From: an uncultured Armatimonadetes bacterium
GTDB taxonomy: Bacteria > Armatimonadota > Hebobacteria > Hebobacterales > Hebobacteraceae
Assembly: GCA_963716175.1 (NCBI GenBank)
Contig: OY970296.1
Location: 3,232,001 to 3,296,000 of the forward strand
Length of the DNA stretch: 64,000 nt
Reading direction: 5' to 3'
Shown: positions 1 through 64,000 of the stretch, piece after piece
Position numbering within the stretch: the stretch's first letter is position 1
How the letters are laid out: the number at the start of each line of letters is the position of its first letter
Made by a program: the position numbers and the translations under genes
The notes under the pieces: model-generated
Told to the model about the DNA's origin: nothing
The model's database searches: none
The model's input: only the letters and a program-made list of their open reading frames with translations

Positions 1-1295
1 AGCTCGTGCCCCTCGACGTTGGACCTGGGCACCGCACAGCTGGGAGGAAGATAACTGGCGACCACCGCGAGCAGGCACTGGCGGGCGGCCTGCTCCAGCA
101 GGTCGGGCACCGCGAGCTGCTCGCTCTGAAGGCTGACGAGGTCGAGCTTCGCCGCGAGTCGGGGATCCGCGCGATTCGGGGGGAAGGGATAGGTTTCGGG
201 GTCAATACCCGAGTCCGCGACGGCGGCTTCCGCGGCCGCGAAAGGGTCTCGCTCGGGGTGCGCTTCGCGCCACGCTTCCTCCTCTCGCGTGATCGCCGCG
301 AGGCGCTCAGGCGTTTCCTCGGAATAGCCGAGGGCGATCAAGCGGCGACGCGCGTCGCCCGGAGGGGTGTCGCTCACCGTGAGGATGGTGGCCTCGCAAG
401 TCCAATCCTCTGGTATCTCTAGATGAAGCTGAACGTCCCATCCATTCCATCTCAACTTCGCCACCGCGTGCTGCCAGCGCTCTTCCTCACTCGCGAAGGC
501 GGGCCTTTCGCCGGACTGCCGGGCATAGGACACGTCCGTGTTGGGGCCCGACTGAACCTCCTTGGACCACGCTGCCAGATGACTTCGGAGACTCGGGTCG
601 AGATCGCGCATCGGCCTCTCCACCAGGCCGCTCTGGAGCAACTGCTGCATTTCTGCCTCACGCAGGTCAGACAGCCAGGCCAGCATCGGCGCCGTGGCGG
701 GGTCGAGCACCTCCGCGCACAGCATTGGATCGGTCTCCTCGTAGCGCTGCAGGACCTCCTGCGGCGCGAGGGCGCGCGCTCTCTGGTAAAGGGCCAGCCG
801 TGCTCTCAGGTCTTCTCCTCGCTGCCCCACTGTCTTACCTGTGGCGCTCTGGAAGAACCGACTCATCCCCTCATCGAACAGGGGCAGCAGGGAGCGGAAC
901 GTCACCAGCAGGTAGGTGCGATCGGCCGGCGCCTGGTCCCGCCTGAACTCCCAGTAACCATCGAAGAGCCGCGCCAGCGCTACCATGATCCCGTCCAGGG
1001 TGCCGTGCTCGGCGAAGACGGTGAGGTGAAGCGGGAGCAGCCCTTCTTTGGCGGCGAGTTGCACCGAGCAGGTCTCAGAGAACCGGGCGAGGAGTTGCTT
1101 GAGTTCGATGTCCCGCTCCCATACCGAGACGGGGGCCTCGAGTCGCGGGTCCGAGCGGTCTGTCTCCGGCTGCCATTGCTCCCATGCTTGGGGGGTCGGC
1201 GGCGACGCCTCCTGGCACATAGCCGGAGCGAGCGCGGGCAATAGCAGTGCCAGCGCCCCTGCCAGACGGAGCAGACAAACAGGGCCCACCCTCAT
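1..1295 (-). CDS. Secreted hypothetical protein, partial (runs off window start); two DPRL-initiated STN-like segments
   Basis: Absent from ORF track because there is no stop in the window. Manual translation from ATG 1295 (RBS AGGAGAGG) gives MRVGPVCLLRLAGALALLLPALAPAMCQ (signal peptide), then DRSDPRLEAPVSVW and later NRADPRLAAKLDLV, open to position 3. The + ORFs 6..422 and 423..1244 are its antisense shadow. Confidence 0.8.
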   Translation of the reverse strand, partial: MRVGPVCLLRLAGALALLLPALAPAMCQEASPPTPQAWEQWQPETDRSDPRLEAPVSVWERDIELKQLLARFSETCSVQLAAKEGLLPLHLTVFAEHGTLDGIMVALARLFDGYWEFRRDQAPADRTYLLVTFRSLLPLFDEGMSRFFQSATGKTVGQRGEDLRARLALYQRARALAPQEVLQRYEETDPMLCAEVLDPATAPMLAWLSDLREAEMQQLLQSGLVERPMRDLDPSLRSHLAAWSKEVQSGPNTDVSYARQSGERPAFASEEERWQHAVAKLRWNGWDVQLHLEIPEDWTCEATILTVSDTPPGDARRRLIALGYSEETPERLAAITREEEAWREAHPERDPFAAAEAAVADSGIDPETYPFPPNRADPRLAAKLDLVSLQSEQLAVPDLLEQAARQCLLAVVASYLPPSCAVPRSNVEGHE

Positions 1296-1425
1296 CTCTT
1301 CCTCTCCTGGCGGCTCCATTTGTACTGCGAACGAATCGCGGCGTCAAGGAGGCCTGGCGCTGGCCTCCGGCCGCCCCGGAACTTCCCAGGAGGATGCTCT
1401 TTCCTGCCCTGCGAACTATGCAAGC

Positions 1426-2052
1426 ATGGTGCGCGATCTACTGATCCTCGGCACCGGACCACATAGCGCCGAAATGGCGGAGATCGTCGCGCGCGTCAAC
1501 CGCACTCAACCGACCTGGAACCTGCTCGGGTCCGTCTCGGCCAGCGGAGCCGGGGTAGGGGAGGTGCGGAACGGCTATACTGTGCTGGGTTCGCTGGAGC
1601 AAGTCGCTCGCCATCCGACTGCTTGCCTGGTCCCGGACAATGAGTGGCCGCACCCGTTGGAGATCCCCCGTGATCGGCTGGTCTCTCTGGTTGACCCCAG
1701 CGCCTTCGTCTCCCGCACTGCAAGCATGGGAGTGGGCTGTGTCATCTACCCGCACTGCTTCATCGGCCTCCATGCCAGGCTCGGAGATTTCGTGTTCTGC
1801 CTCAGTGGGTGTGTGATCAACCACGATGATGTGCTGGAGGATGGCGTGGTGCTGGCGAGCAATGTGAGCCTGGCCGGAGGCGTCCATGTCGAGGTTGGGT
1901 GCTATCTGGGGCAGGGCTGCGCCATCCGGGAGAACCTGCGTATCGGCCGGGGCAGCCTGATTGGGATGGGCGCGGTGGTGACCAAGGACGTCCCGCCCAA
2001 AAGTGTGATGGCGGGCAACCCGGCGAGAAGGCTGAGGGATAGAGAGACCTAG
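1426..2052 (+). CDS. NeuD/PglD-like sugar O-acetyltransferase (hexapeptide repeat)
   Basis: N-terminal Rossmann-like LLILGTG, hexapeptide repeats, INHDDVLED and C-terminal GAVVTKDVPPKSVMAGNPAR; start trimmed to ATG 1426. Confidence 0.85.
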   Translation: MVRDLLILGTGPHSAEMAEIVARVNRTQPTWNLLGSVSASGAGVGEVRNGYTVLGSLEQVARHPTACLVPDNEWPHPLEIPRDRLVSLVDPSAFVSRTASMGVGCVIYPHCFIGLHARLGDFVFCLSGCVINHDDVLEDGVVLASNVSLAGGVHVEVGCYLGQGCAIRENLRIGRGSLIGMGAVVTKDVPPKSVMAGNPARRLRDRET

Positions 2053-2060
2053 AGTACGGC

Positions 2061-2136
2061 TGGCTCCGCGGCCAGGACTCGAACCTGGAACCTAGTGGTT
2101 AACAGCCACCCGCTCTGCCGATTGAGCTACCGCGGA
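2061..2136 (-). tRNA. tRNA-Asn(GTT)
   Basis: Reverse complement TCCGCGGTAGCTCAATCGGCAGAGCGGGTGGCTGTTAACCACTAGGTTCCAGGTTCGAGTCCTGGCCGCGGAGCCA: cloverleaf, anticodon GTT, GTTCGA T-loop, encoded CCA. Confidence 0.97.
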
Positions 2137-2204
2137 GCACCCGGCGTTGGTATCTTACCACAGGCCGCGGCTGCCCTGCAACGCTGTGCCGTGCCGGCGG
2201 CGCG

Positions 2205-3608
2205 TCAAGACAGCCGGGCCAGCCACTTCCTTTCGATCTCCCGCAGCCGCGCCGCCTGGTCGGGGTCTACACATGGCTCATGCGGCTGACGCAGGATCTC
2301 CTCGACCTTCCTGGCGGCGCGTTCCACCAGGTCGAGCCCGCCCGCGGCCAGCCACTCACCGCGCCGCTGCGGAGCGGTGAGATCGCCGGCAACCAGCTCC
2401 TCACGGAAGTGCACCAGAGTGTGATCGTGTCCGAGGAAGTCGCCGCCGGCGACGCACTCGCGAATCACGTCTAACGCGAGCGTGTCATCAGTTACCTCGA
2501 TCCCCCGCTGCGCTCGCAGGAGTTGAGCGGCCATTTCGTCATCTATCACCGCCTGCTCTAGAGACAGCGTAAGCTCGGTCTCGAGCTGGCCGATACCCCA
2601 GATGATGTTCACCCCAGCGCGGGCGTGGAGCATGGCGGTGAGCGCCTTCTCCAGCGCGGACTGCGCGTCGCAAATGGGATTGTCGCTGCTGATCCAGGAG
2701 GCCGAGGGCAAGCCGTGATAGCGGGCGATCTCTGCTCCCGCGGCGGCGATCAAGCCGTCCTGCACTGCGCCGCTGGTGGCGAGGGCGGCGCGCATATCCA
2801 GCATGTGGGCGAACCCGAGGTTGAACACGCAGGGCCGGCCCGGCTCCAGCACCTGCAAGATGGCGATGCCGGAGAGCGCCTCCGCATTGGCCTGGACGAG
2901 CAGCCCGGCAAGGGTCACCGGCGCGGTGCCGCCAGCCAGGGGTTCGGAGTTGACCATCATGGGAATGCCGAAGCCGGAGGTGCGCAGAAAGAGGTCGAGC
3001 GCGGTGCGGCTCCAGTGGAACGGGCTCACGATGGAGTAGCCGAGGCTGACGATCGGTCTTTCGGCAAGGGAGGCGCCCTCCGAAAGCGCCTCGGCCATCT
3101 CCATGATGGCGATGGGTCCGTCAGGCGAGAAGATGACCGGCCGCAGGTGCTTGGTGGAGTTCTCGGCCAGTAGACGGAAGCCGACGAAGTCGCGCACGAT
3201 AGGGGGATAGTCGGCCAGGTTGGCGCCGACCACGCCGTGGACATGGGGAAGGGCGTCATTGACGCGGGTGATCTGGGCCAGGTCGGCCGAGGTGATCTCC
3301 GTGCGCTCGCGCCCGCGCGCGAGGTACATGGCATTCCCGCCCCAAAAAACCGTACCCCCATCCGCGCCCACCTCCGCCAGACCACCGCGGCGGTCAGCAA
3401 GCCGCAGGTTCCTCGGGGCGCTTTTCACACACTGCCCCACCAGTGCCCGGGGCAGGCAGACCGTGTGCTGATCGGCCCCGCCCTCAGCGCCGGCGGCGCA
3501 GAGGCGGCGGACAAGCTCCGGGTGATCCACCTTGACGCCCACTGTCTCCAGCAGGCCGAGGCTGGCCTCGTGGATGCGCGCGATGTCACTTGAGTTGAGG
3601 AGTCCCAT
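2205..3608 (-). CDS. Trimethylamine methyltransferase MttB-superfamily protein (non-pyrrolysine)
   Basis: IHEASLGLLETVGV N-terminus, GGTAPVTLAG, NAEALSG, ARYHGLP...DAQ...EK motifs; no in-frame TAG. Confidence 0.9.
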   Translation of the reverse strand: MGLLNSSDIARIHEASLGLLETVGVKVDHPELVRRLCAAGAEGGADQHTVCLPRALVGQCVKSAPRNLRLADRRGGLAEVGADGGTVFWGGNAMYLARGRERTEITSADLAQITRVNDALPHVHGVVGANLADYPPIVRDFVGFRLLAENSTKHLRPVIFSPDGPIAIMEMAEALSEGASLAERPIVSLGYSIVSPFHWSRTALDLFLRTSGFGIPMMVNSEPLAGGTAPVTLAGLLVQANAEALSGIAILQVLEPGRPCVFNLGFAHMLDMRAALATSGAVQDGLIAAAGAEIARYHGLPSASWISSDNPICDAQSALEKALTAMLHARAGVNIIWGIGQLETELTLSLEQAVIDDEMAAQLLRAQRGIEVTDDTLALDVIRECVAGGDFLGHDHTLVHFREELVAGDLTAPQRRGEWLAAGGLDLVERAARKVEEILRQPHEPCVDPDQAARLREIERKWLARLS

Positions 3609-3611
3609 CGC

Positions 3612-4178
3612 CTACTTCTGACGCTGGAAGCGGCCCGGCTCTCCGAAGAGCTGGGTCCCCTCCGCGTGTTTCAGGACCAGGGCCTGGAGGTCTTGCGTGG
3701 GCGCGGTGAGCACGGTGGTGTCTTCGATCCGCTCATGGCCAATCTGGGTCTCTCCCTGCTTGATCTTCTGATCCAGAGCGTCGGGGTCCATGGATGCGAT
3801 CTCCAGGCTGTCACCTTTGATCTGGAGACGGGAGCAAGTGTGCGCGGGCACGAAGTGAAAGGCCCAGAAGGCGCTGATGTTCTCGCACTGCTTTTCCTCA
3901 ATGGGTTTGGGGAAGAGGTCCAGGAAGAGGTGGTCTCCCAGCTTCAGCAGGTGTCCCTGGAACTTGCCGGGCTTGCCCTCCTCCAAGACGGTCACCTGAT
4001 AGGCCTTGTCTCCCTCCTTCTCGAAGGTCCACGTGTCCTTGCTGTCGGAGGGCACCCAGGTGCCGACCAGGGCCGGCTCGAAGACCAGGTCCTTCTCGGT
4101 GTAGAAGGGGTGGATCGAAGGCACGCATCCGGACAGCAGGAGTACCGGCGCCAGCCAGAACAGGCTTCGGGTACGCAC
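3612..4178 (-). CDS. Putative lipoprotein
   Basis: GTG start after AGGAG; lipobox LLLSGC followed by VPSIHPFY...LVGTW. Confidence 0.8.
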   Translation of the reverse strand: MRTRSLFWLAPVLLLSGCVPSIHPFYTEKDLVFEPALVGTWVPSDSKDTWTFEKEGDKAYQVTVLEEGKPGKFQGHLLKLGDHLFLDLFPKPIEEKQCENISAFWAFHFVPAHTCSRLQIKGDSLEIASMDPDALDQKIKQGETQIGHERIEDTTVLTAPTQDLQALVLKHAEGTQLFGEPGRFQRQK

Positions 4179-4220
4179 GGTTATGCTCCTTTCCTGAGCC
4201 GAAGTTAGACTGCGGCCGGG

Positions 4221-4249
4221 ATGGTAGCAGGCCTCGGGCAAGGGGTCAA
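4221..4249 (-). promoter_or_regulatory. Sigma70-type promoter for the lipoprotein/mttB unit
   Basis: TTGACC-17 nt-TACCAT with extended TG on the minus strand. Confidence 0.55.
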
Positions 4250-4323
4250 TGACGGCTGGTGGGAGGGGCTGGGAGGACCGCTGGGTGCGGTCAGGCCGTG
4301 TGCCAATGAGCCCCCACGTGGTC

Positions 4324-4351
4324 TTGACAGGCCCCTCGCGCAGACTATACT
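4324..4351 (+). promoter_or_regulatory. Sigma70-type promoter for the radical SAM operon
   Basis: TTGACA-16 nt-TATACT, near consensus, ~140 nt upstream of ATG 4493. Confidence 0.7.
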
Positions 4352-4492
4352 CTGTCGCAAAGAGCGGTTTTCCTGCTGGGTAAGCAAGCGGATGGAATGG
4401 CGCGACGAGGGCCGCTTGCGGGAAGAGAGGCCGGTCGGAGAAGGCGCGGCAGTGGGCGCCTGGGATTGGACCTTGCACAAGGAGGCTGTGAC

Positions 4493-5926
4493 ATGTCTCT
4501 TTCCAGTGCTAGACTCACTGCGATCAGGTATCTGGCGAGCCAAACCGCGCCGTTTCTGCTGAGTCACGCCAGTGACAGCCGCCTGATCACCTTAACGCGG
4601 GTGCTGGAGCGCGTGGCGCGCACTGAGCACCACAAGGCCCAGGTCAGATACCTGCGTCAGCTCGTCGTGGAGCAGCACCCCTCTGTGGTGCTGATGCGCC
4701 GCGTGCTGGAGCTACACCCCAATGCCAGGCGCGGCATCATCAACTCCCTGGGCATCAACGCCACCTGGTTGGGCGAGGCGGAGCGTACCGCTTTCGCGGC
4801 CGAGCACGGGGTACGGCCGCCCTATCTGATCGTGATCAGCCCGACCATGCGCTGCAACCTGCGCTGCCTGGGCTGCTACGCCGGCAACTACCCCCGAGAT
4901 GGGCAGGACCCGCTCTCCTTCGACGACCTGGATCGGATCGTGTCGGAGGGCAAGGAGATGGGCGTCTACATGTACACCATCTCCGGAGGCGAGCCCTTCA
5001 TGAGGCCGGATCTGCTCGACCTCTACGACAAGCACCGCGACTGCGTGTTCTTGATCTACACCAACGGCATCTGCATAGACGACAAGACGGTCGCGCGCCT
5101 GCAGGCCTGCGGCAATGCCGCGCCGGGCATCAGCGTGGAGGGATGGGAGGCACAGACGGATTTCCGGAGGGGCAAGGGCGTCTACCGCAGGGTGATGGCC
5201 ACCATGGACGCGCTGCGGGAGGCGGGGATCTTCTTCGGCTTCTCGGCCACCGCCACTCGGCTCAACGCCGAAGTCTACTACGACGAGGGGTTCTACGACT
5301 TCATGGCCGAGAAGGGCTGCCTTTTCGGCTGGTTCTTCATCTTCGTGCCGGTGGGGCAGGACAGCTCGGTGGACCTGATGGTGACCCCACAGCAGCGGGA
5401 CAGGCTCCGCCGGGCGGTGTCTCGCATGCGCGCCACCAAGCCCATCTTCGTGGCGGACTTCTGGAATGACGGCTGCCTCACGGGCGGCTGCATGTCCGGG
5501 GGGACTCTCTATCTTCACGTCAACTACCGGGGCGACCTGGAGCCCTGTGTGTTCATGCACTTCGCCGAGGACAACATCCTGGAGATGCACGCCCGCGGCC
5601 AGCATCTATGGGAGGTGCTGAAGAGCCCCTTGTTCACCCGGATTCGGGGGGTGAACCGGCGCGATCCGAACCCCCTGCGGCCCTGCCCCATCATAGACCA
5701 TAACGAATGGCTGGCAGAGGCCCTCGCCGGCACTCGGGCTCGGCCCACTCACCCCGGTGCCGAGGACATCGTCACCCGCCTGGCCCCGCAGGTGCGGGCC
5801 TGGGCGGCCGAATACGGAAAGCTGGCCGATCATGCTTGGTATCAGAGCGGTGAGTACGCCTGGGCCCAGCGGCCGGGGGACCCGCTCTGGACCTCCGATC
5901 ACGAGCTGTCTGAGCGGGCCAGCTAG
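4493..5926 (+). CDS. Radical SAM protein with SPASM/twitch domain (possible membrane-spanning lipid synthase family)
   Basis: CNLRCLGC cluster motif, ISGGEP, YTNG, C-terminal GC..GG...GDLEPC...RPCPIID; RBS AAGGAGG before ATG 4493. Confidence 0.88.
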   Translation: MSLSSARLTAIRYLASQTAPFLLSHASDSRLITLTRVLERVARTEHHKAQVRYLRQLVVEQHPSVVLMRRVLELHPNARRGIINSLGINATWLGEAERTAFAAEHGVRPPYLIVISPTMRCNLRCLGCYAGNYPRDGQDPLSFDDLDRIVSEGKEMGVYMYTISGGEPFMRPDLLDLYDKHRDCVFLIYTNGICIDDKTVARLQACGNAAPGISVEGWEAQTDFRRGKGVYRRVMATMDALREAGIFFGFSATATRLNAEVYYDEGFYDFMAEKGCLFGWFFIFVPVGQDSSVDLMVTPQQRDRLRRAVSRMRATKPIFVADFWNDGCLTGGCMSGGTLYLHVNYRGDLEPCVFMHFAEDNILEMHARGQHLWEVLKSPLFTRIRGVNRRDPNPLRPCPIIDHNEWLAEALAGTRARPTHPGAEDIVTRLAPQVRAWAAEYGKLADHAWYQSGEYAWAQRPGDPLWTSDHELSERAS

Positions 5927-5948
5927 CGCCAGCGCCAGAGGAGGCCGG

Positions 5949-7247
5949 TTGCGAATCCTATTGCTGTCACCCAACCGCAAGCGCGATCCTGGAGCGGGGC
6001 CGGAGCGGCGGCTGAGAGGCACTTTCCCGCCGCTTTCGCTCCTCCAGGTGGCCGCGCTCACACCCCCCGAGTATGACCTGAGGATGCAGGATGAGGCGGT
6101 GCAGGAGATTGACCTCCGGGCCGACTGCGACCTGGTCGGGATCACCGCCTTCACCTCCTCCGCTCCTCGCGGCTACGACCTGGGCGATGCGTTTCGCGCC
6201 CGAGGGATTCCCGTGGTGATCGGTGGAATGCACGCCTCCGCCTGCCCGGAGGAGGCCCTTCAGCACTGCGACGCGGTGGTGGTGGGCGAGGCCGAGGGGG
6301 CCTGGCCGCGGCTGCTGTCGGACTGGCGCCAGCACCGGCTGGCGCCCATCTACCGCAGCGCCGACTACCCCGATGGGAGCGCCATTCCTGCGCCGCGGCG
6401 GGACCTGCTGCGCCGGGAAGACTACCTGGTGCCGGACACGGTGCAGGCCACCCGCGGCTGCGCCCACAACTGCTCCTTCTGCTCCGTGAGCACGTTCTTC
6501 GGCCAGCGGGTGCGAAGCCGGCCGGTGGACGAGGTGGCGGCCGAAGTAGCAGCTCTCCCCGGGCGGGTAGTAGTGTTCGTGGACGACAACATCATGGCTC
6601 TCCCCCGCCAGGCCGGCCGCTTGTTCGAGGCCCTCTCCGGAACCGGCAAGAAGTGGCTGGGGCAGGCCTCCACCGCGGTGGTGCAGAATGCCGAGCTGCT
6701 GCGGCTGGCGGCGCGCAGCGGCTGCCGGGCGCTGTTCATGGGGCTGGAGAGCCTGTCCAGCGCGGCCCTGGGACGGGTCAACAAGAGCTTCAACCTGGTG
6801 AGCAAGTTCGAGGACACCATCGCCCGCATGCACGACCTGGGCATTGGTGTCATCGGGGCCTTCATGTTCGGCTTCGACGGGGAAGACGACTCCGTCTTCG
6901 CGCGCACTGCTGAGTTCGCCGACCGCGCGCACATTGACGTCCCTCAATACTCCATCCTCACACCTTTGCCTGGCACCCCCCTCTACGACCGGATGGAGGC
7001 GGAGCACAGGATCTTCGACCGGGACTGGTCGCATTACGACGGAGGGCACGTCGTATTCGCGCCGCGGGGGACCACGCCGGAGAAGCTGGAACAGGGGCTG
7101 AAGGCGGCGTTGAGACACAGCTACTCTCGGCTCGGGATTCTCCGACGGCTGTTCGGGCTGTCAACCCGGCTGCCACTGATGCTGGCGCTCAACCTGGCCT
7201 TTCGCCGCCGCGCCATACCGTTCGCCATGGGGCCGACCCGCCTGTAG
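5949..7247 (+). CDS. B12-binding radical SAM protein (class B methyltransferase-like)
   Basis: PPLSLLQVAALTP and GGMHAS..PEE cobalamin-binding domain; TRGCAHNCSFC; FVDDN; GLES; TPLPGTPLY. TTG start after GAGGAGG. Confidence 0.9.
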   Translation: MRILLLSPNRKRDPGAGPERRLRGTFPPLSLLQVAALTPPEYDLRMQDEAVQEIDLRADCDLVGITAFTSSAPRGYDLGDAFRARGIPVVIGGMHASACPEEALQHCDAVVVGEAEGAWPRLLSDWRQHRLAPIYRSADYPDGSAIPAPRRDLLRREDYLVPDTVQATRGCAHNCSFCSVSTFFGQRVRSRPVDEVAAEVAALPGRVVVFVDDNIMALPRQAGRLFEALSGTGKKWLGQASTAVVQNAELLRLAARSGCRALFMGLESLSSAALGRVNKSFNLVSKFEDTIARMHDLGIGVIGAFMFGFDGEDDSVFARTAEFADRAHIDVPQYSILTPLPGTPLYDRMEAEHRIFDRDWSHYDGGHVVFAPRGTTPEKLEQGLKAALRHSYSRLGILRRLFGLSTRLPLMLALNLAFRRRAIPFAMGPTRL

Positions 7248-7320
7248 GGTAGGCATGCCCATGCCCACCGCCTCTCTGTCCGGCAGGAGCTCGCCTCCTG
7301 CCACTGTGGGGTGGGCACGG
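7244..7320 (+). repeat. Degenerate GTAG-type REP palindrome cluster
   Basis: GTAG-GGTAGGCAT-GCCC-ATGCCCACC hairpin, then GGCAGGAG-CTCGC-CTCCTGCC, which resembles the copy at 56830-56854. Confidence 0.6.
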
Positions 7321-7376
7321 CGACGCCAGCGGCTCGCGTTCATGCCGACATCACCCCGATATGCGAAGCTGAATAG

Positions 7377-9314
7377 GTGAGCCTTTCCCCCCGGTCCCTG
7401 CTCGTAGGCCTGGTCGGCATCGTCGTCGTCTCTTTCATCGTCTCCTGGGCCGAGCTGGTCACCGGGCAGATCATGATTGGCTTTCTGCAACTCCCGCCCG
7501 TGGTGGTGGCCGCGCTTTTCCTGCTGGTGCTGCTGACCAAGGCCATGCGGCGAATAGCCCCTCGCCTCTCCCTCCGCCCCGGCGAGATCGCCGTGGTCTA
7601 CTGCATGCTGCTGATGGCCGCCATGCTCTCCTCCCGGGGCCTGATGGAGGACCTGCTGCCCACCCTGGTCGGCGTGAACTACTACGCCGACCCTGGCAAT
7701 CGCTGGGAGGAGCTGTTCTTCCGGTATATTCCAGCCTGGGCGGTTCCCTGGGACCCGGGCGGGGGCGTGCACCAGTTCCCCGCCACGGCCTTCTATCAGG
7801 AGTTGCGAGAGGGAGAGCGCCTCCCCTGGGGGCTCTGGCTGGGGCCTCTGGCCCGCTGGCTGCTGCTGGTAGCCGCCATCTTCATCGCCTTCCTCTGCCT
7901 GGCCGCCATCCTGCGCCGGCAGTGGAGCGACTACGAGCGCCTCTCCTATCCCCTGGTCCAGCTCCCGGTCGAGATGATCCGGGAGCCAGCCGGGCGCTCC
8001 TTCCTCAGCAATCGCCTCACCTGGGCCGGCTTCGCCATTCCTACCCTGCTCTTTGGCCTCAACGGCCTGCACAACTGGGACCCATCTCTGCCTTCCATCA
8101 ATGTCGAGATCTCTCTCAACAACTACTTCACCGCGCGGCCCTGGTCCGATATCACCTTCTTCGTCGCTTATCTCTCGCCCGGCGCCGTGGGCTTCTTCTA
8201 CTTGCTGCCGGTGGAGCTGCTGCTGAGCTTCTGGCTCTTCCACGTGGTGGCCAAGGTGCAGGATCTGCTGTTCTCGGCCCTGGCATTTCCTCCCATCTCC
8301 ACTCCCCACGGCAGCGGTGATGGCTACATGGACTACCAGACCGCGGGAGCTTACTTCGTCCTCGTCATCTACCTGGGAGCGGTGGCCCTGCCGCATCTGA
8401 AGGGAGCCCTGCGTCGGGCGATAGGTCGCGGGGGACCGTCCGGCCGGGAGGAGATGATCCCCTATCGCGGAGCCGTCTGGGGCCTGGGGCTGGGTTTGGC
8501 CGGGGCGGTGGTGTGGCTTCACCAACTGGGCATGAACGTCGGCTATGCCTGCTTCGTGCTCCTGGTCTACGTCTTCGTGGAGGCGATCGTGATGGCCCGC
8601 GGCTGCACCGAGGGCGGTCTCCCCATGTCGGAGGGCTGCTTCACCCCTATGGACATCAGCGCCCTGGTGATCCCCTCCATGGCCCTGGGTCCCAAGAACC
8701 TCATCGGCTCCGCCTTCTTCGATGCCATGTTCACCCGGGACCTGAGGGGGCTGGTGCTGACCGGGTTCCTGGACGGACAGAAGCTGGGCGACGAGATCGG
8801 CGTCAGGCGCCGCAGCCTCCTCTACGTGTTCGCCATCGCCATCCTGGTCACCATCCCGGTGGCCGGCGCCATCCAGCTCTGGCTGCCCTACCACCGGGGC
8901 GCCGCCGGTATGTACTCCTTCACCTACTATGGCAACAACATCCAGTTCTTCCGCGAGAACGGCGCCTTCCTGGAGGGTGAGACCCAGCATCTCTCCGGCG
9001 CCCTCGTCGCCTTCATCGCGGGAGGCATGGTCACCGCCCTGCTGGCCACACTGAGAGTCCGCTACGTGGGCTGGCCTCTCCACCCTCTGGGCTACGCTCT
9101 TTCCACCTCCTGGACCACGATGGTGTTCTGGTTCCCCATGCTGGTGGCCTGGGTGGTGAAAACCGTGATCGTGCATTACGGCGGGATGCGCCTCTACACG
9201 CGGCTGCGGCCATTCTTCCTGGGCCTCATCTTCGGCGAGTTCACCTCGGCCGTGATGTGGACCTTGATTGCCATGATCTGGCAGGTCCCGGCACCCATGT
9301 TTCCGTGGCCGTGA
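7377..9314 (+). CDS. DUF6785/DUF6784-like polytopic membrane protein (OPT-transporter-like), paralog 1
   Basis: Many TM helices; RRQW..ERLSYPLVQLP, WPLHPLGY, YGG..LY..LRPFFLGLIFGE motifs. Confidence 0.8.
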   Translation: MSLSPRSLLVGLVGIVVVSFIVSWAELVTGQIMIGFLQLPPVVVAALFLLVLLTKAMRRIAPRLSLRPGEIAVVYCMLLMAAMLSSRGLMEDLLPTLVGVNYYADPGNRWEELFFRYIPAWAVPWDPGGGVHQFPATAFYQELREGERLPWGLWLGPLARWLLLVAAIFIAFLCLAAILRRQWSDYERLSYPLVQLPVEMIREPAGRSFLSNRLTWAGFAIPTLLFGLNGLHNWDPSLPSINVEISLNNYFTARPWSDITFFVAYLSPGAVGFFYLLPVELLLSFWLFHVVAKVQDLLFSALAFPPISTPHGSGDGYMDYQTAGAYFVLVIYLGAVALPHLKGALRRAIGRGGPSGREEMIPYRGAVWGLGLGLAGAVVWLHQLGMNVGYACFVLLVYVFVEAIVMARGCTEGGLPMSEGCFTPMDISALVIPSMALGPKNLIGSAFFDAMFTRDLRGLVLTGFLDGQKLGDEIGVRRRSLLYVFAIAILVTIPVAGAIQLWLPYHRGAAGMYSFTYYGNNIQFFRENGAFLEGETQHLSGALVAFIAGGMVTALLATLRVRYVGWPLHPLGYALSTSWTTMVFWFPMLVAWVVKTVIVHYGGMRLYTRLRPFFLGLIFGEFTSAVMWTLIAMIWQVPAPMFPWP

Positions 9315-9320
9315 GCCGCG

Positions 9321-9459
9321 GTAGGGCACAGCCGTTCCCACCCACCCTGTCGGGGCAGGTCAGCAAGCACACGGCGCCTAATCCCTGGGCCGTCAGTGGG
9401 AGCAACGTTCTTGTCGCGATCGGCCCTGGTCGCCCTCGGCGCAAGAATGTGCCTGCTAC
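9321..9459. repeat. Degenerate REP/REPIN-like inverted pair
   Basis: GTAGGGCAC at 9321; GTGGGAGCAACGTTCTTGTCGCGA (9396) facing GCGCAAGAATGTGCCTGCTAC (ends 9459). Confidence 0.5.
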
Positions 9460-9480
9460 GATGTGAACGGGGCTCATGGG

Positions 9481-11418
9481 ATGAGGCTGTCGCTACGAGC
9501 ATTGGCTGTGGGCCTGGTCGGGATCGTGATCGTGGCCTTCATCGTCTCGTGGGCGGAGCTGGTCACAGGACAGATCATGATCGGCTTCCTCCAGCTCCCC
9601 CCGGTGGTGGTGGCGGCCCTGTTCGTGCTCGTGCTGCTGACCAGAGGAGTGCGGAGGTTCGCTCCCCGCCTCGCCCTCCAGCCGGGCGAGATCGTGGTGG
9701 TCTACTGCATGCTGCTGCTCACTGCCATGATCTCCTCCCGCGGCCTGATGGAGGACCTGATCCCCATGCTGGTGGGGATCAACTACTACGCCAACCCTGG
9801 CAACAAGTGGGAGGACCTGTTTTTCCCCTACCTCCCCGCCTGGTCGGTGCCCTGGGACGTGGGCGCGGGCGCCCACCAGTTCCCGGCCACTGCCTTCTAC
9901 GAGGGATTGAGGGAAGGGCAGCATATCCCCTGGCTGCTCTGGCTCAAGCCCCTCGCCCTCTGGTTGATCCTGGTGGTCGCGGTGTTTGCGGCCTTTCTCT
10001 GCCTCTCCGTGGTGCTGCGCAAGCAGTGGAGTGAGAATGAGCGGCTGGCCTATCCCCTGGTGCGCCTCCCGGTGGAGATGATCCGGGAGCAGCCCGGCCG
10101 CTCCTTCTACAGCAACCCGCTGACCTGGATCGGCTTCGCCATCCCGACCCTGCTGTTCGGGCTCAACGGGCTGCACAACTGGAACCCGTCGCTGCCATCG
10201 GTCAACGTCGAGATCGTGATCAACAACTACTTCAGCGAGCGCCCCTGGTCGGACATCACCTTCTTCGTCGCCTACATCTCTCCGGGCTCGGTCGGGTTTT
10301 TCTACCTGCTGCCCACCGAGCTGCTGCTCAGCTTCTGGTTCTTCCACCTGCTGGTGAAAGTGCAGGACCTGCTGTTCTCGCTGCTGGCCTTCCCCAGGAT
10401 TGCGTTCCCGCACGTGGATGCCAACGGCTACTCCGCCTATCAGACCTCGGGGGCCTACTTCGTGCTGGTGGCCTTCCTGGGGGCGGTGGCCCTGCCCCAC
10501 CTGAAGAGCGTGCTGAGGCGGGCGGTGAGCGCGGCCGGCCCCACCGGCCGGGATGAGATGATCCCCTACCGGGCGGCGGTATGGATTCTGCTGCTGGCCT
10601 TGACCGCGGCCGCGGTGTGGCTGCACCAGTCCGGCATGAGCATCGGCTTCGCCATCTACGCGCTGCTGGTCTACGTGTTCGTGGAAGCGATCATCATGGC
10701 GCGGGGATGCACCGAGGGCGGAATGCCCATGAGCGAAGGCACCTTCACCCCCCTGGACATCAGCTCCCTGGTGATCTCGCCCATGTCTCTGGGGGCCAGG
10801 AACCTGACCAGCGTGGCCTTCTTCGATACCCTGTTCGCCCGCGACCTGCGCGGCCTGGTGCTCACCGGCTTCCTCGACGGCCAGAAGCTGGGGGATGAGC
10901 TGGGCGTGCGGCGGCGCACCCTGCTCTACGTGTTCGTGATCTCGATTCTGGTGGCGATACCAGTGGCCGCAGCGATGCAGCTCTGGCTGCCTTACCACCG
11001 CGGCGCCGACACCATGTACTCCTGGATCTACCGCCGGAGCAATGTCCTCTACTTCGAGGAGAACGGCGCCTTCCTCCAGGGCGAGGCCCAGCACCTGACC
11101 GGAGGCTTGATCTCGTTCCTCGCGGGCGGCGCCTTCGCCGCCTGGCTGGCGATGATGCGGGTGCGCTATGTGGGGTGGCCCTTCCACCCATTGGGCTATG
11201 CCCTGTCCACCTCCTGGACCGCCACCGTCTTCTGGTTTCCCATGTTCGTGGCCTGGGTGGTGAAGACGCTGATCGTGCACTACGGCGGCATGCGCCTCTA
11301 CAACCGGTTGCGGCCTATATTCCTGGGGATGATCTTCGGGGAGTTCACTTCCGCAGTGATGTGGACACTCATCGCCATGATGTGGCGCGTGCCGGCCCCC
11401 TACTTCCCGTGGCCGTGA
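9481..11418 (+). CDS. DUF6785/DUF6784-like polytopic membrane protein, paralog 2
   Basis: Colinear with 7377..9314 over its whole length with long identical stretches, e.g. FIVSWAELVTGQIMIGFLQLPPVVVAALF. Confidence 0.82.
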   Translation: MRLSLRALAVGLVGIVIVAFIVSWAELVTGQIMIGFLQLPPVVVAALFVLVLLTRGVRRFAPRLALQPGEIVVVYCMLLLTAMISSRGLMEDLIPMLVGINYYANPGNKWEDLFFPYLPAWSVPWDVGAGAHQFPATAFYEGLREGQHIPWLLWLKPLALWLILVVAVFAAFLCLSVVLRKQWSENERLAYPLVRLPVEMIREQPGRSFYSNPLTWIGFAIPTLLFGLNGLHNWNPSLPSVNVEIVINNYFSERPWSDITFFVAYISPGSVGFFYLLPTELLLSFWFFHLLVKVQDLLFSLLAFPRIAFPHVDANGYSAYQTSGAYFVLVAFLGAVALPHLKSVLRRAVSAAGPTGRDEMIPYRAAVWILLLALTAAAVWLHQSGMSIGFAIYALLVYVFVEAIIMARGCTEGGMPMSEGTFTPLDISSLVISPMSLGARNLTSVAFFDTLFARDLRGLVLTGFLDGQKLGDELGVRRRTLLYVFVISILVAIPVAAAMQLWLPYHRGADTMYSWIYRRSNVLYFEENGAFLQGEAQHLTGGLISFLAGGAFAAWLAMMRVRYVGWPFHPLGYALSTSWTATVFWFPMFVAWVVKTLIVHYGGMRLYNRLRPIFLGMIFGEFTSAVMWTLIAMMWRVPAPYFPWP

Positions 11419-11432
11419 GGTAGCAGAGAAGG

Positions 11433-13160
11433 ATGGCAGCCAAGCGGCAGAGACAGAGAAGCAGGAAGACAGAAGCGGACGTGAGGGCGGGTCGCGGCAC
11501 GCTGCTGGCCCTCTGCGCGCTGGCGCCGGTTATCATCGCGGCCCTGGTCGTCTATTACCTGCTGGCCTCCAAGAGCGCGGCCGGGGAGCTTGGGTATCCC
11601 CTCGACGATAGCTGGATTCACGTCCGATTTGCCCAGCACCTGGCCCGGGGGCAGGGATTCTCCTTCAACCCGGGCCAGCCCACCAGCACCACCACGGGGG
11701 CGCTCTGGACGCTGCTGCTGGCCCTGGCCTATCGCCTCACGCACGAGTTCTTCTTCACCTCCATGGTAGTGAATGGCCTGCTCTCGGTTCTGCTGTGCCT
11801 CCTCGTCTACCAGCTCGGCCTCACGCTCCACCCCTCGCGGTGGGTGGCCTTGCTCGCCGGCCTCGCGGTGGCCGTCACTCCACCTCTGCCCTGGTGGGTC
11901 CTTTCTAGTATGGAGCCACCTCTCTACGGGACACTGGCCTTGCTGGGGGTGCTGCTGCATGTGCGAGGGCGAGTCGGCGGGAATGGGCACGCCCGGCCCA
12001 CAGCCACCACCGACCTGCTGGCGACGGTGGCCTTCGCGCTCGCCGGGCTGGCGCGGCCGGAATGCCTGCTCCTGTTCCCACTGGCGATGCTGGATCGCCT
12101 GGTGATGGCGCGGTGGGTGAGGAGAGAAGACGGCGGCCTCCGGCGCTGGCTGCAGCAGTTGGCCTGGCAGGCGCCCCTGTTCGCGGTGCTGGTGGCCCCG
12201 CCCTTCGTCTACGACCACCGCGTCACCGGCTACCTTCTGCCCAGCTCCTTCTACTCGAAGCAGCAGTGGATGAGCATCTCGGGCGCGCTCGCAACCGGCC
12301 AGACGAAGAACCTGCTCTACGTCCTGTTCGCAGCTCCCTGGCGGGAGCTGGGATCACTAGTGGTGACATGGGGCGCCGACAACTTGGTGCTGATCCTGCC
12401 TTTCCTCGCCGGCCTGATCTGGTTGACCTGGGAGACGGTGAAGGGCCGGTCCCGCGGTCAGTCGCTCCTGATCCCGCTGGCCCTGCTGGTGCAGCCCGTG
12501 GTCTGGGCGCTGGTCGCCGGCTACCGGCCCGCGGATTTCCAGAGCCAACGTTATCTCGCTGCCCTCAATCCTCTCTATCTGCTGGTAGGCGTGGTGGGCG
12601 GCGCCTGGATCGTGGGGCGAGCGGCCTCGCTGCGGCCTGGCTGGGCGCGCCTGGGGCTGGCCGCGGCCGTGCTGGCCGCTTCCTTGGCCCGACAGCCGGC
12701 GAGCGCGGCCACCTATGCCCTGAACGTGAAGAACATCACCGAGATGCAGGTTCGGATCGGGCGCTGGGTGCGGGATCACGTGCCCCACGGATCGCTGCTG
12801 GCGGTGAACGATGTCGGCGCCATCGGGGTTATCACCGATGACCCGGTGCTGGACCTGCAGGGGCTGGTGACGCCCCAGGTATTGGCGCTGCGGAGCATGA
12901 AGCAGCAGATCGCCGGGCGGGCTCCCGAGCTCCTCTCCCAGTATCTCTTCGATCACCGCCCCGACTACCTGATCATCTTCCCTGAATGGTACCCCGAGCT
13001 AGCCCAGCGCGGCAACCTGTTCACCCCGGTGTTCGGGGTGCGGTTGGAGGACAACATCACCTCCGGCCGCTCCATCATGGTGGTGTATCGGACGGTCTGG
13101 GCGGAGGAGAAGGGCAGAGGGAGAATCGCTCAGCCTGCACCGAAGGAGGAGAGGCGGTGA
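11433..13160 (+). CDS. GT-C fold membrane glycosyltransferase-like protein (AftB/ArnT-like)
   Basis: LDDSWIHVRFAQHLARGQGFSFNPG...TTGALW acidic loop after first TM; ARPE; C-terminal DVGAIG...DLQGLV. Confidence 0.7.
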   Translation: MAAKRQRQRSRKTEADVRAGRGTLLALCALAPVIIAALVVYYLLASKSAAGELGYPLDDSWIHVRFAQHLARGQGFSFNPGQPTSTTTGALWTLLLALAYRLTHEFFFTSMVVNGLLSVLLCLLVYQLGLTLHPSRWVALLAGLAVAVTPPLPWWVLSSMEPPLYGTLALLGVLLHVRGRVGGNGHARPTATTDLLATVAFALAGLARPECLLLFPLAMLDRLVMARWVRREDGGLRRWLQQLAWQAPLFAVLVAPPFVYDHRVTGYLLPSSFYSKQQWMSISGALATGQTKNLLYVLFAAPWRELGSLVVTWGADNLVLILPFLAGLIWLTWETVKGRSRGQSLLIPLALLVQPVVWALVAGYRPADFQSQRYLAALNPLYLLVGVVGGAWIVGRAASLRPGWARLGLAAAVLAASLARQPASAATYALNVKNITEMQVRIGRWVRDHVPHGSLLAVNDVGAIGVITDDPVLDLQGLVTPQVLALRSMKQQIAGRAPELLSQYLFDHRPDYLIIFPEWYPELAQRGNLFTPVFGVRLEDNITSGRSIMVVYRTVWAEEKGRGRIAQPAPKEERR

Positions 13161-14171
13161 AGCCCGGGAAGCTACCGCTCGATCTGCTCGCCGACCTGCT
13201 GGCGCGGCTGCCGGGTGGCGATCCTCGCGTGCTGGTGGGGCCCAGGGTAGGGGAGGACGCGGCGGTGATTGACCTGGGGGATCGGCTGCTCGTCGCCAAG
13301 ACCGACCCGGTGACCTTCGCCACCGATCTCATCGCCTGGTACACGGTCAATGTCAACGCCAACGACATCGCCACCATGGGGGCCGAACCGCGGTGGTTCA
13401 TGGCCACCCTCCTGCTTCCGGAGAGCGTCCGCGAGCGGGAGATCGAGGCCCTCTTCGACCAGCTCTCCCAGGCCTGCCGGCGCCTCGGCGTCACCCCGGT
13501 GGGAGGCCATACCGAGATCACCATCGGCCTGCCTCGGCCCATCATGATCGGGTGTATGTTGGGCGAAGTAGGGCGCGATCGGCTCGTAACCAGCGCGGGG
13601 GCGCAAGCCGGCGACGCCGTGATTCTCGCTGGGTCCATCGCCATCGAGGGGACCGCTCTGCTAGCGCGGGAGGTAGGGGAGGAGCTGCTGGGCAGAGGAC
13701 TGGATGAGGCGACGGTGGCGCGGGCGAGAGACTTGCTGTTCGATCCCGGGATCAGCGTGGTGGCGCCGGCCCGCGTAGCCCTGCAAGTTGGCGGAATCAC
13801 CGCCTTGCACGATCCCACCGAGGGCGGCCTCGCCACCGGCCTGCGGGAGCTGGCCCTCGCCTCCGGGGTCGGCCTCGAGATCGTAGGGGAGGCCATCCCC
13901 CTGCTCCCCTTGACCGGTCAGGTGTGCGCCGCGCTCGGGGTTGGACCCGCTCGGGCTCATCGCCTCCGGCTCCCTCCTGATCGGGGCCCGGCCAGATGCT
14001 GCCGACCGGGTACTTCGCGCCCTTGGGGCAGCCGGAGTGGCGGCGGCCATCATCGGTCGCGCATTGCCAAAGGAAAGAGGCCTCACCCTGGTCGCCCGCG
14101 GCCGCGCCGGCCCGCTGCCCGCGTTCGCGCGCGATGAGCTGGCCCGGTTCTTCGACCAGAGGCCGACCTGA
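13157..14171 (+). CDS. AIR synthase family protein (HypE/ThiL-like), apparent 1-nt frameshift at ~13937-13940
   Basis: GKLP, VGEDAAV, KTDPVT, NANDIATMGAEP, GGHTE, HDPTEGG; continues as LDPLGLIASGSLL...RDEL in ORF 13941..14171 after a G4 run; GTGA overlap with upstream gene. Confidence 0.8.
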
Positions 14172-14184
14172 GCCTGCCTCCAGC

Positions 14185-16708
14185 CTACTTCTTCTCCTGC
14201 TCCACCGGCGCCGACGGCGTTCGCAGAGTGCGGGGCACATCGCCCAACTTCTGCTTCTCCGACTCGGCCAGCACGGCCGCCTCTGCCGGGCTCCGCACCA
14301 CCCGCGGGGTCAGGAACACGAGCAGCTCTGACTTCTCTCGATGCGACGTGGTGGACCTGAACAGCGACCCGATCAGCGGTATGTCCCCCAGCAGCGGCAC
14401 CTTGCTCGCGCTGCGCGTGATGGTGTCCCGCATCAGCCCACCGAGCACGATGGTGTAGCCGTCCTTGACGCTCAGGGTGGCATTGGTCTGCCGGCGCGCC
14501 ACGCTGGGGTACTCCTGGCCCGCGATATTCACCGAGGCCCCCGGCTCGTCTGCTGACACCGACACGGTCATCTGCACCACGTTCCCTTGCGTCACCCGCG
14601 GCGTCACGCTGAGCACGATACCAACGGACTGATAGTCAATGCTGGTGCTGATGGCGGCCCCGGTGCCCACGGTAGTGGTCAGGCTGCCTCTGGGGAAGGG
14701 ACGGCTGCTGGAGACGTCTATCTGCGCCGGCTGGTTGTTGGAGGTGAAAATGCTGGGCGTGGAGAGGATGCGGGCATGGCTGTCGGTGGTAAGGGCCTTG
14801 AGCATCGCGTGGAACTCCCCGCCGCTGATCTGCCCGAAGAAGCCGGTGGGCCCGGTGACATTACCGGCGGAATCTTTGGCCAGGGTGCCCACGCCGAAGT
14901 TCGAGGACAGGTCTCCGGTGTACGTGTTGCCCTGGAAGGTGCCGAAGGTGCGGCCCAGGTCCTGCCACTGGAAACCGAGGCTGGTGTCGCGGGTGAGCGT
15001 GACCTCGGCGATAATCGCCTGGATGCTGACCTGCGCGGGAGCGACGTCCAGCTTCTCGAGGAGCTGCTTGATCAGCTCGAGTTGCTCGGGGGAGGCCGCG
15101 ATCAACAGCGTGTTGGTATTATCGTCCGCCGTGATCATGGTCTCCCTCGTCCCCTCCCATCGGCACTGCCGCCCCCTCTTCCGCCCCTGGTGCCGGGGCC
15201 ACCTCGACCAGCGGTCCCAGCGGCTGTGGCGGCAGCGGCAGCACCCCTTCGGGAACCTGAGCCACCGTCACCGGGTTGGCCGCGGCATGGCCGGGGGCGG
15301 TGCCCGCAAGCGGCTCCACCTCCACCCTTGACGCGCCCTCCGGGCCGCGGCCTGGGGCCGCCGGTAGCGCAGCCATCTGCACCGGGCGCCCACCACCGGT
15401 GGGCGCGGCGCCCGTGGCCCGCGTCCCTCGAATCACCCCGGTCCCAGGCGTCCCGTACCCCGAGATGCCGGGCCTGGTCCTGGCGGTCGCCGCGGCCGCC
15501 GCGGCTGGCGCCGCACCCGGCACCGCGCCCGCCGCCGCCACCTGGGCCCCGAGCAGCGGGCCCACTTTCTGCGCCAGGTCGCTCGCCACCAGGTTCTGTA
15601 CCGGATAGACAAAGAAGGTGTCCCGCAAGTTGATGGGCCGATCCAGTTGATCTACCAGCACCTCGATCTGCTGGAGGTGGATGGGGATGGCCAGCACGAT
15701 CAGCGAGTTGGTGCGCAGATCCGGGTAGCAGAACTCCGGGCCTGCACCGCCAGCCGCGCCGCCCGCCGCCCGAGGCGCGACGGGGGCGCGCTGGATCAGC
15801 CGGCGCTCGTAGGGCAGGCCGGTGCGAGCCGCCGCCGCCGCCCCGCCCCCCGCCCCTCCCCCTCGGCCCAGCACCAGTGAGTTGACCAGGTCCGTCATGT
15901 CCTGGGCGTCGTAGTAGCGCAGCGGGTACACCTGTAGCCCTCCGGAGAGCTGCGACTCCGTCTCCGCGATCAGGGTGAGCGCGCGCTGGATGCTGGCCGC
16001 GGTATCGGTGATGATCAGGGAGTTGGTGGAAGTGGGGATGAGGCTCGCGTTCTGGGAGAGCAGCCCCTGAAGCTGAGACGCCACGTCTCCCGCCGACAGG
16101 CTGGTCAGGGGGATAACCTGGGTGATGAAAGTGTCGCTGGTCGGTACGTCCTCGGGCCGGGCCCCGAACTGCATCGGCGGCCCCGACTGCACTGCGTCCG
16201 CGATCGACAGCACCTTGTAGATCCCCGTGGGCGCGCGGACCATGGTGAAGCCCCGCACCTCCAGCACCGAATTCAAGATCTGGAAAGCGACATCCAGGGG
16301 AACCGGCTCCGGCGCGATCACCGTGATGGGTCCGGTCACCTGTTCTGATTTGATGATAGTGACCCCGGCCTCCCGGCTCAGCAGGCGCAGCAGATGATCG
16401 ATATCCAGCCCGTAGAACTCCATCCGGATCATCTTGGTGCCGCCCGCGCTCTGCACCACCTCCAATGGCTGCGAAAGCGGCGAGGTCGGCGCTCCCCCGC
16501 GGGGCGCGGCAGGCGCGGCAGGCGCAGCACTGGGGCCAGGCCTGGCTTGAGCCGGGCGGCTGGGGCGCTGGCGCCGGCCGGGCATGCGCATCGAAGGCCG
16601 TCCTCGCTGCTGTGCCGAATCGGCCACCGTGATCAATTCGGAGACGCAGGCCAGCGACAGCATGACCGCTATTCCCCAGATCGCCCTGCGATGCCACACG
16701 CTCATCAT
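14185..16708 (-). CDS. gspD: Type II secretion secretin, apparent frameshift at 15151-15154
   Basis: N0 domain (IRMEFYGLDIDHLL..ITVIAPEPV), N1-N3 repeats (TNSLII), secretin domain (QVSIQAIIAEV, KVPLLGDIPLIGSLF, ELLVFLTPRVV); two ORFs join by removing one G. Confidence 0.88.
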
Positions 16709-16871
16709 GGTCTTCCCTCTTGGCCCGCCCCGCGTGGACCCGGATCTGCTGCTCCCTCGCCCAATGACTCGTTGCAGGATCGAAGCCCTTGAGGCACCTG
16801 AGAGGCTTCCTCGCCCCGCGAGTCGCTTCAGCCTATGTGACACCTATCCCGGCAAAAGGCCCCGTGGCCCC

Positions 16872-17612
16872 TCATCCCTCAGCAGGTGGTGAGCTGGGGG
16901 GCTGACCGAGCGGTGGGTTGGGGCCCGCGTTGGCCGGCGGGCCTGGCGCTGGCTGAGCCGGCCCTGCCGAGGGCGCTGGTTGCGCTGGCCGCGGTGCTGC
17001 CGGCCGAGCCGTCGGCTTTCCCGCGGCCGCGGCCTTGGTCAGCGGCACCAGGTTGAACGTCTCAGTCCGCGCCAGCGTCGCCGGAGCTCCCCCCGCGCTC
17101 AACTGAACCTGCTTCGGAGTCACCTGTTCCACCTTCGCACCCCTGAAGGTATCTCCCACCGCCACGTATTCGACCGACCGGTCGCCTGCATTCTCCAGTA
17201 TGCCAAGCATCTTGCCATTGATCTCGACATACCCCAGGTAGGACCACCCAGGGAAGCTGGGAGGCGGCGGAGGGGGCGGCGGGCCCGGGGGCGTCGGGTT
17301 GCTGGGTTTGGGGGGCGTGGTCCTGAGCGGCGGCAGGGGCTGCTTCCTCACCGGCGGGGGAGGAGGCGCGGGCGGGGCGAAGACATTGCGCTGCACGATC
17401 ACCTCATAGCGACTGTACTCGACATCGGCCGGGGCCGCCGGTGGCAGCGCCTGCGCCATCGTGATCGGCGCCGCAGTTGTGATCGCCCGCCGCGCCGTGC
17501 GGCGCCCCTTCGCCTTCGGGGGCCGGGCGCTGTTCAGCGTGTAGACCAGAAAGGCGGCCGCCGCGCAGAGCACGATCGCGAGCACCACTGAGCTGCTCCT
17601 AGCTCTTTTCAT
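16872..17612 (-). CDS. GspC/PilP-like accessory protein, Pro-rich
   Basis: N-terminal TM, RNVFAP motif, small beta domain (YLGYVEING...VAVGDTFRGAKVEQV); directly upstream of secretin. Confidence 0.65.
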   Translation of the reverse strand: MKRARSSSVVLAIVLCAAAAFLVYTLNSARPPKAKGRRTARRAITTAAPITMAQALPPAAPADVEYSRYEVIVQRNVFAPPAPPPPPVRKQPLPPLRTTPPKPSNPTPPGPPPPPPPPSFPGWSYLGYVEINGKMLGILENAGDRSVEYVAVGDTFRGAKVEQVTPKQVQLSAGGAPATLARTETFNLVPLTKAAAAGKPTARPAAPRPAQPAPSAGPAQPAPGPPANAGPNPPLGQPPSSPPAEG

Positions 17613-18161
17613 CGCTTGCCTTCTTCGCCGACTTCAGTTGGTAGGTGGCGGCGTGCAGGAAGATGAGCAGGCCGCTCCCTCCAGCCGCTCCCGGCCCGAT
17701 CTCCACTCCCTCCACCCACAGCCGGTGAGGCCGCTGCTCCAGCTCATAGAGCAGACGCGCAAGATGGGGGAAATCGGTCTCCACCCGGAAGCCCACCGGG
17801 TACCTCACGCACTTCGCCAGCGGCTCTGGCTCACCGGGCCGAATACTGGTCAAGCGCACCCCCAGATCGCTGGTGAGCTGCGCGATCTCGCGCAGCAGGT
17901 CGGCCTGCACGTCCCCTTGCTCCGGCCTGAACAGCTCCTGCACCTCCGACCGGAGCTGCTTGGTCTCCTGCTGCGCTGCTGGCATTCGCGGTACATGCGC
18001 TGCGCCCGCTCGACGGTGGCGGTCAGGCTCTTCTCCTGGCGCGCCAGCGCCCGCGCCGTGTCTCGCATCGGCAGCAGCAGGAAGAAGATCAGCAGGAACA
18101 AGGCCAGGGCGCCGAAGCCCCCGATGAGCAGGAGTCGCTCCCGCCGGGATGCCCTCCTCAT
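17599..18161 (-). CDS. GspM/PilO-like protein, apparent frameshift at ~17985
   Basis: MRRASRRERLLL + TM + coiled coil, then ferredoxin-like domain (FPHLARLLYELE) in ORF 17599..17985; GAATG lacks one A. Confidence 0.7.
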
Positions 18162-19896
18162 CACTCCCCTCCCAGAGAGGCGCTGGTGACCGGCGTGGCC
18201 GTGCTTTCCCGTTCCGTCCACAGGTGGACGGTGAGCGAGAAGCTCACCCCCAGCACCTGGGTGACAGTGGGCCCGGCGGCGCGCGCCCCCGCACCCCACC
18301 CGTCCGGCGAGCGCCTGCGACACGCGCTACCCCCGCGGGTGCCGGCGTGGACTCAGTCTGCACCACGGTTTGGTCCAGGCGGTCGAGGCTAACGGCGGTG
18401 ACCAGTCGAGAGCGGCCCAGGGCGACCTGCAGGTCGGCCACGGCATCGGAGCTGGGCGCGCTGCCCTGGATCACCAGGGGTTGACCTGGCCGCCAGGTGA
18501 AATGGGTGAGAATCAGGCCCGTGGGCGCGTTCTCGCTGATCGTGCGCAGCAGTTCCAGGGCAGCATAGCGGCGCGCCTGGGCCGGCTGCAGCTCGTCCAG
18601 TTCCTGGCTCAGCCCGTCCCGCTGATCCAGCACGAGCTGGGCCTGTTCCTCCTGCTTCCCCGCCACCTTCTCTTCCTGCTGCAGGGTCTTCACGTGCGCC
18701 CTCTGCCGGCCAATGGCCCTCGCCTCGATCACGTAGCCTGCAACCAGCGCCACCAGCACCAGCGCCCCGACTGCGCTGCCCACCCGGCGGACCTGCTGGG
18801 CCCGCCGGACCTGGGCCACCTCCCGGGGGACCAGGGAAATCGTCCAGGCGGTCTGGCTGGTGCCCCGCAGCGCCTGCCCCATCGCCAGCAGGCAGTGTCC
18901 CGCGGCCTCGCCATCGGGAACTCGCAGGTGGGCCTGCGGGAAGAGGCGCGCCGCCGAGAGCCGGGTCGGGGCCACGCCGAACTGGGCCTGCACCGCCTCC
19001 GCCAGGCCGGGCACGGACGATCCCGCGCCCACCAGGAAGATGCGCGCGAGCGCGGCCGGTCCGAAGGAAAGGGCGGACCGGCGCAGCTCCCCGTGGAAGT
19101 TTTCCAGCCAGGCCGCCGTGCGCGTGAGCCGCCTATCGTAGCCCGCGCTTCCGGCCTGGGCCGCGGTGAGCAGCGCCAATCCCTGGGTGCGCTTCAGCTC
19201 CTGCGCCTCCTCCAGGCTCACCTCGAGGTCATCTCTGATGGCGAGCGTGAGCTGCTGGCCCCCCAGGCCCACGGATCGGGTCAGCCGCAGGCGGCCCCCC
19301 TCCGACAGGTTGATGGTGGTGGCGCGGGCTCCGGTCTCGATGGTGAGCGTGATCCCGGGCGGGCCCTCCGGCGCCATCCGGATCAGGTCGTGCAGAGCGA
19401 GCACGTCCAGGGTGAGAGTCGTCACCCGCATTCCCAGCTCTTTCGCCAGCGCCAGGTACTCGCGCACCAGGTCTCGCTGCGCCGCCACCACCAGCACATC
19501 GGTAAGGCCCGGCTGCTCCCGGGAGGGTCCCAGCGGCTGGAAATCCAGCACCACCTGCTCCACCGGGAATGGGATCTGATCGGCCAGGTCATACTCGATC
19601 ACGCGGCGCAAGGCGGCTCGATCTGCCGGCGGGTAGGCGCTGACGCGGGCCGTCACCTGACGCCGCGGAAGCGCCAGGATGACCGACCGGGAGCGAATGC
19701 CGGCCTTCGCCAGGGCTTGGCGGATGGCCTCCACCAGGGGCCTGCGATCGGCCCCCGCCTCCCAGCGGAACCCCGGCGGCAGCGGCTGCTCGGCGCAGCG
19801 GATGGCGCGGACCCCGCCCCGGCCCTCGCGCACCTGGGCCACCTTCACCGAGTAAGACCCGATATCTACGCTAACTGGCTGGCTGCGCAAGCGCAA
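18161..19896 (-). CDS. PilM-PilN fusion (GspL-like), apparent frameshift at ~18295
   Basis: VDIGSYSVKV actin-like start, IPFPVEQVVLDF, TM, coiled coil, PilN domain; the alternative frame gives ...VLGVSFSLTVHLW...GGE* ending in a TGATG overlap at 18161. Confidence 0.78.
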
Positions 19897-21196
19897 ACCT
19901 TTCTCCCCCGGCGGCGGAGGCCTGCATCCACTCTTCCCGCGGCGGCAACGGGGAGTCCTCCTCCGACTGTTGCACCACTATCACCTGCCCTCCGTCGCGC
20001 CGGACGAGCGCGCGCAGGGTGCGGAAGGTCCGCTCGGTGGCCGGGTATCCCATGGACTCGATGATGAAGCTCGAGGACTTGACATTGACGTGGTCTATGA
20101 TCAGGGTGAAGATGTCGGGCCCGTCAGGCTGGTTCAACAGGAACTCGGTGAAGTCCCCCAGGGAGGTGAAAGGCGCCTTGCGCCGCCGGCCCTCGATCGC
20201 CATCCCCAGCCCGATCGAGCCTCCCGGCAGAGCCGCGATCACTGCGGGTGCAGCCGTGTTGACGTTGACCAGTCCCCGCGTCTGCAGCCCCGGGTTCACC
20301 GTGAAGTAGTCTATGATGCTGATCACCCGATCATACCCCAGACCGGCGACGGTGACGAGTTGAGCCAGAGAGGTATACTGCTGGCCTATGCTGTTCAGCC
20401 GGGACAGCCCGCTGCAGACGGAGTCAATGTCATAGGTGGTGAAGGCCGCCCCCAATCTCGCCATCACATACGTCTGGAAGGCCTCAGACAAGGACAGCTC
20501 CTCACAGTTCCTGAACTCGTTCAGCCCTATCCTCATGCCCCCGGTGCTGCTGGTGTTCGCCGACAGCGACTCCACGGTCAGCACATCCGCCAGACCGGGC
20601 TTGTCCTTGGTCCCGAAGAACATCTCCGGGGTGACGCCCCTCACCAGCAGCAGTTCGCCCAGGGTCTGGAATGGCGCGCCTCGCGCCGAGTAGGGATAGG
20701 CCAGCGCTTGGTAATAGCCCTGATCGCCACCTACCCCTTCCCGCCAGGCGATGATATCCGCGGCCACCTGGGCATTCCCCGTGAGCCGGAACAGCGTGTC
20801 CAGGTCGGCGGTGTTGACGTCAATGCGGCCGCATGCGTCCTCCACCCGGACCTGGTAGAACCCGTCGCCGAGCTGGTGGGGCAGATCCAGCGGCAACCGC
20901 GCCTGCGGGCCCCACGCCTCTTGCAGGGTATCGAGGGTCTCGTCATCATAGACCAGGATGGCGCGCGCCTGCTGCAGGCCGGCCTGCGCGAGCAACAGCG
21001 CCTGCTCCCGCTCCAGATTGGCGTGGGAGGCGCGCAGCTCCACTCTCACCGCGGCCACGATGCCCACCGCCAGCACCGCCAGCAGCACCACCGCGAACAC
21101 CGCGAGGATCAGCACTACTCCTCGCTCGCCCCGGGGCCCGCTAGCGCGAAGCGATAGCCACCGCGGTCTGAAACTCGTGTTCCTTTTGCTGCTCAT
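19871..21196 (-). CDS. gspK: Minor pseudopilin GspK (start uncertain)
   Basis: ERG-VVLILAVF prepilin-like helix, DACGRIDVNTA, ELLLVRGV, VNVNTA helix-hairpin-helix motifs. Confidence 0.8.
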   Translation of the reverse strand: MSSKRNTSFRPRWLSLRASGPRGERGVVLILAVFAVVLLAVLAVGIVAAVRVELRASHANLEREQALLLAQAGLQQARAILVYDDETLDTLQEAWGPQARLPLDLPHQLGDGFYQVRVEDACGRIDVNTADLDTLFRLTGNAQVAADIIAWREGVGGDQGYYQALAYPYSARGAPFQTLGELLLVRGVTPEMFFGTKDKPGLADVLTVESLSANTSSTGGMRIGLNEFRNCEELSLSEAFQTYVMARLGAAFTTYDIDSVCSGLSRLNSIGQQYTSLAQLVTVAGLGYDRVISIIDYFTVNPGLQTRGLVNVNTAAPAVIAALPGGSIGLGMAIEGRRRKAPFTSLGDFTEFLLNQPDGPDIFTLIIDHVNVKSSSFIIESMGYPATERTFRTLRALVRRDGGQVIVVQQSEEDSPLPPREEWMQASAAGGERFALAQPAS

Positions 21197-21860
21197 CCCG
21201 CAAGCTCACCCTGATCGAGACCGCAGCCGGTACCTGGTAGTCTCTCCGCTGCGCGTCATAGTCGGCCGTCCACTTCCGGCCATCGTAGTAGCGAAGCACC
21301 AGCTTGCTCATGTTTCTCGAAATCAGCTCCGACCTCTGAGGCCCGGGACCCGCGCCTTGTGGCAGTCCGATCCAGCCTCCCGGAACCACCCAGCTGGTGC
21401 GGTAAAGCCCCCCGGGCCCTCCTCTCGGGGGTGCCCGGTACTCATAGCGGACACCGACGTAGTCGGTGATCGGTGGGCGCAGCCGCTGGGGCACGGATCG
21501 CATCCTGTCCGGCAGCAAAGCGGCCCGCGCCACGCTGCTGCTCTCGGTGCAGAGCTGGACACCATCGAAAGGCGCCGCCCCCTGGGGGGCGGGGTGGGCG
21601 ACGAAAAGCCCGGCATTCCGGTAAAGCCCCAGGTGCGCCCCGCGCAGATCCCGGGTGATAATCTCGAAGATGGCCCGCGCTTCCTGGTTGAGGTCGGCCG
21701 CGGCCACGCAGCGCTTCCACACGTTCAGGCAGGTGGAGATGCTCAGCACGATGCCCCCTGCCAGCAGGGCCACGAAGGTCATCGCGATGGTCACCTCTAG
21801 CAGCGTGAAGCCGCGCCGCGCGCTGCTGCGGGCACCAGCGTGTCGCGAACCCAGGCGCAT
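21141..21860 (-). CDS. gspJ: Minor pseudopilin GspJ-like
   Basis: RRG-FTLLEV N-methylation site; LRYYDGRKW...PAAVSIRV C-terminus. Confidence 0.75.
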   Translation of the reverse strand: MRLGSRHAGARSSARRGFTLLEVTIAMTFVALLAGGIVLSISTCLNVWKRCVAAADLNQEARAIFEIITRDLRGAHLGLYRNAGLFVAHPAPQGAAPFDGVQLCTESSSVARAALLPDRMRSVPQRLRPPITDYVGVRYEYRAPPRGGPGGLYRTSWVVPGGWIGLPQGAGPGPQRSELISRNMSKLVLRYYDGRKWTADYDAQRRDYQVPAAVSIRVSLRDEQQKEHEFQTAVAIASR

Positions 21861-21861
21861 C

Positions 21862-22236
21862 TCAGAATACCGCGGTGGAGAAGCGGAAGGCACGGGTCTT
21901 GCCTGCCTCCGGCGCGTAGATGGTCAGGTCAACCCTGACCACGTGAAGTGGGTCGGCCCGGTGGACGGTCAGCTCCCAGAAGTAGTCGGGGTAGGCTGAG
22001 CCGAAGTCCCCGGTGGTGGTGCGGGCCTGCAGATGGGCCGCGTCGGAGGCCTGCACTTGGGCCAGCTTCTGCTGCGCCAGGAAGGAGGCCGTGGTCTCGG
22101 TGGTAGACACCCCGACCACGCGCGCGGCCATGGAGAACGCGGTGAGCGCGGCCAGCAGCCCAATCGCCAGCACCACCGTGGCCACCACCACCTCTACCAG
22201 CGTGAAACCGGATTGGGTGGGCCGCCTACGCACCAA
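21862..22236 (-). CDS. gspI: Minor pseudopilin GspI-like
   Basis: SG-FTLVEVVVA; short; Y.W...RVDLTI; operon position. Confidence 0.75.
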   Translation of the reverse strand: MVRRRPTQSGFTLVEVVVATVVLAIGLLAALTAFSMAARVVGVSTTETTASFLAQQKLAQVQASDAAHLQARTTTGDFGSAYPDYFWELTVHRADPLHVVRVDLTIYAPEAGKTRAFRFSTAVF

Positions 22237-22747
22237 CCGTTACCCTCCCTGTGGCCGGTGACAGCCTGATCACCGTCTCCCTGCCGGCCTCATCTGCCAG
22301 CGTGAGGCTGACGCCATCGGTACGCCCGTCAGGGTAGAAGTAGATCTCGGCTCCGCCCTGATCTCCGGTGAGCTGGCCCACCACAGTGAGCTCGCTCACG
22401 GCCAGCGACTCGGGCACACGCACCGCGCTGCGGCCCAGCGTCGGCAGCAGGGCGAACTGGGATCGCGCTCTCTGGGGGTCAACCTGCGCCTCCGCCCAGA
22501 ACACACCCTCGTTCAGGTCGCAGTTCACTCGCACCAGCCTCCCGGTTGCCACCGCCTCCGTCCGGGCGCAGGTCAGCAGTCCTGCCAGCTCGCGCAGCGC
22601 TGCCTTCTTCTCCGAGCTCCGCAGCACGCCCATGAAGGCCGGCTGCGCGGCGAAGAAGACGATGGCGATGATCGCCATCACCACCGCCAGCTCGACCAGA
22701 GTGACGCCCGCCAGCTTCCGCCGTCCTGCCTGACAAGCCAGCGCCAT
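22226..22747 (-). CDS. gspH: Minor pseudopilin GspH/FimT-like
   Basis: AG-VTLVELAVV; ARTEAV; IYFYPDG; LSPATGRV. Confidence 0.75.
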   Translation of the reverse strand: MALACQAGRRKLAGVTLVELAVVMAIIAIVFFAAQPAFMGVLRSSEKKAALRELAGLLTCARTEAVATGRLVRVNCDLNEGVFWAEAQVDPQRARSQFALLPTLGRSAVRVPESLAVSELTVVGQLTGDQGGAEIYFYPDGRTDGVSLTLADEAGRETVIRLSPATGRVTVGA

Positions 22748-22748
22748 C

Positions 22749-23201
22749 TCACTCCTCTTCGAAGTTAGTGATGTCCGCGTCATCGTCCTCGCCCCCGGGC
22801 TGGCCATCGGCACCATAGCATATGACATCGTATCCGTCGGGATTCTGCTGGCCCGGGGATCGGTAGACGAACTCATTGCCCCACGGATCCTTGGGGACCG
22901 CCTTCTTGATATAGGGGCCATTCCAGTTGCGCGGCACCGGGGCCGAGGTGGGTTTCTTACGCAGGGCGACCAGCCCCTGCTGAGTGGTCGGCGGAGCCCC
23001 GCTATCCGCGGTGTACATATCCAGGGCCAGCTCGAACACGCGGATGTCCTCCAACGCCCGCGCCCGGCGGGCCATCTTCGTCCGGTTGGTAGCTTGCACC
23101 ATCACCGCCCCCGCCAGGATGGCGATGATGGTCACCACCAGCACCAGCTCCACCAAGGTGAAGCCAGCGCTTCGGCGGATGCCACCCCAGTACAGTCTCA
23201 T
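22749..23201 (-). CDS. gspG: Major pseudopilin GspG
   Basis: AG-FTLVEL; PTTQQGLVAL...WNGPYI...KDPWGNEFVYRSPG...YGADG..GGE..DADI. Confidence 0.93.
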   Translation of the reverse strand: MRLYWGGIRRSAGFTLVELVLVVTIIAILAGAVMVQATNRTKMARRARALEDIRVFELALDMYTADSGAPPTTQQGLVALRKKPTSAPVPRNWNGPYIKKAVPKDPWGNEFVYRSPGQQNPDGYDVICYGADGQPGGEDDDADITNFEEE

Positions 23202-23221
23202 GGCAGTCTCCGCTCCCTCCG

Positions 23222-24439
23222 TCAGCGACCAATGGTCGCATTGATCTGGAATATGGGCAGCAGCACCGCCAGCACGATGAAGCCGACGATGATGCCCATG
23301 ATGATAATCACGAACGGTTCCAGCAGCGTGGTCAGCCTCCCCATCGTGCTGTCCACCTCGAAGTCCAGGCTGTTGGCCACCCTGCTCATCATCTCGGGCA
23401 GTTGCCCTGTCTCCTCGCCCACCGCGGACATGTGGATGAGCAGGGGTGGGAACACGCCCGAGTGCTCCAGCGCCGTGGTGAGCCGGGTTCCCTGGCGCAC
23501 CTCCTCCCGCACTGCTTCCGCCGCTCGCATCAGCGGCCGGTTGGCGATGGCGTTGCCGCTGATCTCCAGGCTGGTGAGAATGGGCACCCCGCCGCCCAGC
23601 ATCGTGCCCAGGGTGCGGGCCAGCCGGGAGACCGCCATCTTGTGCCAGATGGGCCCCAGCAGAGGAGCGCGCAGAATCAGCAGGTCAATCGCCTCCCGGC
23701 CTGCGGCGGTGCGCCCGTACCACCGCAGCCCCAGCACCAGCACCACGATGAAGATTGCGATCAGCCACCAGGTCTTGCTCAGCACCCCGGCCACCGCCAG
23801 CAGCACCTGGGTGATCAGGGGCAGCGTCTGTTGCAGTTCGGCGAACAGCGCCGACAGCTTGGGGATGAGATAGCCGATGATGAAGGACACCGCGCTGATG
23901 GCAACGGTGATCAGCACCGCTGGGTACATCAGGGCCGAGACCACCTGAGACCGCCTCTGCTGGGACTTCTCCAGGAACTCCGCCAGTCGCATCAGGATGG
24001 CGTCGAGGTGACCGCTGGTCTCACCCGCATGCACCATGTTCACGTAGAGGTCGTGGAAGTAGCGGGGGTGGCGCCTCAGCGCTTCGGAGAGAGGCCGTCC
24101 CTGCTGCACGTCGGCGCGGATGCTCTCCACCAGCTCTCGCAGCGCCGACTTGTCCGCCTGCTCCACCAGCACGGACAGGCTGCGGAACATGGGCAGCCGC
24201 GCCGCCGTCATGTCCGCCAGCTGCCGCGTCAAGATCACGATATCGCTGGAGCTCAGGCCGCGGGACTGGCGCAGCCGGCCCGGGCGGCCGAGGGAGAGCT
24301 GAGCCGCTTCGCCGATATCGGTGGGGAAATAGCCCATGTCCCGCAGGCGGCGGGTCACTTCATCCGGGTCTTCGGCCGCGATCTCCCCACTCACGGTCTT
24401 CCCCGCGCGATCCAGCGCCACGTAGCGAAAGCGCGCCAT
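23222..24439 (-). CDS. gspF: Type II secretion platform protein GspF
   Basis: Two T2SSF domains; AGETSGHL, ALMYP, GEETGQL, LLEP. Confidence 0.92.
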   Translation of the reverse strand: MARFRYVALDRAGKTVSGEIAAEDPDEVTRRLRDMGYFPTDIGEAAQLSLGRPGRLRQSRGLSSSDIVILTRQLADMTAARLPMFRSLSVLVEQADKSALRELVESIRADVQQGRPLSEALRRHPRYFHDLYVNMVHAGETSGHLDAILMRLAEFLEKSQQRRSQVVSALMYPAVLITVAISAVSFIIGYLIPKLSALFAELQQTLPLITQVLLAVAGVLSKTWWLIAIFIVVLVLGLRWYGRTAAGREAIDLLILRAPLLGPIWHKMAVSRLARTLGTMLGGGVPILTSLEISGNAIANRPLMRAAEAVREEVRQGTRLTTALEHSGVFPPLLIHMSAVGEETGQLPEMMSRVANSLDFEVDSTMGRLTTLLEPFVIIIMGIIVGFIVLAVLLPIFQINATIGR

Positions 24440-24501
24440 CTAGCTCCGGCTCCTTCGCACCAGACTGGACCGCCGGCCTGCCTCACCGGCACTGCCCGGC
24501 A

Positions 24502-26187
24502 TCACACCTCATCCCGCTGGCAGACCCGGACCAACTCCTCGATAGTGGTGCGCCCTTCTATCACTTTCTGCCGGCCATCCGCGAGCAGAGTCCGCATGCC
24601 CTTGTCCACCGCCCCCTGCTTGATCACGCCGGAGGAGGCCTTGTCCACCACCTGACGGCGCACTTCCTCATCCACCGGCAGCAGCTCGAACACCCCGGTC
24701 CGTCCCAGATACCCACCCCGGCAGAGGTCGCATTCCCCACTCTGGTAGAGCGCGACCGAGCCCGGCTGCGCCAGCGCTAGCTGCATCTCCCGCAGATCCT
24801 CCCCTGTGGGAGTGAACGGTATCTTGCAGTGGGGGCAGAGCGTTCGCACCAGCCGCTGCGCCAGCACCCCGATCAGGGAAGAGGCCACCAGGTAGGGCTC
24901 GATGCCCATGTCCAGCAGTCGGGTCACCGCGCCGGCGGAGTCGTTGGTGTGCACCGTGCTGAACACCAGGTGCCCGGTGAGGGCGGCGTGAATGGCGATG
25001 TCTGCGGTCTCCCGATCTCTGATCTCGCCCACCATGATGATGTCCGGGTCCTGGCGCACGATGTGCCGCAGCCCGGTGGCGAAGGTGAGCCCGATCTCGG
25101 GCCGCACATTGATCTGATTCGCCCCCGCCAGCTGGTACTCTACCGGGTCCTCGATGGTGATCACCTTCTTCTCCGGGGAATAGACCACATGTAGCGCGGC
25201 GTGCAGGGTGGTGCTCTTGCCCGACCCCGTGGGCCCGGTCGCCAGGATGATGCCGTGGGGCCGGACGATCAGGTGGCGGAATTCGGCGAAGGTGTCCTCT
25301 CTCATACCCAGGTCGGTGAGCGCAAAGGCCCCGGCCGACTGGTCCAGCAGCCGGATCACCACACTCTCCCCATGCAGGGTGGGGATGGTGGACACTCGCA
25401 AGTCTATGTTGCGCCCACCGATCTTGATGCGAACCCGGCCATCCTGGGGGAGGCGCCGCTCCGCGATATCCATCTCTGCCAGGATCTTGATGCGGGAGAT
25501 GATCGCCGGGTGGAGGTGGCGAGGAGGGGAGGAGGCATCGTGCAGCACGCCGTCCACTCGATAGCGAACCCGCAGTTCCCTCTCGTGCGGTTCCACATGA
25601 ATGTCGGAGGCCCGCTCTTGGATCGCCTGGTGGATGATCAGGTTCACCAGCTTGATGACCAGCGCCTCTCGGGCCATCTTCTGCAGATCGGCGATCTCGA
25701 GGTCTTCCTCCGCTACCGCCTCGGTCTGCATGTCATCAATGTCGCGGAACATCTTCTCCATGTAGCACTGCTCGATCGCCTCCGAGATCTGGCGCGGGTT
25801 GGCCACCACTGCCCGTACGTCCCGGCTGGTGAGTAAGCGCAGGTCGTCCAGCACCGTGACGGCAAAGGGGTTGGCCATCGCCACCACCAGGGTGTGATCC
25901 TCCGCCCGCAGAGGAAGCACCTGGTGCCGCATGGCGAACTCGCTCGGCACCTGGGCGAGCAGCGCTGGGTCAATCTCCCGGTCCAGCTCCGCGACGTACT
26001 GCAGCCCCAGTCGCATGGCCACCGCGCGGTAGATGTCCGTCTCCCGTGCCAGGCCCAGGCGGGTGATGGTCTCGTCCAGCCGCTCCAAGCTGTTGGCCCG
26101 AGCCGCGGTGGCGGCTTCCAGCTGCTCCCGGGTGATCACCCCAGCGTCCACCAGGACTTCGGCCAGCGGGTCTTGCGGCGAGATCAT
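24502..26187 (-). CDS. gspE: Type II secretion ATPase GspE
   Basis: ASDIHVEP, ERRLPQDGR, Walker A GPTGSGKST, TIEDPVEY, RQDPDIIMVGEIRD, CPHC..CDLC zinc motif. Confidence 0.93.
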   Translation of the reverse strand: MISPQDPLAEVLVDAGVITREQLEAATAARANSLERLDETITRLGLARETDIYRAVAMRLGLQYVAELDREIDPALLAQVPSEFAMRHQVLPLRAEDHTLVVAMANPFAVTVLDDLRLLTSRDVRAVVANPRQISEAIEQCYMEKMFRDIDDMQTEAVAEEDLEIADLQKMAREALVIKLVNLIIHQAIQERASDIHVEPHERELRVRYRVDGVLHDASSPPRHLHPAIISRIKILAEMDIAERRLPQDGRVRIKIGGRNIDLRVSTIPTLHGESVVIRLLDQSAGAFALTDLGMREDTFAEFRHLIVRPHGIILATGPTGSGKSTTLHAALHVVYSPEKKVITIEDPVEYQLAGANQINVRPEIGLTFATGLRHIVRQDPDIIMVGEIRDRETADIAIHAALTGHLVFSTVHTNDSAGAVTRLLDMGIEPYLVASSLIGVLAQRLVRTLCPHCKIPFTPTGEDLREMQLALAQPGSVALYQSGECDLCRGGYLGRTGVFELLPVDEEVRRQVVDKASSGVIKQGAVDKGMRTLLADGRQKVIEGRTTIEELVRVCQRDEV

Positions 26188-26304
26188 AAACTTGGCGCTC
26201 CTTGACAGGTCAAGGCTGGAGGGGTTAGCTCTTTGTCACCGTATTTAGACACCGGGCCGGGCGGCGAGTTCCCCGATTCGTGCCAGGCCCGACCGTACGC
26301 GCTC

Positions 26305-26333
26305 ATTATACCCGAAACCATCGCGCCTGGCTA
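26305..26333 (-). promoter_or_regulatory. Putative sigma70 promoter of T2SS operon
   Basis: TAGCCA-17 nt-TATAAT on minus strand, ~120 nt upstream of gspE. Confidence 0.5.
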
Positions 26334-26369
26334 GGAACTGGCGAGGCCCTACTGAGAGGAGAGCGAGGC

Positions 26370-27872
26370 GTGGAGATCAGAATCTCGGCCGAATCTGTCG
26401 GGGAATATCAGGGCGACGCAGTGGTGGTGGCGGTGATGGAGGAGGCGCCCCTGGCAGGGCCTGCCGCCGAGGCCAACCAGCGGCTGGAGGGGTTGATCCA
26501 GCGCCTGCGGGAGGCGAAGGAGATCAGAGGCAAGGCCTCCGAGGTGACCGTGCTCCACACCTACGGCCGGCTGCCCAGCCCGCGCGTGGCAGTAGTGGGC
26601 CTGGGTCGGCCGGAGGAGGCGGACCTGTTCGCCCTCCGCCGCGCGGCGGGGGCCGCGGCGCGGGTGCTGCGGGATCGCGGCTGCCGGCGCGTGGGGATCA
26701 CTTTGCACCAGACCCCGCTGGCGACAGCGCGGCCGGAGCATGCCGCCCGCGCCGCCGTCGAAGGCGCCTACGTCGGGCTCTATCGGGGAGAGGAATGCAA
26801 GACCCAGCCGGAGCTTCCCAATGAACTGGATGAGCTGTGTCTGCTTGGCATCGCCGACCAGCACCGGGAGGCCGCCGCGCGCACGGCGCAGGCTGCCTCC
26901 ACGGCCGGCGAGGCCACCAACTACGCCCGTCGCCTGGTGAACCTGCCAGCCAACCAAGTCACCCCCTCGGCGCTGGCGGAGGAAGCTGCCAATCTCGGAA
27001 AGGAGACCGGGCTGCGGGTAGCGGTGCTGGAACCGAACGAGCTCAGGGAGCTGGGGATGGGAGCTCTCCTCGCGGTGGCCGAGGGCAGCGACCAGCCCGG
27101 CCGTCTGATCGTGCTCCGCCACCGGGGAAGCGAGAGCGGCCCTCGCGTGGCCTTCGTGGGCAAGGGTCTGACTTTTGACAGCGGCGGCATCTCCATCAAG
27201 CCTTCTGAGAATATGCACCTCATGAAAAGCGATATGGCCGGGGCCGCCGCGGTGCTCGCCGCCATGGGTGCCGCTGCCAGGCTCAAGCTGGAGGTGGACC
27301 TGCTGGGGGTGATCCCGGCGGCAGAGAATCTGCCCAGCGGCCGCGCCTACAAGCCGGGCGATGTGCTCAAGGCCTTCGGCGGCAAGACCATCGAGGTGAT
27401 CAGCACCGATGCCGAGGGGCGGCTGCTGTTGGCCGACGCACTGGGATACGCCCGGCACCTGGGGGCAACCCATCTCATTGATGTCGCCACCCTCACCGGG
27501 GCCTGCATCGTCGCCCTGGGTCACGTCGCCTCCGGGGTGATGGGGAATGACAACCGCCTGGCGGAGGCGGTGTTGGCCGCGGGAGAGCGGGCGGGAGAGC
27601 GGATGTGGCGCCTTCCCCTCTTCCCCGAGTACCGGCGCCAGCTCGACAGCAAGGTGGCGGACCTCAAGAACGTGGGCGGCCGGCCCACGGGGGCCATCAC
27701 TGGCGGCTGGTTCATCCGCGAGTTCGTCGGCGATACCGCCTGGGTGCACATTGACATCGCCGGCTCTTCCTGGAGCGAGCAGGATGAGCCGCATCAGGTC
27801 GAAGGCGCCACTGGCGCCGGGACGCGCACACTGATCGCGCTCGCAGAGCGCATGGCCGGAGGTGCCATATGA
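26370..27872 (+). CDS. pepA: Leucyl aminopeptidase (M17)
   Basis: VGKGLTFDSGGISIK, MKSDMAG, STDAEGRL, DVATLTGA, HIDIAG. Confidence 0.95.
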   Translation: MEIRISAESVGEYQGDAVVVAVMEEAPLAGPAAEANQRLEGLIQRLREAKEIRGKASEVTVLHTYGRLPSPRVAVVGLGRPEEADLFALRRAAGAAARVLRDRGCRRVGITLHQTPLATARPEHAARAAVEGAYVGLYRGEECKTQPELPNELDELCLLGIADQHREAAARTAQAASTAGEATNYARRLVNLPANQVTPSALAEEAANLGKETGLRVAVLEPNELRELGMGALLAVAEGSDQPGRLIVLRHRGSESGPRVAFVGKGLTFDSGGISIKPSENMHLMKSDMAGAAAVLAAMGAAARLKLEVDLLGVIPAAENLPSGRAYKPGDVLKAFGGKTIEVISTDAEGRLLLADALGYARHLGATHLIDVATLTGACIVALGHVASGVMGNDNRLAEAVLAAGERAGERMWRLPLFPEYRRQLDSKVADLKNVGGRPTGAITGGWFIREFVGDTAWVHIDIAGSSWSEQDEPHQVEGATGAGTRTLIALAERMAGGAI

Positions 27873-29008
27873 GACAGACTGGTCGCGCTGCAGCCGTACT
27901 CCTGGCCGGCCTGGTTGGGGTGCTGATCGGGGCCGGGCTGGTGTGGGAGTTGGTCGCGGGTAAGGCGGGTCCCCGGAGTGAGACGGTGCCGATCGCGGCC
28001 GGCGGAGGGCTGCGCCCTGTCAGCGCTACCTCGGAGAACGCCATCGTGTCCGCGGTGCAGCGGGTGGGCCCCGCGGTGGTGAACATCAGCACCCTCTACG
28101 CGCCGCCCAGGGAGAGCCAGACCGAACGGTTCCTGCGGCAGTTCATGGGCATTCCCAGTCAGCCCTTTCCTCGCGCCGGCGAGGGCAGTGGCATCATCAT
28201 TGACGGCGGGAACGGATATGTCCTGACCAATGCGCACGTGGTGAAGGGGGCGGCCCGGGTAAGGGTGATGCTTCAGGACAAGCGCACCTTCGACGCCCAC
28301 GTCGTCGGGTCGGACCCGCTCTCGGAGGTGGCGGTGGTGCAGATCAAGGGCGGCAGCCTGCCGGCCGCCGTCCTGGGGAGCGCGGCGAAGGTGCCCATCG
28401 GCTCCTGGGTCATCGCCATTGGCAATCCCTTTGGCTTCCAGAACAGCGTCACGGTCGGGGTGCTCAGCGCCAAGGCCCGGCAGATCGCGGACCCCAGTGG
28501 GGTGGAGCTTCAGGATCTGCTCCAGACCGATGCTTCCATCAACCCCGGCAACAGCGGGGGCGCGCTGGTGGACCTGAGCGGCGAGGTGATCGGCATCCCC
28601 ACCGCCATGATCCCCCAGGCCCAGGGCATGGGCTTCGCGGTCTCCATTGACACCGCCAAAGACGTGGCCCAGAAGCTGATCAAGACCGGGAAGATGCCCT
28701 GGCTGGGGGTGATGCACCACTACCTGCTGCCAGATGAGGCCAAGAAGCTGAAGGTGCCGGGCGGGCAGGGCACGCTCGTGGTGCGGGTGGTGCCCGGCGG
28801 CCCGGCCGCGCAGGCTGGGATGCAGGCCGGCGATGTCATCCTCCGCGCCGGCGGCCGCGCCATCAGCAGCGAGCGATCTCTGGGCGAGATCATCCGCGCC
28901 CACAACGCGGGAGACAAGCTCGAGGTTGAGGTCTGGCGCAAGGGGAGAGAGGTGAAGCTGCAGGTCACCCTGGGCGCCGTGCCGCAGGAGGTAAGTCCTG
29001 GCCGCTAG
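27869..29008 (+). CDS. htrA: HtrA/DegP-family serine protease with one PDZ domain
   Basis: N-terminal TM, GSG, TNAHVV, QTDASINPGNSGG, PDZ (GPAAQAGMQAGDVI). Confidence 0.92.
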   Translation: MRQTGRAAAVLLAGLVGVLIGAGLVWELVAGKAGPRSETVPIAAGGGLRPVSATSENAIVSAVQRVGPAVVNISTLYAPPRESQTERFLRQFMGIPSQPFPRAGEGSGIIIDGGNGYVLTNAHVVKGAARVRVMLQDKRTFDAHVVGSDPLSEVAVVQIKGGSLPAAVLGSAAKVPIGSWVIAIGNPFGFQNSVTVGVLSAKARQIADPSGVELQDLLQTDASINPGNSGGALVDLSGEVIGIPTAMIPQAQGMGFAVSIDTAKDVAQKLIKTGKMPWLGVMHHYLLPDEAKKLKVPGGQGTLVVRVVPGGPAAQAGMQAGDVILRAGGRAISSERSLGEIIRAHNAGDKLEVEVWRKGREVKLQVTLGAVPQEVSPGR

Positions 29009-29013
29009 CCTCC

Positions 29014-29072
29014 AGGGCGGGCATGTCGGAGTTCACCCTGAGCGGAGTCGAAGGGCATGCCCGCCGGCCGTT
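29014..29072 (+). repeat. REP hairpin with nested CCCTGAGCGGAGTCGAAGGG element; 59-bp exact copy of 32990..33048
   Basis: AGGGCGGGCATGTCGGAGTTCACCCTGAGCGGAGTCGAAGGGCATGCCCGCCGGCCGTT at both sites. Confidence 0.9.
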
Positions 29073-29134
29073 GTCTGTTGTGCAGGGGCCCGCCCGAGGC
29101 GGGTGAACTTGCCTTCTGCCCGTCGGTGCCGCTA

Positions 29135-29263
29135 TAAGCTGTTTCATAACTTTCCCAGGGGAGGTTATGAAACAGCACTGCACAACGTCAGGCCGTGGCA
29201 GGTGCATTTCATGCGAGGGCGTGGTGTGGCCAGCCAGCAGGTAGGTTATGAAATGCGCTCTAG
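29135..29263. mobile_element. MITE-like remnant with inverted repeats
   Basis: GCTGTTTCATAAC (29138-29150) / GTTATGAAACAGC (29164-29176) perfect 13-bp IR, plus related AGGTTATGAAATGCGCTCTAG ending at the nadB stop; lies between convergent genes. Confidence 0.45.
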
Positions 29264-30834
29264 TCCCGCCGGTAGTGGCACCCCCGGCTGACCGGGTTTC
29301 GCCGCGCCGCCTGGGCGACGATCAGGGCGGCCGCGATGCCGTTGCGCAGCCCGATCAGAGAATCGGCCAGCCGCGTCTCCCGGTAGAACTGCTCGATGCG
29401 GTGGGCGAGGTAGCCCAGGTCGGCCTCGGCCCGGTCCAGCCGCTTGCTGGTGCGCACGATCCCGGCGTAGTTCCACATCGTACTCTTGATCATCATCCAG
29501 TCCTGGATGATGAGCAAGGGGTCAATCGCCTCCGTCAGGCCCTCATCGTGCCAAGAGGCGATCTGCCGGAGCTGCCCCCGGTCCCAATCTCCATGCTTGC
29601 GGGCCGCATCCTCCGCCGCCCGCCGGCCCCACAGCATCGCCTCCAGCAGCGAAGTCGAGGCCAGCCGGTTGGCGCCGTGCACCCCGGTGCAGCTCACCTC
29701 CCCGACCGCGTAGAGCCGGCGGATGCTGCTGCGGCCCCAGGTGTCAACCTTGACCCCGCCGCAGAAATAATGCGCCGCCGGGACCACTGGGATGGGCTGC
29801 TTGGTGATATCCAGGCCGTACTTGAGACAGGTCTGGTAGATCATCGGGAAGCGAGCGCGGGGATCCACTTTCAGCGGACTCAGGTCCAGCAGCGCGTACT
29901 CGTCGCCGTGCTTCAGCATCTCCTCGTGGATGGCGCGAGCCACCACATCCCGCGGGGCCAGCGACCCGTCCGGGTGGTAGTCGGGCATGAAATCCCGGCC
30001 CTCCCGGGTGCGCAGGATCGCCCCCTCTCCCCGCACCGATTCTGAGATCAGGAATCGGTCGGCATCGCGGTGGTAGAACGCGGTGGGGTGGAACTGAATG
30101 TACTCGGCGTTGATGATCGTTGCCCCCGCGCGATAGGCCATTGCCAGGCCGTCGCCGCGGGCGGTCCGGGGGTTAGTGGTATGCAGGTAGAGCTGGCCCA
30201 CGCCGCCGGTGGCGAGCACCACCGTGGGCGCGAAGAAGCGCCTCACCTTCCCCGCGGTCCGGTCCAGGAGATAAGCCCCCAGGCACTCGATATCCCCGTA
30301 CACGGTGAGCGGGTTGAGCGAATGGTGGGGGGTGGTGATCAGGTCAACTGCGCTGTGCCGCGGGAGAAGCCGGATCCGGCCTTCCGCCTGCGCCGCCTCC
30401 AGCAAGCGCTTGGCGATGGCGTGACCGGTGGCATCATCGGAGTGCACTATGCGCCGGCAGGAGTGGGCCGCCTCCTGGGTGTAATCCAGGTTGCCCTCGC
30501 CATCGCGGTCGAAGTGCACACCCAGCTCGCCGATCAGAAACCCGTCAACGATATCCGGCGCGCTTTCGGCCAGCAGCTGCACCGCCTCCGGGTTACAGAG
30601 CCCGTCCCCGGCCGCGGTGACATCGGAGATGAGCTGCTCCGCGCTGTCGCCCGGCGGGCGGGCCACAATCCCGCCCTGCGCGCGATCGCTGCTGGACTCA
30701 GCCAGGTCGTCGGCGTTGCTGACCACGATCACCGACAGCCCGGCCCGGGCCGCCTGCAGCGCGCAGGAGAGCCCGGCCGCGCCGGAGCCGATGACGAGGA
30801 GGTCTGCAGTTACGTCTGGGTTGCTGTCGTTCAT
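29260..30834 (-). CDS. nadB: L-aspartate oxidase
   Basis: VIGSGAAG FAD motif, AQGGI, EAAHSCRRIVH, QFHPT, LISESVRGEG, AHYFCGG, HGANRLASTSLLE, SRGCHYR. Confidence 0.95.
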   Translation of the reverse strand: MNDSNPDVTADLLVIGSGAAGLSCALQAARAGLSVIVVSNADDLAESSSDRAQGGIVARPPGDSAEQLISDVTAAGDGLCNPEAVQLLAESAPDIVDGFLIGELGVHFDRDGEGNLDYTQEAAHSCRRIVHSDDATGHAIAKRLLEAAQAEGRIRLLPRHSAVDLITTPHHSLNPLTVYGDIECLGAYLLDRTAGKVRRFFAPTVVLATGGVGQLYLHTTNPRTARGDGLAMAYRAGATIINAEYIQFHPTAFYHRDADRFLISESVRGEGAILRTREGRDFMPDYHPDGSLAPRDVVARAIHEEMLKHGDEYALLDLSPLKVDPRARFPMIYQTCLKYGLDITKQPIPVVPAAHYFCGGVKVDTWGRSSIRRLYAVGEVSCTGVHGANRLASTSLLEAMLWGRRAAEDAARKHGDWDRGQLRQIASWHDEGLTEAIDPLLIIQDWMMIKSTMWNYAGIVRTSKRLDRAEADLGYLAHRIEQFYRETRLADSLIGLRNGIAAALIVAQAARRNPVSRGCHYRRD

Positions 30835-30909
30835 AGAGGGCCAGGTTATTCTTCCTGCTCCCCTGTGGCTCTCCTGCCAATGGGTCTGCTTGTCTTCACT
30901 CATGCCCTG

Positions 30910-30918
30910 TGCTAAAAT
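30910..30918 (+). promoter_or_regulatory. Extended -10 promoter (leaderless transcript)
   Basis: TGCTAAAAT 7 nt upstream of ATG 30926 with no SD. Confidence 0.55.
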
Positions 30919-30925
30919 CGAGCAC

Positions 30926-31384
30926 ATGGAGACCAGACTGCGCCGCGCGCGGATGCAGGACGTGCCCGCGATGCAGCGCTTGATCAACTACTTCGCTGAG
31001 CGCAACGAGATGCTTCCTCGCTCCCTCAGCGAGATCTACGAGAACCTGCGCGACTACGTCGTCGCCGAGGCGGACGAGACCCCGGCCGGCTGCTGCGCTC
31101 TTCACGTCACCTGGAGCGATCTCGCCGAGATTAAGAGCCTGGCGGTGCGAGAAGACCGTCGTGGCCTGGGGCTCGGCGCCAAGCTGGTGAACGCCTGCCT
31201 GGAGGAGGGGAAAGCGCTTGGGGTCCCGCGGGTGTTCGTGCTCACCTACATCCCCCGGTACTTCGCCCGGTTCGGCTTCCGCCAGGTGGAGAAGGCGGAG
31301 CTGCCGCAGAAGGTGTGGAGCGAGTGCATCCGCTGCCCCAAGTTCCCGGATTGCGGGGAAGTGGGGATGATTCTCGATCTGTAG
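30926..31384 (+). CDS. GNAT N-acetyltransferase, short ArgA-type amino-acid acetyltransferase
   Basis: MLPRSLSEIYENLRDY, LAEIKSLAV, ELPQKVWSECIRCPKFPDC. Confidence 0.88.
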   Translation: METRLRRARMQDVPAMQRLINYFAERNEMLPRSLSEIYENLRDYVVAEADETPAGCCALHVTWSDLAEIKSLAVREDRRGLGLGAKLVNACLEEGKALGVPRVFVLTYIPRYFARFGFRQVEKAELPQKVWSECIRCPKFPDCGEVGMILDL

Positions 31385-31406
31385 GGCGGGGATTCCTATC
31401 CCCGCC
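31381..31406 (+). repeat. GTAG-type REP palindrome
   Basis: GTAG-GGCGGGGAT-TCCT-ATCCCCGCC. Confidence 0.8.
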
Positions 31407-31462
31407 TAGCGGGCTGGCAACCTAGCCGCATACCCGCCCTACAGCAAGACAAGGGGGAGAGC

Positions 31463-31912
31463 GTGGCCAAACACGTGATGGTGATCCACGGCTGCAACCT
31501 CGACCTTCTGGGTACGCGCGAGCCGGAGATCTACGGGCGGGCAACCCTGGCCGAGATTAACCGCCAGGTCGAGGCTCTGGCCCGCGAGCTGGGCCTGGAG
31601 GTCCGCATCATCCAATCCAACCACGAGGGCGAGATCATTGATGCCATCCACGAGGCCGCCGGATGGGCCCAGGGGATCATCATCAACCCCGCCGGTTTCA
31701 CCACCACCAGTGTCGGGATCCATGACGCCCTGAAAGGGGTGGGCCTGCCTGCGGTCGAGGTCCATCTCTCCAACATCCACGCCCGCGAGGAGTTCCGCCG
31801 CCACTCGCTGATCGCGGCCGCCGCTATCGGCCAGATCTCCGGTTTCGGCGGGGTGAGCTATCTGCTGGCCTTGCGGGCGTTGGCGGCGCGCTTCGCCGCA
31901 GCCCAGGGATGA
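31463..31912 (+). CDS. aroQ: Type II 3-dehydroquinate dehydratase
   Basis: HGCNLDLLGTREPEIYG, QSNHEG, IINPAG, EVHLSNIHAREEFR. Confidence 0.96.
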   Translation: MAKHVMVIHGCNLDLLGTREPEIYGRATLAEINRQVEALARELGLEVRIIQSNHEGEIIDAIHEAAGWAQGIIINPAGFTTTSVGIHDALKGVGLPAVEVHLSNIHAREEFRRHSLIAAAAIGQISGFGGVSYLLALRALAARFAAAQG

Positions 31913-32991
31913 GCGAGGCCCACCAGGCGCGGCTCGGCCGAGTGCGCGCGGGCATGGCCCAGGCCGGAGTCCAAGGCCTGGCGGTTTCCGCTCTCAGCAA
32001 CATCTTCTACCTCAGCGGGTTCCGCGGATCCTCGGGTGCGCTGCTGATCACAGCGGAGCGGGCGGTGCTGCTCAGCGATTCCCGCTATCGTCTTCAGGCT
32101 CGCGAGCAGGCCTCGGACTATGAGTTCATCGAGGTGGAGCGGCGCCTGTTCGACCGATTGGGTGAGTTGGCGAAGAGCTGGGCGGTGGCGCGCCTGGGCT
32201 ACGAGGCCGGGCATCTCACCTGCCAGCAGCGGGAGGAGCTGAGCGGAGGGGCCTCCGAGGTAGCGCTCATCTCCTGGTCCCCGCTGGAGGAGTTGCGGGC
32301 GGTGAAATCGCCCGAGGAGGTGGATCGCATCCGGCGGGCGGCCGTGCTCGCCGATCAGGCGCTTGCTCGCATCATCGGGCTGCTCCGGCCGGGGGCAAAG
32401 GAGCGGGAGGTCGCCCTCGAGGGGGAGTTTCTCATGCGCCGGGGGGGAGCAGAAGCGGTGTCGTTCGACTTCATCGTCGCCTCCGGCCCGCGGAGCGCGC
32501 TGCCCCATGCCGACACCACAGAACGGGAGCTGCAGCCAGGCGACCTGGTGGTGGTGGATATCGGAGCCCGCGTTGACGGCTATTGCTCCGACATGACCCG
32601 CACCTTCGCCGTGGCATCAGCCTCGGCTCAGGCGCGGGAGATGTACGCCTTGGTCTACCGCGCCCAGCGCGCCGGCGCCGCCGCGGTGAAGGCCGGTGCC
32701 GTCTGCGGGGAGGTGGACGCGGCCGCCCGCTCGGTGATCGAGGCCGCCGGCTTTGGCCATGCCTTCGGACATGGCCTGGGTCATGGGGTCGGCATCGAGG
32801 TGCACGAAGCCCCTCGCCTGGCGAAGGGCCAGGAGGCCAAGCTGGCCGCCGGCAATGTGGTCACAGTCGAGCCCGGCATCTACCTCGAGGGGTTCGGGGG
32901 GGTGAGGCTGGAGGACATGGTGCTAGTCACCGTCGAGGGAGCCGAGACGCTGACCGGATCGCCGATGTCGGCGCACCTGCCCATCCTGTAG
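31909..32991 (+). CDS. Xaa-Pro aminopeptidase (M24B)
   Basis: Creatinase N-domain, RAVKSPEE, SALPH, YCSDMTRT, HGLGHGVGIEVHE, EPGIY, GVRLED. Confidence 0.94.
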   Translation: MSEAHQARLGRVRAGMAQAGVQGLAVSALSNIFYLSGFRGSSGALLITAERAVLLSDSRYRLQAREQASDYEFIEVERRLFDRLGELAKSWAVARLGYEAGHLTCQQREELSGGASEVALISWSPLEELRAVKSPEEVDRIRRAAVLADQALARIIGLLRPGAKEREVALEGEFLMRRGGAEAVSFDFIVASGPRSALPHADTTERELQPGDLVVVDIGARVDGYCSDMTRTFAVASASAQAREMYALVYRAQRAGAAAVKAGAVCGEVDAAARSVIEAAGFGHAFGHGLGHGVGIEVHEAPRLAKGQEAKLAAGNVVTVEPGIYLEGFGGVRLEDMVLVTVEGAETLTGSPMSAHLPIL

Positions 32992-33075
32992 GGCGGGCAT
33001 GTCGGAGTTCACCCTGAGCGGAGTCGAAGGGCATGCCCGCCGGCCGTTCTGTAGGGCGGGCCTTCCTATGCCCGC
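32988..33075 (+). repeat. Tandem GTAG-type REPs, first with nested element
   Basis: GTAGGGCGGGCATG...CATGCCCGCC, then GTAGGGCGGGCCTTCCTATGCCCGC. Confidence 0.88.
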
Positions 33076-33101
33076 GGTTCGGAGACCGACAGGAGGAGCG
33101 A

Positions 33102-33929
33102 ATGAAGAAAAGCGCGCCCACCGCGCTTCTGCTGCTGCTCTCGGCAGCGGCTGCGCTGCCGGCCCACGCAGTGGTGCTGCGTTATGCCCCGAAGGTGGGG
33201 GTGACCAGCAAGTACCAGCTTACCATGACGGGCCAGGTAGACACTAGCCTGCAAGGCCTGGATCAGGCGATGTCCTTGGGGATAACCGGGGCGGTGCAGT
33301 ACTGCGAGACTGCGCTCTCCGAGAGCCCCGACCGGGTGCGGGTGGAGAGGCGGACCACCGGGGGCAAAGTCACCCTGAGGATGGGGGAGGATGCAGAAAC
33401 CCGGCAAGTGCCGGGCTCCAGGATGGTCGCCGACATGGACCGGCGCGGGCGCTTGCTCAAGATCGTCGAGCAGGATGGCGGCGGCAGGCCGGCTCTGGAT
33501 GACATCCTGGGAGTGAGATGGACCGATCTGGTCAACATCGGGGCCTTCCCCGAGAGCGAGGTGAAGGTGGGCGACACCTGGTCGGACCGGCTCGAGATCG
33601 CCGGAGCGGAGGGAAGCCCGGCAGTGACGCTCCGGCTCACCTCAAAGCTGCTGGAGCTGGCCACCTTCCAGGGCCGCAAGTGCGCCAAGATTCGTGTCAC
33701 ATTCGATGGCCCTCTGACCTTTGGGGCGGCGGAGGATGGGAGGGATTCGGGCTCGATGAAGGCCCTGCTGCACGGTGACGGCATCTGGTACTACGATTAC
33801 GAGAATGGCCTGTACGCGCGTGCAGAGGGTACGGTCGGCCTGAGTATGACCGCCAGCGGGTCGGGATCGCCAGGCGTGCCCATGACCACGAAGATGGCGA
33901 TGGCCCTGAAGCTGAGCCTGGCCGACTAG
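33102..33929 (+). CDS. Secreted beta-rich hypothetical protein (DUF6263-like)
   Basis: RBS AGGAGG; signal peptide ending AHA; LRY.PKVG, FPESEVKVGDTW motifs. Confidence 0.72.
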   Translation: MKKSAPTALLLLLSAAAALPAHAVVLRYAPKVGVTSKYQLTMTGQVDTSLQGLDQAMSLGITGAVQYCETALSESPDRVRVERRTTGGKVTLRMGEDAETRQVPGSRMVADMDRRGRLLKIVEQDGGGRPALDDILGVRWTDLVNIGAFPESEVKVGDTWSDRLEIAGAEGSPAVTLRLTSKLLELATFQGRKCAKIRVTFDGPLTFGAAEDGRDSGSMKALLHGDGIWYYDYENGLYARAEGTVGLSMTASGSGSPGVPMTTKMAMALKLSLAD

Positions 33930-34039
33930 GCCGGCGCGGCTGCGCCTATCGCGCTTGCTGCACCCGGCCTGGCAGAGATTGAGGGAGCGGAGAGTCCCCC
34001 CTCCCCCTTCGAAGGTTACCCAGCGTCTCGCCCTGCTCT

Positions 34040-35674
34040 TTAGCGCATGCGCAGGAACATCTGGAAATCCTGAGGATTGCTTGCCATAGCCATGGCCGCC
34101 TGAGGAGTGACCTTGGCCTGGAGCACCAGGGCTTTGAGTGCCTGGTCGAGGGTCTGCATGCCGTCCCCTGCGCTGGATTGCAGCACTGAAGGCATCTGGT
34201 GGGTCTTCCCCTCCCGGATCAGGTTGCGAATGGCCGAGGTCGCCACCAGGACCTCCTGCGCGCACACCCGGCCCTTCCCATCGGCCAGCGGCAGCAGGGT
34301 CTGGCAGATAATGCCCTCCAACACGGTCGAGAGCTGCACCCGGATCTGCTCCTGCTGGTGGGGTGGGAACACATCCACGATCCGGTCCACCGTCTGCGCC
34401 GCGCTCGTGGTGTGGAGAGTGGCGAGCACCAGGTGGCCGGTCTCGGCCGCGGTGATCGCCGCGCTGATAGTCTCCAGGTCGCGCATCTCCCCGATCAGGA
34501 TCACGTCGGGATCCTGGCGCAGCACATGCCTCAGCGCGCTCGCGAAGGTCTTGGTGTCGCTTCCCACTTCCCGCTGGATGATGATGCACTTCTCATTGCG
34601 GTGAAGGAACTCGATGGGGTCCTCGACCGTGACCACATGGCAGCGGCGGGTGACGTTTATCTCTCGGATCATCGCCGCCAGGGTGGTGGACTTGCCGGAG
34701 CCAGTAGGGCCGGTCACCAGGACCAGGCCCCGGGGCCGGGAGCAGAAGGTCTTCAGCACATCGGGCATGCCCAGCCCGTCCAGGGAAGGAGGGTCAACTG
34801 GCACCGCCCGGAACACCGCCCCCAGCGTGCCTCGCTGTCTGTGGATGTTGACCCGGAAACGGGAATGCCCCGGAACGCTGTAGGCGAAGTCCAGCTCCCA
34901 GTTCTCCTCGAACTCGGTGATCTGTTCGTCAATCAGGATGGCGTAGATCAGCTCGTGCACCTTGCGCGGGCTCAACTTCTGGGCGTTGATGGGCACCAGC
35001 TCGCCGTCAATGCGGAGCGTGGGAGCAGTGCCCGCGCCCAGGTGAAGATCGGAGGCGCGCCGTTTCATCACCTGCCGGAGGAGGTCGTCCACATGCATCA
35101 CCTCCTCCGCCTCCGCGCCCGAGGTCGCGGTCCCGGGGCTGGTACGGCGATCCTCGCCGGCCCCTGCCGCGGGCCCCCTCAGCTCTCGGGAGAGCTGGCC
35201 GTAGAAGCGATCAATGGCGGTGCGGACATCGCGCTCAGTGGCTACCATTCGCTCCAGATGCATGCCGGTGCGAGCCTGGATGAGATCGCAGGCCAGGCCG
35301 TCCAGGGGGTTGACCATGGCGAGGTGCAGCGTGGTGTCCACCTGAGACACGGGCACCACGGCGAAGCGCCGCGCCATGGACTCCGGCAGCGCCCGGATGG
35401 CATCCAGGCTGGCCGCGGCCTTGGCCAGGTCCAGCAATCTCAGCCCCAGGCTCTTGCTGATCGCCTGGGCCATATCCTCCGGCGAGATCGCCCCCAGCTC
35501 TACCAGTACGCTCCCCAGCCAGCGGCCTTGGGCCTGATGGATTGCCTGTGCCCGCTCCAGCATGTGCACGTCAACTATCCCCTCGGCCTGCAGGATCTCG
35601 GCCAGCTGTTCGCTGTCCGACCTGGCCTGCACTTTGCCCGCGCCCGGGCTGTGGTCCATTCGAATTGGTGTCAT
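34040..35674 (-). CDS. PilT-type retraction ATPase with N-terminal MshEN/T2SSE_N domain
   Basis: C-terminal PilT core (ASDLHL, GPTGSGKST, EDPIEF, QREVG, TLHT, AIRNLIRE, GMQT); N-terminal LAEIL..EGIV...WLGSVLVELG...LAMVNP. Confidence 0.88.
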   Translation of the reverse strand: MTPIRMDHSPGAGKVQARSDSEQLAEILQAEGIVDVHMLERAQAIHQAQGRWLGSVLVELGAISPEDMAQAISKSLGLRLLDLAKAAASLDAIRALPESMARRFAVVPVSQVDTTLHLAMVNPLDGLACDLIQARTGMHLERMVATERDVRTAIDRFYGQLSRELRGPAAGAGEDRRTSPGTATSGAEAEEVMHVDDLLRQVMKRRASDLHLGAGTAPTLRIDGELVPINAQKLSPRKVHELIYAILIDEQITEFEENWELDFAYSVPGHSRFRVNIHRQRGTLGAVFRAVPVDPPSLDGLGMPDVLKTFCSRPRGLVLVTGPTGSGKSTTLAAMIREINVTRRCHVVTVEDPIEFLHRNEKCIIIQREVGSDTKTFASALRHVLRQDPDVILIGEMRDLETISAAITAAETGHLVLATLHTTSAAQTVDRIVDVFPPHQQEQIRVQLSTVLEGIICQTLLPLADGKGRVCAQEVLVATSAIRNLIREGKTHQMPSVLQSSAGDGMQTLDQALKALVLQAKVTPQAAMAMASNPQDFQMFLRMR

Positions 35675-35698
35675 TGCCTTCCCTCGTAGTGCTTGCAG

Positions 35699-37105
35699 CT
35701 AGCCACGGTCGCTGGCGGCGGTCTTTGCTGGTTCACCCATCGCGCGTCGCTCCGGGCTGCGCAGTGGCAGCGCCTCCGCCGGCTCCTCCCGCAGCACCGC
35801 CTCCAGCGCCTCCACCACGGCCGGGTCGTAATAGCTGCCGGCATGAATGCGGAAGTGCGCCAGCGCCTCCTGTTCGTTCAACACCGATCCGTAAGGCCGC
35901 TCTGAGATCATGGCATCGAAGCAGTCGGCGACCTTGACGATCCGCGCCAGCAGTGGAGTCTGCTCCCCGGTCAGGCCGTCCGGATAGCCTCGGCCGTCCC
36001 AGCTCTCGTGGTGGTTGCGCACCAGGGCCAGCGCCTCTCGGCTCGGCTTGAGGGGCCGGATGATGCGGTCCCCGATCACGCAGTGCTGGCGGCAGATCGC
36101 TCTCTCCTCCTCTGTGAGCACCCCTCGCTTCAGCAGGATCTCATCCCGGACGCCGATTTTCCCCACGTCGTGCAGGGGAGCGAACACCTCAATATCCCGG
36201 ATCGCCGTCTCCGGCAGCCCCATCTGTTCGGCGACCCTTACCGCCAGGGTGGCGACCCGCTGGCTGTGGGTGGCAGCGTAGTTATCTCTCGCGTCCAGCG
36301 ACCGGACCAGCGAGCGCACTGTCGCCAGGTAGCTTTCCCTCAGCTCGGCGTGAAGCTGAGCGCTCTCCAGCGCCTTGGCTGTCATGTTGGCAAGAGTGGT
36401 CAGGAGGTTGAGATCCCCCGGCGTGAACTGTGACCTCCCGTCTTCGCGGTGCGCCGCCAGCACCCCCGCCAGTCCGTTCTTGAGCCGAAACGGAGCCGAG
36501 ATCAGATCGGCGCGCTCGTTCCAGGCCTGCACCTGGGCCTCCACATCGGTCACGGAATCGCCGCCCGTGATCAGGGGCCCGGGCCAGACCTCCTGGGGGT
36601 TGGGCGCGGTCGCTTCGTGAGGCTCGCAGTAGCTGTGCGACTGGCGGGCATACACCGGGTGACCGCTCCTGGCGTCAACCAGCACCAGGTAGGAACGGGC
36701 CGCCTGCACGCTGTCCGCCAGCGCGTCTACCGCGCGCCGCGAGATATTGTCAACATCCAGCGAACCGGCCAGCTGAGCGCTAACGGTGCACAGGCCGTCG
36801 AGCTGACGCAGCCGCTCGTCCAGGTTGTCCACCGTCGCCCGCAGCTTGCTCACCAGGCGCCGGTTGGTGTACCGCTGCTCCCGCTCCCGGCCCACCAGAT
36901 AGAGAATGGCGCACAGCACCAGCAGCCCGAGCCCGGTGACCAGCACGACTTCATCGTAGGTCATGCCCAGGGTCAGCGGCTGGTAGCCGAACGCCAGCAC
37001 CACCGCCAACCAACTGGCGAAGATCACGATGAAGCTGATCGCCGTCCAGAGGATCTCCTTCCTCTTCTCATCCGGGTCCGAGCAGTCGCGAAAGAGCCGA
37101 TGCAA
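35699..37105 (-). CDS. Membrane-anchored GAF + HD-GYP phosphodiesterase
   Basis: Two TMs, GAF region, HSQRV, LHDVGK, HHESWDGRGYPDGL, ADCFDAM...RPY; TTG start after GAGGAGG. Confidence 0.9.
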   Translation of the reverse strand: MHRLFRDCSDPDEKRKEILWTAISFIVIFASWLAVVLAFGYQPLTLGMTYDEVVLVTGLGLLVLCAILYLVGREREQRYTNRRLVSKLRATVDNLDERLRQLDGLCTVSAQLAGSLDVDNISRRAVDALADSVQAARSYLVLVDARSGHPVYARQSHSYCEPHEATAPNPQEVWPGPLITGGDSVTDVEAQVQAWNERADLISAPFRLKNGLAGVLAAHREDGRSQFTPGDLNLLTTLANMTAKALESAQLHAELRESYLATVRSLVRSLDARDNYAATHSQRVATLAVRVAEQMGLPETAIRDIEVFAPLHDVGKIGVRDEILLKRGVLTEEERAICRQHCVIGDRIIRPLKPSREALALVRNHHESWDGRGYPDGLTGEQTPLLARIVKVADCFDAMISERPYGSVLNEQEALAHFRIHAGSYYDPAVVEALEAVLREEPAEALPLRSPERRAMGEPAKTAASDRG

Positions 37106-37133
37106 GCCATTCCCTCCTCGCCCACGGGGCGGG

Positions 37134-37559
37134 CTACAGGTAGTGCTCCTCCCACGAGATCTGCGCCCACTGCGTCTTGCCCTTCCCGGGGATGGGCAAC
37201 CCGCCCCACACATCCCGGTATCTGACCGTGATGCCACCATTGGTGGTCACCACGTCGGCGCAGATGGCGCCGTAGATCTCGGCGTTACCGCTGATCTTGA
37301 CCGACTTGGCGGCGATCAGAGCGAGTGAGTCAGTGCTGGGATTGCCGGCGGTCACATTCCCGGTGATCTTGGTATTGCCAGTGGCCACGATCAACACATT
37401 GGTGTTGGTATAGTTGAAGATCACCGCCATCAGCTCAATCAGGCTGAAGCTCGGCGAGCGCCGTCTGAGTCGCCTGCTGTTGGAAAAGGTTGGTCTTTCC
37501 AGACCGCCCCGCGCGTGTGCTCCCACGCTCGTCTCACTCTCCAGGCTCTGCCAGCTCAC
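37134..37559 (-). pseudogene. Chimeric remnant: prepilin N-terminus fused to C-terminus of PilX-like beta-helix protein
   Basis: RRRSPS-FSLIELMAVI abruptly joined to FNYTNTNVLIVATGNTKITGN...IYGAI...ISWEE; hydrophobic helix cut after 10 residues. Confidence 0.6.
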
Positions 37560-37632
37560 TCCCGGGGCTAGGCGCTTCGCGCCGCCGTGGCGGTTGGCAG
37601 GGCCGAGCTAGCCACTGGCAGTCCAGGTTACG

Positions 37633-37684
37633 CGGGGATAGCAGAAGTCGCCTGTTGGTGAGGAGGTTCCTTCTGCTATCCCCG
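37633..37684. repeat. Perfect 15-bp inverted repeat
   Basis: CGGGGATAGCAGAAG-22 nt-CTTCTGCTATCCCCG. Confidence 0.8.
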
Positions 37685-37759
37685 ACAAGTCATCTGCTGG
37701 GACGTATGCTGGGAGACGGCAAGGCTCCGGGAGCCGCCCGGAGCCGCCGTCAGCCCACA

Positions 37760-38203
37760 TTACCAGGTGCTGTAAGCGTCACCGTTGATCGCGGTCAGCG
37801 TGGAACCGCTGCTCACGTCGCCGCTGGTAGCAGTGTAGCTCCACGTGGTTGAGCTAGTAGTGAAAGGATCCGCGGGCAGGTTGCCATCCGGGGTGCGGAG
37901 ATACGGTCCCTGCCAGCCGTTGACGTCCAACTGGATGCTGTTGCCACCGTTGCTGCCATCCGCCGGTCTGGTCTGCAGGTCGACGATCGCGGCCGGGTAG
38001 TCGCCGCAGTCAGCCTCGAACTGCTGGATCGCATTCCGGATCTGATGCAGGTCACCCCGCAGGGTCGCTTCCTTCGCCTTGCGGCCTGCGCCGAGCAACC
38101 GCGGAATGACGATCAGGGCCAAGATGGCGATCACCACGATCACGATCAACATCTCGATCAGGGTGAAGCCCTTGTGCTTCCGATTCACCATTCGACTCAT
38201 CAT
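37760..38203 (-). CDS. Major type IV pilin (GspG-like globular domain)
   Basis: RBS AAGGAGGTG; KG-FTLIEMLIVIVVIAILA; WQGPYL...PADPF; followed by hairpin 37715-37751. Confidence 0.85.
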   Translation of the reverse strand: MMSRMVNRKHKGFTLIEMLIVIVVIAILALIVIPRLLGAGRKAKEATLRGDLHQIRNAIQQFEADCGDYPAAIVDLQTRPADGSNGGNSIQLDVNGWQGPYLRTPDGNLPADPFTTSSTTWSYTATSGDVSSGSTLTAINGDAYSTW

Positions 38204-38311
38204 CGTCTTTCTTCACCTCCTTGGCACATGTGCCGAGTTGCTTTCATTCCTCAGGAGTGATCCCCCGCCGGGACGCGGACCGGCCCTCGTGGGGGTCCTG
38301 GCTTCTGAGAG

Positions 38312-38322
38312 CTTATTCCACA
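38312..38322 (-). promoter_or_regulatory. Candidate alternative-sigma promoter motif TGTGGAATAAG (copy 1)
   Basis: Exact 11-mer also at 51740-51750; lies between terminator and pilin gene. Confidence 0.4.
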
Positions 38323-38344
38323 GCCGGGGGCGGGATTTGAGATG

Positions 38345-38380
38345 AGAAACACCCCGCCCTCCAGGGAACGGGGTGCTTTC
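38345..38380 (-). terminator. Intrinsic terminator after sigma-GGDEF gene
   Basis: GCACCCCGTTC-CCTG-GAGGGCGGGGTGT-TTCT hairpin with short T-rich tail. Confidence 0.6.
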
Positions 38381-38408
38381 GGCTGATCGGCTCAGGCTGC
38401 GGCCTGGG

Positions 38409-39833
38409 CTAGGCCTGGCGGGCCGGGGCCGGCGCCGGGCCATTGCCTCTCGCCGCCGGCTGGGACCTGAGATAGCGGTTTCCACCCTCCCGGTAGGCCT
38501 CCTGGAGCGCTTCTTCCGCGGCCGACAGCAGTTCCTCCGGAGATCGGCCATTGGCCGGAAAGGCCCCGATCCCGATACTCACGGTGACCGGCTGATCTGC
38601 GGCGGCGAGCCGTGCGGAGATGGTCTTCAGGATGCGCTCGGCCAGCACTGCCGCCTCCCGGCCGGTGTGGGGGAGGAGCAGGCCGAAGCGCGTCCCCCGC
38701 AGCCGCGCCACCAGGTCAATGCTGCGCACGTTGGCCCGCAGCAGCCGTGCCAGGGCCCCCAGCTCTGCTCCTGCCAGATCGCCCTGGTCGGCCGCCAGCA
38801 GCAGGATCGAGAACTGCTGAGGATAGCGACGCGCGCGCTCCACCTCTTGGTTCAGCCGCTCCAGGAAGTACTGCTCGGTGGGCAACTTCGTGGTGGGGTC
38901 GGCCGGCGCCGGGCGCAAGGACAGAGAGTAAGCCCCAGAGGCGGCCCGGGTGTGCTCGGAGACCGGCTGCGAGTGAGCCCTCCCGTCGTCCTGGGCCTGC
39001 GCCTCCACGGCCTTCTTCAGCTTCGCCACCGCCCCCCGCAGCAGGTAGGAAGCGTAGTTGACCGAGATGCCCAGGCGGCGCGCGATCTCCGTCTGGTTCA
39101 GGTCCAGGTAGTAGAAATGGTGGACCACCTTCCGCTCCAGGGTCTTCAGCCTGGACATGGCGTCTCGCAGGAAGATCCGGTCCTCGATGGGCAGGTGCAC
39201 TTCGTCGCTGCGCTCGGCGCTCAGCTTCTCCGGATCCACGGCGGGGGCCTGGCTGTCATCATCGCTGCTCGCCGCGTCCAGCGAAGCCACCTTGCTGCGC
39301 TCCCGTGCGTCTAGCATCCGCCGGGTGCTCTCCTGGGTGGTGCCCACCCGCTCCGCAATCTCGGCCAGCGTGGGGGACCGATCCAGCTCCTGGGTGAGCG
39401 CGTCCGTGGCCTTCACGATCTTGGTGGTCAGCTCCTGCACCCAGGCCGGCTGCTTGATCAGCTTTCCCTTGTCTCTCAGGTAATGCCTGATCTGGCCTTC
39501 CACCAGGTGAGTGGCATAGGTCGAGAACTGCACCCCCCGGTCTGGGTCATAGAGGTCAACCGCGTTGATCAGGCCCATGGCACCTTCCTGGAGCAAATCC
39601 TCGTGGGACTCGCCCAGGCCGGCAAACTTGCGGGCCACCGTCTGCACCAGGTAGAGGTGCTGCGAGATCAGCTTATCCCTCAGCACTCGATCGCCCCTGC
39701 CCCGGTAGGCGCGGACGAGGGTGTCCACCTCCTCCCGATCCGGCGCCTTGCGCCTGGCTGGGGTCCCGGCGTTCTTCTTGCGGCTCGCGCCTGCGGCCGA
39801 GCCGCTCGACTTCAGCCGCTGTTGCTTTGTCAT
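38409..39833 (-). CDS. SigB/SigF-type sigma factor fused to degenerate GGDEF domain
   Basis: Regions 2-4 (EDLLQEGAMGLINAVDLYDPDRGVQFSTYA, GQIRHYLRD, PTLAEIA, NQTEIARRLGIS), then DPTTKLP...ERARRY...RSIDLVARLRGTRF...VTVSIG...A..EGGNR. Confidence 0.92.
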   Translation of the reverse strand: MTKQQRLKSSGSAAGASRKKNAGTPARRKAPDREEVDTLVRAYRGRGDRVLRDKLISQHLYLVQTVARKFAGLGESHEDLLQEGAMGLINAVDLYDPDRGVQFSTYATHLVEGQIRHYLRDKGKLIKQPAWVQELTTKIVKATDALTQELDRSPTLAEIAERVGTTQESTRRMLDARERSKVASLDAASSDDDSQAPAVDPEKLSAERSDEVHLPIEDRIFLRDAMSRLKTLERKVVHHFYYLDLNQTEIARRLGISVNYASYLLRGAVAKLKKAVEAQAQDDGRAHSQPVSEHTRAASGAYSLSLRPAPADPTTKLPTEQYFLERLNQEVERARRYPQQFSILLLAADQGDLAGAELGALARLLRANVRSIDLVARLRGTRFGLLLPHTGREAAVLAERILKTISARLAAADQPVTVSIGIGAFPANGRSPEELLSAAEEALQEAYREGGNRYLRSQPAARGNGPAPAPARQA

Positions 39834-39933
39834 GTCGCCACCGGGCCCAGGCTATGGGTGCCCCGCCTGGGCTCTCGTCTCCTTTCCGTGTCCCCGCCGG
39901 CCAGACCCGGGGCTGGCTCCCCCGGTTTGGGCG

Positions 39934-41148
39934 CTACTTGCCCAGGGATCCGACCAGGGAGTAGATGGGAGAGATCACGGAGACCGCGATGAAGCCCACG
40001 ATCAAGCCCAGGCCCACGATCATCAGGGGCTCGATCAGGGAAGTGAGGGCCTTGAGCGTGGCGTCCACCTCTTCGTCGTAGAAGTTCGCCACCTTCACCA
40101 GCATCTGGTCCAGCCGGCCCGTCTCTTCTCCCACCGCGATCATCTGCGTCACCATCACCGGGAATACCTTGCTGCCGAACAGGGGGGTGCTGATCTTGTC
40201 GCCCTCTTTGATGCTGGTGCGGGCGCGGGCGACGGTTTCAGAGACCACACGGTTCCCCGCGGTGTCGGCGACAATCTCCAGCGCCCGCAGCACTGGCACG
40301 CCGCTGCTGATCAGGGTGCCGAAGGTGCGGGCGAAGCGCGACACCGCCGTCTTCAGCACTAGCTCCCCGAAGACTGGCACACGCAGCTTCGCAGCGTCAA
40401 TGGCGAAGCGGCCCTTCTCCGTGCGCGCCGCCATCCGGACGAAGATGAAGCTGCCCACCACCACCACGATGGCGATATACCAGTACTGGCGCACATAGGT
40501 GGAGCAGTTCAGCATCAGCCTGGTGGTGAGCGGCAGTTGCAGGCCCATGGTCTCGAAGATACCCTTGAACTTGGGCAGCACGAAGAAGAGCAGGCCGATC
40601 AGCATCAGCATCGCGAACACGAACACCACCGCCGGATAGGTCATCGCCGACTTGATCTTGTTGCGCGTCTCCTGCTCCTTCTCCAGGAAGGTGGCGAGCC
40701 GATCCAGCACCGTGTCCAGGATACCTCCCGCCTCTGCCGATCGGATCATGTTCACGTAGAGCGAGGTGAAGATGCGAGGGTGCTTCTGCAGAGCTTCGGT
40801 GAGGCTGGTCCCGCCCGCCACATCGCGCTTCACTGTGCTGATCACTTCTTTCAGCCGGGGGTTGCGGCTCTGCTTCTCCAAAATGTCCAGACATTTTACC
40901 ACGCTCAGCCCGGCGTCTATCATGGTGGCGAACTGGCGGCTGAACACCACCAGGTCCCGCAGCTTCACCCGCTGCATCGCGGAGAGCATGCCCTGAAGGC
41001 CGGCCCCGCCTCGTGTCTGACGAATGCTGAGCACATGATAGCGGAGGTCCGACAGCTTGGCCCGCACCAGCTCCAGGCTCTCCGCCTCCAGGGTGCCGGC
41101 CACCGTGCGCCCGCTCTGGTCCATGGCGCTGTAGCGGTAAGTTGGCAT
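39934..41148 (-). CDS. pilC: Type IV pilus platform protein PilC
   Basis: FSRQFATMIDAG, AEAGGILD, SAMTYP, GEETGRLD, LIEP. Confidence 0.93.
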   Translation of the reverse strand: MPTYRYSAMDQSGRTVAGTLEAESLELVRAKLSDLRYHVLSIRQTRGGAGLQGMLSAMQRVKLRDLVVFSRQFATMIDAGLSVVKCLDILEKQSRNPRLKEVISTVKRDVAGGTSLTEALQKHPRIFTSLYVNMIRSAEAGGILDTVLDRLATFLEKEQETRNKIKSAMTYPAVVFVFAMLMLIGLLFFVLPKFKGIFETMGLQLPLTTRLMLNCSTYVRQYWYIAIVVVVGSFIFVRMAARTEKGRFAIDAAKLRVPVFGELVLKTAVSRFARTFGTLISSGVPVLRALEIVADTAGNRVVSETVARARTSIKEGDKISTPLFGSKVFPVMVTQMIAVGEETGRLDQMLVKVANFYDEEVDATLKALTSLIEPLMIVGLGLIVGFIAVSVISPIYSLVGSLGK

Positions 41149-41380
41149 TAGCTCTCTCCTTGCTCCCAGCTCCGGACTTGCGCCCGTCGCCCCCTCTGGT
41201 ACGATGGCACGCCTCACCGCGTTCGTGGCGGTGCGCTTGCCTGGGGGCAGGTCCTCTCTCCCCGCCTCTGGCGCGAGGCGGGCCGCCGCCGTTCGCCTGG
41301 CGCGGCCTCAGGTGCCGCTTTCCGTCACCGGCCCCGGGGCGCTGCGCCGCGCTTATCTATTCCGTGTTTTCCACCTCACT

Positions 41381-42466
41381 TCACAGGGTGGACAGCCATC
41401 GCCCGTAGTTATCGGCGTCTATCGCCCGGGAGGCGGCCTCCTCCGGCGTCACCTGGCCCTGCCGCACCAGCACCGCTAGCGCGCGGTCCATGGTCTGCAT
41501 TCCCAGATCGCCGCCAGTCTCTATCAGGGCGTAGATCTGATGCGTCTTTCCCTCCCGGATCAGATTCCGGATGCCCGCGGTCACGATCATCACTTCCACC
41601 GCCGGGATGCGACCAGTCTGTCCCGCCCGTGGCAGCAGTTGCTGCGCGACCACCGCCTCCAGCGTGCTGGACAGGAGCACCCTGACCTGCTCCTGGTGGT
41701 GGGGCGGGAACACATCCACGATCCGGTGCACGCTCTGGGGCGCGTTGCGAGTGTGCAGCGTCCCCAGCACCAGGTGCCCGGTTTCGGCGATCTTGAGCGC
41801 GGCATCTATGGTCTCCAGATCGCGCATCTCCCCGATCAGCACCACGTTCGGGTCCTCCCGCACTACTGCCCTCAGCGCCATCGCTATGTCGTAAGTGTCG
41901 CTGCCCAGTTCCCGCTGGTTGACCATGGCCTTGCGGTGCTGGTGCAGGTACTCGATCGGGTCCTCAATCGTCATGATGTGGCAGCTGCGGAACTGGTTGA
42001 TGTAGTCAATGATGGCGGCCAGGGTGGTGGATTTGCCGCTTCCCGCGGGCCCGGTCACCAGGATCAGGCCGCTGGTGCGGCTGGTCAGCGTCCGCACCGC
42101 GCCCGGCAGGCACAGCTCCTCGAAAGTGGGGATGCGGCGGGGAATCAGGCGGAAGGCCGCCCCCACTGACCCCCGCTGCATGTAGACATTCACGCGGAAG
42201 CGCCCCACCTTGCTGATGCCGTGGGAGAAGTCCAGCTCGTGCTTGCTCTCGAAGGCCTGGATCTGATGGTCGTTGAGGATGCTGTAGATCAGCCGTTGGC
42301 ACTCCACGGGCGTGAGCTGGTTGAAGTTCATGGGGCTGAGGCGGCCGTCAACCCGGAGCAGAGGAGGCAGGCCGGCGGTGATGTGCAAGTCCGAGGCGCG
42401 CCGCTCCACTGCCATCGTGAGCAGCTCGTCGAGGCCATACTCCTCGACCTTGAGGGTCCGGGGCAT
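41381..42466 (-). CDS. pilT: Type IV pilus retraction ATPase PilT
   Basis: ASDLHI, GPAGSGKST, EDPIEY, NQRELG, GIRNLIREGK, GMQT. Confidence 0.93.
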   Translation of the reverse strand: MPRTLKVEEYGLDELLTMAVERRASDLHITAGLPPLLRVDGRLSPMNFNQLTPVECQRLIYSILNDHQIQAFESKHELDFSHGISKVGRFRVNVYMQRGSVGAAFRLIPRRIPTFEELCLPGAVRTLTSRTSGLILVTGPAGSGKSTTLAAIIDYINQFRSCHIMTIEDPIEYLHQHRKAMVNQRELGSDTYDIAMALRAVVREDPNVVLIGEMRDLETIDAALKIAETGHLVLGTLHTRNAPQSVHRIVDVFPPHHQEQVRVLLSSTLEAVVAQQLLPRAGQTGRIPAVEVMIVTAGIRNLIREGKTHQIYALIETGGDLGMQTMDRALAVLVRQGQVTPEEAASRAIDADNYGRWLSTL

Positions 42467-42467
42467 C

Positions 42468-44183
42468 TTAGCCAATGTAGACAACGCGCAGTGCCTCCTC
42501 CATCGTCGTTATCCCCTCCAGGGTCTTCTGCATCGCATCCTGCTGAAGGGTGATCATGCCGCTCTCCAGGGCATGTTGGCGGATCTCGTGGGTGGGCGCC
42601 TTGCGGAGGATGAACTCGCGGATGGTGTCAGTGATCGGCATCAGCTCGAAGATGCCGATTCGCCCCCGGTAGCCAGTGTGGCGGCAGCGCTCGCACCCCC
42701 GTCCCCGGTAGAAGGTGACGGAGTCGGTGTCCACCGCCAGGTTGAGCCGCCGAAAGGCCTCCACCGGGGGAGCATAGGATTCCTTACACTCGGCGCAGAT
42801 CACCCGCACCAACCGCTGGGCGAGCACCCCGATCAGCGAGGACGCGATCAGGAAGGGCTCGACCCCCATCTCGATCATGCGGGCCACCGCGGTGGGAGCG
42901 TCATTGGTATGAAGAGTGCTGAACACCAGGTGCCCCGTCAGCGCGGCCTCGGTGGCGATCATCGCCGTCTCCGAGTCCCGCATCTCTCCCACCAGGATGA
43001 TATCCGGGTCCTGCCGGAGGAAGGTGCGCAGGGCGGTGGCAAAGGTCACCCCGGCGCGCTCATTCACCGCGGTCTGGGTGAGGCCGGCCAGCTGGTATTC
43101 CACCGGATCCTCGATGGTGAGGATGTTCTTCTCGGGGCTGTTGATGGAGTTCAGGACGGAATAGAGCGTGGTGGACTTGCCGGACCCGGTGGGCCCGGTG
43201 ACGGCGACAATGCCATAGCTGCGGTTGACCAGGTTCTCGAAATCCTCCATCATGGAGGTGGGGATGCCGAGCTGGTTGAGCCCGACCTGGATCCCGCGCT
43301 TGTCCAGGATGCGCATCACCACCTTCTCCCCATTCACCCCGGGATTGGTGGAGACTCGGAAATCAAACTCCCGGCCCGCTACCCGCAGTGAGATGCGGCC
43401 ATCCTGGGGCGCGCGTTTCTCCGCGATGTCCAGGTCGGCCATCACCTTAATGCGGGAGACCAGCGGAGCCTGCACCTTCTTGGGCACGGTCATCACATCA
43501 TGGAGAATGCCGTCAATGCGAAGGCGGATGCGGACCCGATTTACCTCCGGCTGGATGTGGATGTCGCTGGTCTTGTCCCGGATCGCCTGGCGGATGATGA
43601 GGTTGGTGAGCCGCACCACCGGCGCGTCGTCCAGCATCTCCCGCAGTTGATCGGCGCTTACCTCTTCCTCTCGCTTCGCCGTCTCGTACTGGATCTCGCC
43701 CCCGTCCTGGCCTATCTCCTCGTTCATCTCCTGCAGCGCGGCGCCGATCTCTTCCCGGGCCGACAGCGATTGTCCCAGCACCGCGTTGATGTCATCCGCG
43801 GTGGCGATCACGGACTCGATGTCGGTGCCGGCGACCAGGCGCATCTGGTCCAGGGCGTAGACGTCCAGGGGGTTGACCATGGCCACCACCAGGCGGGGTC
43901 CGTTCCGGTCTATGGGCACCGCCTTCCAGCGTTGCAGCAGGTGGTGAGGGATCAGCTTCAGCAGGTCGCGGTCGAACTGGCGCTCGCCCAGGTCCACGAA
44001 GGGAATGCCCCACTGCCGCCCCAGGATCTTGGCCTTATCCTTCTCCGTGATCACGCCCATGTTCACCAGCACTTGGGCGAGGGGCTCGCGGGTCTCCTTC
44101 TGCACCTCCAGCGCTTGCCTGAGCTGCTCGGAGGAGACCTTCGTCACTTCCTTTACGATGTCTGCGACTGTCCGCGTTTCCAT
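42468..44183 (-). CDS. pilB: Type IV pilus assembly ATPase PilB
   Basis: N-terminal T2SSE_N, DAPVVRL, SDIHIQP, PQDGR, GPTGSGKST, RQDPDIILVGEMRD, CAEC..CERC. Confidence 0.93.
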   Translation of the reverse strand: METRTVADIVKEVTKVSSEQLRQALEVQKETREPLAQVLVNMGVITEKDKAKILGRQWGIPFVDLGERQFDRDLLKLIPHHLLQRWKAVPIDRNGPRLVVAMVNPLDVYALDQMRLVAGTDIESVIATADDINAVLGQSLSAREEIGAALQEMNEEIGQDGGEIQYETAKREEEVSADQLREMLDDAPVVRLTNLIIRQAIRDKTSDIHIQPEVNRVRIRLRIDGILHDVMTVPKKVQAPLVSRIKVMADLDIAEKRAPQDGRISLRVAGREFDFRVSTNPGVNGEKVVMRILDKRGIQVGLNQLGIPTSMMEDFENLVNRSYGIVAVTGPTGSGKSTTLYSVLNSINSPEKNILTIEDPVEYQLAGLTQTAVNERAGVTFATALRTFLRQDPDIILVGEMRDSETAMIATEAALTGHLVFSTLHTNDAPTAVARMIEMGVEPFLIASSLIGVLAQRLVRVICAECKESYAPPVEAFRRLNLAVDTDSVTFYRGRGCERCRHTGYRGRIGIFELMPITDTIREFILRKAPTHEIRQHALESGMITLQQDAMQKTLEGITTMEEALRVVYIG

Positions 44184-44239
44184 GTCCCGGTTTAGGCTCT
44201 TTCCATATTTGCGCGCTTCTGGGGGAAGGCGCCTCACAG

Positions 44240-44274
44240 ACAAGAAGGGGGCCTGCCCGGTGGGGCAGGCCCCC
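44240..44274 (-). terminator. Intrinsic terminator between pilQ and pilB
   Basis: GGGGCCTGCCC-CACC-GGGCAGGCCCC-CTTCTTGT. Confidence 0.6.
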
Positions 44275-44306
44275 AAGCCGGCGCCATGATCCGCTATGTC
44301 GTCCTA

Positions 44307-44333
44307 GTAGGCTCGGCGTCTCTCAGCCGAGCC
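44307..44333 (+). repeat. REP-like GTAG palindrome
   Basis: GTAG-GCTCGGC-GTCTCTCA-GCCGAGCC. Confidence 0.45.
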
Positions 44334-44400
44334 CCCGTTAGTTGTCGACATCGTCCCTTTTCGGAATAGAGGCGCCAGGCCCGTCAGGCCCGGCCCCGGG

Positions 44401-46278
44401 CTAGGACTCGACTATCGTCGGGGTCACGAAGACCATGATCTCAGTGTGCTGTGGGCGCTTCTCCACGTGCTTGAACAGCTCCCCAGCAATCGGCAGGTTC
44501 CCCAGGAACGGCACCTTCTTGATCGTCACCTGCTCCTGGTCGGTCACCAGTCCCGCCAGCACCGCGGTCTCGCCGCTCTTGATCCGCACTGTGGTGATCA
44601 CCGTGCGCGTGGCGACCACGGGCAGTTGCGCCGCGGTCGTGCCCACCAGCGAGGAAACCGTCGGCGAGATGGTCATTGTGATCTCGTTGTTCTCATTCAC
44701 CCTCGGGTTGACCGACAGCAGCACGCCGACATCAATCGTTCTGGTGTCGGTGATGATCCCACCGGTGGTAGCGGCCGCAATCGCCACCGTGTAGTAGATG
44801 GTCTGGCCGGTGTGCAGCGATGTCTGTCGGCCGTCCAGCGTGGTGACACTCGGGTTGGACAGGATGCGGGCGCGGCCCTTCTGCTCCAACGCGCGAAGCG
44901 CCGCGTCCAGCTGGAAATCGGTTCGCAGGATCCGGCCGACATTCAGCGGTCTCATCACGGTGGCGTCGGGCTTGCCCGTGTCGGGGTCGATCTCCAGCGG
45001 CTCGCCGATGATGAAGGGCACGCCGGTCTCGCCCAGGCCCCGTCCCGTGGACTGGCCCCAGTCAATGCCGATGCGGGAGACGTCATCCCGGTTGATCTCG
45101 GTCACCATGGCGGTGATGTGCACCTGCCTGGGGGCCTTGTCGAGCTGCTCGATCAGCTTCAGCCCGCGCTCGACGGTGTAGGGCGCGCCGGACAGGATCA
45201 GGGCCGTGATCGGCGCCGCCTCTACCTGCACGCCGGCAGTGCCTCCGGCGCCGCCAGCCCCGCCCCCGCCCCCGCCGCCACCGCCCGCGTACTGCGGAGC
45301 GGCCAGCATCGCGGCGGTGCCGCCGGCTCCGCCGGTGGCTCTCTGCACCACAGGCGTGAACGAGCGCGGCGCCAGGGTCACGGTGAGGTCAGGCACCAGC
45401 GCCATCACGGTCTGCTGCAGCTCCGTGGGGCTGGTGTACTTCACGTAGTAAATGGCCTGCGTCGCCTGCGCCGGCGCTGGCGCTGCATCCGAGGCCGAGA
45501 CCAGCGAGCGCACGGACTGCCACTGCTGGTCGGTGGCCGTGATCAGCAGGCTGTTCTCCTGCGGCCCGAGCTGCACTTTCACCTCCGGCACCGCAGCCGA
45601 GATCAGCTCGGCCATCTGGTCCGCCTTCAGATACCGCACCGGCACCACTTCCGTGGTGGGCGGTGAGGGCGGGGCCGGCACGTCCATCTCCGCCAGCGCC
45701 CGCTCTGCCTTCGCCAGGGAGGACTCAGTCCCCAGCAGCAGGATCGAGCGCACCCCCTTCTGCGTAGACACGGTGACATCGGGGGTCAGCTTGGAGAGCG
45801 CCTGTTGGGCGTATTCTGGCGAGATGTGCTGCAGCACCACCACCGCCGACCGCAGCTCGGAGACGCGCATGGCGCGCACCTCTTCGGGCGTGCCCACCAC
45901 ATAGGCCGCCTCCACCCAGGCGTAGTCCAGTCCGTTGAGTCTGGTGACGATGTTCATGGCCTGTTCAATGGTGACATTGCGCAGGCGTAGCGTGGCCTTC
46001 CCCTTCACGCTGCCGCTCACCGCGATGTTGACTCCACTCTGCGTGGAGAGGGCCTGGAACACGTCTACGATGTCGGCATCCACAAACTCGAGCGTGAATC
46101 TGGCCCACGATGGGGCTCCCACTGGGGTTCCCCGGCCGCCGGTGTAGGCCAGGCCCGTCGCGCGCGCCGCTTGGGCCCCCGGCTTGGCATGTCCGTTGGC
46201 CCAGGCGACACTTGCCGCCAGCAGCCAGACCAATGCAATGGCCAGGCTGCTCCATACCGCATGCTTTCTGCGAGTCAT
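44401..46278 (-). CDS. pilQ: Type IV pilus secretin PilQ
   Basis: Signal peptide, STN/N domains, QVHITAMVTE, ILSNPSV, KVPFLGNLPIAGELF, MVFVTP. Confidence 0.88.
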   Translation of the reverse strand: MTRRKHAVWSSLAIALVWLLAASVAWANGHAKPGAQAARATGLAYTGGRGTPVGAPSWARFTLEFVDADIVDVFQALSTQSGVNIAVSGSVKGKATLRLRNVTIEQAMNIVTRLNGLDYAWVEAAYVVGTPEEVRAMRVSELRSAVVVLQHISPEYAQQALSKLTPDVTVSTQKGVRSILLLGTESSLAKAERALAEMDVPAPPSPPTTEVVPVRYLKADQMAELISAAVPEVKVQLGPQENSLLITATDQQWQSVRSLVSASDAAPAPAQATQAIYYVKYTSPTELQQTVMALVPDLTVTLAPRSFTPVVQRATGGAGGTAAMLAAPQYAGGGGGGGGGAGGAGGTAGVQVEAAPITALILSGAPYTVERGLKLIEQLDKAPRQVHITAMVTEINRDDVSRIGIDWGQSTGRGLGETGVPFIIGEPLEIDPDTGKPDATVMRPLNVGRILRTDFQLDAALRALEQKGRARILSNPSVTTLDGRQTSLHTGQTIYYTVAIAAATTGGIITDTRTIDVGVLLSVNPRVNENNEITMTISPTVSSLVGTTAAQLPVVATRTVITTVRIKSGETAVLAGLVTDQEQVTIKKVPFLGNLPIAGELFKHVEKRPQHTEIMVFVTPTIVES

Positions 46279-46282
46279 GGCG

Positions 46283-46864
46283 CTACTGCCTCCCTCCCAT
46301 CCGTAGGATGACCTTCCCTTCTTTGCCTGTTAGCACTACTTCTTTCGAGCCGACCGACTGCACCCGGTAGCGATCCCCAATGCGGTCGCCGGCCTTCACG
46401 TAGTAACGCTGGTCCCCCTCTCGAATCACCGCCATCGCCTGTCGCCCGGCCACGATCCCGGCCAGGATCAGCCCGGTCGCGGGGGCCTCGCCGCCTTTGG
46501 CCGCCGCGGTGCTGCTCACCCTGGGTGGCATCGCCGCCGGGGCTGGGGATGCCGCGGGCGCGCTCTCTCCGGCCGCGGCCGGAGGCCGCTTTGCGGGCTC
46601 CCCGGCGGCCTGAGAAGCGGCGACGCTGGGCCCGGCGAACGGGTTGCGGGGGGTGCCGCTGGTCCCGGGCGCGGCTGCCAGCGGCAGGCCTGGCTTGGCC
46701 GCCTCCCCCGCGCCCGCTTTCCCCGCCTGCGGCTTGGCCGGAGAGGCGGCCGCGGGCTTTGCCGGGGGCACGGGCGGCGGCCTGTGGCGGAAGGTGTAGA
46801 CGGCTACCGCCAGCGCCATCGCCGCCAGCACCAGCAGGAGAACATCCTTGCTACGACGTCCCAT
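46283..46864 (-). CDS. PilP-like protein
   Basis: N-terminal TM, Pro/Ala linker, RNPF motif, LAGIV...AVI...YYVKAGDRIG; between pilO and pilQ. Confidence 0.7.
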   Translation of the reverse strand: MGRRSKDVLLLVLAAMALAVAVYTFRHRPPPVPPAKPAAASPAKPQAGKAGAGEAAKPGLPLAAAPGTSGTPRNPFAGPSVAASQAAGEPAKRPPAAAGESAPAASPAPAAMPPRVSSTAAAKGGEAPATGLILAGIVAGRQAMAVIREGDQRYYVKAGDRIGDRYRVQSVGSKEVVLTGKEGKVILRMGGRQ

Positions 46865-47534
46865 CTTTCCCCCCTTTCCCGATCACCGCGGTCAGCTCCA
46901 TGGTCGCCATCAGCTCCGGCGACTGCATCAGTGAGCCCGTCTGCTTGGGCGAGAAGGCGATATCATTGACCGCGATCATCTTGGGGAACTGCTGCAGCTC
47001 CTTCAGGAAATCCAGGATCGTGGTGTAGGTGCCCTCGATCCTCAACTCGATGGTCGAGTAATCATAGGGGAGCTTGCTCTTGTCCACCTGCTTCGCGTCC
47101 TTGGCATTGGGCCCGGAGGGCGCGTTCGGTTGCTCCTTCACCACCTCCCCGGTCTCGTTGTTCACCGTCACCGCTGCGGTCTTGCCGCTGGGCGCCTTCG
47201 CCTTGGGTCGGATCATCACAATCCGGTTACTGGTCTGCGTGGCCAGCCGCTCGATCTGGCGCAGGAAAGTGGGCATGTAGGAGCTGTCCGGCAAGGCCGG
47301 CTCCAGCACCGAGAGCCGCGCCTGCAGCTTGGCGTACTTGGCCTCCAGCTCCGGCTGCTTGGTGAGCTTCTCTCGCACCTGCGTCAACTGCTGGTCCTTG
47401 CCGCTCAGCTCCTTCGCCAACCGCGTCAGCTCGCTGCCCTTGGCCCGGTAGAGACTCACTCCCAGGCCGGTCAGGCAGACCGCGGCGATGCCCAGCAGCG
47501 CGTAAATCACTTTGCGATCGGCGCCTACGCTCAT
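46851..47534 (-). CDS. pilO: Type IV pilus protein PilO
   Basis: TM + coiled coil + LP...MPTFL...GTY..ILDFL; operon order. Confidence 0.85.
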   Translation of the reverse strand: MSVGADRKVIYALLGIAAVCLTGLGVSLYRAKGSELTRLAKELSGKDQQLTQVREKLTKQPELEAKYAKLQARLSVLEPALPDSSYMPTFLRQIERLATQTSNRIVMIRPKAKAPSGKTAAVTVNNETGEVVKEQPNAPSGPNAKDAKQVDKSKLPYDYSTIELRIEGTYTTILDFLKELQQFPKMIAVNDIAFSPKQTGSLMQSPELMATMELTAVIGKGGKDGTS

Positions 47535-48124
47535 TTCAACCCGCTCCCGATGATCTGGCTCAAGGGCACTGTGATCTCGAATTGGATGACACTGCGTCCT
47601 TGCTGGGTCACGTTCATCTGGGTGAAGCCGAGGGCCGGGGCCTTGCTCCAGGCCGGCTTATCCAGGTTCAGCATGAACTCCCCGATGTCGCTCTGGTTGA
47701 AGGCCGAGCCCCGGAGCGAGAGCACCTGCTCCTTCTCCGCGCGATGCGAGCCCAACTGGGAGAGCCAGACATTCCCTGCCGTCGGCACGCAGGCCCCGAC
47801 GTCCCGCAGGATCTGGATCCACGCCTGCTCGCTGTCGTGCACCTTCTCCAGCAGATCCACCCGCGGCTCCAGCTTCCCGATATTGCCGTCCAGGAACTGG
47901 ATGCGGCTCACCGCTTCCGCCAGCGTGGGATCGCTCAGCTTCGCCTCCACCTCCGCGATGCGACCCTGGGTCAGCTTGGTGGCCGCGGTCAGCCGCGCGT
48001 AGAGCAACGCCACCGCCAGGAACAGCACGATCAGGGAGTACACCGCGCAGCGCAGGATGGTGATGGCGCGCTGCTTCTGCCGCCTGCGGCCGGCTATGAG
48101 ATTGATGTCGAGCACGGTGGTCAT
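47531..48124 (-). CDS. pilN: Type IV pilus protein PilN
   Basis: DINLI motif, TM, coiled coil, VWL...LRGSA. Confidence 0.88.
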   Translation of the reverse strand: MTTVLDINLIAGRRRQKQRAITILRCAVYSLIVLFLAVALLYARLTAATKLTQGRIAEVEAKLSDPTLAEAVSRIQFLDGNIGKLEPRVDLLEKVHDSEQAWIQILRDVGACVPTAGNVWLSQLGSHRAEKEQVLSLRGSAFNQSDIGEFMLNLDKPAWSKAPALGFTQMNVTQQGRSVIQFEITVPLSQIIGSGLK

Positions 48125-49290
48125 GGGCTTTTCTCCCCGGGATGGGTGCGCTTCTGGCGAGAGAGCAAGAGCTCTCGCAACGCCAGCCCGGCGGCCACCA
48201 GCAGGGTGGGCGCGTGCGACTGCAGGTATTCCTGGTTGACGCCCCGCGCCTGAAGCCGTTCAGGCCCGAACACGTTCAGCACTCCCACCGGCACCCCGAG
48301 CTGGGCCTGGAAGTACTCCTCGATGCGGGGGAGCTTGGCGCTCCCGCCGCTCAGCAGGATCTGGTTGACCCCCAGCTCCCCGCTGCCCGCGTCCGGTGAC
48401 TGCTGCTGGTAGTCGTGGAAGGCCAGCGAGCGGCGCACCTCGCGGATCAACTCGTCCAGCAGCGGCTCGATCGCTCGGCTCGCCTGCTGTGCCGCCGGGT
48501 CCAGGGTGGCCCGCTCTTCCTCGCTCAGCACCACCTGAGTGGCACTCTCCTTCAGCCGGTTCGCCTCCTCCAGGTCCACGTCCAGAGCATTCTTGATGGC
48601 ATCGGTGAAGGCATTGCCCGCGATGGGGATCATGCGGCTGAGCACGAACTCAGCATCCTTCACCAAGGTGATCTCGGTGTAGGCCGCGCCGATGCCCACC
48701 AGCGCGATGGTCTCGCCGTTGCTCTGGGTCTGGCCATTGCCGGCCACCAGGCCCCGCAGCGCCGCGAAGGGTTGGATCTCCACGGCCAGTGGCTCCAGCC
48801 CCGCCAGCTCCAGTGTCTCCACTTGGCTGTCCACCATGTCCCGGGGGGCGGCCACCAGCAGCACCTTCATCTGGGCATTGGTCCCCGGCGCCGCGGGCCG
48901 ATCCACCACCTGGAACTCCACCACGCTGTCCTCCACCGGAAACGAGATGTAGTTCCTCGCCTCCCACTGGATCGAGCGCCGGAGCTGCCGGTCGGACATG
49001 GCGGGCAGGGGCACCTCTCGCACTACCACGGTGGGCCCGGCAATGCCGGCCACCGCGGTGGCGGCATCAATCTGCAGCGCCTCCAGCAGCGCACGAATGG
49101 ACTGGGCCACCGCCAGCGGGTCCACCACCACCCCGCCCTTGATGGCATTGGCGGGCGTAGGAGCGCTGCCGGCCTTGTGCAGGGCGAGCCCGTCTCGGCC
49201 CTCCTGCAATTGCACCAGCTTGATGGCATTGCTCCCTACATCAAGCCCGATGGCTGTGTTCCCTGATCCGAACTTCGAGAATAGCCTCAT
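48121..49290 (-). CDS. pilM: Type IV pilus protein PilM
   Basis: IGLDVGS, EARNYISF, VLLVAA, LSGGSAKL, AAGLALR. Confidence 0.92.
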   Translation of the reverse strand: MRLFSKFGSGNTAIGLDVGSNAIKLVQLQEGRDGLALHKAGSAPTPANAIKGGVVVDPLAVAQSIRALLEALQIDAATAVAGIAGPTVVVREVPLPAMSDRQLRRSIQWEARNYISFPVEDSVVEFQVVDRPAAPGTNAQMKVLLVAAPRDMVDSQVETLELAGLEPLAVEIQPFAALRGLVAGNGQTQSNGETIALVGIGAAYTEITLVKDAEFVLSRMIPIAGNAFTDAIKNALDVDLEEANRLKESATQVVLSEEERATLDPAAQQASRAIEPLLDELIREVRRSLAFHDYQQQSPDAGSGELGVNQILLSGGSAKLPRIEEYFQAQLGVPVGVLNVFGPERLQARGVNQEYLQSHAPTLLVAAGLALRELLLSRQKRTHPGEKSP

Positions 49291-49321
49291 AGTTGGTCTG
49301 CTCCAGGTCCGCTTGCGAGCT

Positions 49322-50011
49322 TCAGCTCACCTTCACCCCGCCCTCCCTTTCCGGAGAGCGTTCGTCCGCTCCCGGCCGCGCCGGGGTGAGATAGGAGCTG
49401 CGCCCGAAGTCGATCTCGCCTCGCGCCGCCGGCAGCTTTCCTCCGCTGATGATGACGTCCCCCGTCTGCCCGGTCGGGTCCCACTCCTCCACGATCCCCT
49501 CCGCCAGCAACTCGGTCACCCCGTGCAGCGCCTCCACTGGCTCTATCCCCGACTCCCGGATGATGGTGGCGACATTGCGCCGGGCATCCACCAGCCGCAG
49601 CACCGACTGGGCCTGCGGCGAGAGCGACTCATAGCGCTCGTTCACCGCAAACGCCCGCTGCCGCAGCACCACGTGCATGTTGGGCATCTCCTCCTCGACC
49701 CGCTGCCACTCGTCGAAGCGCTTCATCCCCTCCAGGATCAGCGCCTCCGTGCTCTGCGTGATCTCCCTCGCCACCGGCTCCTCGCTGCGCTCGAAGGTGA
49801 AGTCCCCGTTGCGCCATCCCAGCACGCGGTAGACCACCTCCGGCCCTCGCTCCCGCCGGGAGATGGCGCGCACCACTTCCCCGTTCACGACGAACAAGTC
49901 CACTCGCTCCGTGCCCCGCCACACCTGCAGCCGGCCGCTCTTGTGGCTCACGTTTAGTAGCTGCACCAGCTCCGCGAAGCTGATATCTTCGAAGCTGCCG
50001 GTAAGTGCCAT
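49322..50011 (-). CDS. DUF4388 (PatA_N-like) domain protein
   Basis: LTGSF...ELVQLL...KSGRL...GEVVRA...W..GDFTF...LILEG.KRFDEW, plus winged-helix-like tail. Confidence 0.85.
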   Translation of the reverse strand: MALTGSFEDISFAELVQLLNVSHKSGRLQVWRGTERVDLFVVNGEVVRAISRRERGPEVVYRVLGWRNGDFTFERSEEPVAREITQSTEALILEGMKRFDEWQRVEEEMPNMHVVLRQRAFAVNERYESLSPQAQSVLRLVDARRNVATIIRESGIEPVEALHGVTELLAEGIVEEWDPTGQTGDVIISGGKLPAARGEIDFGRSSYLTPARPGADERSPEREGGVKVS

Positions 50012-50029
50012 CCTGCCGTCCCTAGCGCC

Positions 50030-50632
50030 TTAGGCCACGCCGGCCCGTTGCTTATGCGCGAGGTTGCTCAACACCCGTACGCAGATCGCGTTCAGACACT
50101 GGAATACGCCCTCCCCCTGAATCGCAACCCCCTCCAGGCTGGGCACCTGCCGCGGGTTGATCACATACTGCAGATATTCCACGGGTGCGATGTTGGCCAG
50201 ATCCCGCTTGTTGTACTGCACCACGTACGGCGTGGTCTCCAGGCTGTACCCGTAGGCCGCCAGGTTGTCTGTCAGGTTGCGGAAGCTCTCCAGGTTCTCC
50301 CGCATCTTCTCCCACTGCGAGTCGCACACGAAGATGACCCCATCCACTCCTCGCAGCACCAGCTTTCGGGTGGAGTTGTACATCACCTGGCCCGGCACCG
50401 TGTAGAGCTGGAACTTGGTCCGGAACCCGTGGATCTGGGCCGCCTCCAGGGGGAGGAAGTCGAAGAAGAGGGTGCGTTCGCCCGGGGTGGCGAGCGACAC
50501 CATGTTCCCCCGCTTGTCCGGCTCCGTGTGCTGATGGATATACTGCAAGTTCGTGGTCTTGCCGCACATGCCCGGCCCGTAGTACACGATCTTGCAGCTG
50601 ATCTCTTTCAGGGCGTAGTTGACGGAGGCCAT
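50030..50632 (-). CDS. mglA: MglA family small GTPase
   Basis: KIVYYGPGMCGKTTNL, RTLFFDF, LYTVPGQ, LRGVDGV, QYNKRDL. Confidence 0.94.
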   Translation of the reverse strand: MASVNYALKEISCKIVYYGPGMCGKTTNLQYIHQHTEPDKRGNMVSLATPGERTLFFDFLPLEAAQIHGFRTKFQLYTVPGQVMYNSTRKLVLRGVDGVIFVCDSQWEKMRENLESFRNLTDNLAAYGYSLETTPYVVQYNKRDLANIAPVEYLQYVINPRQVPSLEGVAIQGEGVFQCLNAICVRVLSNLAHKQRAGVA

Positions 50633-50666
50633 CGCTCGAGCCGTCCTTTCTCCCGTGGTCCCTTGC

Positions 50667-51617
50667 TCAGACGGTGGCGAACAGCACCGACTCGGTCTCG
50701 CTTACTTTGGCCCACGCAGGTGGGGAGGGAGGAGGAAGCTCAAGCGCCTCGGGCGGAAGCTGGGGCACGATCCACTCCAGGGGCAGAATCACCAGCGCGG
50801 CCTCGCGCTCCAGGTCGAACTCCAGAGGCGCCCGCATCGTCCCCGGCGGTAGCCATTCGTGCAGGTCTATCAGCCGGGCCACGATGCGCGCCTCTCTTAG
50901 CTGTGGGATGATCACCTCCAAAGGTATTGGCACTGGGTGCGATTCGTCGTAGTCGTGCACATTCTCGCCCCATAGGTCTTCCGGTACCTGCGCCAGCAGC
51001 GGCCGCAGCGGCACCTCCACCGTGCCCTCCAGCTCCATCAGCGGTCGTGCCAGATCCTGCGGCTGATTCCCGAGCGAGCCCTTGGCCCGCGTATCCCATA
51101 CCGGGATCGCTTGGTCCCCACCCACCAGCACCAGAGCGGGATCGCCATCTCGCCTCGGGCCTGCGGCGGAGACCGCCGCCGCGCTCTCCGCGAACCGCTT
51201 AGTGGACCGCTTGCCAACACTCCTCACGGGAAGCAGCACGCGCAGAGGGTAGAAAATCATGAGCGCGAAGAGAGCGGTGCAGACCCGTGGCCCCAGGGTG
51301 GCGGTGCGGTCCAGGGCGAGGGTAAGGTCGGTGACTCCTTGAAACAGGTTCAGCGCGAGGGCGGCCGCAGTGGCCAGCGCCAACCGCAGGAACACCAGCA
51401 CCAGGATGCCCAGCATCCATCCGCTGAGCGAGATCCCCGATCGCCAGGCGTAGACCGCGGTGCCGAAGATCGCGATCTCCACCGCCCAGGCCGTGGGCCC
51501 GGAGATCTGCCATTCCGGCGCGGACTTGATCTGGGCCACTTGCAGGCAAAGCACTACCGCGGCCACGAAGGAGATGGCCATCGACAACGCGCTGATTGCA
51601 GTGAATTCCCTGCGCAT
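50667..51617 (-). CDS. Four-TM membrane protein with three C-terminal PLxxI(I/V)PQ repeats
   Basis: Hydrophobic N-half; VEVPLRPLLAQVP, VPIPLEVIIPQLR, VILPLEWIVPQLP. Confidence 0.72.
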   Translation of the reverse strand: MRREFTAISALSMAISFVAAVVLCLQVAQIKSAPEWQISGPTAWAVEIAIFGTAVYAWRSGISLSGWMLGILVLVFLRLALATAAALALNLFQGVTDLTLALDRTATLGPRVCTALFALMIFYPLRVLLPVRSVGKRSTKRFAESAAAVSAAGPRRDGDPALVLVGGDQAIPVWDTRAKGSLGNQPQDLARPLMELEGTVEVPLRPLLAQVPEDLWGENVHDYDESHPVPIPLEVIIPQLREARIVARLIDLHEWLPPGTMRAPLEFDLEREAALVILPLEWIVPQLPPEALELPPPSPPAWAKVSETESVLFATV

Positions 51618-51739
51618 GGCCTCCCAACTCGGCGCGGACCTGACTGCCGATACCCCTCTCCCGGACGAGCTCTGTCCCCATGAAACAGAGGCACTCGCGC
51701 GCCGGCCGCCGCAGCCCGCGCTGCCGCGAAAACTAGAGA

Positions 51740-51750
51740 CTTATTCCACA
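51740..51750 (-). promoter_or_regulatory. Candidate alternative-sigma promoter motif TGTGGAATAAG (copy 2)
   Basis: Exact 11-mer shared with 38312-38322, ~120 nt upstream of first gene of pilus locus. Confidence 0.4.
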
Positions 51751-52007
51751 TTTGTCTGGGAAGATACCATCGGCCAGGAGGCGCCCAGAAGCACCCGAAA
51801 TCCCCTCACCACGAGGTTCGAAAAACCCCGAGAACAGCCTCTGCTATGGCCCTGTAACCGCATCAGACAAGGGCCTTCGATTCTTGTTCCATGATGATGG
51901 AGGAATTGCGCGATGGTGACAATGCTGGATGGGCTCGCGGCTGATGTGAGGATATCCTTACATCACCGCGCGGGGCGGGCAGCCTGTGCGCGCCTGCCGC
52001 CCGCGGC

Positions 52008-53678
52008 TCAGGGTTGGTACTGGCGCTCGGCTCGCACCTGGCCGTTCACTAGCACGCGGACGGTGGTGGGACCGTTCACGGGAAGGGTCTGCGTGGGGAT
52101 GTCTTCGCCGGCCGCGTGATGCCCTTCATAGATCGTGTGGCGGCCCTTGTCGTCGGTCACCTCGACCGTGACGTCAACCTTGCCCGGCCCCACATCGTTG
52201 GGCACCGTGAACTCGAGCTTCTCTTCCCCTGCTGGTCTCGGTGCGCTGGGCAGCGGCGGCCCGGGCGGAAGCGATGGTCGCGGGCCCAAGCTCACCACGA
52301 TGTCCACCTCCGTGCCCCTGACCACACGCGCCCCGGGGTTGGGCAGCGTGCTGGCCACATAGGTGGCCGGCACGTGATCGTCGTAGGCCTCTTGCACCGC
52401 GCCCAGCGCCAACCCGGCCGCCTCCAGGTTCCGCTTCGCCTGGACCACGGACATCTGCGTGGCGTTCGGGACGACCACGTTCCTGAACCCCTCGCTCAGC
52501 ACCACCTTCACCACCACGGCCGGCGGCACTTCCGCGTTCGCCGGGGGATCCTGGCTGAGCACTGCTCCCTCCTCCACCTCCTGGCTCTCCCGCCGGCCCA
52601 CCACGCGGTACTCCAGCCGCACCCGCTTCAGGTATTCGTGGGCGCCAGCGCTGCTCATCCCCACCAGGTCCGGCACTCTCACTAGGTTCCCCCGCACTCG
52701 CGTCGAGGCCCAGAGTGTCAGCGCCGCCACCACCGCGGCTAGCACCACCGCCGACGCGCCAAAGGCGAGCGCCCTCCGCCTGCCGCGCCGCGCCGCTTCC
52801 CCTCCCGCCGAGGCCGCCCTCCGCCACCATCGTCCCCGGCCCGGTCGCCACACCCCCTGCTCTGTCCGCGGACAGGCCGCCAGGTAGCCCAGCAGCTCCC
52901 GCGCCGAGGCGAACCGCCGCGAGAGCTCTTTCTCCAGGCAGGTGGCGACCATCGAGTCCACCTCTGCCGGCAGCCCCGGCCTCAACTCCCGCAGCCGCGG
53001 CGGCTGGTCGTAGATGTGCTTGTGCAGCACCGCCAGCCGCTCGCCTCCGTCGAAGGGCGGCCGCCCAATCAGCATCTCGAACAGAGTGACCCCCAGGGAG
53101 TAGACATCGCTCTGCGGCCCCACCACATCTCCCCGCGCCTGCTCCGGCGAAACGTAGTTGACCGACCCCACGATGGTGCCAGTCTCGGTGTTGCTGGAGG
53201 ACGACATCGCCCGGGCGATGCCGAAATCCGTCACTTTGACTTGCCCCTCGGGCCCCACCAGGATGTTGTGTGGCTTGATGTCCCGGTGCACCACGCCGGC
53301 GGAGTGGGCCGCCTCCAACGCCTCTGCGGTCTCGCCGGCGATGCGCAGGGCCTCCTCCAGGGCTAGCGGGCCTTGTCGGGTCAACCGCGCCTTCAGGCTC
53401 TCGCCGGCCACGTACTCCATCACTATGTAATGGTAGGGCCCGTCGTTCCCGCTGTCGTAGACTCCTGCGATGTGCTCGTGGGTGATGCCGGCCGCGGCCC
53501 GCGCCTCCCGGCGAAACCGCGCCAGGAACTCGGCATCGGCCGCCAGCTCCGGCCGCATCACCTTGATCGCCACCGCCCGCCCCAACACGCCGTCGCGGCC
53601 CCGATAGGTGACGGCCATCCCACCCTCGCCGATCTTGTCCAGGATCTCGTAGCGGTGGTTCAGCACCTGGCCGATCAT
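52008..53678 (-). CDS. pknB: PASTA-domain Ser/Thr protein kinase
   Basis: IGEGGMA, VAIK, HRDIKPHN, DFGIA, YVSPEQ; TM; two PASTA domains. Confidence 0.93.
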   Translation of the reverse strand: MIGQVLNHRYEILDKIGEGGMAVTYRGRDGVLGRAVAIKVMRPELAADAEFLARFRREARAAAGITHEHIAGVYDSGNDGPYHYIVMEYVAGESLKARLTRQGPLALEEALRIAGETAEALEAAHSAGVVHRDIKPHNILVGPEGQVKVTDFGIARAMSSSSNTETGTIVGSVNYVSPEQARGDVVGPQSDVYSLGVTLFEMLIGRPPFDGGERLAVLHKHIYDQPPRLRELRPGLPAEVDSMVATCLEKELSRRFASARELLGYLAACPRTEQGVWRPGRGRWWRRAASAGGEAARRGRRRALAFGASAVVLAAVVAALTLWASTRVRGNLVRVPDLVGMSSAGAHEYLKRVRLEYRVVGRRESQEVEEGAVLSQDPPANAEVPPAVVVKVVLSEGFRNVVVPNATQMSVVQAKRNLEAAGLALGAVQEAYDDHVPATYVASTLPNPGARVVRGTEVDIVVSLGPRPSLPPGPPLPSAPRPAGEEKLEFTVPNDVGPGKVDVTVEVTDDKGRHTIYEGHHAAGEDIPTQTLPVNGPTTVRVLVNGQVRAERQYQP

Positions 53679-53696
53679 GGTAGCTGTGATCTCACC

Positions 53697-53945
53697 TTAC
53701 CGTCGGAACCCGTGATACAGCACCACCCCCATCGCCAGCGCCAGCAGCACGATGGAGCTGATCACCATCACCTGGGAGACCACTGTGGACTGCGGGACCA
53801 CGGCCGTCGTGAATAGCAGCGCCGCGGCGGCCAGAAACAGCAGCGCCAGCCCGATGTTGCGGCCGCGCCGTCGCGCCTGGATATAGGCGGTACCCAGCAC
53901 CCAGATCAGCACCGCCCCCGCCATGCCGTAGTACAGCCACCTCAC
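53697..53945 (-). CDS. Small three-TM membrane protein
   Basis: GGAGG 8 nt before GTG 53945; MRWLYYGMAG...; appears fused to upstream gene in ORF track only because of a frameshift. Confidence 0.65.
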   Translation of the reverse strand: MRWLYYGMAGAVLIWVLGTAYIQARRRGRNIGLALLFLAAAALLFTTAVVPQSTVVSQVMVISSIVLLALAMGVVLYHGFRR

Positions 53946-54020
53946 CTCATGCACCTCCCGGCCGGTGTCACTGGCCCGGATACGGCAGTCCGTCCCTTGC
54001 CTCCTGCTCGCCGCTGTTCT

Positions 54021-54033
54021 GTAGGGCGGGCAC
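54021..54033 (+). repeat. Truncated GTAG-type REP
   Basis: GTTCT-GTAGGGCGGGCAC, same context as 33051 and 62515. Confidence 0.55.
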
Positions 54034-54129
54034 AAGGCTAGGTTGCCGCTACGGCGACCGCTGGCTAGGCCGGCAAAGCCGGCCGCCATCCCGGCCCTAT
54101 CGGGCCTAGGGACATCCCGGCCTTCAGGC

Positions 54130-55853
54130 CTAGGGACCGTTGCCCGCCGCCGTCCTGGAGGGCGCACGCGCCGGCCCGGTAGGCGGATCTGCCTGTCGTC
54201 GGAGGGCCGCCTGTTCCGCTCGCGGAGATGTCGCCTGTCCCCCGAAGCGTATACGTGAATCGCGCTCTGCGGCTGCACCGGGCAGGCCCGTTCGCACAGT
54301 CCGCACCCCACGCAGATGCGCTCATCCACTACCGGCCGTCCCAGGCCGTCAACTCGCTTCTGTGTGATCGCATTATAGGAGCAGGCCTCATCGCAGATCA
54401 GGCACTGTTTGTCTGCGGCCCAGGCGATGCACATGCTGCGATCAACCACCGCGGTCCCGAGGTAGAGATAAGTCTTCTCGTCTGTGGTGAAAGGCTCGAT
54501 CGCGTGCACCGGGCAGACCTGCCCGCACAGCACGCAGGCCTGCGCGCAGGCCCCGATTCGCGGCACCAGGATGGGGGTCTCCAGCGCTTCCAGCCCTCCC
54601 TCTCCCAAGGCCGGTTGCAGGGTATTGGTGGGGCACACCTTCATGCACTCCCCACAGCGCACGCAAGCAGTCACGAACTGCTCCTCCGGCAGCGCCCCCG
54701 GCGGCCGGATCAGCCTGTCGCTGGCAAACTTCGTCACCCCTAGCTCCGACTTGCTCGCCACCCAGTCCATCTTCGGCAGCGCCACCGCGGCCAGGCCCAG
54801 CCCTGCCGCCTGCAGCAGCCGCCGACGATCGAGCTGGAGCCCATCCATCCGGTTGGTCTGAGCCCGACGCGTGGTGAGAGAGATCGCTTGCACCGGGCAC
54901 ACCGCGATGCAGCTATAGCATCCAATGCACTCCACCCCGCAGTAGCTGCGCGGGTCATCGCCGATCGCGCCCATCTTGCACTCGTCTACACAGCGCATAC
55001 ACTGAGTGCACTGCTCTGACACCGCCAGCCTCACCGGGGACGCCTTTCCCAGAAAGCCGAGCAGCGCGCCCAGAGGACACAGGTTCCGGCACCAGAAACG
55101 CCGCGCCAGGCCGCTCAGGGCCACTAGTCCCACGAACAGCCCCAGGGTAACCAGACCCAGCCGGAAATGCACCGGCCTGATGGTGTGGTTGAAGACGAAC
55201 TGAAACGGGCTCGCCACCCGCAGCACCCACTGATGGCGGTCCGCAAAATCGGAATAGGTGGTCGCGGTCACGCTGTCGCTGGTGAGGCCGGCGACCCATT
55301 GCACCGCGGGCAGCGCCACCAGAGTGGAGGCCCGGGTGAGGAGTGCGATCGGGTCCAAGAGGTAGACTGCGGACAGACCGACGCTCTGGGAAACCGACAG
55401 CTCCCCGGCCGAGCGATGGGCCGCGGGCAGGATGATGGTGAGCAGCAGCGCCACCAGCAGGTAGAACTTGACCCGCCGGTAGGGAGGGCGTCCACTGCCG
55501 GACGATGCCCTCGGCCTCCCACGGATGCGGAACAGGCGCTGGCAGAGATCGAGGGTGGTGCCCAGGGGGCAGACCCAGCCGCAGAACACTCGCCCCAGCA
55601 GCAGGCTGAGCAAAATCACCGGGAGGGCGAACCAGAGCAGCGGGAAGATGAGCTTCCTCAGGGAGGCCATCGCCGAGAGGGCGAGCAGGGGATCGGCGCG
55701 CAGAAACAAGTCCGGCGGTATGCGCGTGGAGGCGAAGCGCGCGGCACAGGCGAACAGCACCACGAAACCAGCGAAGAACACGAGCTGCGAGGCCCGCCGC
55801 AGGCCTCGCAGTCCGCCTCCGCGGGCTCGCCCGCCTCCGGCGGATTCAGACAT
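54130..55853 (-). CDS. Membrane polyferredoxin (NapH/MauN + NapG/MauM-like 4Fe-4S protein), apparent frameshift at ~54225
   Basis: GRVFCGWVCPLG, RFWCRNLCPLG, multiple CxxCxxCxxxCP, IRPPGA; restoring one base gives ...RAEQAALRRQ...GP* at 54130. Confidence 0.85.
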
Positions 55854-56778
55854 GCTTGACCTTGATCCGATCTAGGCGCAGCTCTCCCACCCCCGCGGCG
55901 TAGGCCAGCTTCAAGTGTCCGACCTGGTTCGGCCTGAGCCCGCCCAGCAGGGTGGTCCCATACGCATCCACCGCCAGCGGATCGGTCCCGGCCACCACCA
56001 GGCCGCGATTCTCCGTCTGGCCGGGGCCTTTGGGGCCATTGGTGAGCAGGGTCCGCACCGCGTCCAGGATGACCAGGCGCGGCTTGTAATGAGCTGCGAA
56101 ATCCGCGATGCACTGATCCAGGCTCGCGCTCTCATGCCAGGCGTTCCGGTCCCACACCAGTCCCATCAGGTTCTTGCAGCCCAGGGTCACGGTGGTGGAG
56201 TTGTGCACCTTGGCGATGGGCACATTGATCCAGGCGTCGGCCCGCAGCAGGTCGCGCAGCACGCTGGCCTGCTTCAGCGCTCTGCCCCGCGGCAACTGCA
56301 CCGGCTGGTACATTCCCAGGGAGCGCCCGGAGATCACCCGCGCCCCCGCCGCCTCCGCCGCCGCGGCGATCCCGCTCATCTTCATCACCATTGTGTCCGG
56401 GCTATCCAGCGTGTGATCAACCACCTTTACCTCGCGCGCCCCGGCCGCCCGGCAGAGGCGCACGATCTCGGCCACCACCTCGGGGTTGGTGTTGGCGGCC
56501 TGCTCGGGCTTGCGCGCCCAGGTCATGTTCGGTTTCACCACCACCGTGCCGCCGGGCTTGATAAACTTCTTCATGCCGCCCAGGCTTTCCACCGCTGCCC
56601 GGACCAGGCCCGCCGGGTCCCGCTTGGAGGCCACCACAATGGTAGGGGCGGCCGCGGCTTCGGCCTCAGCCTCAGACAGACCCTCCACGCCGGCCACCCG
56701 GCCGAGACCATAGGCGGCCGCTCCCGCCGCCACCGCGCGCCTGAAGAACTCTCGCCGTGTTATCCTATCACAACCCAT
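55846..56778 (-). CDS. DUF362 domain protein with Tat signal
   Basis: TRREFF twin-arginine; VVKPN, NTNPEV, KVH...TLGCKNLMG, GP, DPLAVD. Confidence 0.88.
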   Translation of the reverse strand: MGCDRITRREFFRRAVAAGAAAYGLGRVAGVEGLSEAEAEAAAAPTIVVASKRDPAGLVRAAVESLGGMKKFIKPGGTVVVKPNMTWARKPEQAANTNPEVVAEIVRLCRAAGAREVKVVDHTLDSPDTMVMKMSGIAAAAEAAGARVISGRSLGMYQPVQLPRGRALKQASVLRDLLRADAWINVPIAKVHNSTTVTLGCKNLMGLVWDRNAWHESASLDQCIADFAAHYKPRLVILDAVRTLLTNGPKGPGQTENRGLVVAGTDPLAVDAYGTTLLGGLRPNQVGHLKLAYAAGVGELRLDRIKVKHV

Positions 56779-56829
56779 AGTGCCTTCCTCAAGGGGATTC
56801 AGAAACCCGTGCAGGGCCACCCGGCCGCA

Positions 56830-56854
56830 GGGCAGGAGCGCGCTCCTGCCCTAC
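56830..56854 (-). repeat. GTAG-type REP palindrome
   Basis: Minus strand GTAG-GGCAGGAG-CGCG-CTCCTGCC, ~10 nt after surA-like stop. Confidence 0.7.
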
Positions 56855-56864
56855 CGCCCGCCGG

Positions 56865-58619
56865 TCAACGCGACTTGGGCGGAGCCTGCGGAGGCGCGGA
56901 CGCCGGTCCCTGTGGCGGAGCCTGCGGGGCGGCCCGCGAGGGCCCTCTTGGCGGGGCCTGGGGTGCAGCCGGCTTGCCCGCCGGTGGTGCGGTGGGCTTG
57001 CCTGCCGGTTGGGTGGCGGGCTGCTGCTTCGCCGCCTCCGCCGCCCGCTGCTCGGCCATCGCTTTCTGCTTCTCCGCCTGCGCCTTCTGATAGTCCGTCA
57101 GCCACTCCTGCTCTTTCTGCACCAGGTCCGTCTTGCCCAGCCGCTGGTAAATGGAGGCCAGCTCCCGGTGGACGGTTGGCGTGTCACTCCAGTTGCTCGC
57201 CTCCTGGTACCAGGATAATGCCTCCTCTGGTTTGCCCACATGTTCCGTGGCCTGGCCCAGGCCCAGCAGGGCCTCGGCCCGGGCATCGGGCAGTGCCAGC
57301 TTCTGGTCTTGGGAGACCGCGTCCACGGCCGCGCTATAGTTATCAGCCGCTTCCTTCCATTGGTTGCCCGCCGCTTGCAGCTTGGCCAGGTCGTAGTAGA
57401 TAGCCGCCCCCAGCACCCCCCTCGGGCGACCTGCTTCCGCGGCCGCCTTGCCCAGCTCCGCTGCCGCCTCCTTCTCCTTGCCCTGCTGCATGTCCCGATA
57501 GGCCAGCACCTCGGGCGCCTTGATCTCCACCTTTGCCTGCGCGCCCAGTCTGGCAGTGTACCCCTGCCAGACCTGTTGCTGCTGCCTCTGTGCCAGGCTC
57601 GCCAGCAGTTGCTGCTTGTTCTTCTCGAAGTCCTTCGGCAGCTCGCGCTTCCGGTCGTCGAGCCGATACACGTAGTAACCGGCCGCCGCCTTGAACGGTT
57701 TGCTGATCTCGTCTGGCTTGAGCGCGGCTATCACCTTCTGCAGCTCGGGCGGAAAGGCGGTCATCGCGGTCCACGGTTGGCCACCCGCCGGCTGCTTTCG
57801 CGGGCCATCCGATTCGGTCTGTACCAGGCTGTCGAAGCTGGTCCCTTGCTCGAGTTTGGCCAGCAGGTCCTCGATGCGCTTGCGCGCCTGCTCGTCGGTG
57901 CGAGTGGTCCCTCCCTTGGGATGGAGCAGGACCACGAGCTGAGTGTAGCGCACCCGGTCATAGGAGGTGAGCAGATCCTGCTCGCTCGGTGTCGCCGCTC
58001 CCGCTAGCTTTCGCTGCAGCTTTCCTACCGTCAGCTCCTCCTTCAGCTCGCCGCTGTCCTGCTTCAGGAGGCGGTTCACCATCCACTTGCGGAACGCGCC
58101 CTCGCTCATGCTCCGGGCGGCCTGCTTGCCCTCGGTCTGGGCCACGATCCGGCCTAGCGCCTCCCCCAGCTGGTCCCCCTTGTACCGCGCCCGGAGCTGC
58201 TCCAGCTGCTGGTCAGCGATCTTCTCGGCCTGCTGCGCCACCTCCCGGCCCGACACCGCGATCTTGTCGGCCACCGCCTGTGCCAGCAGCACTTGGTCCA
58301 GCACCGCCTGGTCGAAGGCCTGGAGCCAGAAGCGCCCGATCTGATCCAGGCCCACCGTCTGCCCGATGGAGGCGTAGATGGGCACGATCTGGCCCATCAT
58401 CTGATCGAAGCGCCGATCCACCCGGGCCCGCGGCAGAGGCCGGCCGTTCACCACCGCCACGATGTCCTGCGCGCCCACCTCCGCCTCTTGCTCCGGGCCA
58501 TGAGGCCTCAGCCCGGGGGTGAAGACAAAGGGCAGGCCGATGATGAAGACGCCGATGATGACGTACAGCACGTATCGGAGGTGCACGGCGAAGCGTCGCC
58601 TCATCCCCTGAATGGACAT
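56865..58619 (-). CDS. SurA/PpiD-like chaperone-PPIase with TPR repeats
   Basis: N-terminal TM, VAVVNG SurA_N, parvulin-like (F..L...ESD..., EISKPF...GYYV), TPR helices, Pro-rich tail. Confidence 0.78.
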   Translation of the reverse strand: MSIQGMRRRFAVHLRYVLYVIIGVFIIGLPFVFTPGLRPHGPEQEAEVGAQDIVAVVNGRPLPRARVDRRFDQMMGQIVPIYASIGQTVGLDQIGRFWLQAFDQAVLDQVLLAQAVADKIAVSGREVAQQAEKIADQQLEQLRARYKGDQLGEALGRIVAQTEGKQAARSMSEGAFRKWMVNRLLKQDSGELKEELTVGKLQRKLAGAATPSEQDLLTSYDRVRYTQLVVLLHPKGGTTRTDEQARKRIEDLLAKLEQGTSFDSLVQTESDGPRKQPAGGQPWTAMTAFPPELQKVIAALKPDEISKPFKAAAGYYVYRLDDRKRELPKDFEKNKQQLLASLAQRQQQQVWQGYTARLGAQAKVEIKAPEVLAYRDMQQGKEKEAAAELGKAAAEAGRPRGVLGAAIYYDLAKLQAAGNQWKEAADNYSAAVDAVSQDQKLALPDARAEALLGLGQATEHVGKPEEALSWYQEASNWSDTPTVHRELASIYQRLGKTDLVQKEQEWLTDYQKAQAEKQKAMAEQRAAEAAKQQPATQPAGKPTAPPAGKPAAPQAPPRGPSRAAPQAPPQGPASAPPQAPPKSR

Positions 58620-58757
58620 GCCGGAACTACCTTTCCTTCCTGGTATTGCTCACCGCGGGGCCAGCGCCGCGCGCGGCCGCGCATCCCACCCCGCCCGCGA
58701 CCAAAGGACCGCCCGCGGCGGATCCGCCCGCGGGCCTGGTGGGGGAATCGCCGTCCG

Positions 58758-59222
58758 TCACTCCTTCGCCGCCGCCTCCGGCGCCGCGCTCATGCGCTCC
58801 CGCGCCGCGCGCACCGCCGCCAGCACCCTGGTCACGTACTCCTCGAGATTGGCCAGCGCCCGGGTGGCGTAGTCCTCCGCGCCCCGCCGGATCTCGGTCG
58901 CTTCGCTGGTAGCGCGCTCGATGATCTCCTCCGCTCGCTCCGTGCCGCGCCTCACTACTTCGTCATTGGACACCAGCAGCGCGGCCTGTTCGCGCGCCTC
59001 CTCCAGCAGCCGGTCGCGCTCCGCCTCCGCGCTCTCCAGGATGCGCTGCCTCTCCTGCACCACGCGGGCAGCGGTCTTGATCTCCTCCGGCAGGGCCGAG
59101 CGGATCCGGTTGACCTGGGTGAAGAAGCGGTCCAGATCGAACCCCCAAGCTCGGTGCAAGACCTGCGGCCGATGCTCCTCGCCCATCCGCTCCAGTTCTT
59201 CCAGCCGCTTCAGGATCTCTAT
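58758..59222 (-). CDS. SepIVA/DivIVA-like coiled-coil protein; apparent ATA start
   Basis: [10 protein letters not shown]...[15 protein letters not shown]...; typical position after coaD; RBS GAAAGGAGG precedes ATA. Confidence 0.72.
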
Positions 59223-59756
59223 GGGGATCCCTCCTTTCCCACCATCCGAGGCTTGTCCGCCGGCCGTGTGGCGGACTTGCCTGCCAGCCGCTGCTTCAGC
59301 AAACGCTCCACGTGAGGGGGCACGAACTGCGACACTGTTCCTCCGAAGAACGCCAGATCGCAGACGATGCTCGAGCTCAGGTAATGCCACTCCGGCGCGG
59401 GCGTGAAAAACACCGTCTCCACCTCCGGCGCCAGCGTCCGGTTGGTGGAGGCCATCTGCAGCTCGAACTCGAAGTCGGACACCGCCCGCAGGCCCCGCAC
59501 GATCACCCCCGCGCCGGCCTTGCGCGGCGAACTCCACCACCAGGCCCGGCACCACCGCCACTTCCACATTCGACATGCCGACACAGGCCTGCCGGAGCAT
59601 GTCCACCCGCTCCTCGGTGGTGAACAAGGCTGCCTTTCTGGGGTTCACCGACACACCCACGATCACCTTGTCGAACAGCGCCGCCGCGCGCCGCACCACA
59701 TCCAGGTGACCATACGTCACCGGGTCGAATGTGCCTGCATACAGGGCCGTGACCAA
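59219..59756 (-). CDS. coaD: Phosphopantetheine adenylyltransferase, apparent frameshift at ~59526
   Basis: [15 protein letters not shown] in one frame; [18 protein letters not shown]...LSSSIV in ORF 59219..59584. Confidence 0.92.
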
Positions 59757-59772
59757 CCGCTTCCCTCCGTCC

Positions 59773-60339
59773 CTATCCCGCCTCGGGAGGGCGTTGATAG
59801 AGGTCAAGTATAGTTTCTCCAAATCGCGCCTGTCTCATTCTCGAAAAGGGGCCAATCTGCTCCCCCAGCTCCTCCCGGCGGGAATGCTGGCAGATGACCA
59901 ACCCGTCGGGCGCCACCAGCCCAGCGCGGTCGGCCAGCGCCTGCATCGCCGCCGGCGCCTCGCCAACGCCGTAGGGCGGGTCCAGGAACACCAGGTCGAA
60001 GCCCGCGCCCTCTCGCTCCAACCGCGCCAGCGCTCGCGCCACCGGCGCCGACAGCACTCGTGCCCGCGCCGCCAGGCCGCAGAGCACCGCGTTTCCCTCG
60101 ATCACTCGTGCCGCTGGCCGGTGGTGCTCCACGAACACGGTCCGGGCCGCGCCCCGGCTCAGCGCCTCCAGGCCTACCGCTCCCGCGCCCGCGTAGAGGT
60201 CCAGAAACCGCGCCCCCTCCACTCGCGCCCCCAGTATGTCGAACAAGGCCTCCCGCACCCGGTCGGCCGTGGGCCGCAGGGCCCGGCCCCGGAGCGAGCG
60301 CAACTGCCGTCCCTTCGCCGCGCCGGCGATGATGCGCAT
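59773..60339 (-). CDS. rsmD: 16S rRNA m2G966 methyltransferase
   Basis: [43 protein letters not shown]. Confidence 0.95.
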
Positions 60340-60341
60340 GG

Positions 60342-62864
60342 CTAGCCCGCGGCCCTGTCCATACGCGCCCGCAGCGCAGACACCTGCTCTCGCAATGTGG
60401 CGTGCTCGCTGGCGGCCAGCTCCGGGTCTTGGTCCACCAGCCAGCAGGCCGCCTCCCGCGCCTCCTCCAGCACCCCCATCTCCCGCGCCATTCGCGCCAG
60501 CCGCAGGTCGGGCAGCCCGTGCTGTCTGGTCCCATAGAACTCGCCCGGCCCCCGCAGCAGCAGATCCTCCTCCGCGATCTTGAAACCATCCGACTCTGCG
60601 AGCATCACTTGCAGGCGCCGGCGCGCGGCTTGCAGGGATTCGTCTCCCTGAGGCGTGATCCGCCCTCCGGGATCGTGTCTCCGGTCGGACAGCAGCAGGC
60701 AATGCGACTCGTGCGCCCCTCGCCCCACCCGGCCCCGCAGTTGGTGGAGCTGTGCCAGCCCGAAGCGCTCCGCATTCAGCACCAGCATCACCGTGGCATT
60801 GGGCACATCCACCCCCACCTCGATCACCGTGGTCGTGGTCAGCACGTCAACCTCACCGGCCCGGAAGGCCTCCATCGCCGCGTCCTTCTCCGCCACCTTC
60901 ATCGCCCCATGCAGCAAGCCCACGCGCAGCTCAGGGAATACCTCCCGCGCCAGCTCCTCCGACAGCTTCGTCGCCGCCTCCGCCTGGAGCTTCTCCGACT
61001 CCTCGATCAGGGGGCAGACCACATAGGCCTGTCGCCCCTCGCTGACCTCGCGGCGCACGAACTCGTAGGCCTCTTTCTGCCGGGCCGACGGGAACCACGC
61101 GGTCTTGATCGTCTGTCTCCCGGGGGGCATCTCATCCAGCACCGACAGCTCGAGGTCGCCGTAGAGAGTCAGCGCCAGAGTGCGGGGGATGGGAGTCGCG
61201 GTCATCACCAGGGTGTCAGCCCGGCCTCCTTTCGTGCGCAGTTCCGCCCGCTGCCTCACCCCGAAGCGGTGCTGCTCATCTATGATCACCAGCCCGAGCT
61301 GATGGAACTCCACCCCCTCCTGGATCAGGGCCTGGGTCCCCACTACGACCTGCGCCCGGCCGTCGGCGATCCGGCGCTTGGATTGCTCCCGATCCTGGCC
61401 CCGGAGGGAGCCGGTGAGCAGCTCGACCCTCACCCCGACCGGCTCCAGCAGCCGGGACAGCACCAGGTAGTGCTGCTCGGCCAGCAGCTCGGTGGGGGCC
61501 ATGATCGCCCCCTGATAGCCGTTCTGGAGCGCGATCATGAGGGCGGCCGCGGCCACCACTGTCTTCCCCGAACCCACGTCCCCCTGCAGCAGGCGGCACA
61601 TCGGCAGATCGCAGGCCATGTCGGCCGCCACCTCGGAGATCACGCGCTGCTGGGCGCGGGTAAGAGAGAAGGGGAGCACCTCCTCCATCGCCGCCACCAC
61701 ATCACCTCGGGGCGGCATGGAGAGGCCGCTGCCGGGCTGCTGCCGCTCTCGCTTGCGCTGCGCCAGGGCCACCTGCAGGGTCAGCAGCTCCTCGAAGGCG
61801 AGCCGGCGCGTCGCCGCTTCCTTGCTCCGCGCGGACGAAGGCAGGTGGATCTCGCGCAGCGCGTGGGTGAGCGGCAGCAGGTCGTGCCGCTGTCGCAGCC
61901 CGGCCGGCAGCGGGTCCGGCAAGTCGTCCGGTAGTTCGGCCAGCAGCCGCCGCACAACCGGCCGCACTTGCCCTTGGTAGACGCCATCGGTGAGCGGGTA
62001 GAGCGGCACCAGCCTCCCCGGTTCCAGGGCGGGCATGCTCAGGTCTGCCTCCACTCGCTCCGATCCACTGTACTGAATCTCGATCAGCCGGCCCGCCCGC
62101 CGCACCAGCCCCTCGATCAGCAGCCGCGTGCCCGGCGCGAAGTTCAGGGAGAGAGGAGAGCCCGCGATCGCCATGGCGCGGGGCCCCCTGCGGGGAACCC
62201 GCGCGAATGAGGTCACCCAGGCGCGCCCGCTGCTGTCTGCCACCTCCAAGGCGTAGCGCATCAGCCGAAACCCGCGCCCCTCTCGCGCCACCGCCTCCTC
62301 TCGCGCCACCGCCTCGGCCACTACCGCGGCGCGCTCCCCGTCAACCAGGTCGGCGATGCACCGCAGTGGCAGGTAGTCCCGCGGGAAGTGGTACAGCAGA
62401 TCGCGATTGGTCTCGATTCCCAGCTTGGCCAGCCGCTTCACCCATTGTGGCGGCGATTTCCGCCCGGCGGCCAACGGCTCCTGTAGGGCGGGCATTCCCA
62501 TGCCCGCCGGTTCTGTAGGGCGGCCATTCCGGAGTCTGCCCTGAGCGAAGGCGAAGGGCCCGCCGGCAGTTCGTCGTGCCCTGGAACCATCTAGCTGCGC
62601 CAGCAATCCCAGCGCGCCCTCGACCCGCGCCTTCCTCTGCTCGGCGTCACTGCGGGCATAGTCCGCCAGCGTCTCGCAGATCCCGCGGCAGCACTTCCGC
62701 GCCACCTCCGTCTCCACCAGGGCCAGCGCGCGCTCGGCCCAGCGGCGCGCGTACTCCGCGATGCTTACCCCGATCACCGCGGTGTCGCGGTAGCCCTTCC
62801 GCGCCTCGGCCTGCAATGGGCCGGCCAGGGCGCGCACGATCTCCTTGAGGTCGTCGGCCGCCAT
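60342..62864 (-). CDS. recG: ATP-dependent DNA helicase RecG
   Basis: LLYHFPRDY, QGDVGSGKT, DEQHRFG, MTATPIPRTL, QLHQLRGRVGR, RGPGEFYGTRQHG. Confidence 0.96.
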   Translation of the reverse strand: MAADDLKEIVRALAGPLQAEARKGYRDTAVIGVSIAEYARRWAERALALVETEVARKCCRGICETLADYARSDAEQRKARVEGALGLLAQLDGSRARRTAGGPFAFAQGRLRNGRPTEPAGMGMPALQEPLAAGRKSPPQWVKRLAKLGIETNRDLLYHFPRDYLPLRCIADLVDGERAAVVAEAVAREEAVAREGRGFRLMRYALEVADSSGRAWVTSFARVPRRGPRAMAIAGSPLSLNFAPGTRLLIEGLVRRAGRLIEIQYSGSERVEADLSMPALEPGRLVPLYPLTDGVYQGQVRPVVRRLLAELPDDLPDPLPAGLRQRHDLLPLTHALREIHLPSSARSKEAATRRLAFEELLTLQVALAQRKRERQQPGSGLSMPPRGDVVAAMEEVLPFSLTRAQQRVISEVAADMACDLPMCRLLQGDVGSGKTVVAAAALMIALQNGYQGAIMAPTELLAEQHYLVLSRLLEPVGVRVELLTGSLRGQDREQSKRRIADGRAQVVVGTQALIQEGVEFHQLGLVIIDEQHRFGVRQRAELRTKGGRADTLVMTATPIPRTLALTLYGDLELSVLDEMPPGRQTIKTAWFPSARQKEAYEFVRREVSEGRQAYVVCPLIEESEKLQAEAATKLSEELAREVFPELRVGLLHGAMKVAEKDAAMEAFRAGEVDVLTTTTVIEVGVDVPNATVMLVLNAERFGLAQLHQLRGRVGRGAHESHCLLLSDRRHDPGGRITPQGDESLQAARRRLQVMLAESDGFKIAEEDLLLRGPGEFYGTRQHGLPDLRLARMAREMGVLEEAREAACWLVDQDPELAASEHATLREQVSALRARMDRAAG
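62482..62569 (+). repeat. Tandem REP cluster with nested element, inside recG coding region
   Basis: GTAGGGCGGGCATTCCCATGCCCGCC-GGTTCT-GTAGGGCGGCCATTCCGGAGTCTG-CCCTGAGCGAAGGCGAAGGG-CCCGCCGGC. Confidence 0.88.
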
Positions 62865-62922
62865 GGGACCAATGTTACAGGAGGATGAGGACGAGGACAA
62901 CCGGCCCAGCGCTCCGCCAAGT

Positions 62923-62983
62923 GTAGGGCGGGCACTCCCGTGCCCGCCGGCCGTCTCGCGGGCGCAATGAACTGCGCCCCTAC
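62923..62983. repeat. Two facing GTAG-type REPs
   Basis: + GTAGGGCGGGCACTCCCGTGCCCGCC at 62923; - GTAGGGGCGCAGTTCATTGCGCCC from 62983. Confidence 0.82.
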
Positions 62984-64000
62984 GTCTTCGGGTTCAGCAC
63001 CCGCCCCACGAACAGCACTGTGCCTGTCCCGCGGTCTCGGATCAGGAAGATGAAGGGGCGGTCCACGGTGAACTCGACAATCCGGCTCGGGGCGGCTGCT
63101 CCTCCCGCCATGGCGATGGCAGTAGCGGCGGCCGCCTGCGTGCCCTCCTCGTTGACTCGCACCAGGGCCTTGTGCAGCACATTGGTGATCCGTAGCTTGC
63201 CGTCCATGCCCGAGAAATCCGCGGCGCCAGTAAAGGCGTCGTACATGCCCAGGGCCGCCAGGGTCTTGTTCAGCCAGAACGGCGACTCGTACTCGAACTT
63301 GGGCATGGTGAGCGCGACCCGGGTGGTGGCGAACGGCGGCAGGCCCTTGAGGATCTTCTTCACCCGGTCGGCGCTCAGGGTGGCGTCGAAGCTCTCGAAG
63401 CGGCCGGGTCGGGGCAGGAGGACGACCATGGAAAGCTCCTGGTCGCTATAGGGAAGCTCAACCGCCTGGTAGCCGTCGCCCTCGGTGTAGCCGAACTCCT
63501 CGGTCTGGCGCATCATCTCGACGCCGACCTTCTTCCCGTCGAGCAGAGTGAACTCCCCGGGGCAGTTCATGCGGGGGTTGAACCGGTGCAGCCAGGCGGC
63601 GTCGAAGTAGATGGCATTGGTGAGGATGAGCATAGTCTGGCCCGGGATAATCAGGCCCGGCGGGATGAGGTCCTGGATCTTGAGATTAGTCTGGTTGGCG
63701 ACCCAGTCGTTGATCGCCGCCCGGGCCGGCTCGGGATCCCCGAAGTTCACTAGCCTCATCCCCGCGCCGTAGTCGCGCGCCAGGAGGTCGAGGTAAGTGG
63801 GCAGGAAGTGGTAGCCTTGCTGGCCCCAGAGCGCGTTGGCCACGGTCAGCCGGAAGGGCTCGCCCCGCGTGCCGGCCGCCCGCCGGCCGCGCTGGGCCAG
63901 CGTCAGGTCGAGCGCGTCGAAGGCGGGATGCAGCTTCGCCTGGGGCAGCTTGAAGTGCAGCGCCTTCGCCATCTGCCGCTCGGTCTCGCCACGGGCGCCG
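62980..64000 (-). CDS. Serpin family protein (5' partial)
   Basis: ANALW, INDWV..T..KI, NAIYF..W...F, EEGTQAAAAT hinge, DRPFIFLIRD..TGTVLFVGRV.NP. Confidence 0.95.
   Translation of the reverse strand, partial: GARGETERQMAKALHFKLPQAKLHPAFDALDLTLAQRGRRAAGTRGEPFRLTVANALWGQQGYHFLPTYLDLLARDYGAGMRLVNFGDPEPARAAINDWVANQTNLKIQDLIPPGLIIPGQTMLILTNAIYFDAAWLHRFNPRMNCPGEFTLLDGKKVGVEMMRQTEEFGYTEGDGYQAVELPYSDQELSMVVLLPRPGRFESFDATLSADRVKKILKGLPPFATTRVALTMPKFEYESPFWLNKTLAALGMYDAFTGAADFSGMDGKLRITNVLHKALVRVNEEGTQAAAATAIAMAGGAAAPSRIVEFTVDRPFIFLIRDRGTGTVLFVGRVLNPKT

Follow-up and report, generated by a model that had tools for sequence, protein, structure and literature searches.

A predicted group-3 sigma factor fused to a catalytically dead GGDEF domain in a type IV pilus locus of Armatimonadota, a candidate for direct gating by c-di-GMP

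We analyzed a window of 64,000 nucleotides from the genome of an uncultured Armatimonadetes bacterium (GenBank assembly GCA_963716175.1, contig OY970296.1, positions 3,232,001 to 3,296,000), which carries a type IV pilus locus; all window features for which coordinates are given below lie on the minus strand (-). Within this locus, a single ORF with an ATG start (38409..39833) encodes a protein of 474 aa in which a sigma factor is fused to a GGDEF domain. Directly upstream lies pilC, encoding the T2SSF platform protein (39934..41217; Pfam, E 1.1e-65), which is itself preceded by pilT (41381-42484; Pfam T2SSE) and by a pilB with an MshEN domain (42468-44276; Pfam T2SSE and MshEN), and the fusion gene is the last gene of this pilB-pilT-pilC unit. 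Further upstream, Pfam identifies pilQ, a pilP-like gene, pilO, pilN and pilM (44401..49290), followed by genes for a DUF4388/PATAN protein, an MglA-like small GTPase and a 316-aa membrane protein (49322..51617), the last of which leads the pilus-machinery operon; the MglA-like, PATAN and pilM-Q genes are syntenic in all 5 of the 5 relatives examined. Downstream of the fusion gene lies a gene for a type IV pilin of 147 aa (37760..38203; Pfam N_methyl and T2SSG), which is covered by contigs from two RNA libraries, and beyond it are genes for a GAF-HD-GYP phosphodiesterase with intact HD, HHE and GYP motifs (35699..37240; Pfam) and for an MshEN-PilT-like ATPase (34040..35674; Pfam), the former syntenic with the fusion locus in 5 relatives and the latter syntenic in 6. 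These Pfam assignments on one strand, together with the synteny and the intact HD-GYP motifs, bear out the preliminary description of this DNA, which had placed the gene between pilC and the pilin gene and had noted HD-GYP, MshEN-PilT and MglA genes nearby. A 24-residue c-di-GMP pattern of MshEN domains, applied as a regular expression, was not matched in full by PilB, by the PilT-like ATPase or by GspE, despite the presence of MshEN domains according to Pfam.

The association of the fusion gene with pilC extends well beyond this genome: among 20 loci across the phylum, the fusion gene directly follows pilC in 15 and is not adjacent to it in 5, and a pilin gene follows downstream in 7. In five genomes that lack the fusion, no sigma factor or degenerate GGDEF gene was found within 1.5 kb of pilC (7 loci). 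By eye, a prepilin-peptidase-like ORF could be seen after pilC at 2 of these 7 loci, an observation with no bearing on the promoters discussed below.

The domain anatomy of the protein agrees with its initial reading as a complete SigB/F-like sigma factor followed by a GGDEF fold. Pfam finds sigma regions 2, 3 and 4 in order and each above its cut-off: region 2 at aa 55-123 (39465..39671; PF04542, Sigma70_r2, E 8.6e-17), region 3 at aa 134-194 (39252..39434; PF04539, E 7.7e-13) and region 4 at aa 225-274 (39012..39161; PF04545, E 8.4e-11). A linker (aa 275-310, 38904..39011; AlphaFold2 model) leads to a degenerate GGDEF domain at aa 311-453 (38475..38903; PF00990, E 6.3e-23), which scores 81.7 bits against a cut-off of 23.8. 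In the AlphaFold2 model (mean pLDDT 84.7), the sigma part and the C-terminal domain mostly exceed 90, the region-4 helix H258-286 extends into the linker to about aa 286, and aa 289-301 fall below 50 and are predicted to be disordered; the pTM of 0.49 indicates no confident packing between the domains. In Foldseek searches, SigB and sigma-S chains matched the sigma part and GGDEF structures matched the C-terminal domain, among them 3ign with a TM of 0.81 on the target and an rmsd of 2.4. The top NCBIfam model for the fusion is that of the SigB/F/G family, TIGR02980, at 180.3 bits and thus below its cut-off of 234.35, followed by the cyanobacterial-type SigF model PRK07408, while the FliA_WhiG model TIGR02479 reaches 110 bits (cut-off 189.6), which places the protein outside the FliA/WhiG (sigma-28) family. 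The protein is a predicted sigma factor of group 3 (SigB/F-like) that carries at its C-terminus a GGDEF domain which, as judged from its motifs, is catalytically dead.

The fused gene might be a product of misassembly or of an indel, or a pseudogene in decay, and the preliminary description had itself raised the possibility of an indel artefact; nothing was found in favour of this idea. The chance of it is practically negligible, and it can be regarded as already refuted: the fused architecture recurs in over 110 of the 120 clusters listed and in 67 representatives at 50% identity, DNA contigs from two other studies span the region-4-to-GGDEF junction gap-free, one RNA-library contig likewise crosses it without gaps, and the comparison with contigs of other studies reported no indels within the gene. 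Among the matches listed, those that extend from the sigma part as far as aa 400 or beyond come from at least 92 of the 151 Armatimonadota genomes. When 185,579 species genomes were scanned for the taxonomic range of the architecture, the fused matches among the 80 loci kept were labelled as Armatimonadota-lineage, as bare 'bacterium' or, in two cases, as Actinomycet*. Some relatives are labelled as MAGs of genera with cultured species, namely Chthonomonas, Fimbriimonas, Armatimonas and Abditibacterium. Columns of the sigma domains are invariant in 80 sequences with identities down to 28%, and in a phylogenetic tree all 67 fused rows fall on one side of a branch with an SH-aLRT of 98, with 37 plain SigB/F-like sigmas on the opposite side. 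These comparisons suggest that the fusion is ancient and of single origin, and that its sigma part is functional.

We then considered which functional sites of the GGDEF domain are retained. In HMMER alignments to four solved GGDEF domains, R379-G-T-R-F383 (38685..38699) falls on GGDEF, R370-S-I-D373 (38715..38726) falls on RxxD at the canonical spacing of five residues, and the substrate loop carries an 8-residue deletion at D-x-FKxxND. The A-site had been read from the start as RGTRF with the FKxxND element lost, which the 8-residue gap confirms, and the RxxD at five-residue spacing can be recognized in the sequence as well as in the alignments. Across the 120 closest database clusters, R370 and D373 are invariant (120/120), and positions 379-382 of the A-site drift freely. 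The putative c-di-GMP pocket would include a third conserved residue, R400 (38634..38636), an arginine in 119 of these 120 clusters and in 62 of the 67 fused representatives; it aligns with the 'aERIr' arginine of solved GGDEF domains, and we take it to correspond to the I-site arginine R390 of PleD. Because alignment A1 left out 17 fused representatives, 6 of them without RxxD, the invariance of R370 and D373 in A1 is partly by construction, and the tally over all 67 representatives at 50% identity serves as the unbiased count: R370 and D373 are both present in 61, D373 is kept in 65, and a GG[DE]EF A-site occurs in none. The six others form one subclade with HxxD or no RxxD, so that the RxxD conservation proposed as a check in the preliminary description holds among close clusters and most representatives and fails in this subclade (6/67), and RxxD is not universal among sigma-GGDEF fusions. 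The pattern suggests that selection acts on the I-site alone, and by its motif the A-site is dead in all relatives. Since the dead domain keeps only the c-di-GMP pocket, c-di-GMP probably switches the pilus genes directly, with no need of a separate anti-sigma.

Two other roles for the C-terminal domain have to be weighed here. The domain might serve in dimerization, docking or localization, for instance by holding the sigma at a cyclase or at the pilus platform, with R370 and D373 kept for structure or for protein contacts rather than for sensing a nucleotide. The subclade that retains the fusion and has lost RxxD (6/67) is in line with this, since it implies that the domain is useful even without an I-site, as is the finding that linkage to pilC (15/20 loci) is wider than linkage to a downstream pilin gene (7/20). 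RxxD is absent from many active GGDEF domains, and is therefore not required for the GGDEF fold; moreover, the residues that are invariant (R370 and D373) or nearly so (R400) in the 120 close clusters are the very ones that form the c-di-GMP I-site in cyclases, and the catalytic motif, at a distance of five residues, varies without constraint. We consequently hold a purely structural or docking role to be quite unlikely. Alternatively, the pocket might hold another guanine nucleotide, such as (p)ppGpp or GTP, or another cyclic dinucleotide. The titles of two PleD structures among the Foldseek matches (9g85 and 9g86) name (p)ppGpp beside c-di-GMP, and on the strength of these titles GGDEF proteins can hold other guanine nucleotides. 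In the fusion, however, the substrate (GTP) site is deleted, the retained residues belong to the I-site, and both the neighbourhood and the box-bearing gene set described below are rich in c-di-GMP enzymes, which makes a different ligand very improbable. Elsewhere in the genome, six GGDEF domains retain the substrate loop along with an A-site close to canonical (GGDEF in four, AGDEF in one and GGDEL in one), which indicates that the organism makes c-di-GMP.

The DNA between the fusion gene and the pilin gene holds candidate signals for both. A terminator-like hairpin with a T-run follows the fusion gene (38347..38374, a span read by eye around a core at 38352-38366), and relatives show equivalent hairpins. 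Next to it, and 90 bp from the fusion stop codon, lies a candidate pilin promoter (38313..38344) that consists of CATCTCA (38338-38344), a 15-nt spacer (N15) and TGTGGAATAA (38313-38322). Both boxes are kept in 7 of the 7 relatives that have the downstream pilin gene, although the spacer is shorter in one case and a few bases vary, and the intergenic DNA around them is otherwise not conserved; the pilin gene thus appears to have its own conserved promoter, one unlike sigma-70 promoters. A second TGTGGAATAA box lies 124 nt upstream of the first gene of the pilus-machinery operon (51741..51750), and a T[GA]TGGAATA[AT] box occurs at the equivalent operon site in 4 of 5 relatives, the fifth having TATGGAAGAA before pilM. 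A further candidate, CACGGAATAGA in the pilT-pilC spacer, was set aside as too weak to claim as a promoter box. Three RNA-library contigs, two of them with loose ends, stop at 38241-38248, which is roughly 60 nt downstream of where the box predicts transcription to start, and DNA contigs run past this point; because these are assembled contigs and two have loose ends, their ends are weak evidence either way and allow no transcription start to be called. The 113-nt leader of the pilin gene folds no better than shuffled sequence (z -0.19), and an Rfam search for riboswitches in the window returned just a tRNA.

Across the genome, TGTGGAATAA was observed 19 times against 1.3 expected, and a housekeeping-type TGnTATAAT is separately enriched (60 against 12 expected), which points to TGTGGAATAA as a promoter class of its own. 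Relative to a reversed control, TGTGGAATAA is enriched in the class of the window, for example with counts of 19/0 in G000, 12/0 in G083 and 16/1 in G032. We also considered the phylogenetic profile of TGTGGAATAA over 151 genomes as evidence and rejected it, as its counts fail to separate fusion-bearing from fusion-less lineages. Boxes of the form T[GA]TGGAATAA precede 20 genes, which include the pilin gene, a second pilin-like gene and the leader of the pilus operon, genes for a GAF-GGDEF, a GAF-HD-GYP and a GGDEF-HD-GYP protein, a short sigma-dGGDEF paralogue, 4 histidine kinases and 2 response regulators. Since no common -35 element was found among the genes with the -10 box, and the -35 of the pilus operon promoter differs from that of the pilin promoter, the candidate 'regulon' rests on the 10-mer. 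Neither of two known consensus sequences was more frequent in the genome than in the reversed control: this holds for the SigB consensus GTTTAA-N12-15-GGGTAT and for the sigma-28 consensus TAAA-N14-16-GCCGATAA, whose matches at 0, 1 and 2 mismatches numbered 0, 2 and 146 (0, 4 and 153 in the control).

The genome encodes further sigma factors that have to be considered as readers of these boxes. A plain SigB/F paralogue (287.1 bits on TIGR02980, cut-off 234.35) lies 100 kb from the fusion, next to the sole RsbV/RsbW pair of the genome, which comprises its only STAS gene and its only strong HATPase_c_2 (RsbW-like) match (genome positions 3372073-3372788); a separate, true FliA/WhiG-family sigma scores 245.7 bits on TIGR02479 (cut-off 189.6); and the short sigma-dGGDEF paralogue (genome positions 971903-973045) has regions 2 and 4 only. 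A Pfam scan of 69 window ORFs found no anti-sigma or STAS domain, matching the earlier remark that no anti-sigma is visible here, and the distant RsbW-like protein could act on the fusion in trans. It is conceivable that the fusion senses c-di-GMP while another sigma, either the plain SigB/F paralogue with RsbV/RsbW or the WhiG/FliA-like one, reads the TGTGGAATAA pilus promoters, in which case the fusion would control different genes or compete for core polymerase. The WhiG-like protein is a possible reader in that the sequence most like the pilin promoter elsewhere in the genome, ATCTCA-N15-TATGGAATA, lies upstream of its own operon, and in that WhiG of Rubrobacter governs pilus and cyclase/phosphodiesterase genes (PMC8325347), as in the box set here; because this genome shows no enrichment of the canonical sigma-28 consensus, the specificity of its WhiG-like sigma may have shifted. 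Judged by its distribution, the plain SigB/F paralogue may also read the boxes. On the other hand, no WhiG-like sigma was found (E<=1e-30) in 12 of the 31 genomes of the class, and four of these (G058, G083, G032 and G002, 92-96% complete), in which the short paralogue was not found either, keep the fusion together with the pilin and operon promoter boxes; the fusion gene is, moreover, physically tied to the promoter in 7 of the 7 loci with a downstream pilin gene. We judge it unlikely, then, that the pilus promoters belong to another sigma.

Weighing these lines of evidence, we regard it as rather probable that the fusion protein is a c-di-GMP-gated sigma factor for pilus genes, with a built-in receptor in place of a separate anti-sigma, and the earlier reading of a one-component c-di-GMP-sensing sigma is supported to the extent that comparative sequence data can do so. 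The anatomy of the protein, its dead A-site, its conserved I-site, the synteny, the conservation of the promoter boxes and the lack of a local anti-sigma are established from sequence; that c-di-GMP binds, which way it acts and which promoters the sigma chooses we infer, as follows. The sigma factor would be produced alongside the pilus motor, and its fused dead GGDEF domain, left with the I-site (R370-x-x-D373 plus R400) only, would act as a putative on-board c-di-GMP receptor. The sigma would steer RNA polymerase to the promoter of the major pilin gene, to that of the mglA-pilMNOPQ operon, and to a limited number of further genes, which encode c-di-GMP enzymes or signalling proteins of other kinds. 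Binding of c-di-GMP at the I-site may reposition the tethered GGDEF domain against the sigma domains, or dimerize it, and sigma activity would thereby be gated. By analogy with the immobilization of I-site domains in cyclases and with RsiG-WhiG, we lean slightly towards inhibition of the sigma at high c-di-GMP; the neighbouring GAF-HD-GYP phosphodiesterase would then lift the inhibition. Feedback would arise from the action of the sigma on the cyclase and phosphodiesterase genes that bear the TGTGGAATAA box. We give about an even chance to the larger picture in which all parts hold jointly, that is, the first case of a sigma factor under the direct control of a second messenger, a FliA-like checkpoint in pilus production, feedback through the enzyme genes, and an invention that is phylum-wide in the Armatimonadota.

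It is known that c-di-GMP reaches transcription via repressors, activators, riboswitches and one anti-sigma factor (RsiG). If the proposal is true, a sigma factor with its own c-di-GMP receptor would constitute the shortest possible route from the messenger to promoter choice and a new mode of sigma regulation outside the ECF group, with sigma, anti-sigma and ligand sensor combined in a single polypeptide. The question is directly testable, as the protein is small and soluble, the candidate pocket comprises three residues and a candidate promoter lies nearby. The Armatimonadota are a widespread and little-studied phylum, and the fusion would offer a first handle on their gene regulation and motility, with the conserved box as a starting point for predicting a regulon that joins pili with c-di-GMP turnover.

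Our literature search found no description of a family of sigma factors fused to a dead GGDEF domain, and each of the systems that come closest differs in at least one respect. PelD and PopA are degenerate-GGDEF c-di-GMP receptors that use the I-site, and the fusion resembles them in its GGDEF fold, its dead A-site and the RxxD retained five residues upstream. They act on exopolysaccharide synthesis and on protein localization or degradation, and we know of none that resides within an RNA polymerase subunit. In flagellar assembly, FliA (sigma-28) is made with the machinery and then turns flagellin on, with the secreted anti-sigma FlgM as the checkpoint. Here, too, the sigma is encoded among machinery genes and, if gene order is a guide, would then activate the gene for the filament subunit, but the proposed checkpoint is a second messenger rather than a secreted anti-sigma. 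A group-3 sigma with a pilin target is already represented by SigF of Synechocystis PCC 6803, which specifically drives the major pilin gene pilA1 (PMC2532724); the pilin promoter is likewise unusual and has a GG-containing -12 box (GGTAA in Synechocystis, GGAATAA here), whereas the -32 element TAGGC is unlike CATCTCA and SigF is not known to carry a fused sensor domain. Regulatory input built into the sigma polypeptide, as proposed here, is found in ECF41, which has a fused C-terminal regulatory domain and no anti-sigma (PMC3426412), and in OrbS, which carries an on-board iron sensor (PMC9023288). These are ECF sigmas with regions 2 and 4 only and with SnoaL-like, Cys-rich or other extensions, unlike the fusion, a group-3 sigma with region 3 whose extension is a second-messenger receptor fold. 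The terms 'GGDEF', 'diguanylate', 'c-di-GMP' and 'Armatimonadetes' do not occur in the main texts of two classification papers on ECF sigmas. A related logic is that of Rubrobacter, in which type IV pilus genes and cyclase/phosphodiesterase genes answer to RsiG-(c-di-GMP)-WhiG (PMC8325347). There, c-di-GMP decides the activity of an alternative sigma, as it would here, and the target genes are of the kind that bears the TGTGGAATAA box in this genome; in RsiG-WhiG, the messenger binds to RsiG, a separate anti-sigma of coiled-coil type, which sequesters a protein of the sigma-28 family, whereas here, with no nearby partner evident, the putative receptor is a GGDEF fold fused to the SigB/F-like sigma itself.

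The gene at window positions 38409-39833 on the minus strand is a single ORF of 474 aa starting with ATG. Pfam assigns to it Sigma70 regions 2 (aa 55-123), 3 (aa 134-194) and 4 (aa 225-274), followed by a GGDEF domain (aa 311-453, E 6.3e-23), each above the curated cut-off. The protein has all the DNA- and core-binding regions of a sigma factor and then a flexible linker, of which aa 289-301 are disordered in an AlphaFold2 model based on an 80-sequence alignment of the family. The mean pLDDT of this model is 84.7, with both halves mostly above 90; its pTM of 0.49 means that the inter-domain packing carries no confidence. With Foldseek, the N-terminal part matched SigB and sigma-S chains, and the C-terminal part matched GGDEF domains (3ign: TM 0.81 on the target, rmsd 2.4). 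The top NCBIfam model was that of the SigB/SigF/SigG subfamily (180 bits, cut-off 234), and the FliA/WhiG model reached 110 bits (cut-off 189.6); by this membership test the fusion is not a WhiG, and it both stays under the SigBFG cut-off and forms a clade of its own. HMMER alignments to four solved GGDEF domains placed R370-S-I-D373 on the RxxD of the I-site (the c-di-GMP-binding site) and, 5 residues further, R379-G-T-R-F383 on the catalytic GGDEF motif (A-site), while the D-x-FKxxND of the solved domains corresponds to an 8-residue gap. Tested as an active cyclase, the fusion failed at both the A-site and the substrate loop, and judged from its residues the domain is a GGDEF fold that has lost catalysis and retained the I-site alone. 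The preliminary description had reported a complete sigma factor joined to a GGDEF fold with a dead RGTRF active site, lost catalytic elements and an RxxD five residues before it, in a gene lying between pilC and the pilin with no anti-sigma nearby; it was correct in every detail that could be checked.

The fusion is not an indel artefact. Logan contigs cross the junction between region 4 and the GGDEF domain without gaps, both in two further DNA studies (X2 record 6, 38662-39160; X3 record 21, 38513-39376) and in an RNA library (X20 record 15, 38861-39121), and in none of the four runs was an indel reported inside the gene. Nearly all of the 120 best database clusters show the same Pfam combination of sigma regions with GGDEF, even where identity falls to 46%. 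Sorting by HMM criteria the best 150 matches among 1.84 billion representatives at 50% identity gave 67 full fusions, 59 plain sigmas and 25 fragments or other architectures. The architecture is widespread in the phylum: 116 of 151 sampled Armatimonadota genomes had a match at E<=1e-40, and in at least 92 of the 151, among the matches listed, it ran from the sigma part to aa 400 or beyond. In a pattern scan of one genome per species (185,579 species), from which 80 loci were kept, the fused loci were labelled Armatimonadota or Chthonomonadales, Fimbriimonadales, Armatimonadales, Capsulimonadaceae or Abditibacteriales; some were labelled just "bacterium", and two were MAG contigs labelled Actinomycet*.

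Conservation of the I-site was counted in the 120 nearest clusters, unselected except for removal of the query's own duplicate, and in the 67 fused representatives. R370 and D373 occur in all 120 close clusters and R400 in 119, with drift at the A-site (S/G/R at 379, G/R/A at 380, A/T/S at 381). Among the 67 representatives, 61 have both R370 and D373 (singly: D373 in 65, R370 in 61 with His instead in 4, R400 in 62), and none has GG[DE]EF. The six that lack RxxD group together in a tree built from the sigma regions alone; this subclade (P0134, P0137, P0153, P0155, P0157 and P0158, whose I-site reads HxxD or lacks RxxD altogether) may be blind to c-di-GMP and would serve as a natural control in experiments. 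Because it retains the fusion, the C-terminal domain can evidently persist without the I-site. The 80-sequence alignment is a hand-picked subset that omits 17 fused representatives, including these six. Within this biased subset the C-terminal domain has just two invariant columns, R370 and D373; the counts given above are free of this bias. The invariant sigma columns of the subset (D79, G87, T105, A107, R120, D121 and P129) fit what would be expected of a working sigma factor. In the tree, a branch with SH-aLRT 98 separates the 67 fused rows, all on the same side, from 37 plain SigB/F-like rows. The fused side also holds 22 "plain" rows, several of them short-branch sisters of fused proteins that may be truncated gene calls. 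A single ancient fusion is the simplest reading.

On the minus strand, reading downstream, the locus runs from a 316-aa membrane protein through an MglA-like GTPase, a DUF4388/PATAN protein, pilM, pilN, pilO, a pilP-like gene, pilQ, pilB (with an MshEN domain), pilT and pilC to the fusion gene, and on to the pilin, a GAF-HD-GYP protein with intact HD, HHE and GYP motifs, and an MshEN-PilT-like ATPase. Of 17-kb stretches around the fusion taken from 20 genomes across the phylum, 15 have pilC immediately upstream and co-oriented; downstream are a pilin in 7 (all of the window's class), an HD-GYP gene in 5 and a PilT-like ATPase in 6. The pilin and GAF-HD-GYP genes are just ~520 bp apart (window 37134-37760), a spacer with a 141-aa ORF bearing a pilin-like "FSLIELMAV" segment; the corresponding interval of the relative G142 is ~2.6 kb long with three ORFs, two with pilin-like N-termini, which appear to have been lost from the window's genome.

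Several other features of the window were recorded. A second, complete pilus/type II secretion-like cluster (14185-26187, minus strand), 8 kb away from that of the type IV pilus, encodes GspE with an MshEN domain, GspF, pseudopilins H, J and K and a PilM-PilN fusion. Its secretin is split over two overlapping ORFs in different frames (14185-16843, minus strand), with N0 and Secretin_N on 15119-16843 and the Secretin C-domain on 14185-15138, which may reflect a frameshift, an error in sequencing or a real division of the gene. Pfam finds MshEN domains on three secretion ATPases (42468-44276, 34040-35674 and 24502-26187), none of which has a full match to a 24-residue c-di-GMP-binding pattern. 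At 7377-11418 (plus strand) are two tandem paralogues of ~650 aa that both carry DUF6785 and DUF6784 (E about 1e-137), and at 2205-7247 an MttB-family methyltransferase adjoins two radical-SAM proteins, one with a B12-binding domain.

The fusion stop codon is followed by a terminator-like hairpin with a T-run and, directly after it, by a candidate pilin promoter consisting of CATCTCA (38338-38344), 15 nt, and TGTGGAATAA (38313-38322), the latter ~110 nt ahead of the pilin start codon. Both boxes are kept in all seven relatives with a downstream pilin; one of them has a 14-nt spacer, and minor base changes occur (TATGGAATAA and CGTGGAAGAA, for example). Outside the boxes, the spacer region cannot be aligned. 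The TGTGGAATAA box is dissimilar to the sigma-70 -10 element, and a simple sigma-70 scan had no match at this site. The genome contains 19 copies of TGTGGAATAA, where base composition predicts 1.3, and the housekeeping-type TGnTATAAT is separately enriched (60 vs 12 expected), so that the two look like different promoter classes. A second TGTGGAATAA copy (51741-51750) precedes the mglA-pilMNOPQ operon, 124 nt ahead of its leading gene; four of five relatives examined have T[GA]TGGAATA[AT] at the equivalent position, and the fifth has TATGGAAGAA before pilM. The leader between box and pilin start codon (38204-38312, minus strand) has no Rfam match and folds no better than shuffles; contigs from two RNA libraries end at 38241-38248, and DNA contigs run on. 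T[GA]TGGAATAA boxes precede 20 ORFs. Three of these encode the pilin, a further pilin-like protein and the pilus operon leader, and three encode GAF-GGDEF, GAF-HD-GYP and GGDEF-HD-GYP proteins. One is a short sigma-dGGDEF paralogue, six encode histidine kinases (four) or response regulators (two), and three are for an SLH/PKD surface protein, a MotA/ExbB protein and a polysaccharide deacetylase; the last four, like the operon leader, have no Pfam match. The share of c-di-GMP genes is striking because the whole genome has only 8 GGDEF matches. Since no -35 element is common to the box-bearing genes, the set rests on a 10-mer, and we treat it as a lead.

Other sigma factors might read this box. 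The genome also encodes a FliA/WhiG-family sigma (245.7 bits, cut-off 189.6; 267 aa), which follows a 101-aa membrane ORF without family match outside the window (G000:C1:3569711-3571169, minus strand). About 310 nt ahead of that ORF is ATCTCA-N15-TATGGAATA, the best match to the pilin promoter elsewhere in the genome, an arrangement that could reflect either a cascade of sigmas or a competing reader of the box; in Rubrobacter, pilus and cyclase/phosphodiesterase genes are reported to be under WhiG (PMC8325347), and the classical sigma-28 consensus is not enriched in our genome. However, 12 of the 31 genomes in the class gave no match to the WhiG-like sigma at E<=1e-30; these include G058, G083, G032 and G002 (92-96% complete), all four of which retain the fusion and the conserved boxes. 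The short sigma-dGGDEF paralogue (380 aa, G000:C1:971903-973045, minus strand, outside the window) is likewise confined, with orthologues in part of the family only. It has regions 2 and 4 only, a C-terminal domain too diverged for Pfam GGDEF with R-V-L-D at the I-site position, and TATGGAATAA 15 nt before its start codon. A plain SigB/F paralogue could possibly read the box too. On these presence patterns, the alternative sigma that invariably accompanies the promoter is the fusion.

The plain paralogue also bears on anti-sigma control. None of the 69 window ORFs scanned with Pfam has an anti-sigma or STAS domain. In the closed genome (4.56 Mb), the sole STAS gene (3372073-3372366) and the sole strong RsbW-type match (3372423-3372788; 98 bits, runner-up 40) lie directly upstream of the plain SigB/F paralogue (3372979-3373698; 40% identical; 287 bits, above the SigBFG cut-off). 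By this adjacency, the canonical partner-switching module belongs to the unfused paralogue, leaving the fusion without one of its own; RsbW might possibly act on the fusion in trans.

c-di-GMP is very probably made and degraded in this organism, since six other GGDEF domains retain DxD...FKxxND...GH and a near-canonical A-site (GGDEF in four, AGDEF and GGDEL in one each) and at least three HD-GYP proteins are encoded. The fusion gene is co-located with the pilus motor genes, beside a conserved private pilin promoter and with no local anti-sigma. We propose that c-di-GMP would bind the fusion at R370, D373 and R400, and that binding would shift the seat of the tethered domain on the sigma regions, or dimerise it, and in this way gate sigma activity. 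The sigma would drive the pilin and the machinery operon and feed back on c-di-GMP enzymes. I-site binding in cyclases immobilises domains. Because of this, and because RsiG-WhiG is an off-switch, we lean very slightly towards inhibition at high c-di-GMP. As a whole, a c-di-GMP-gated sigma for pilus genes is a reasonably probable reading, backed by comparative evidence.

A full-text literature search found no paper describing a sigma-GGDEF fusion, and the literal "sigma-GGDEF" and its variants returned 0 papers. None of the terms "GGDEF", "diguanylate", "c-di-GMP" and "Armatimonadetes" occurs in the main texts of two ECF classification papers, although an architecture of this kind may appear in their supplements. 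Structurally, the C-terminal domain is closest to the I-site receptors PelD and PopA. The nearest architectural analogues are ECF sigmas with fused regulatory extensions, which, unlike the fusion, are described as having no region 3 and other folds in the extension (PMC3426412, PMC9023288). Synechocystis SigF is a reported example of a SigF-type sigma devoted to the promoter of the major pilin gene (PMC2532724). The nearest functional analogue is RsiG-(c-di-GMP)-WhiG, with the same messenger, a regulated sigma and, as reported for Rubrobacter, like target genes (PMC8325347); it departs from the fusion in that the anti-sigma is a separate coiled-coil protein and the sigma belongs to the sigma-28 family. 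c-di-GMP control of a sigma, I-site receptors and sigmas with fused sensors are all known kinds, and the fusion would be a variant of them.
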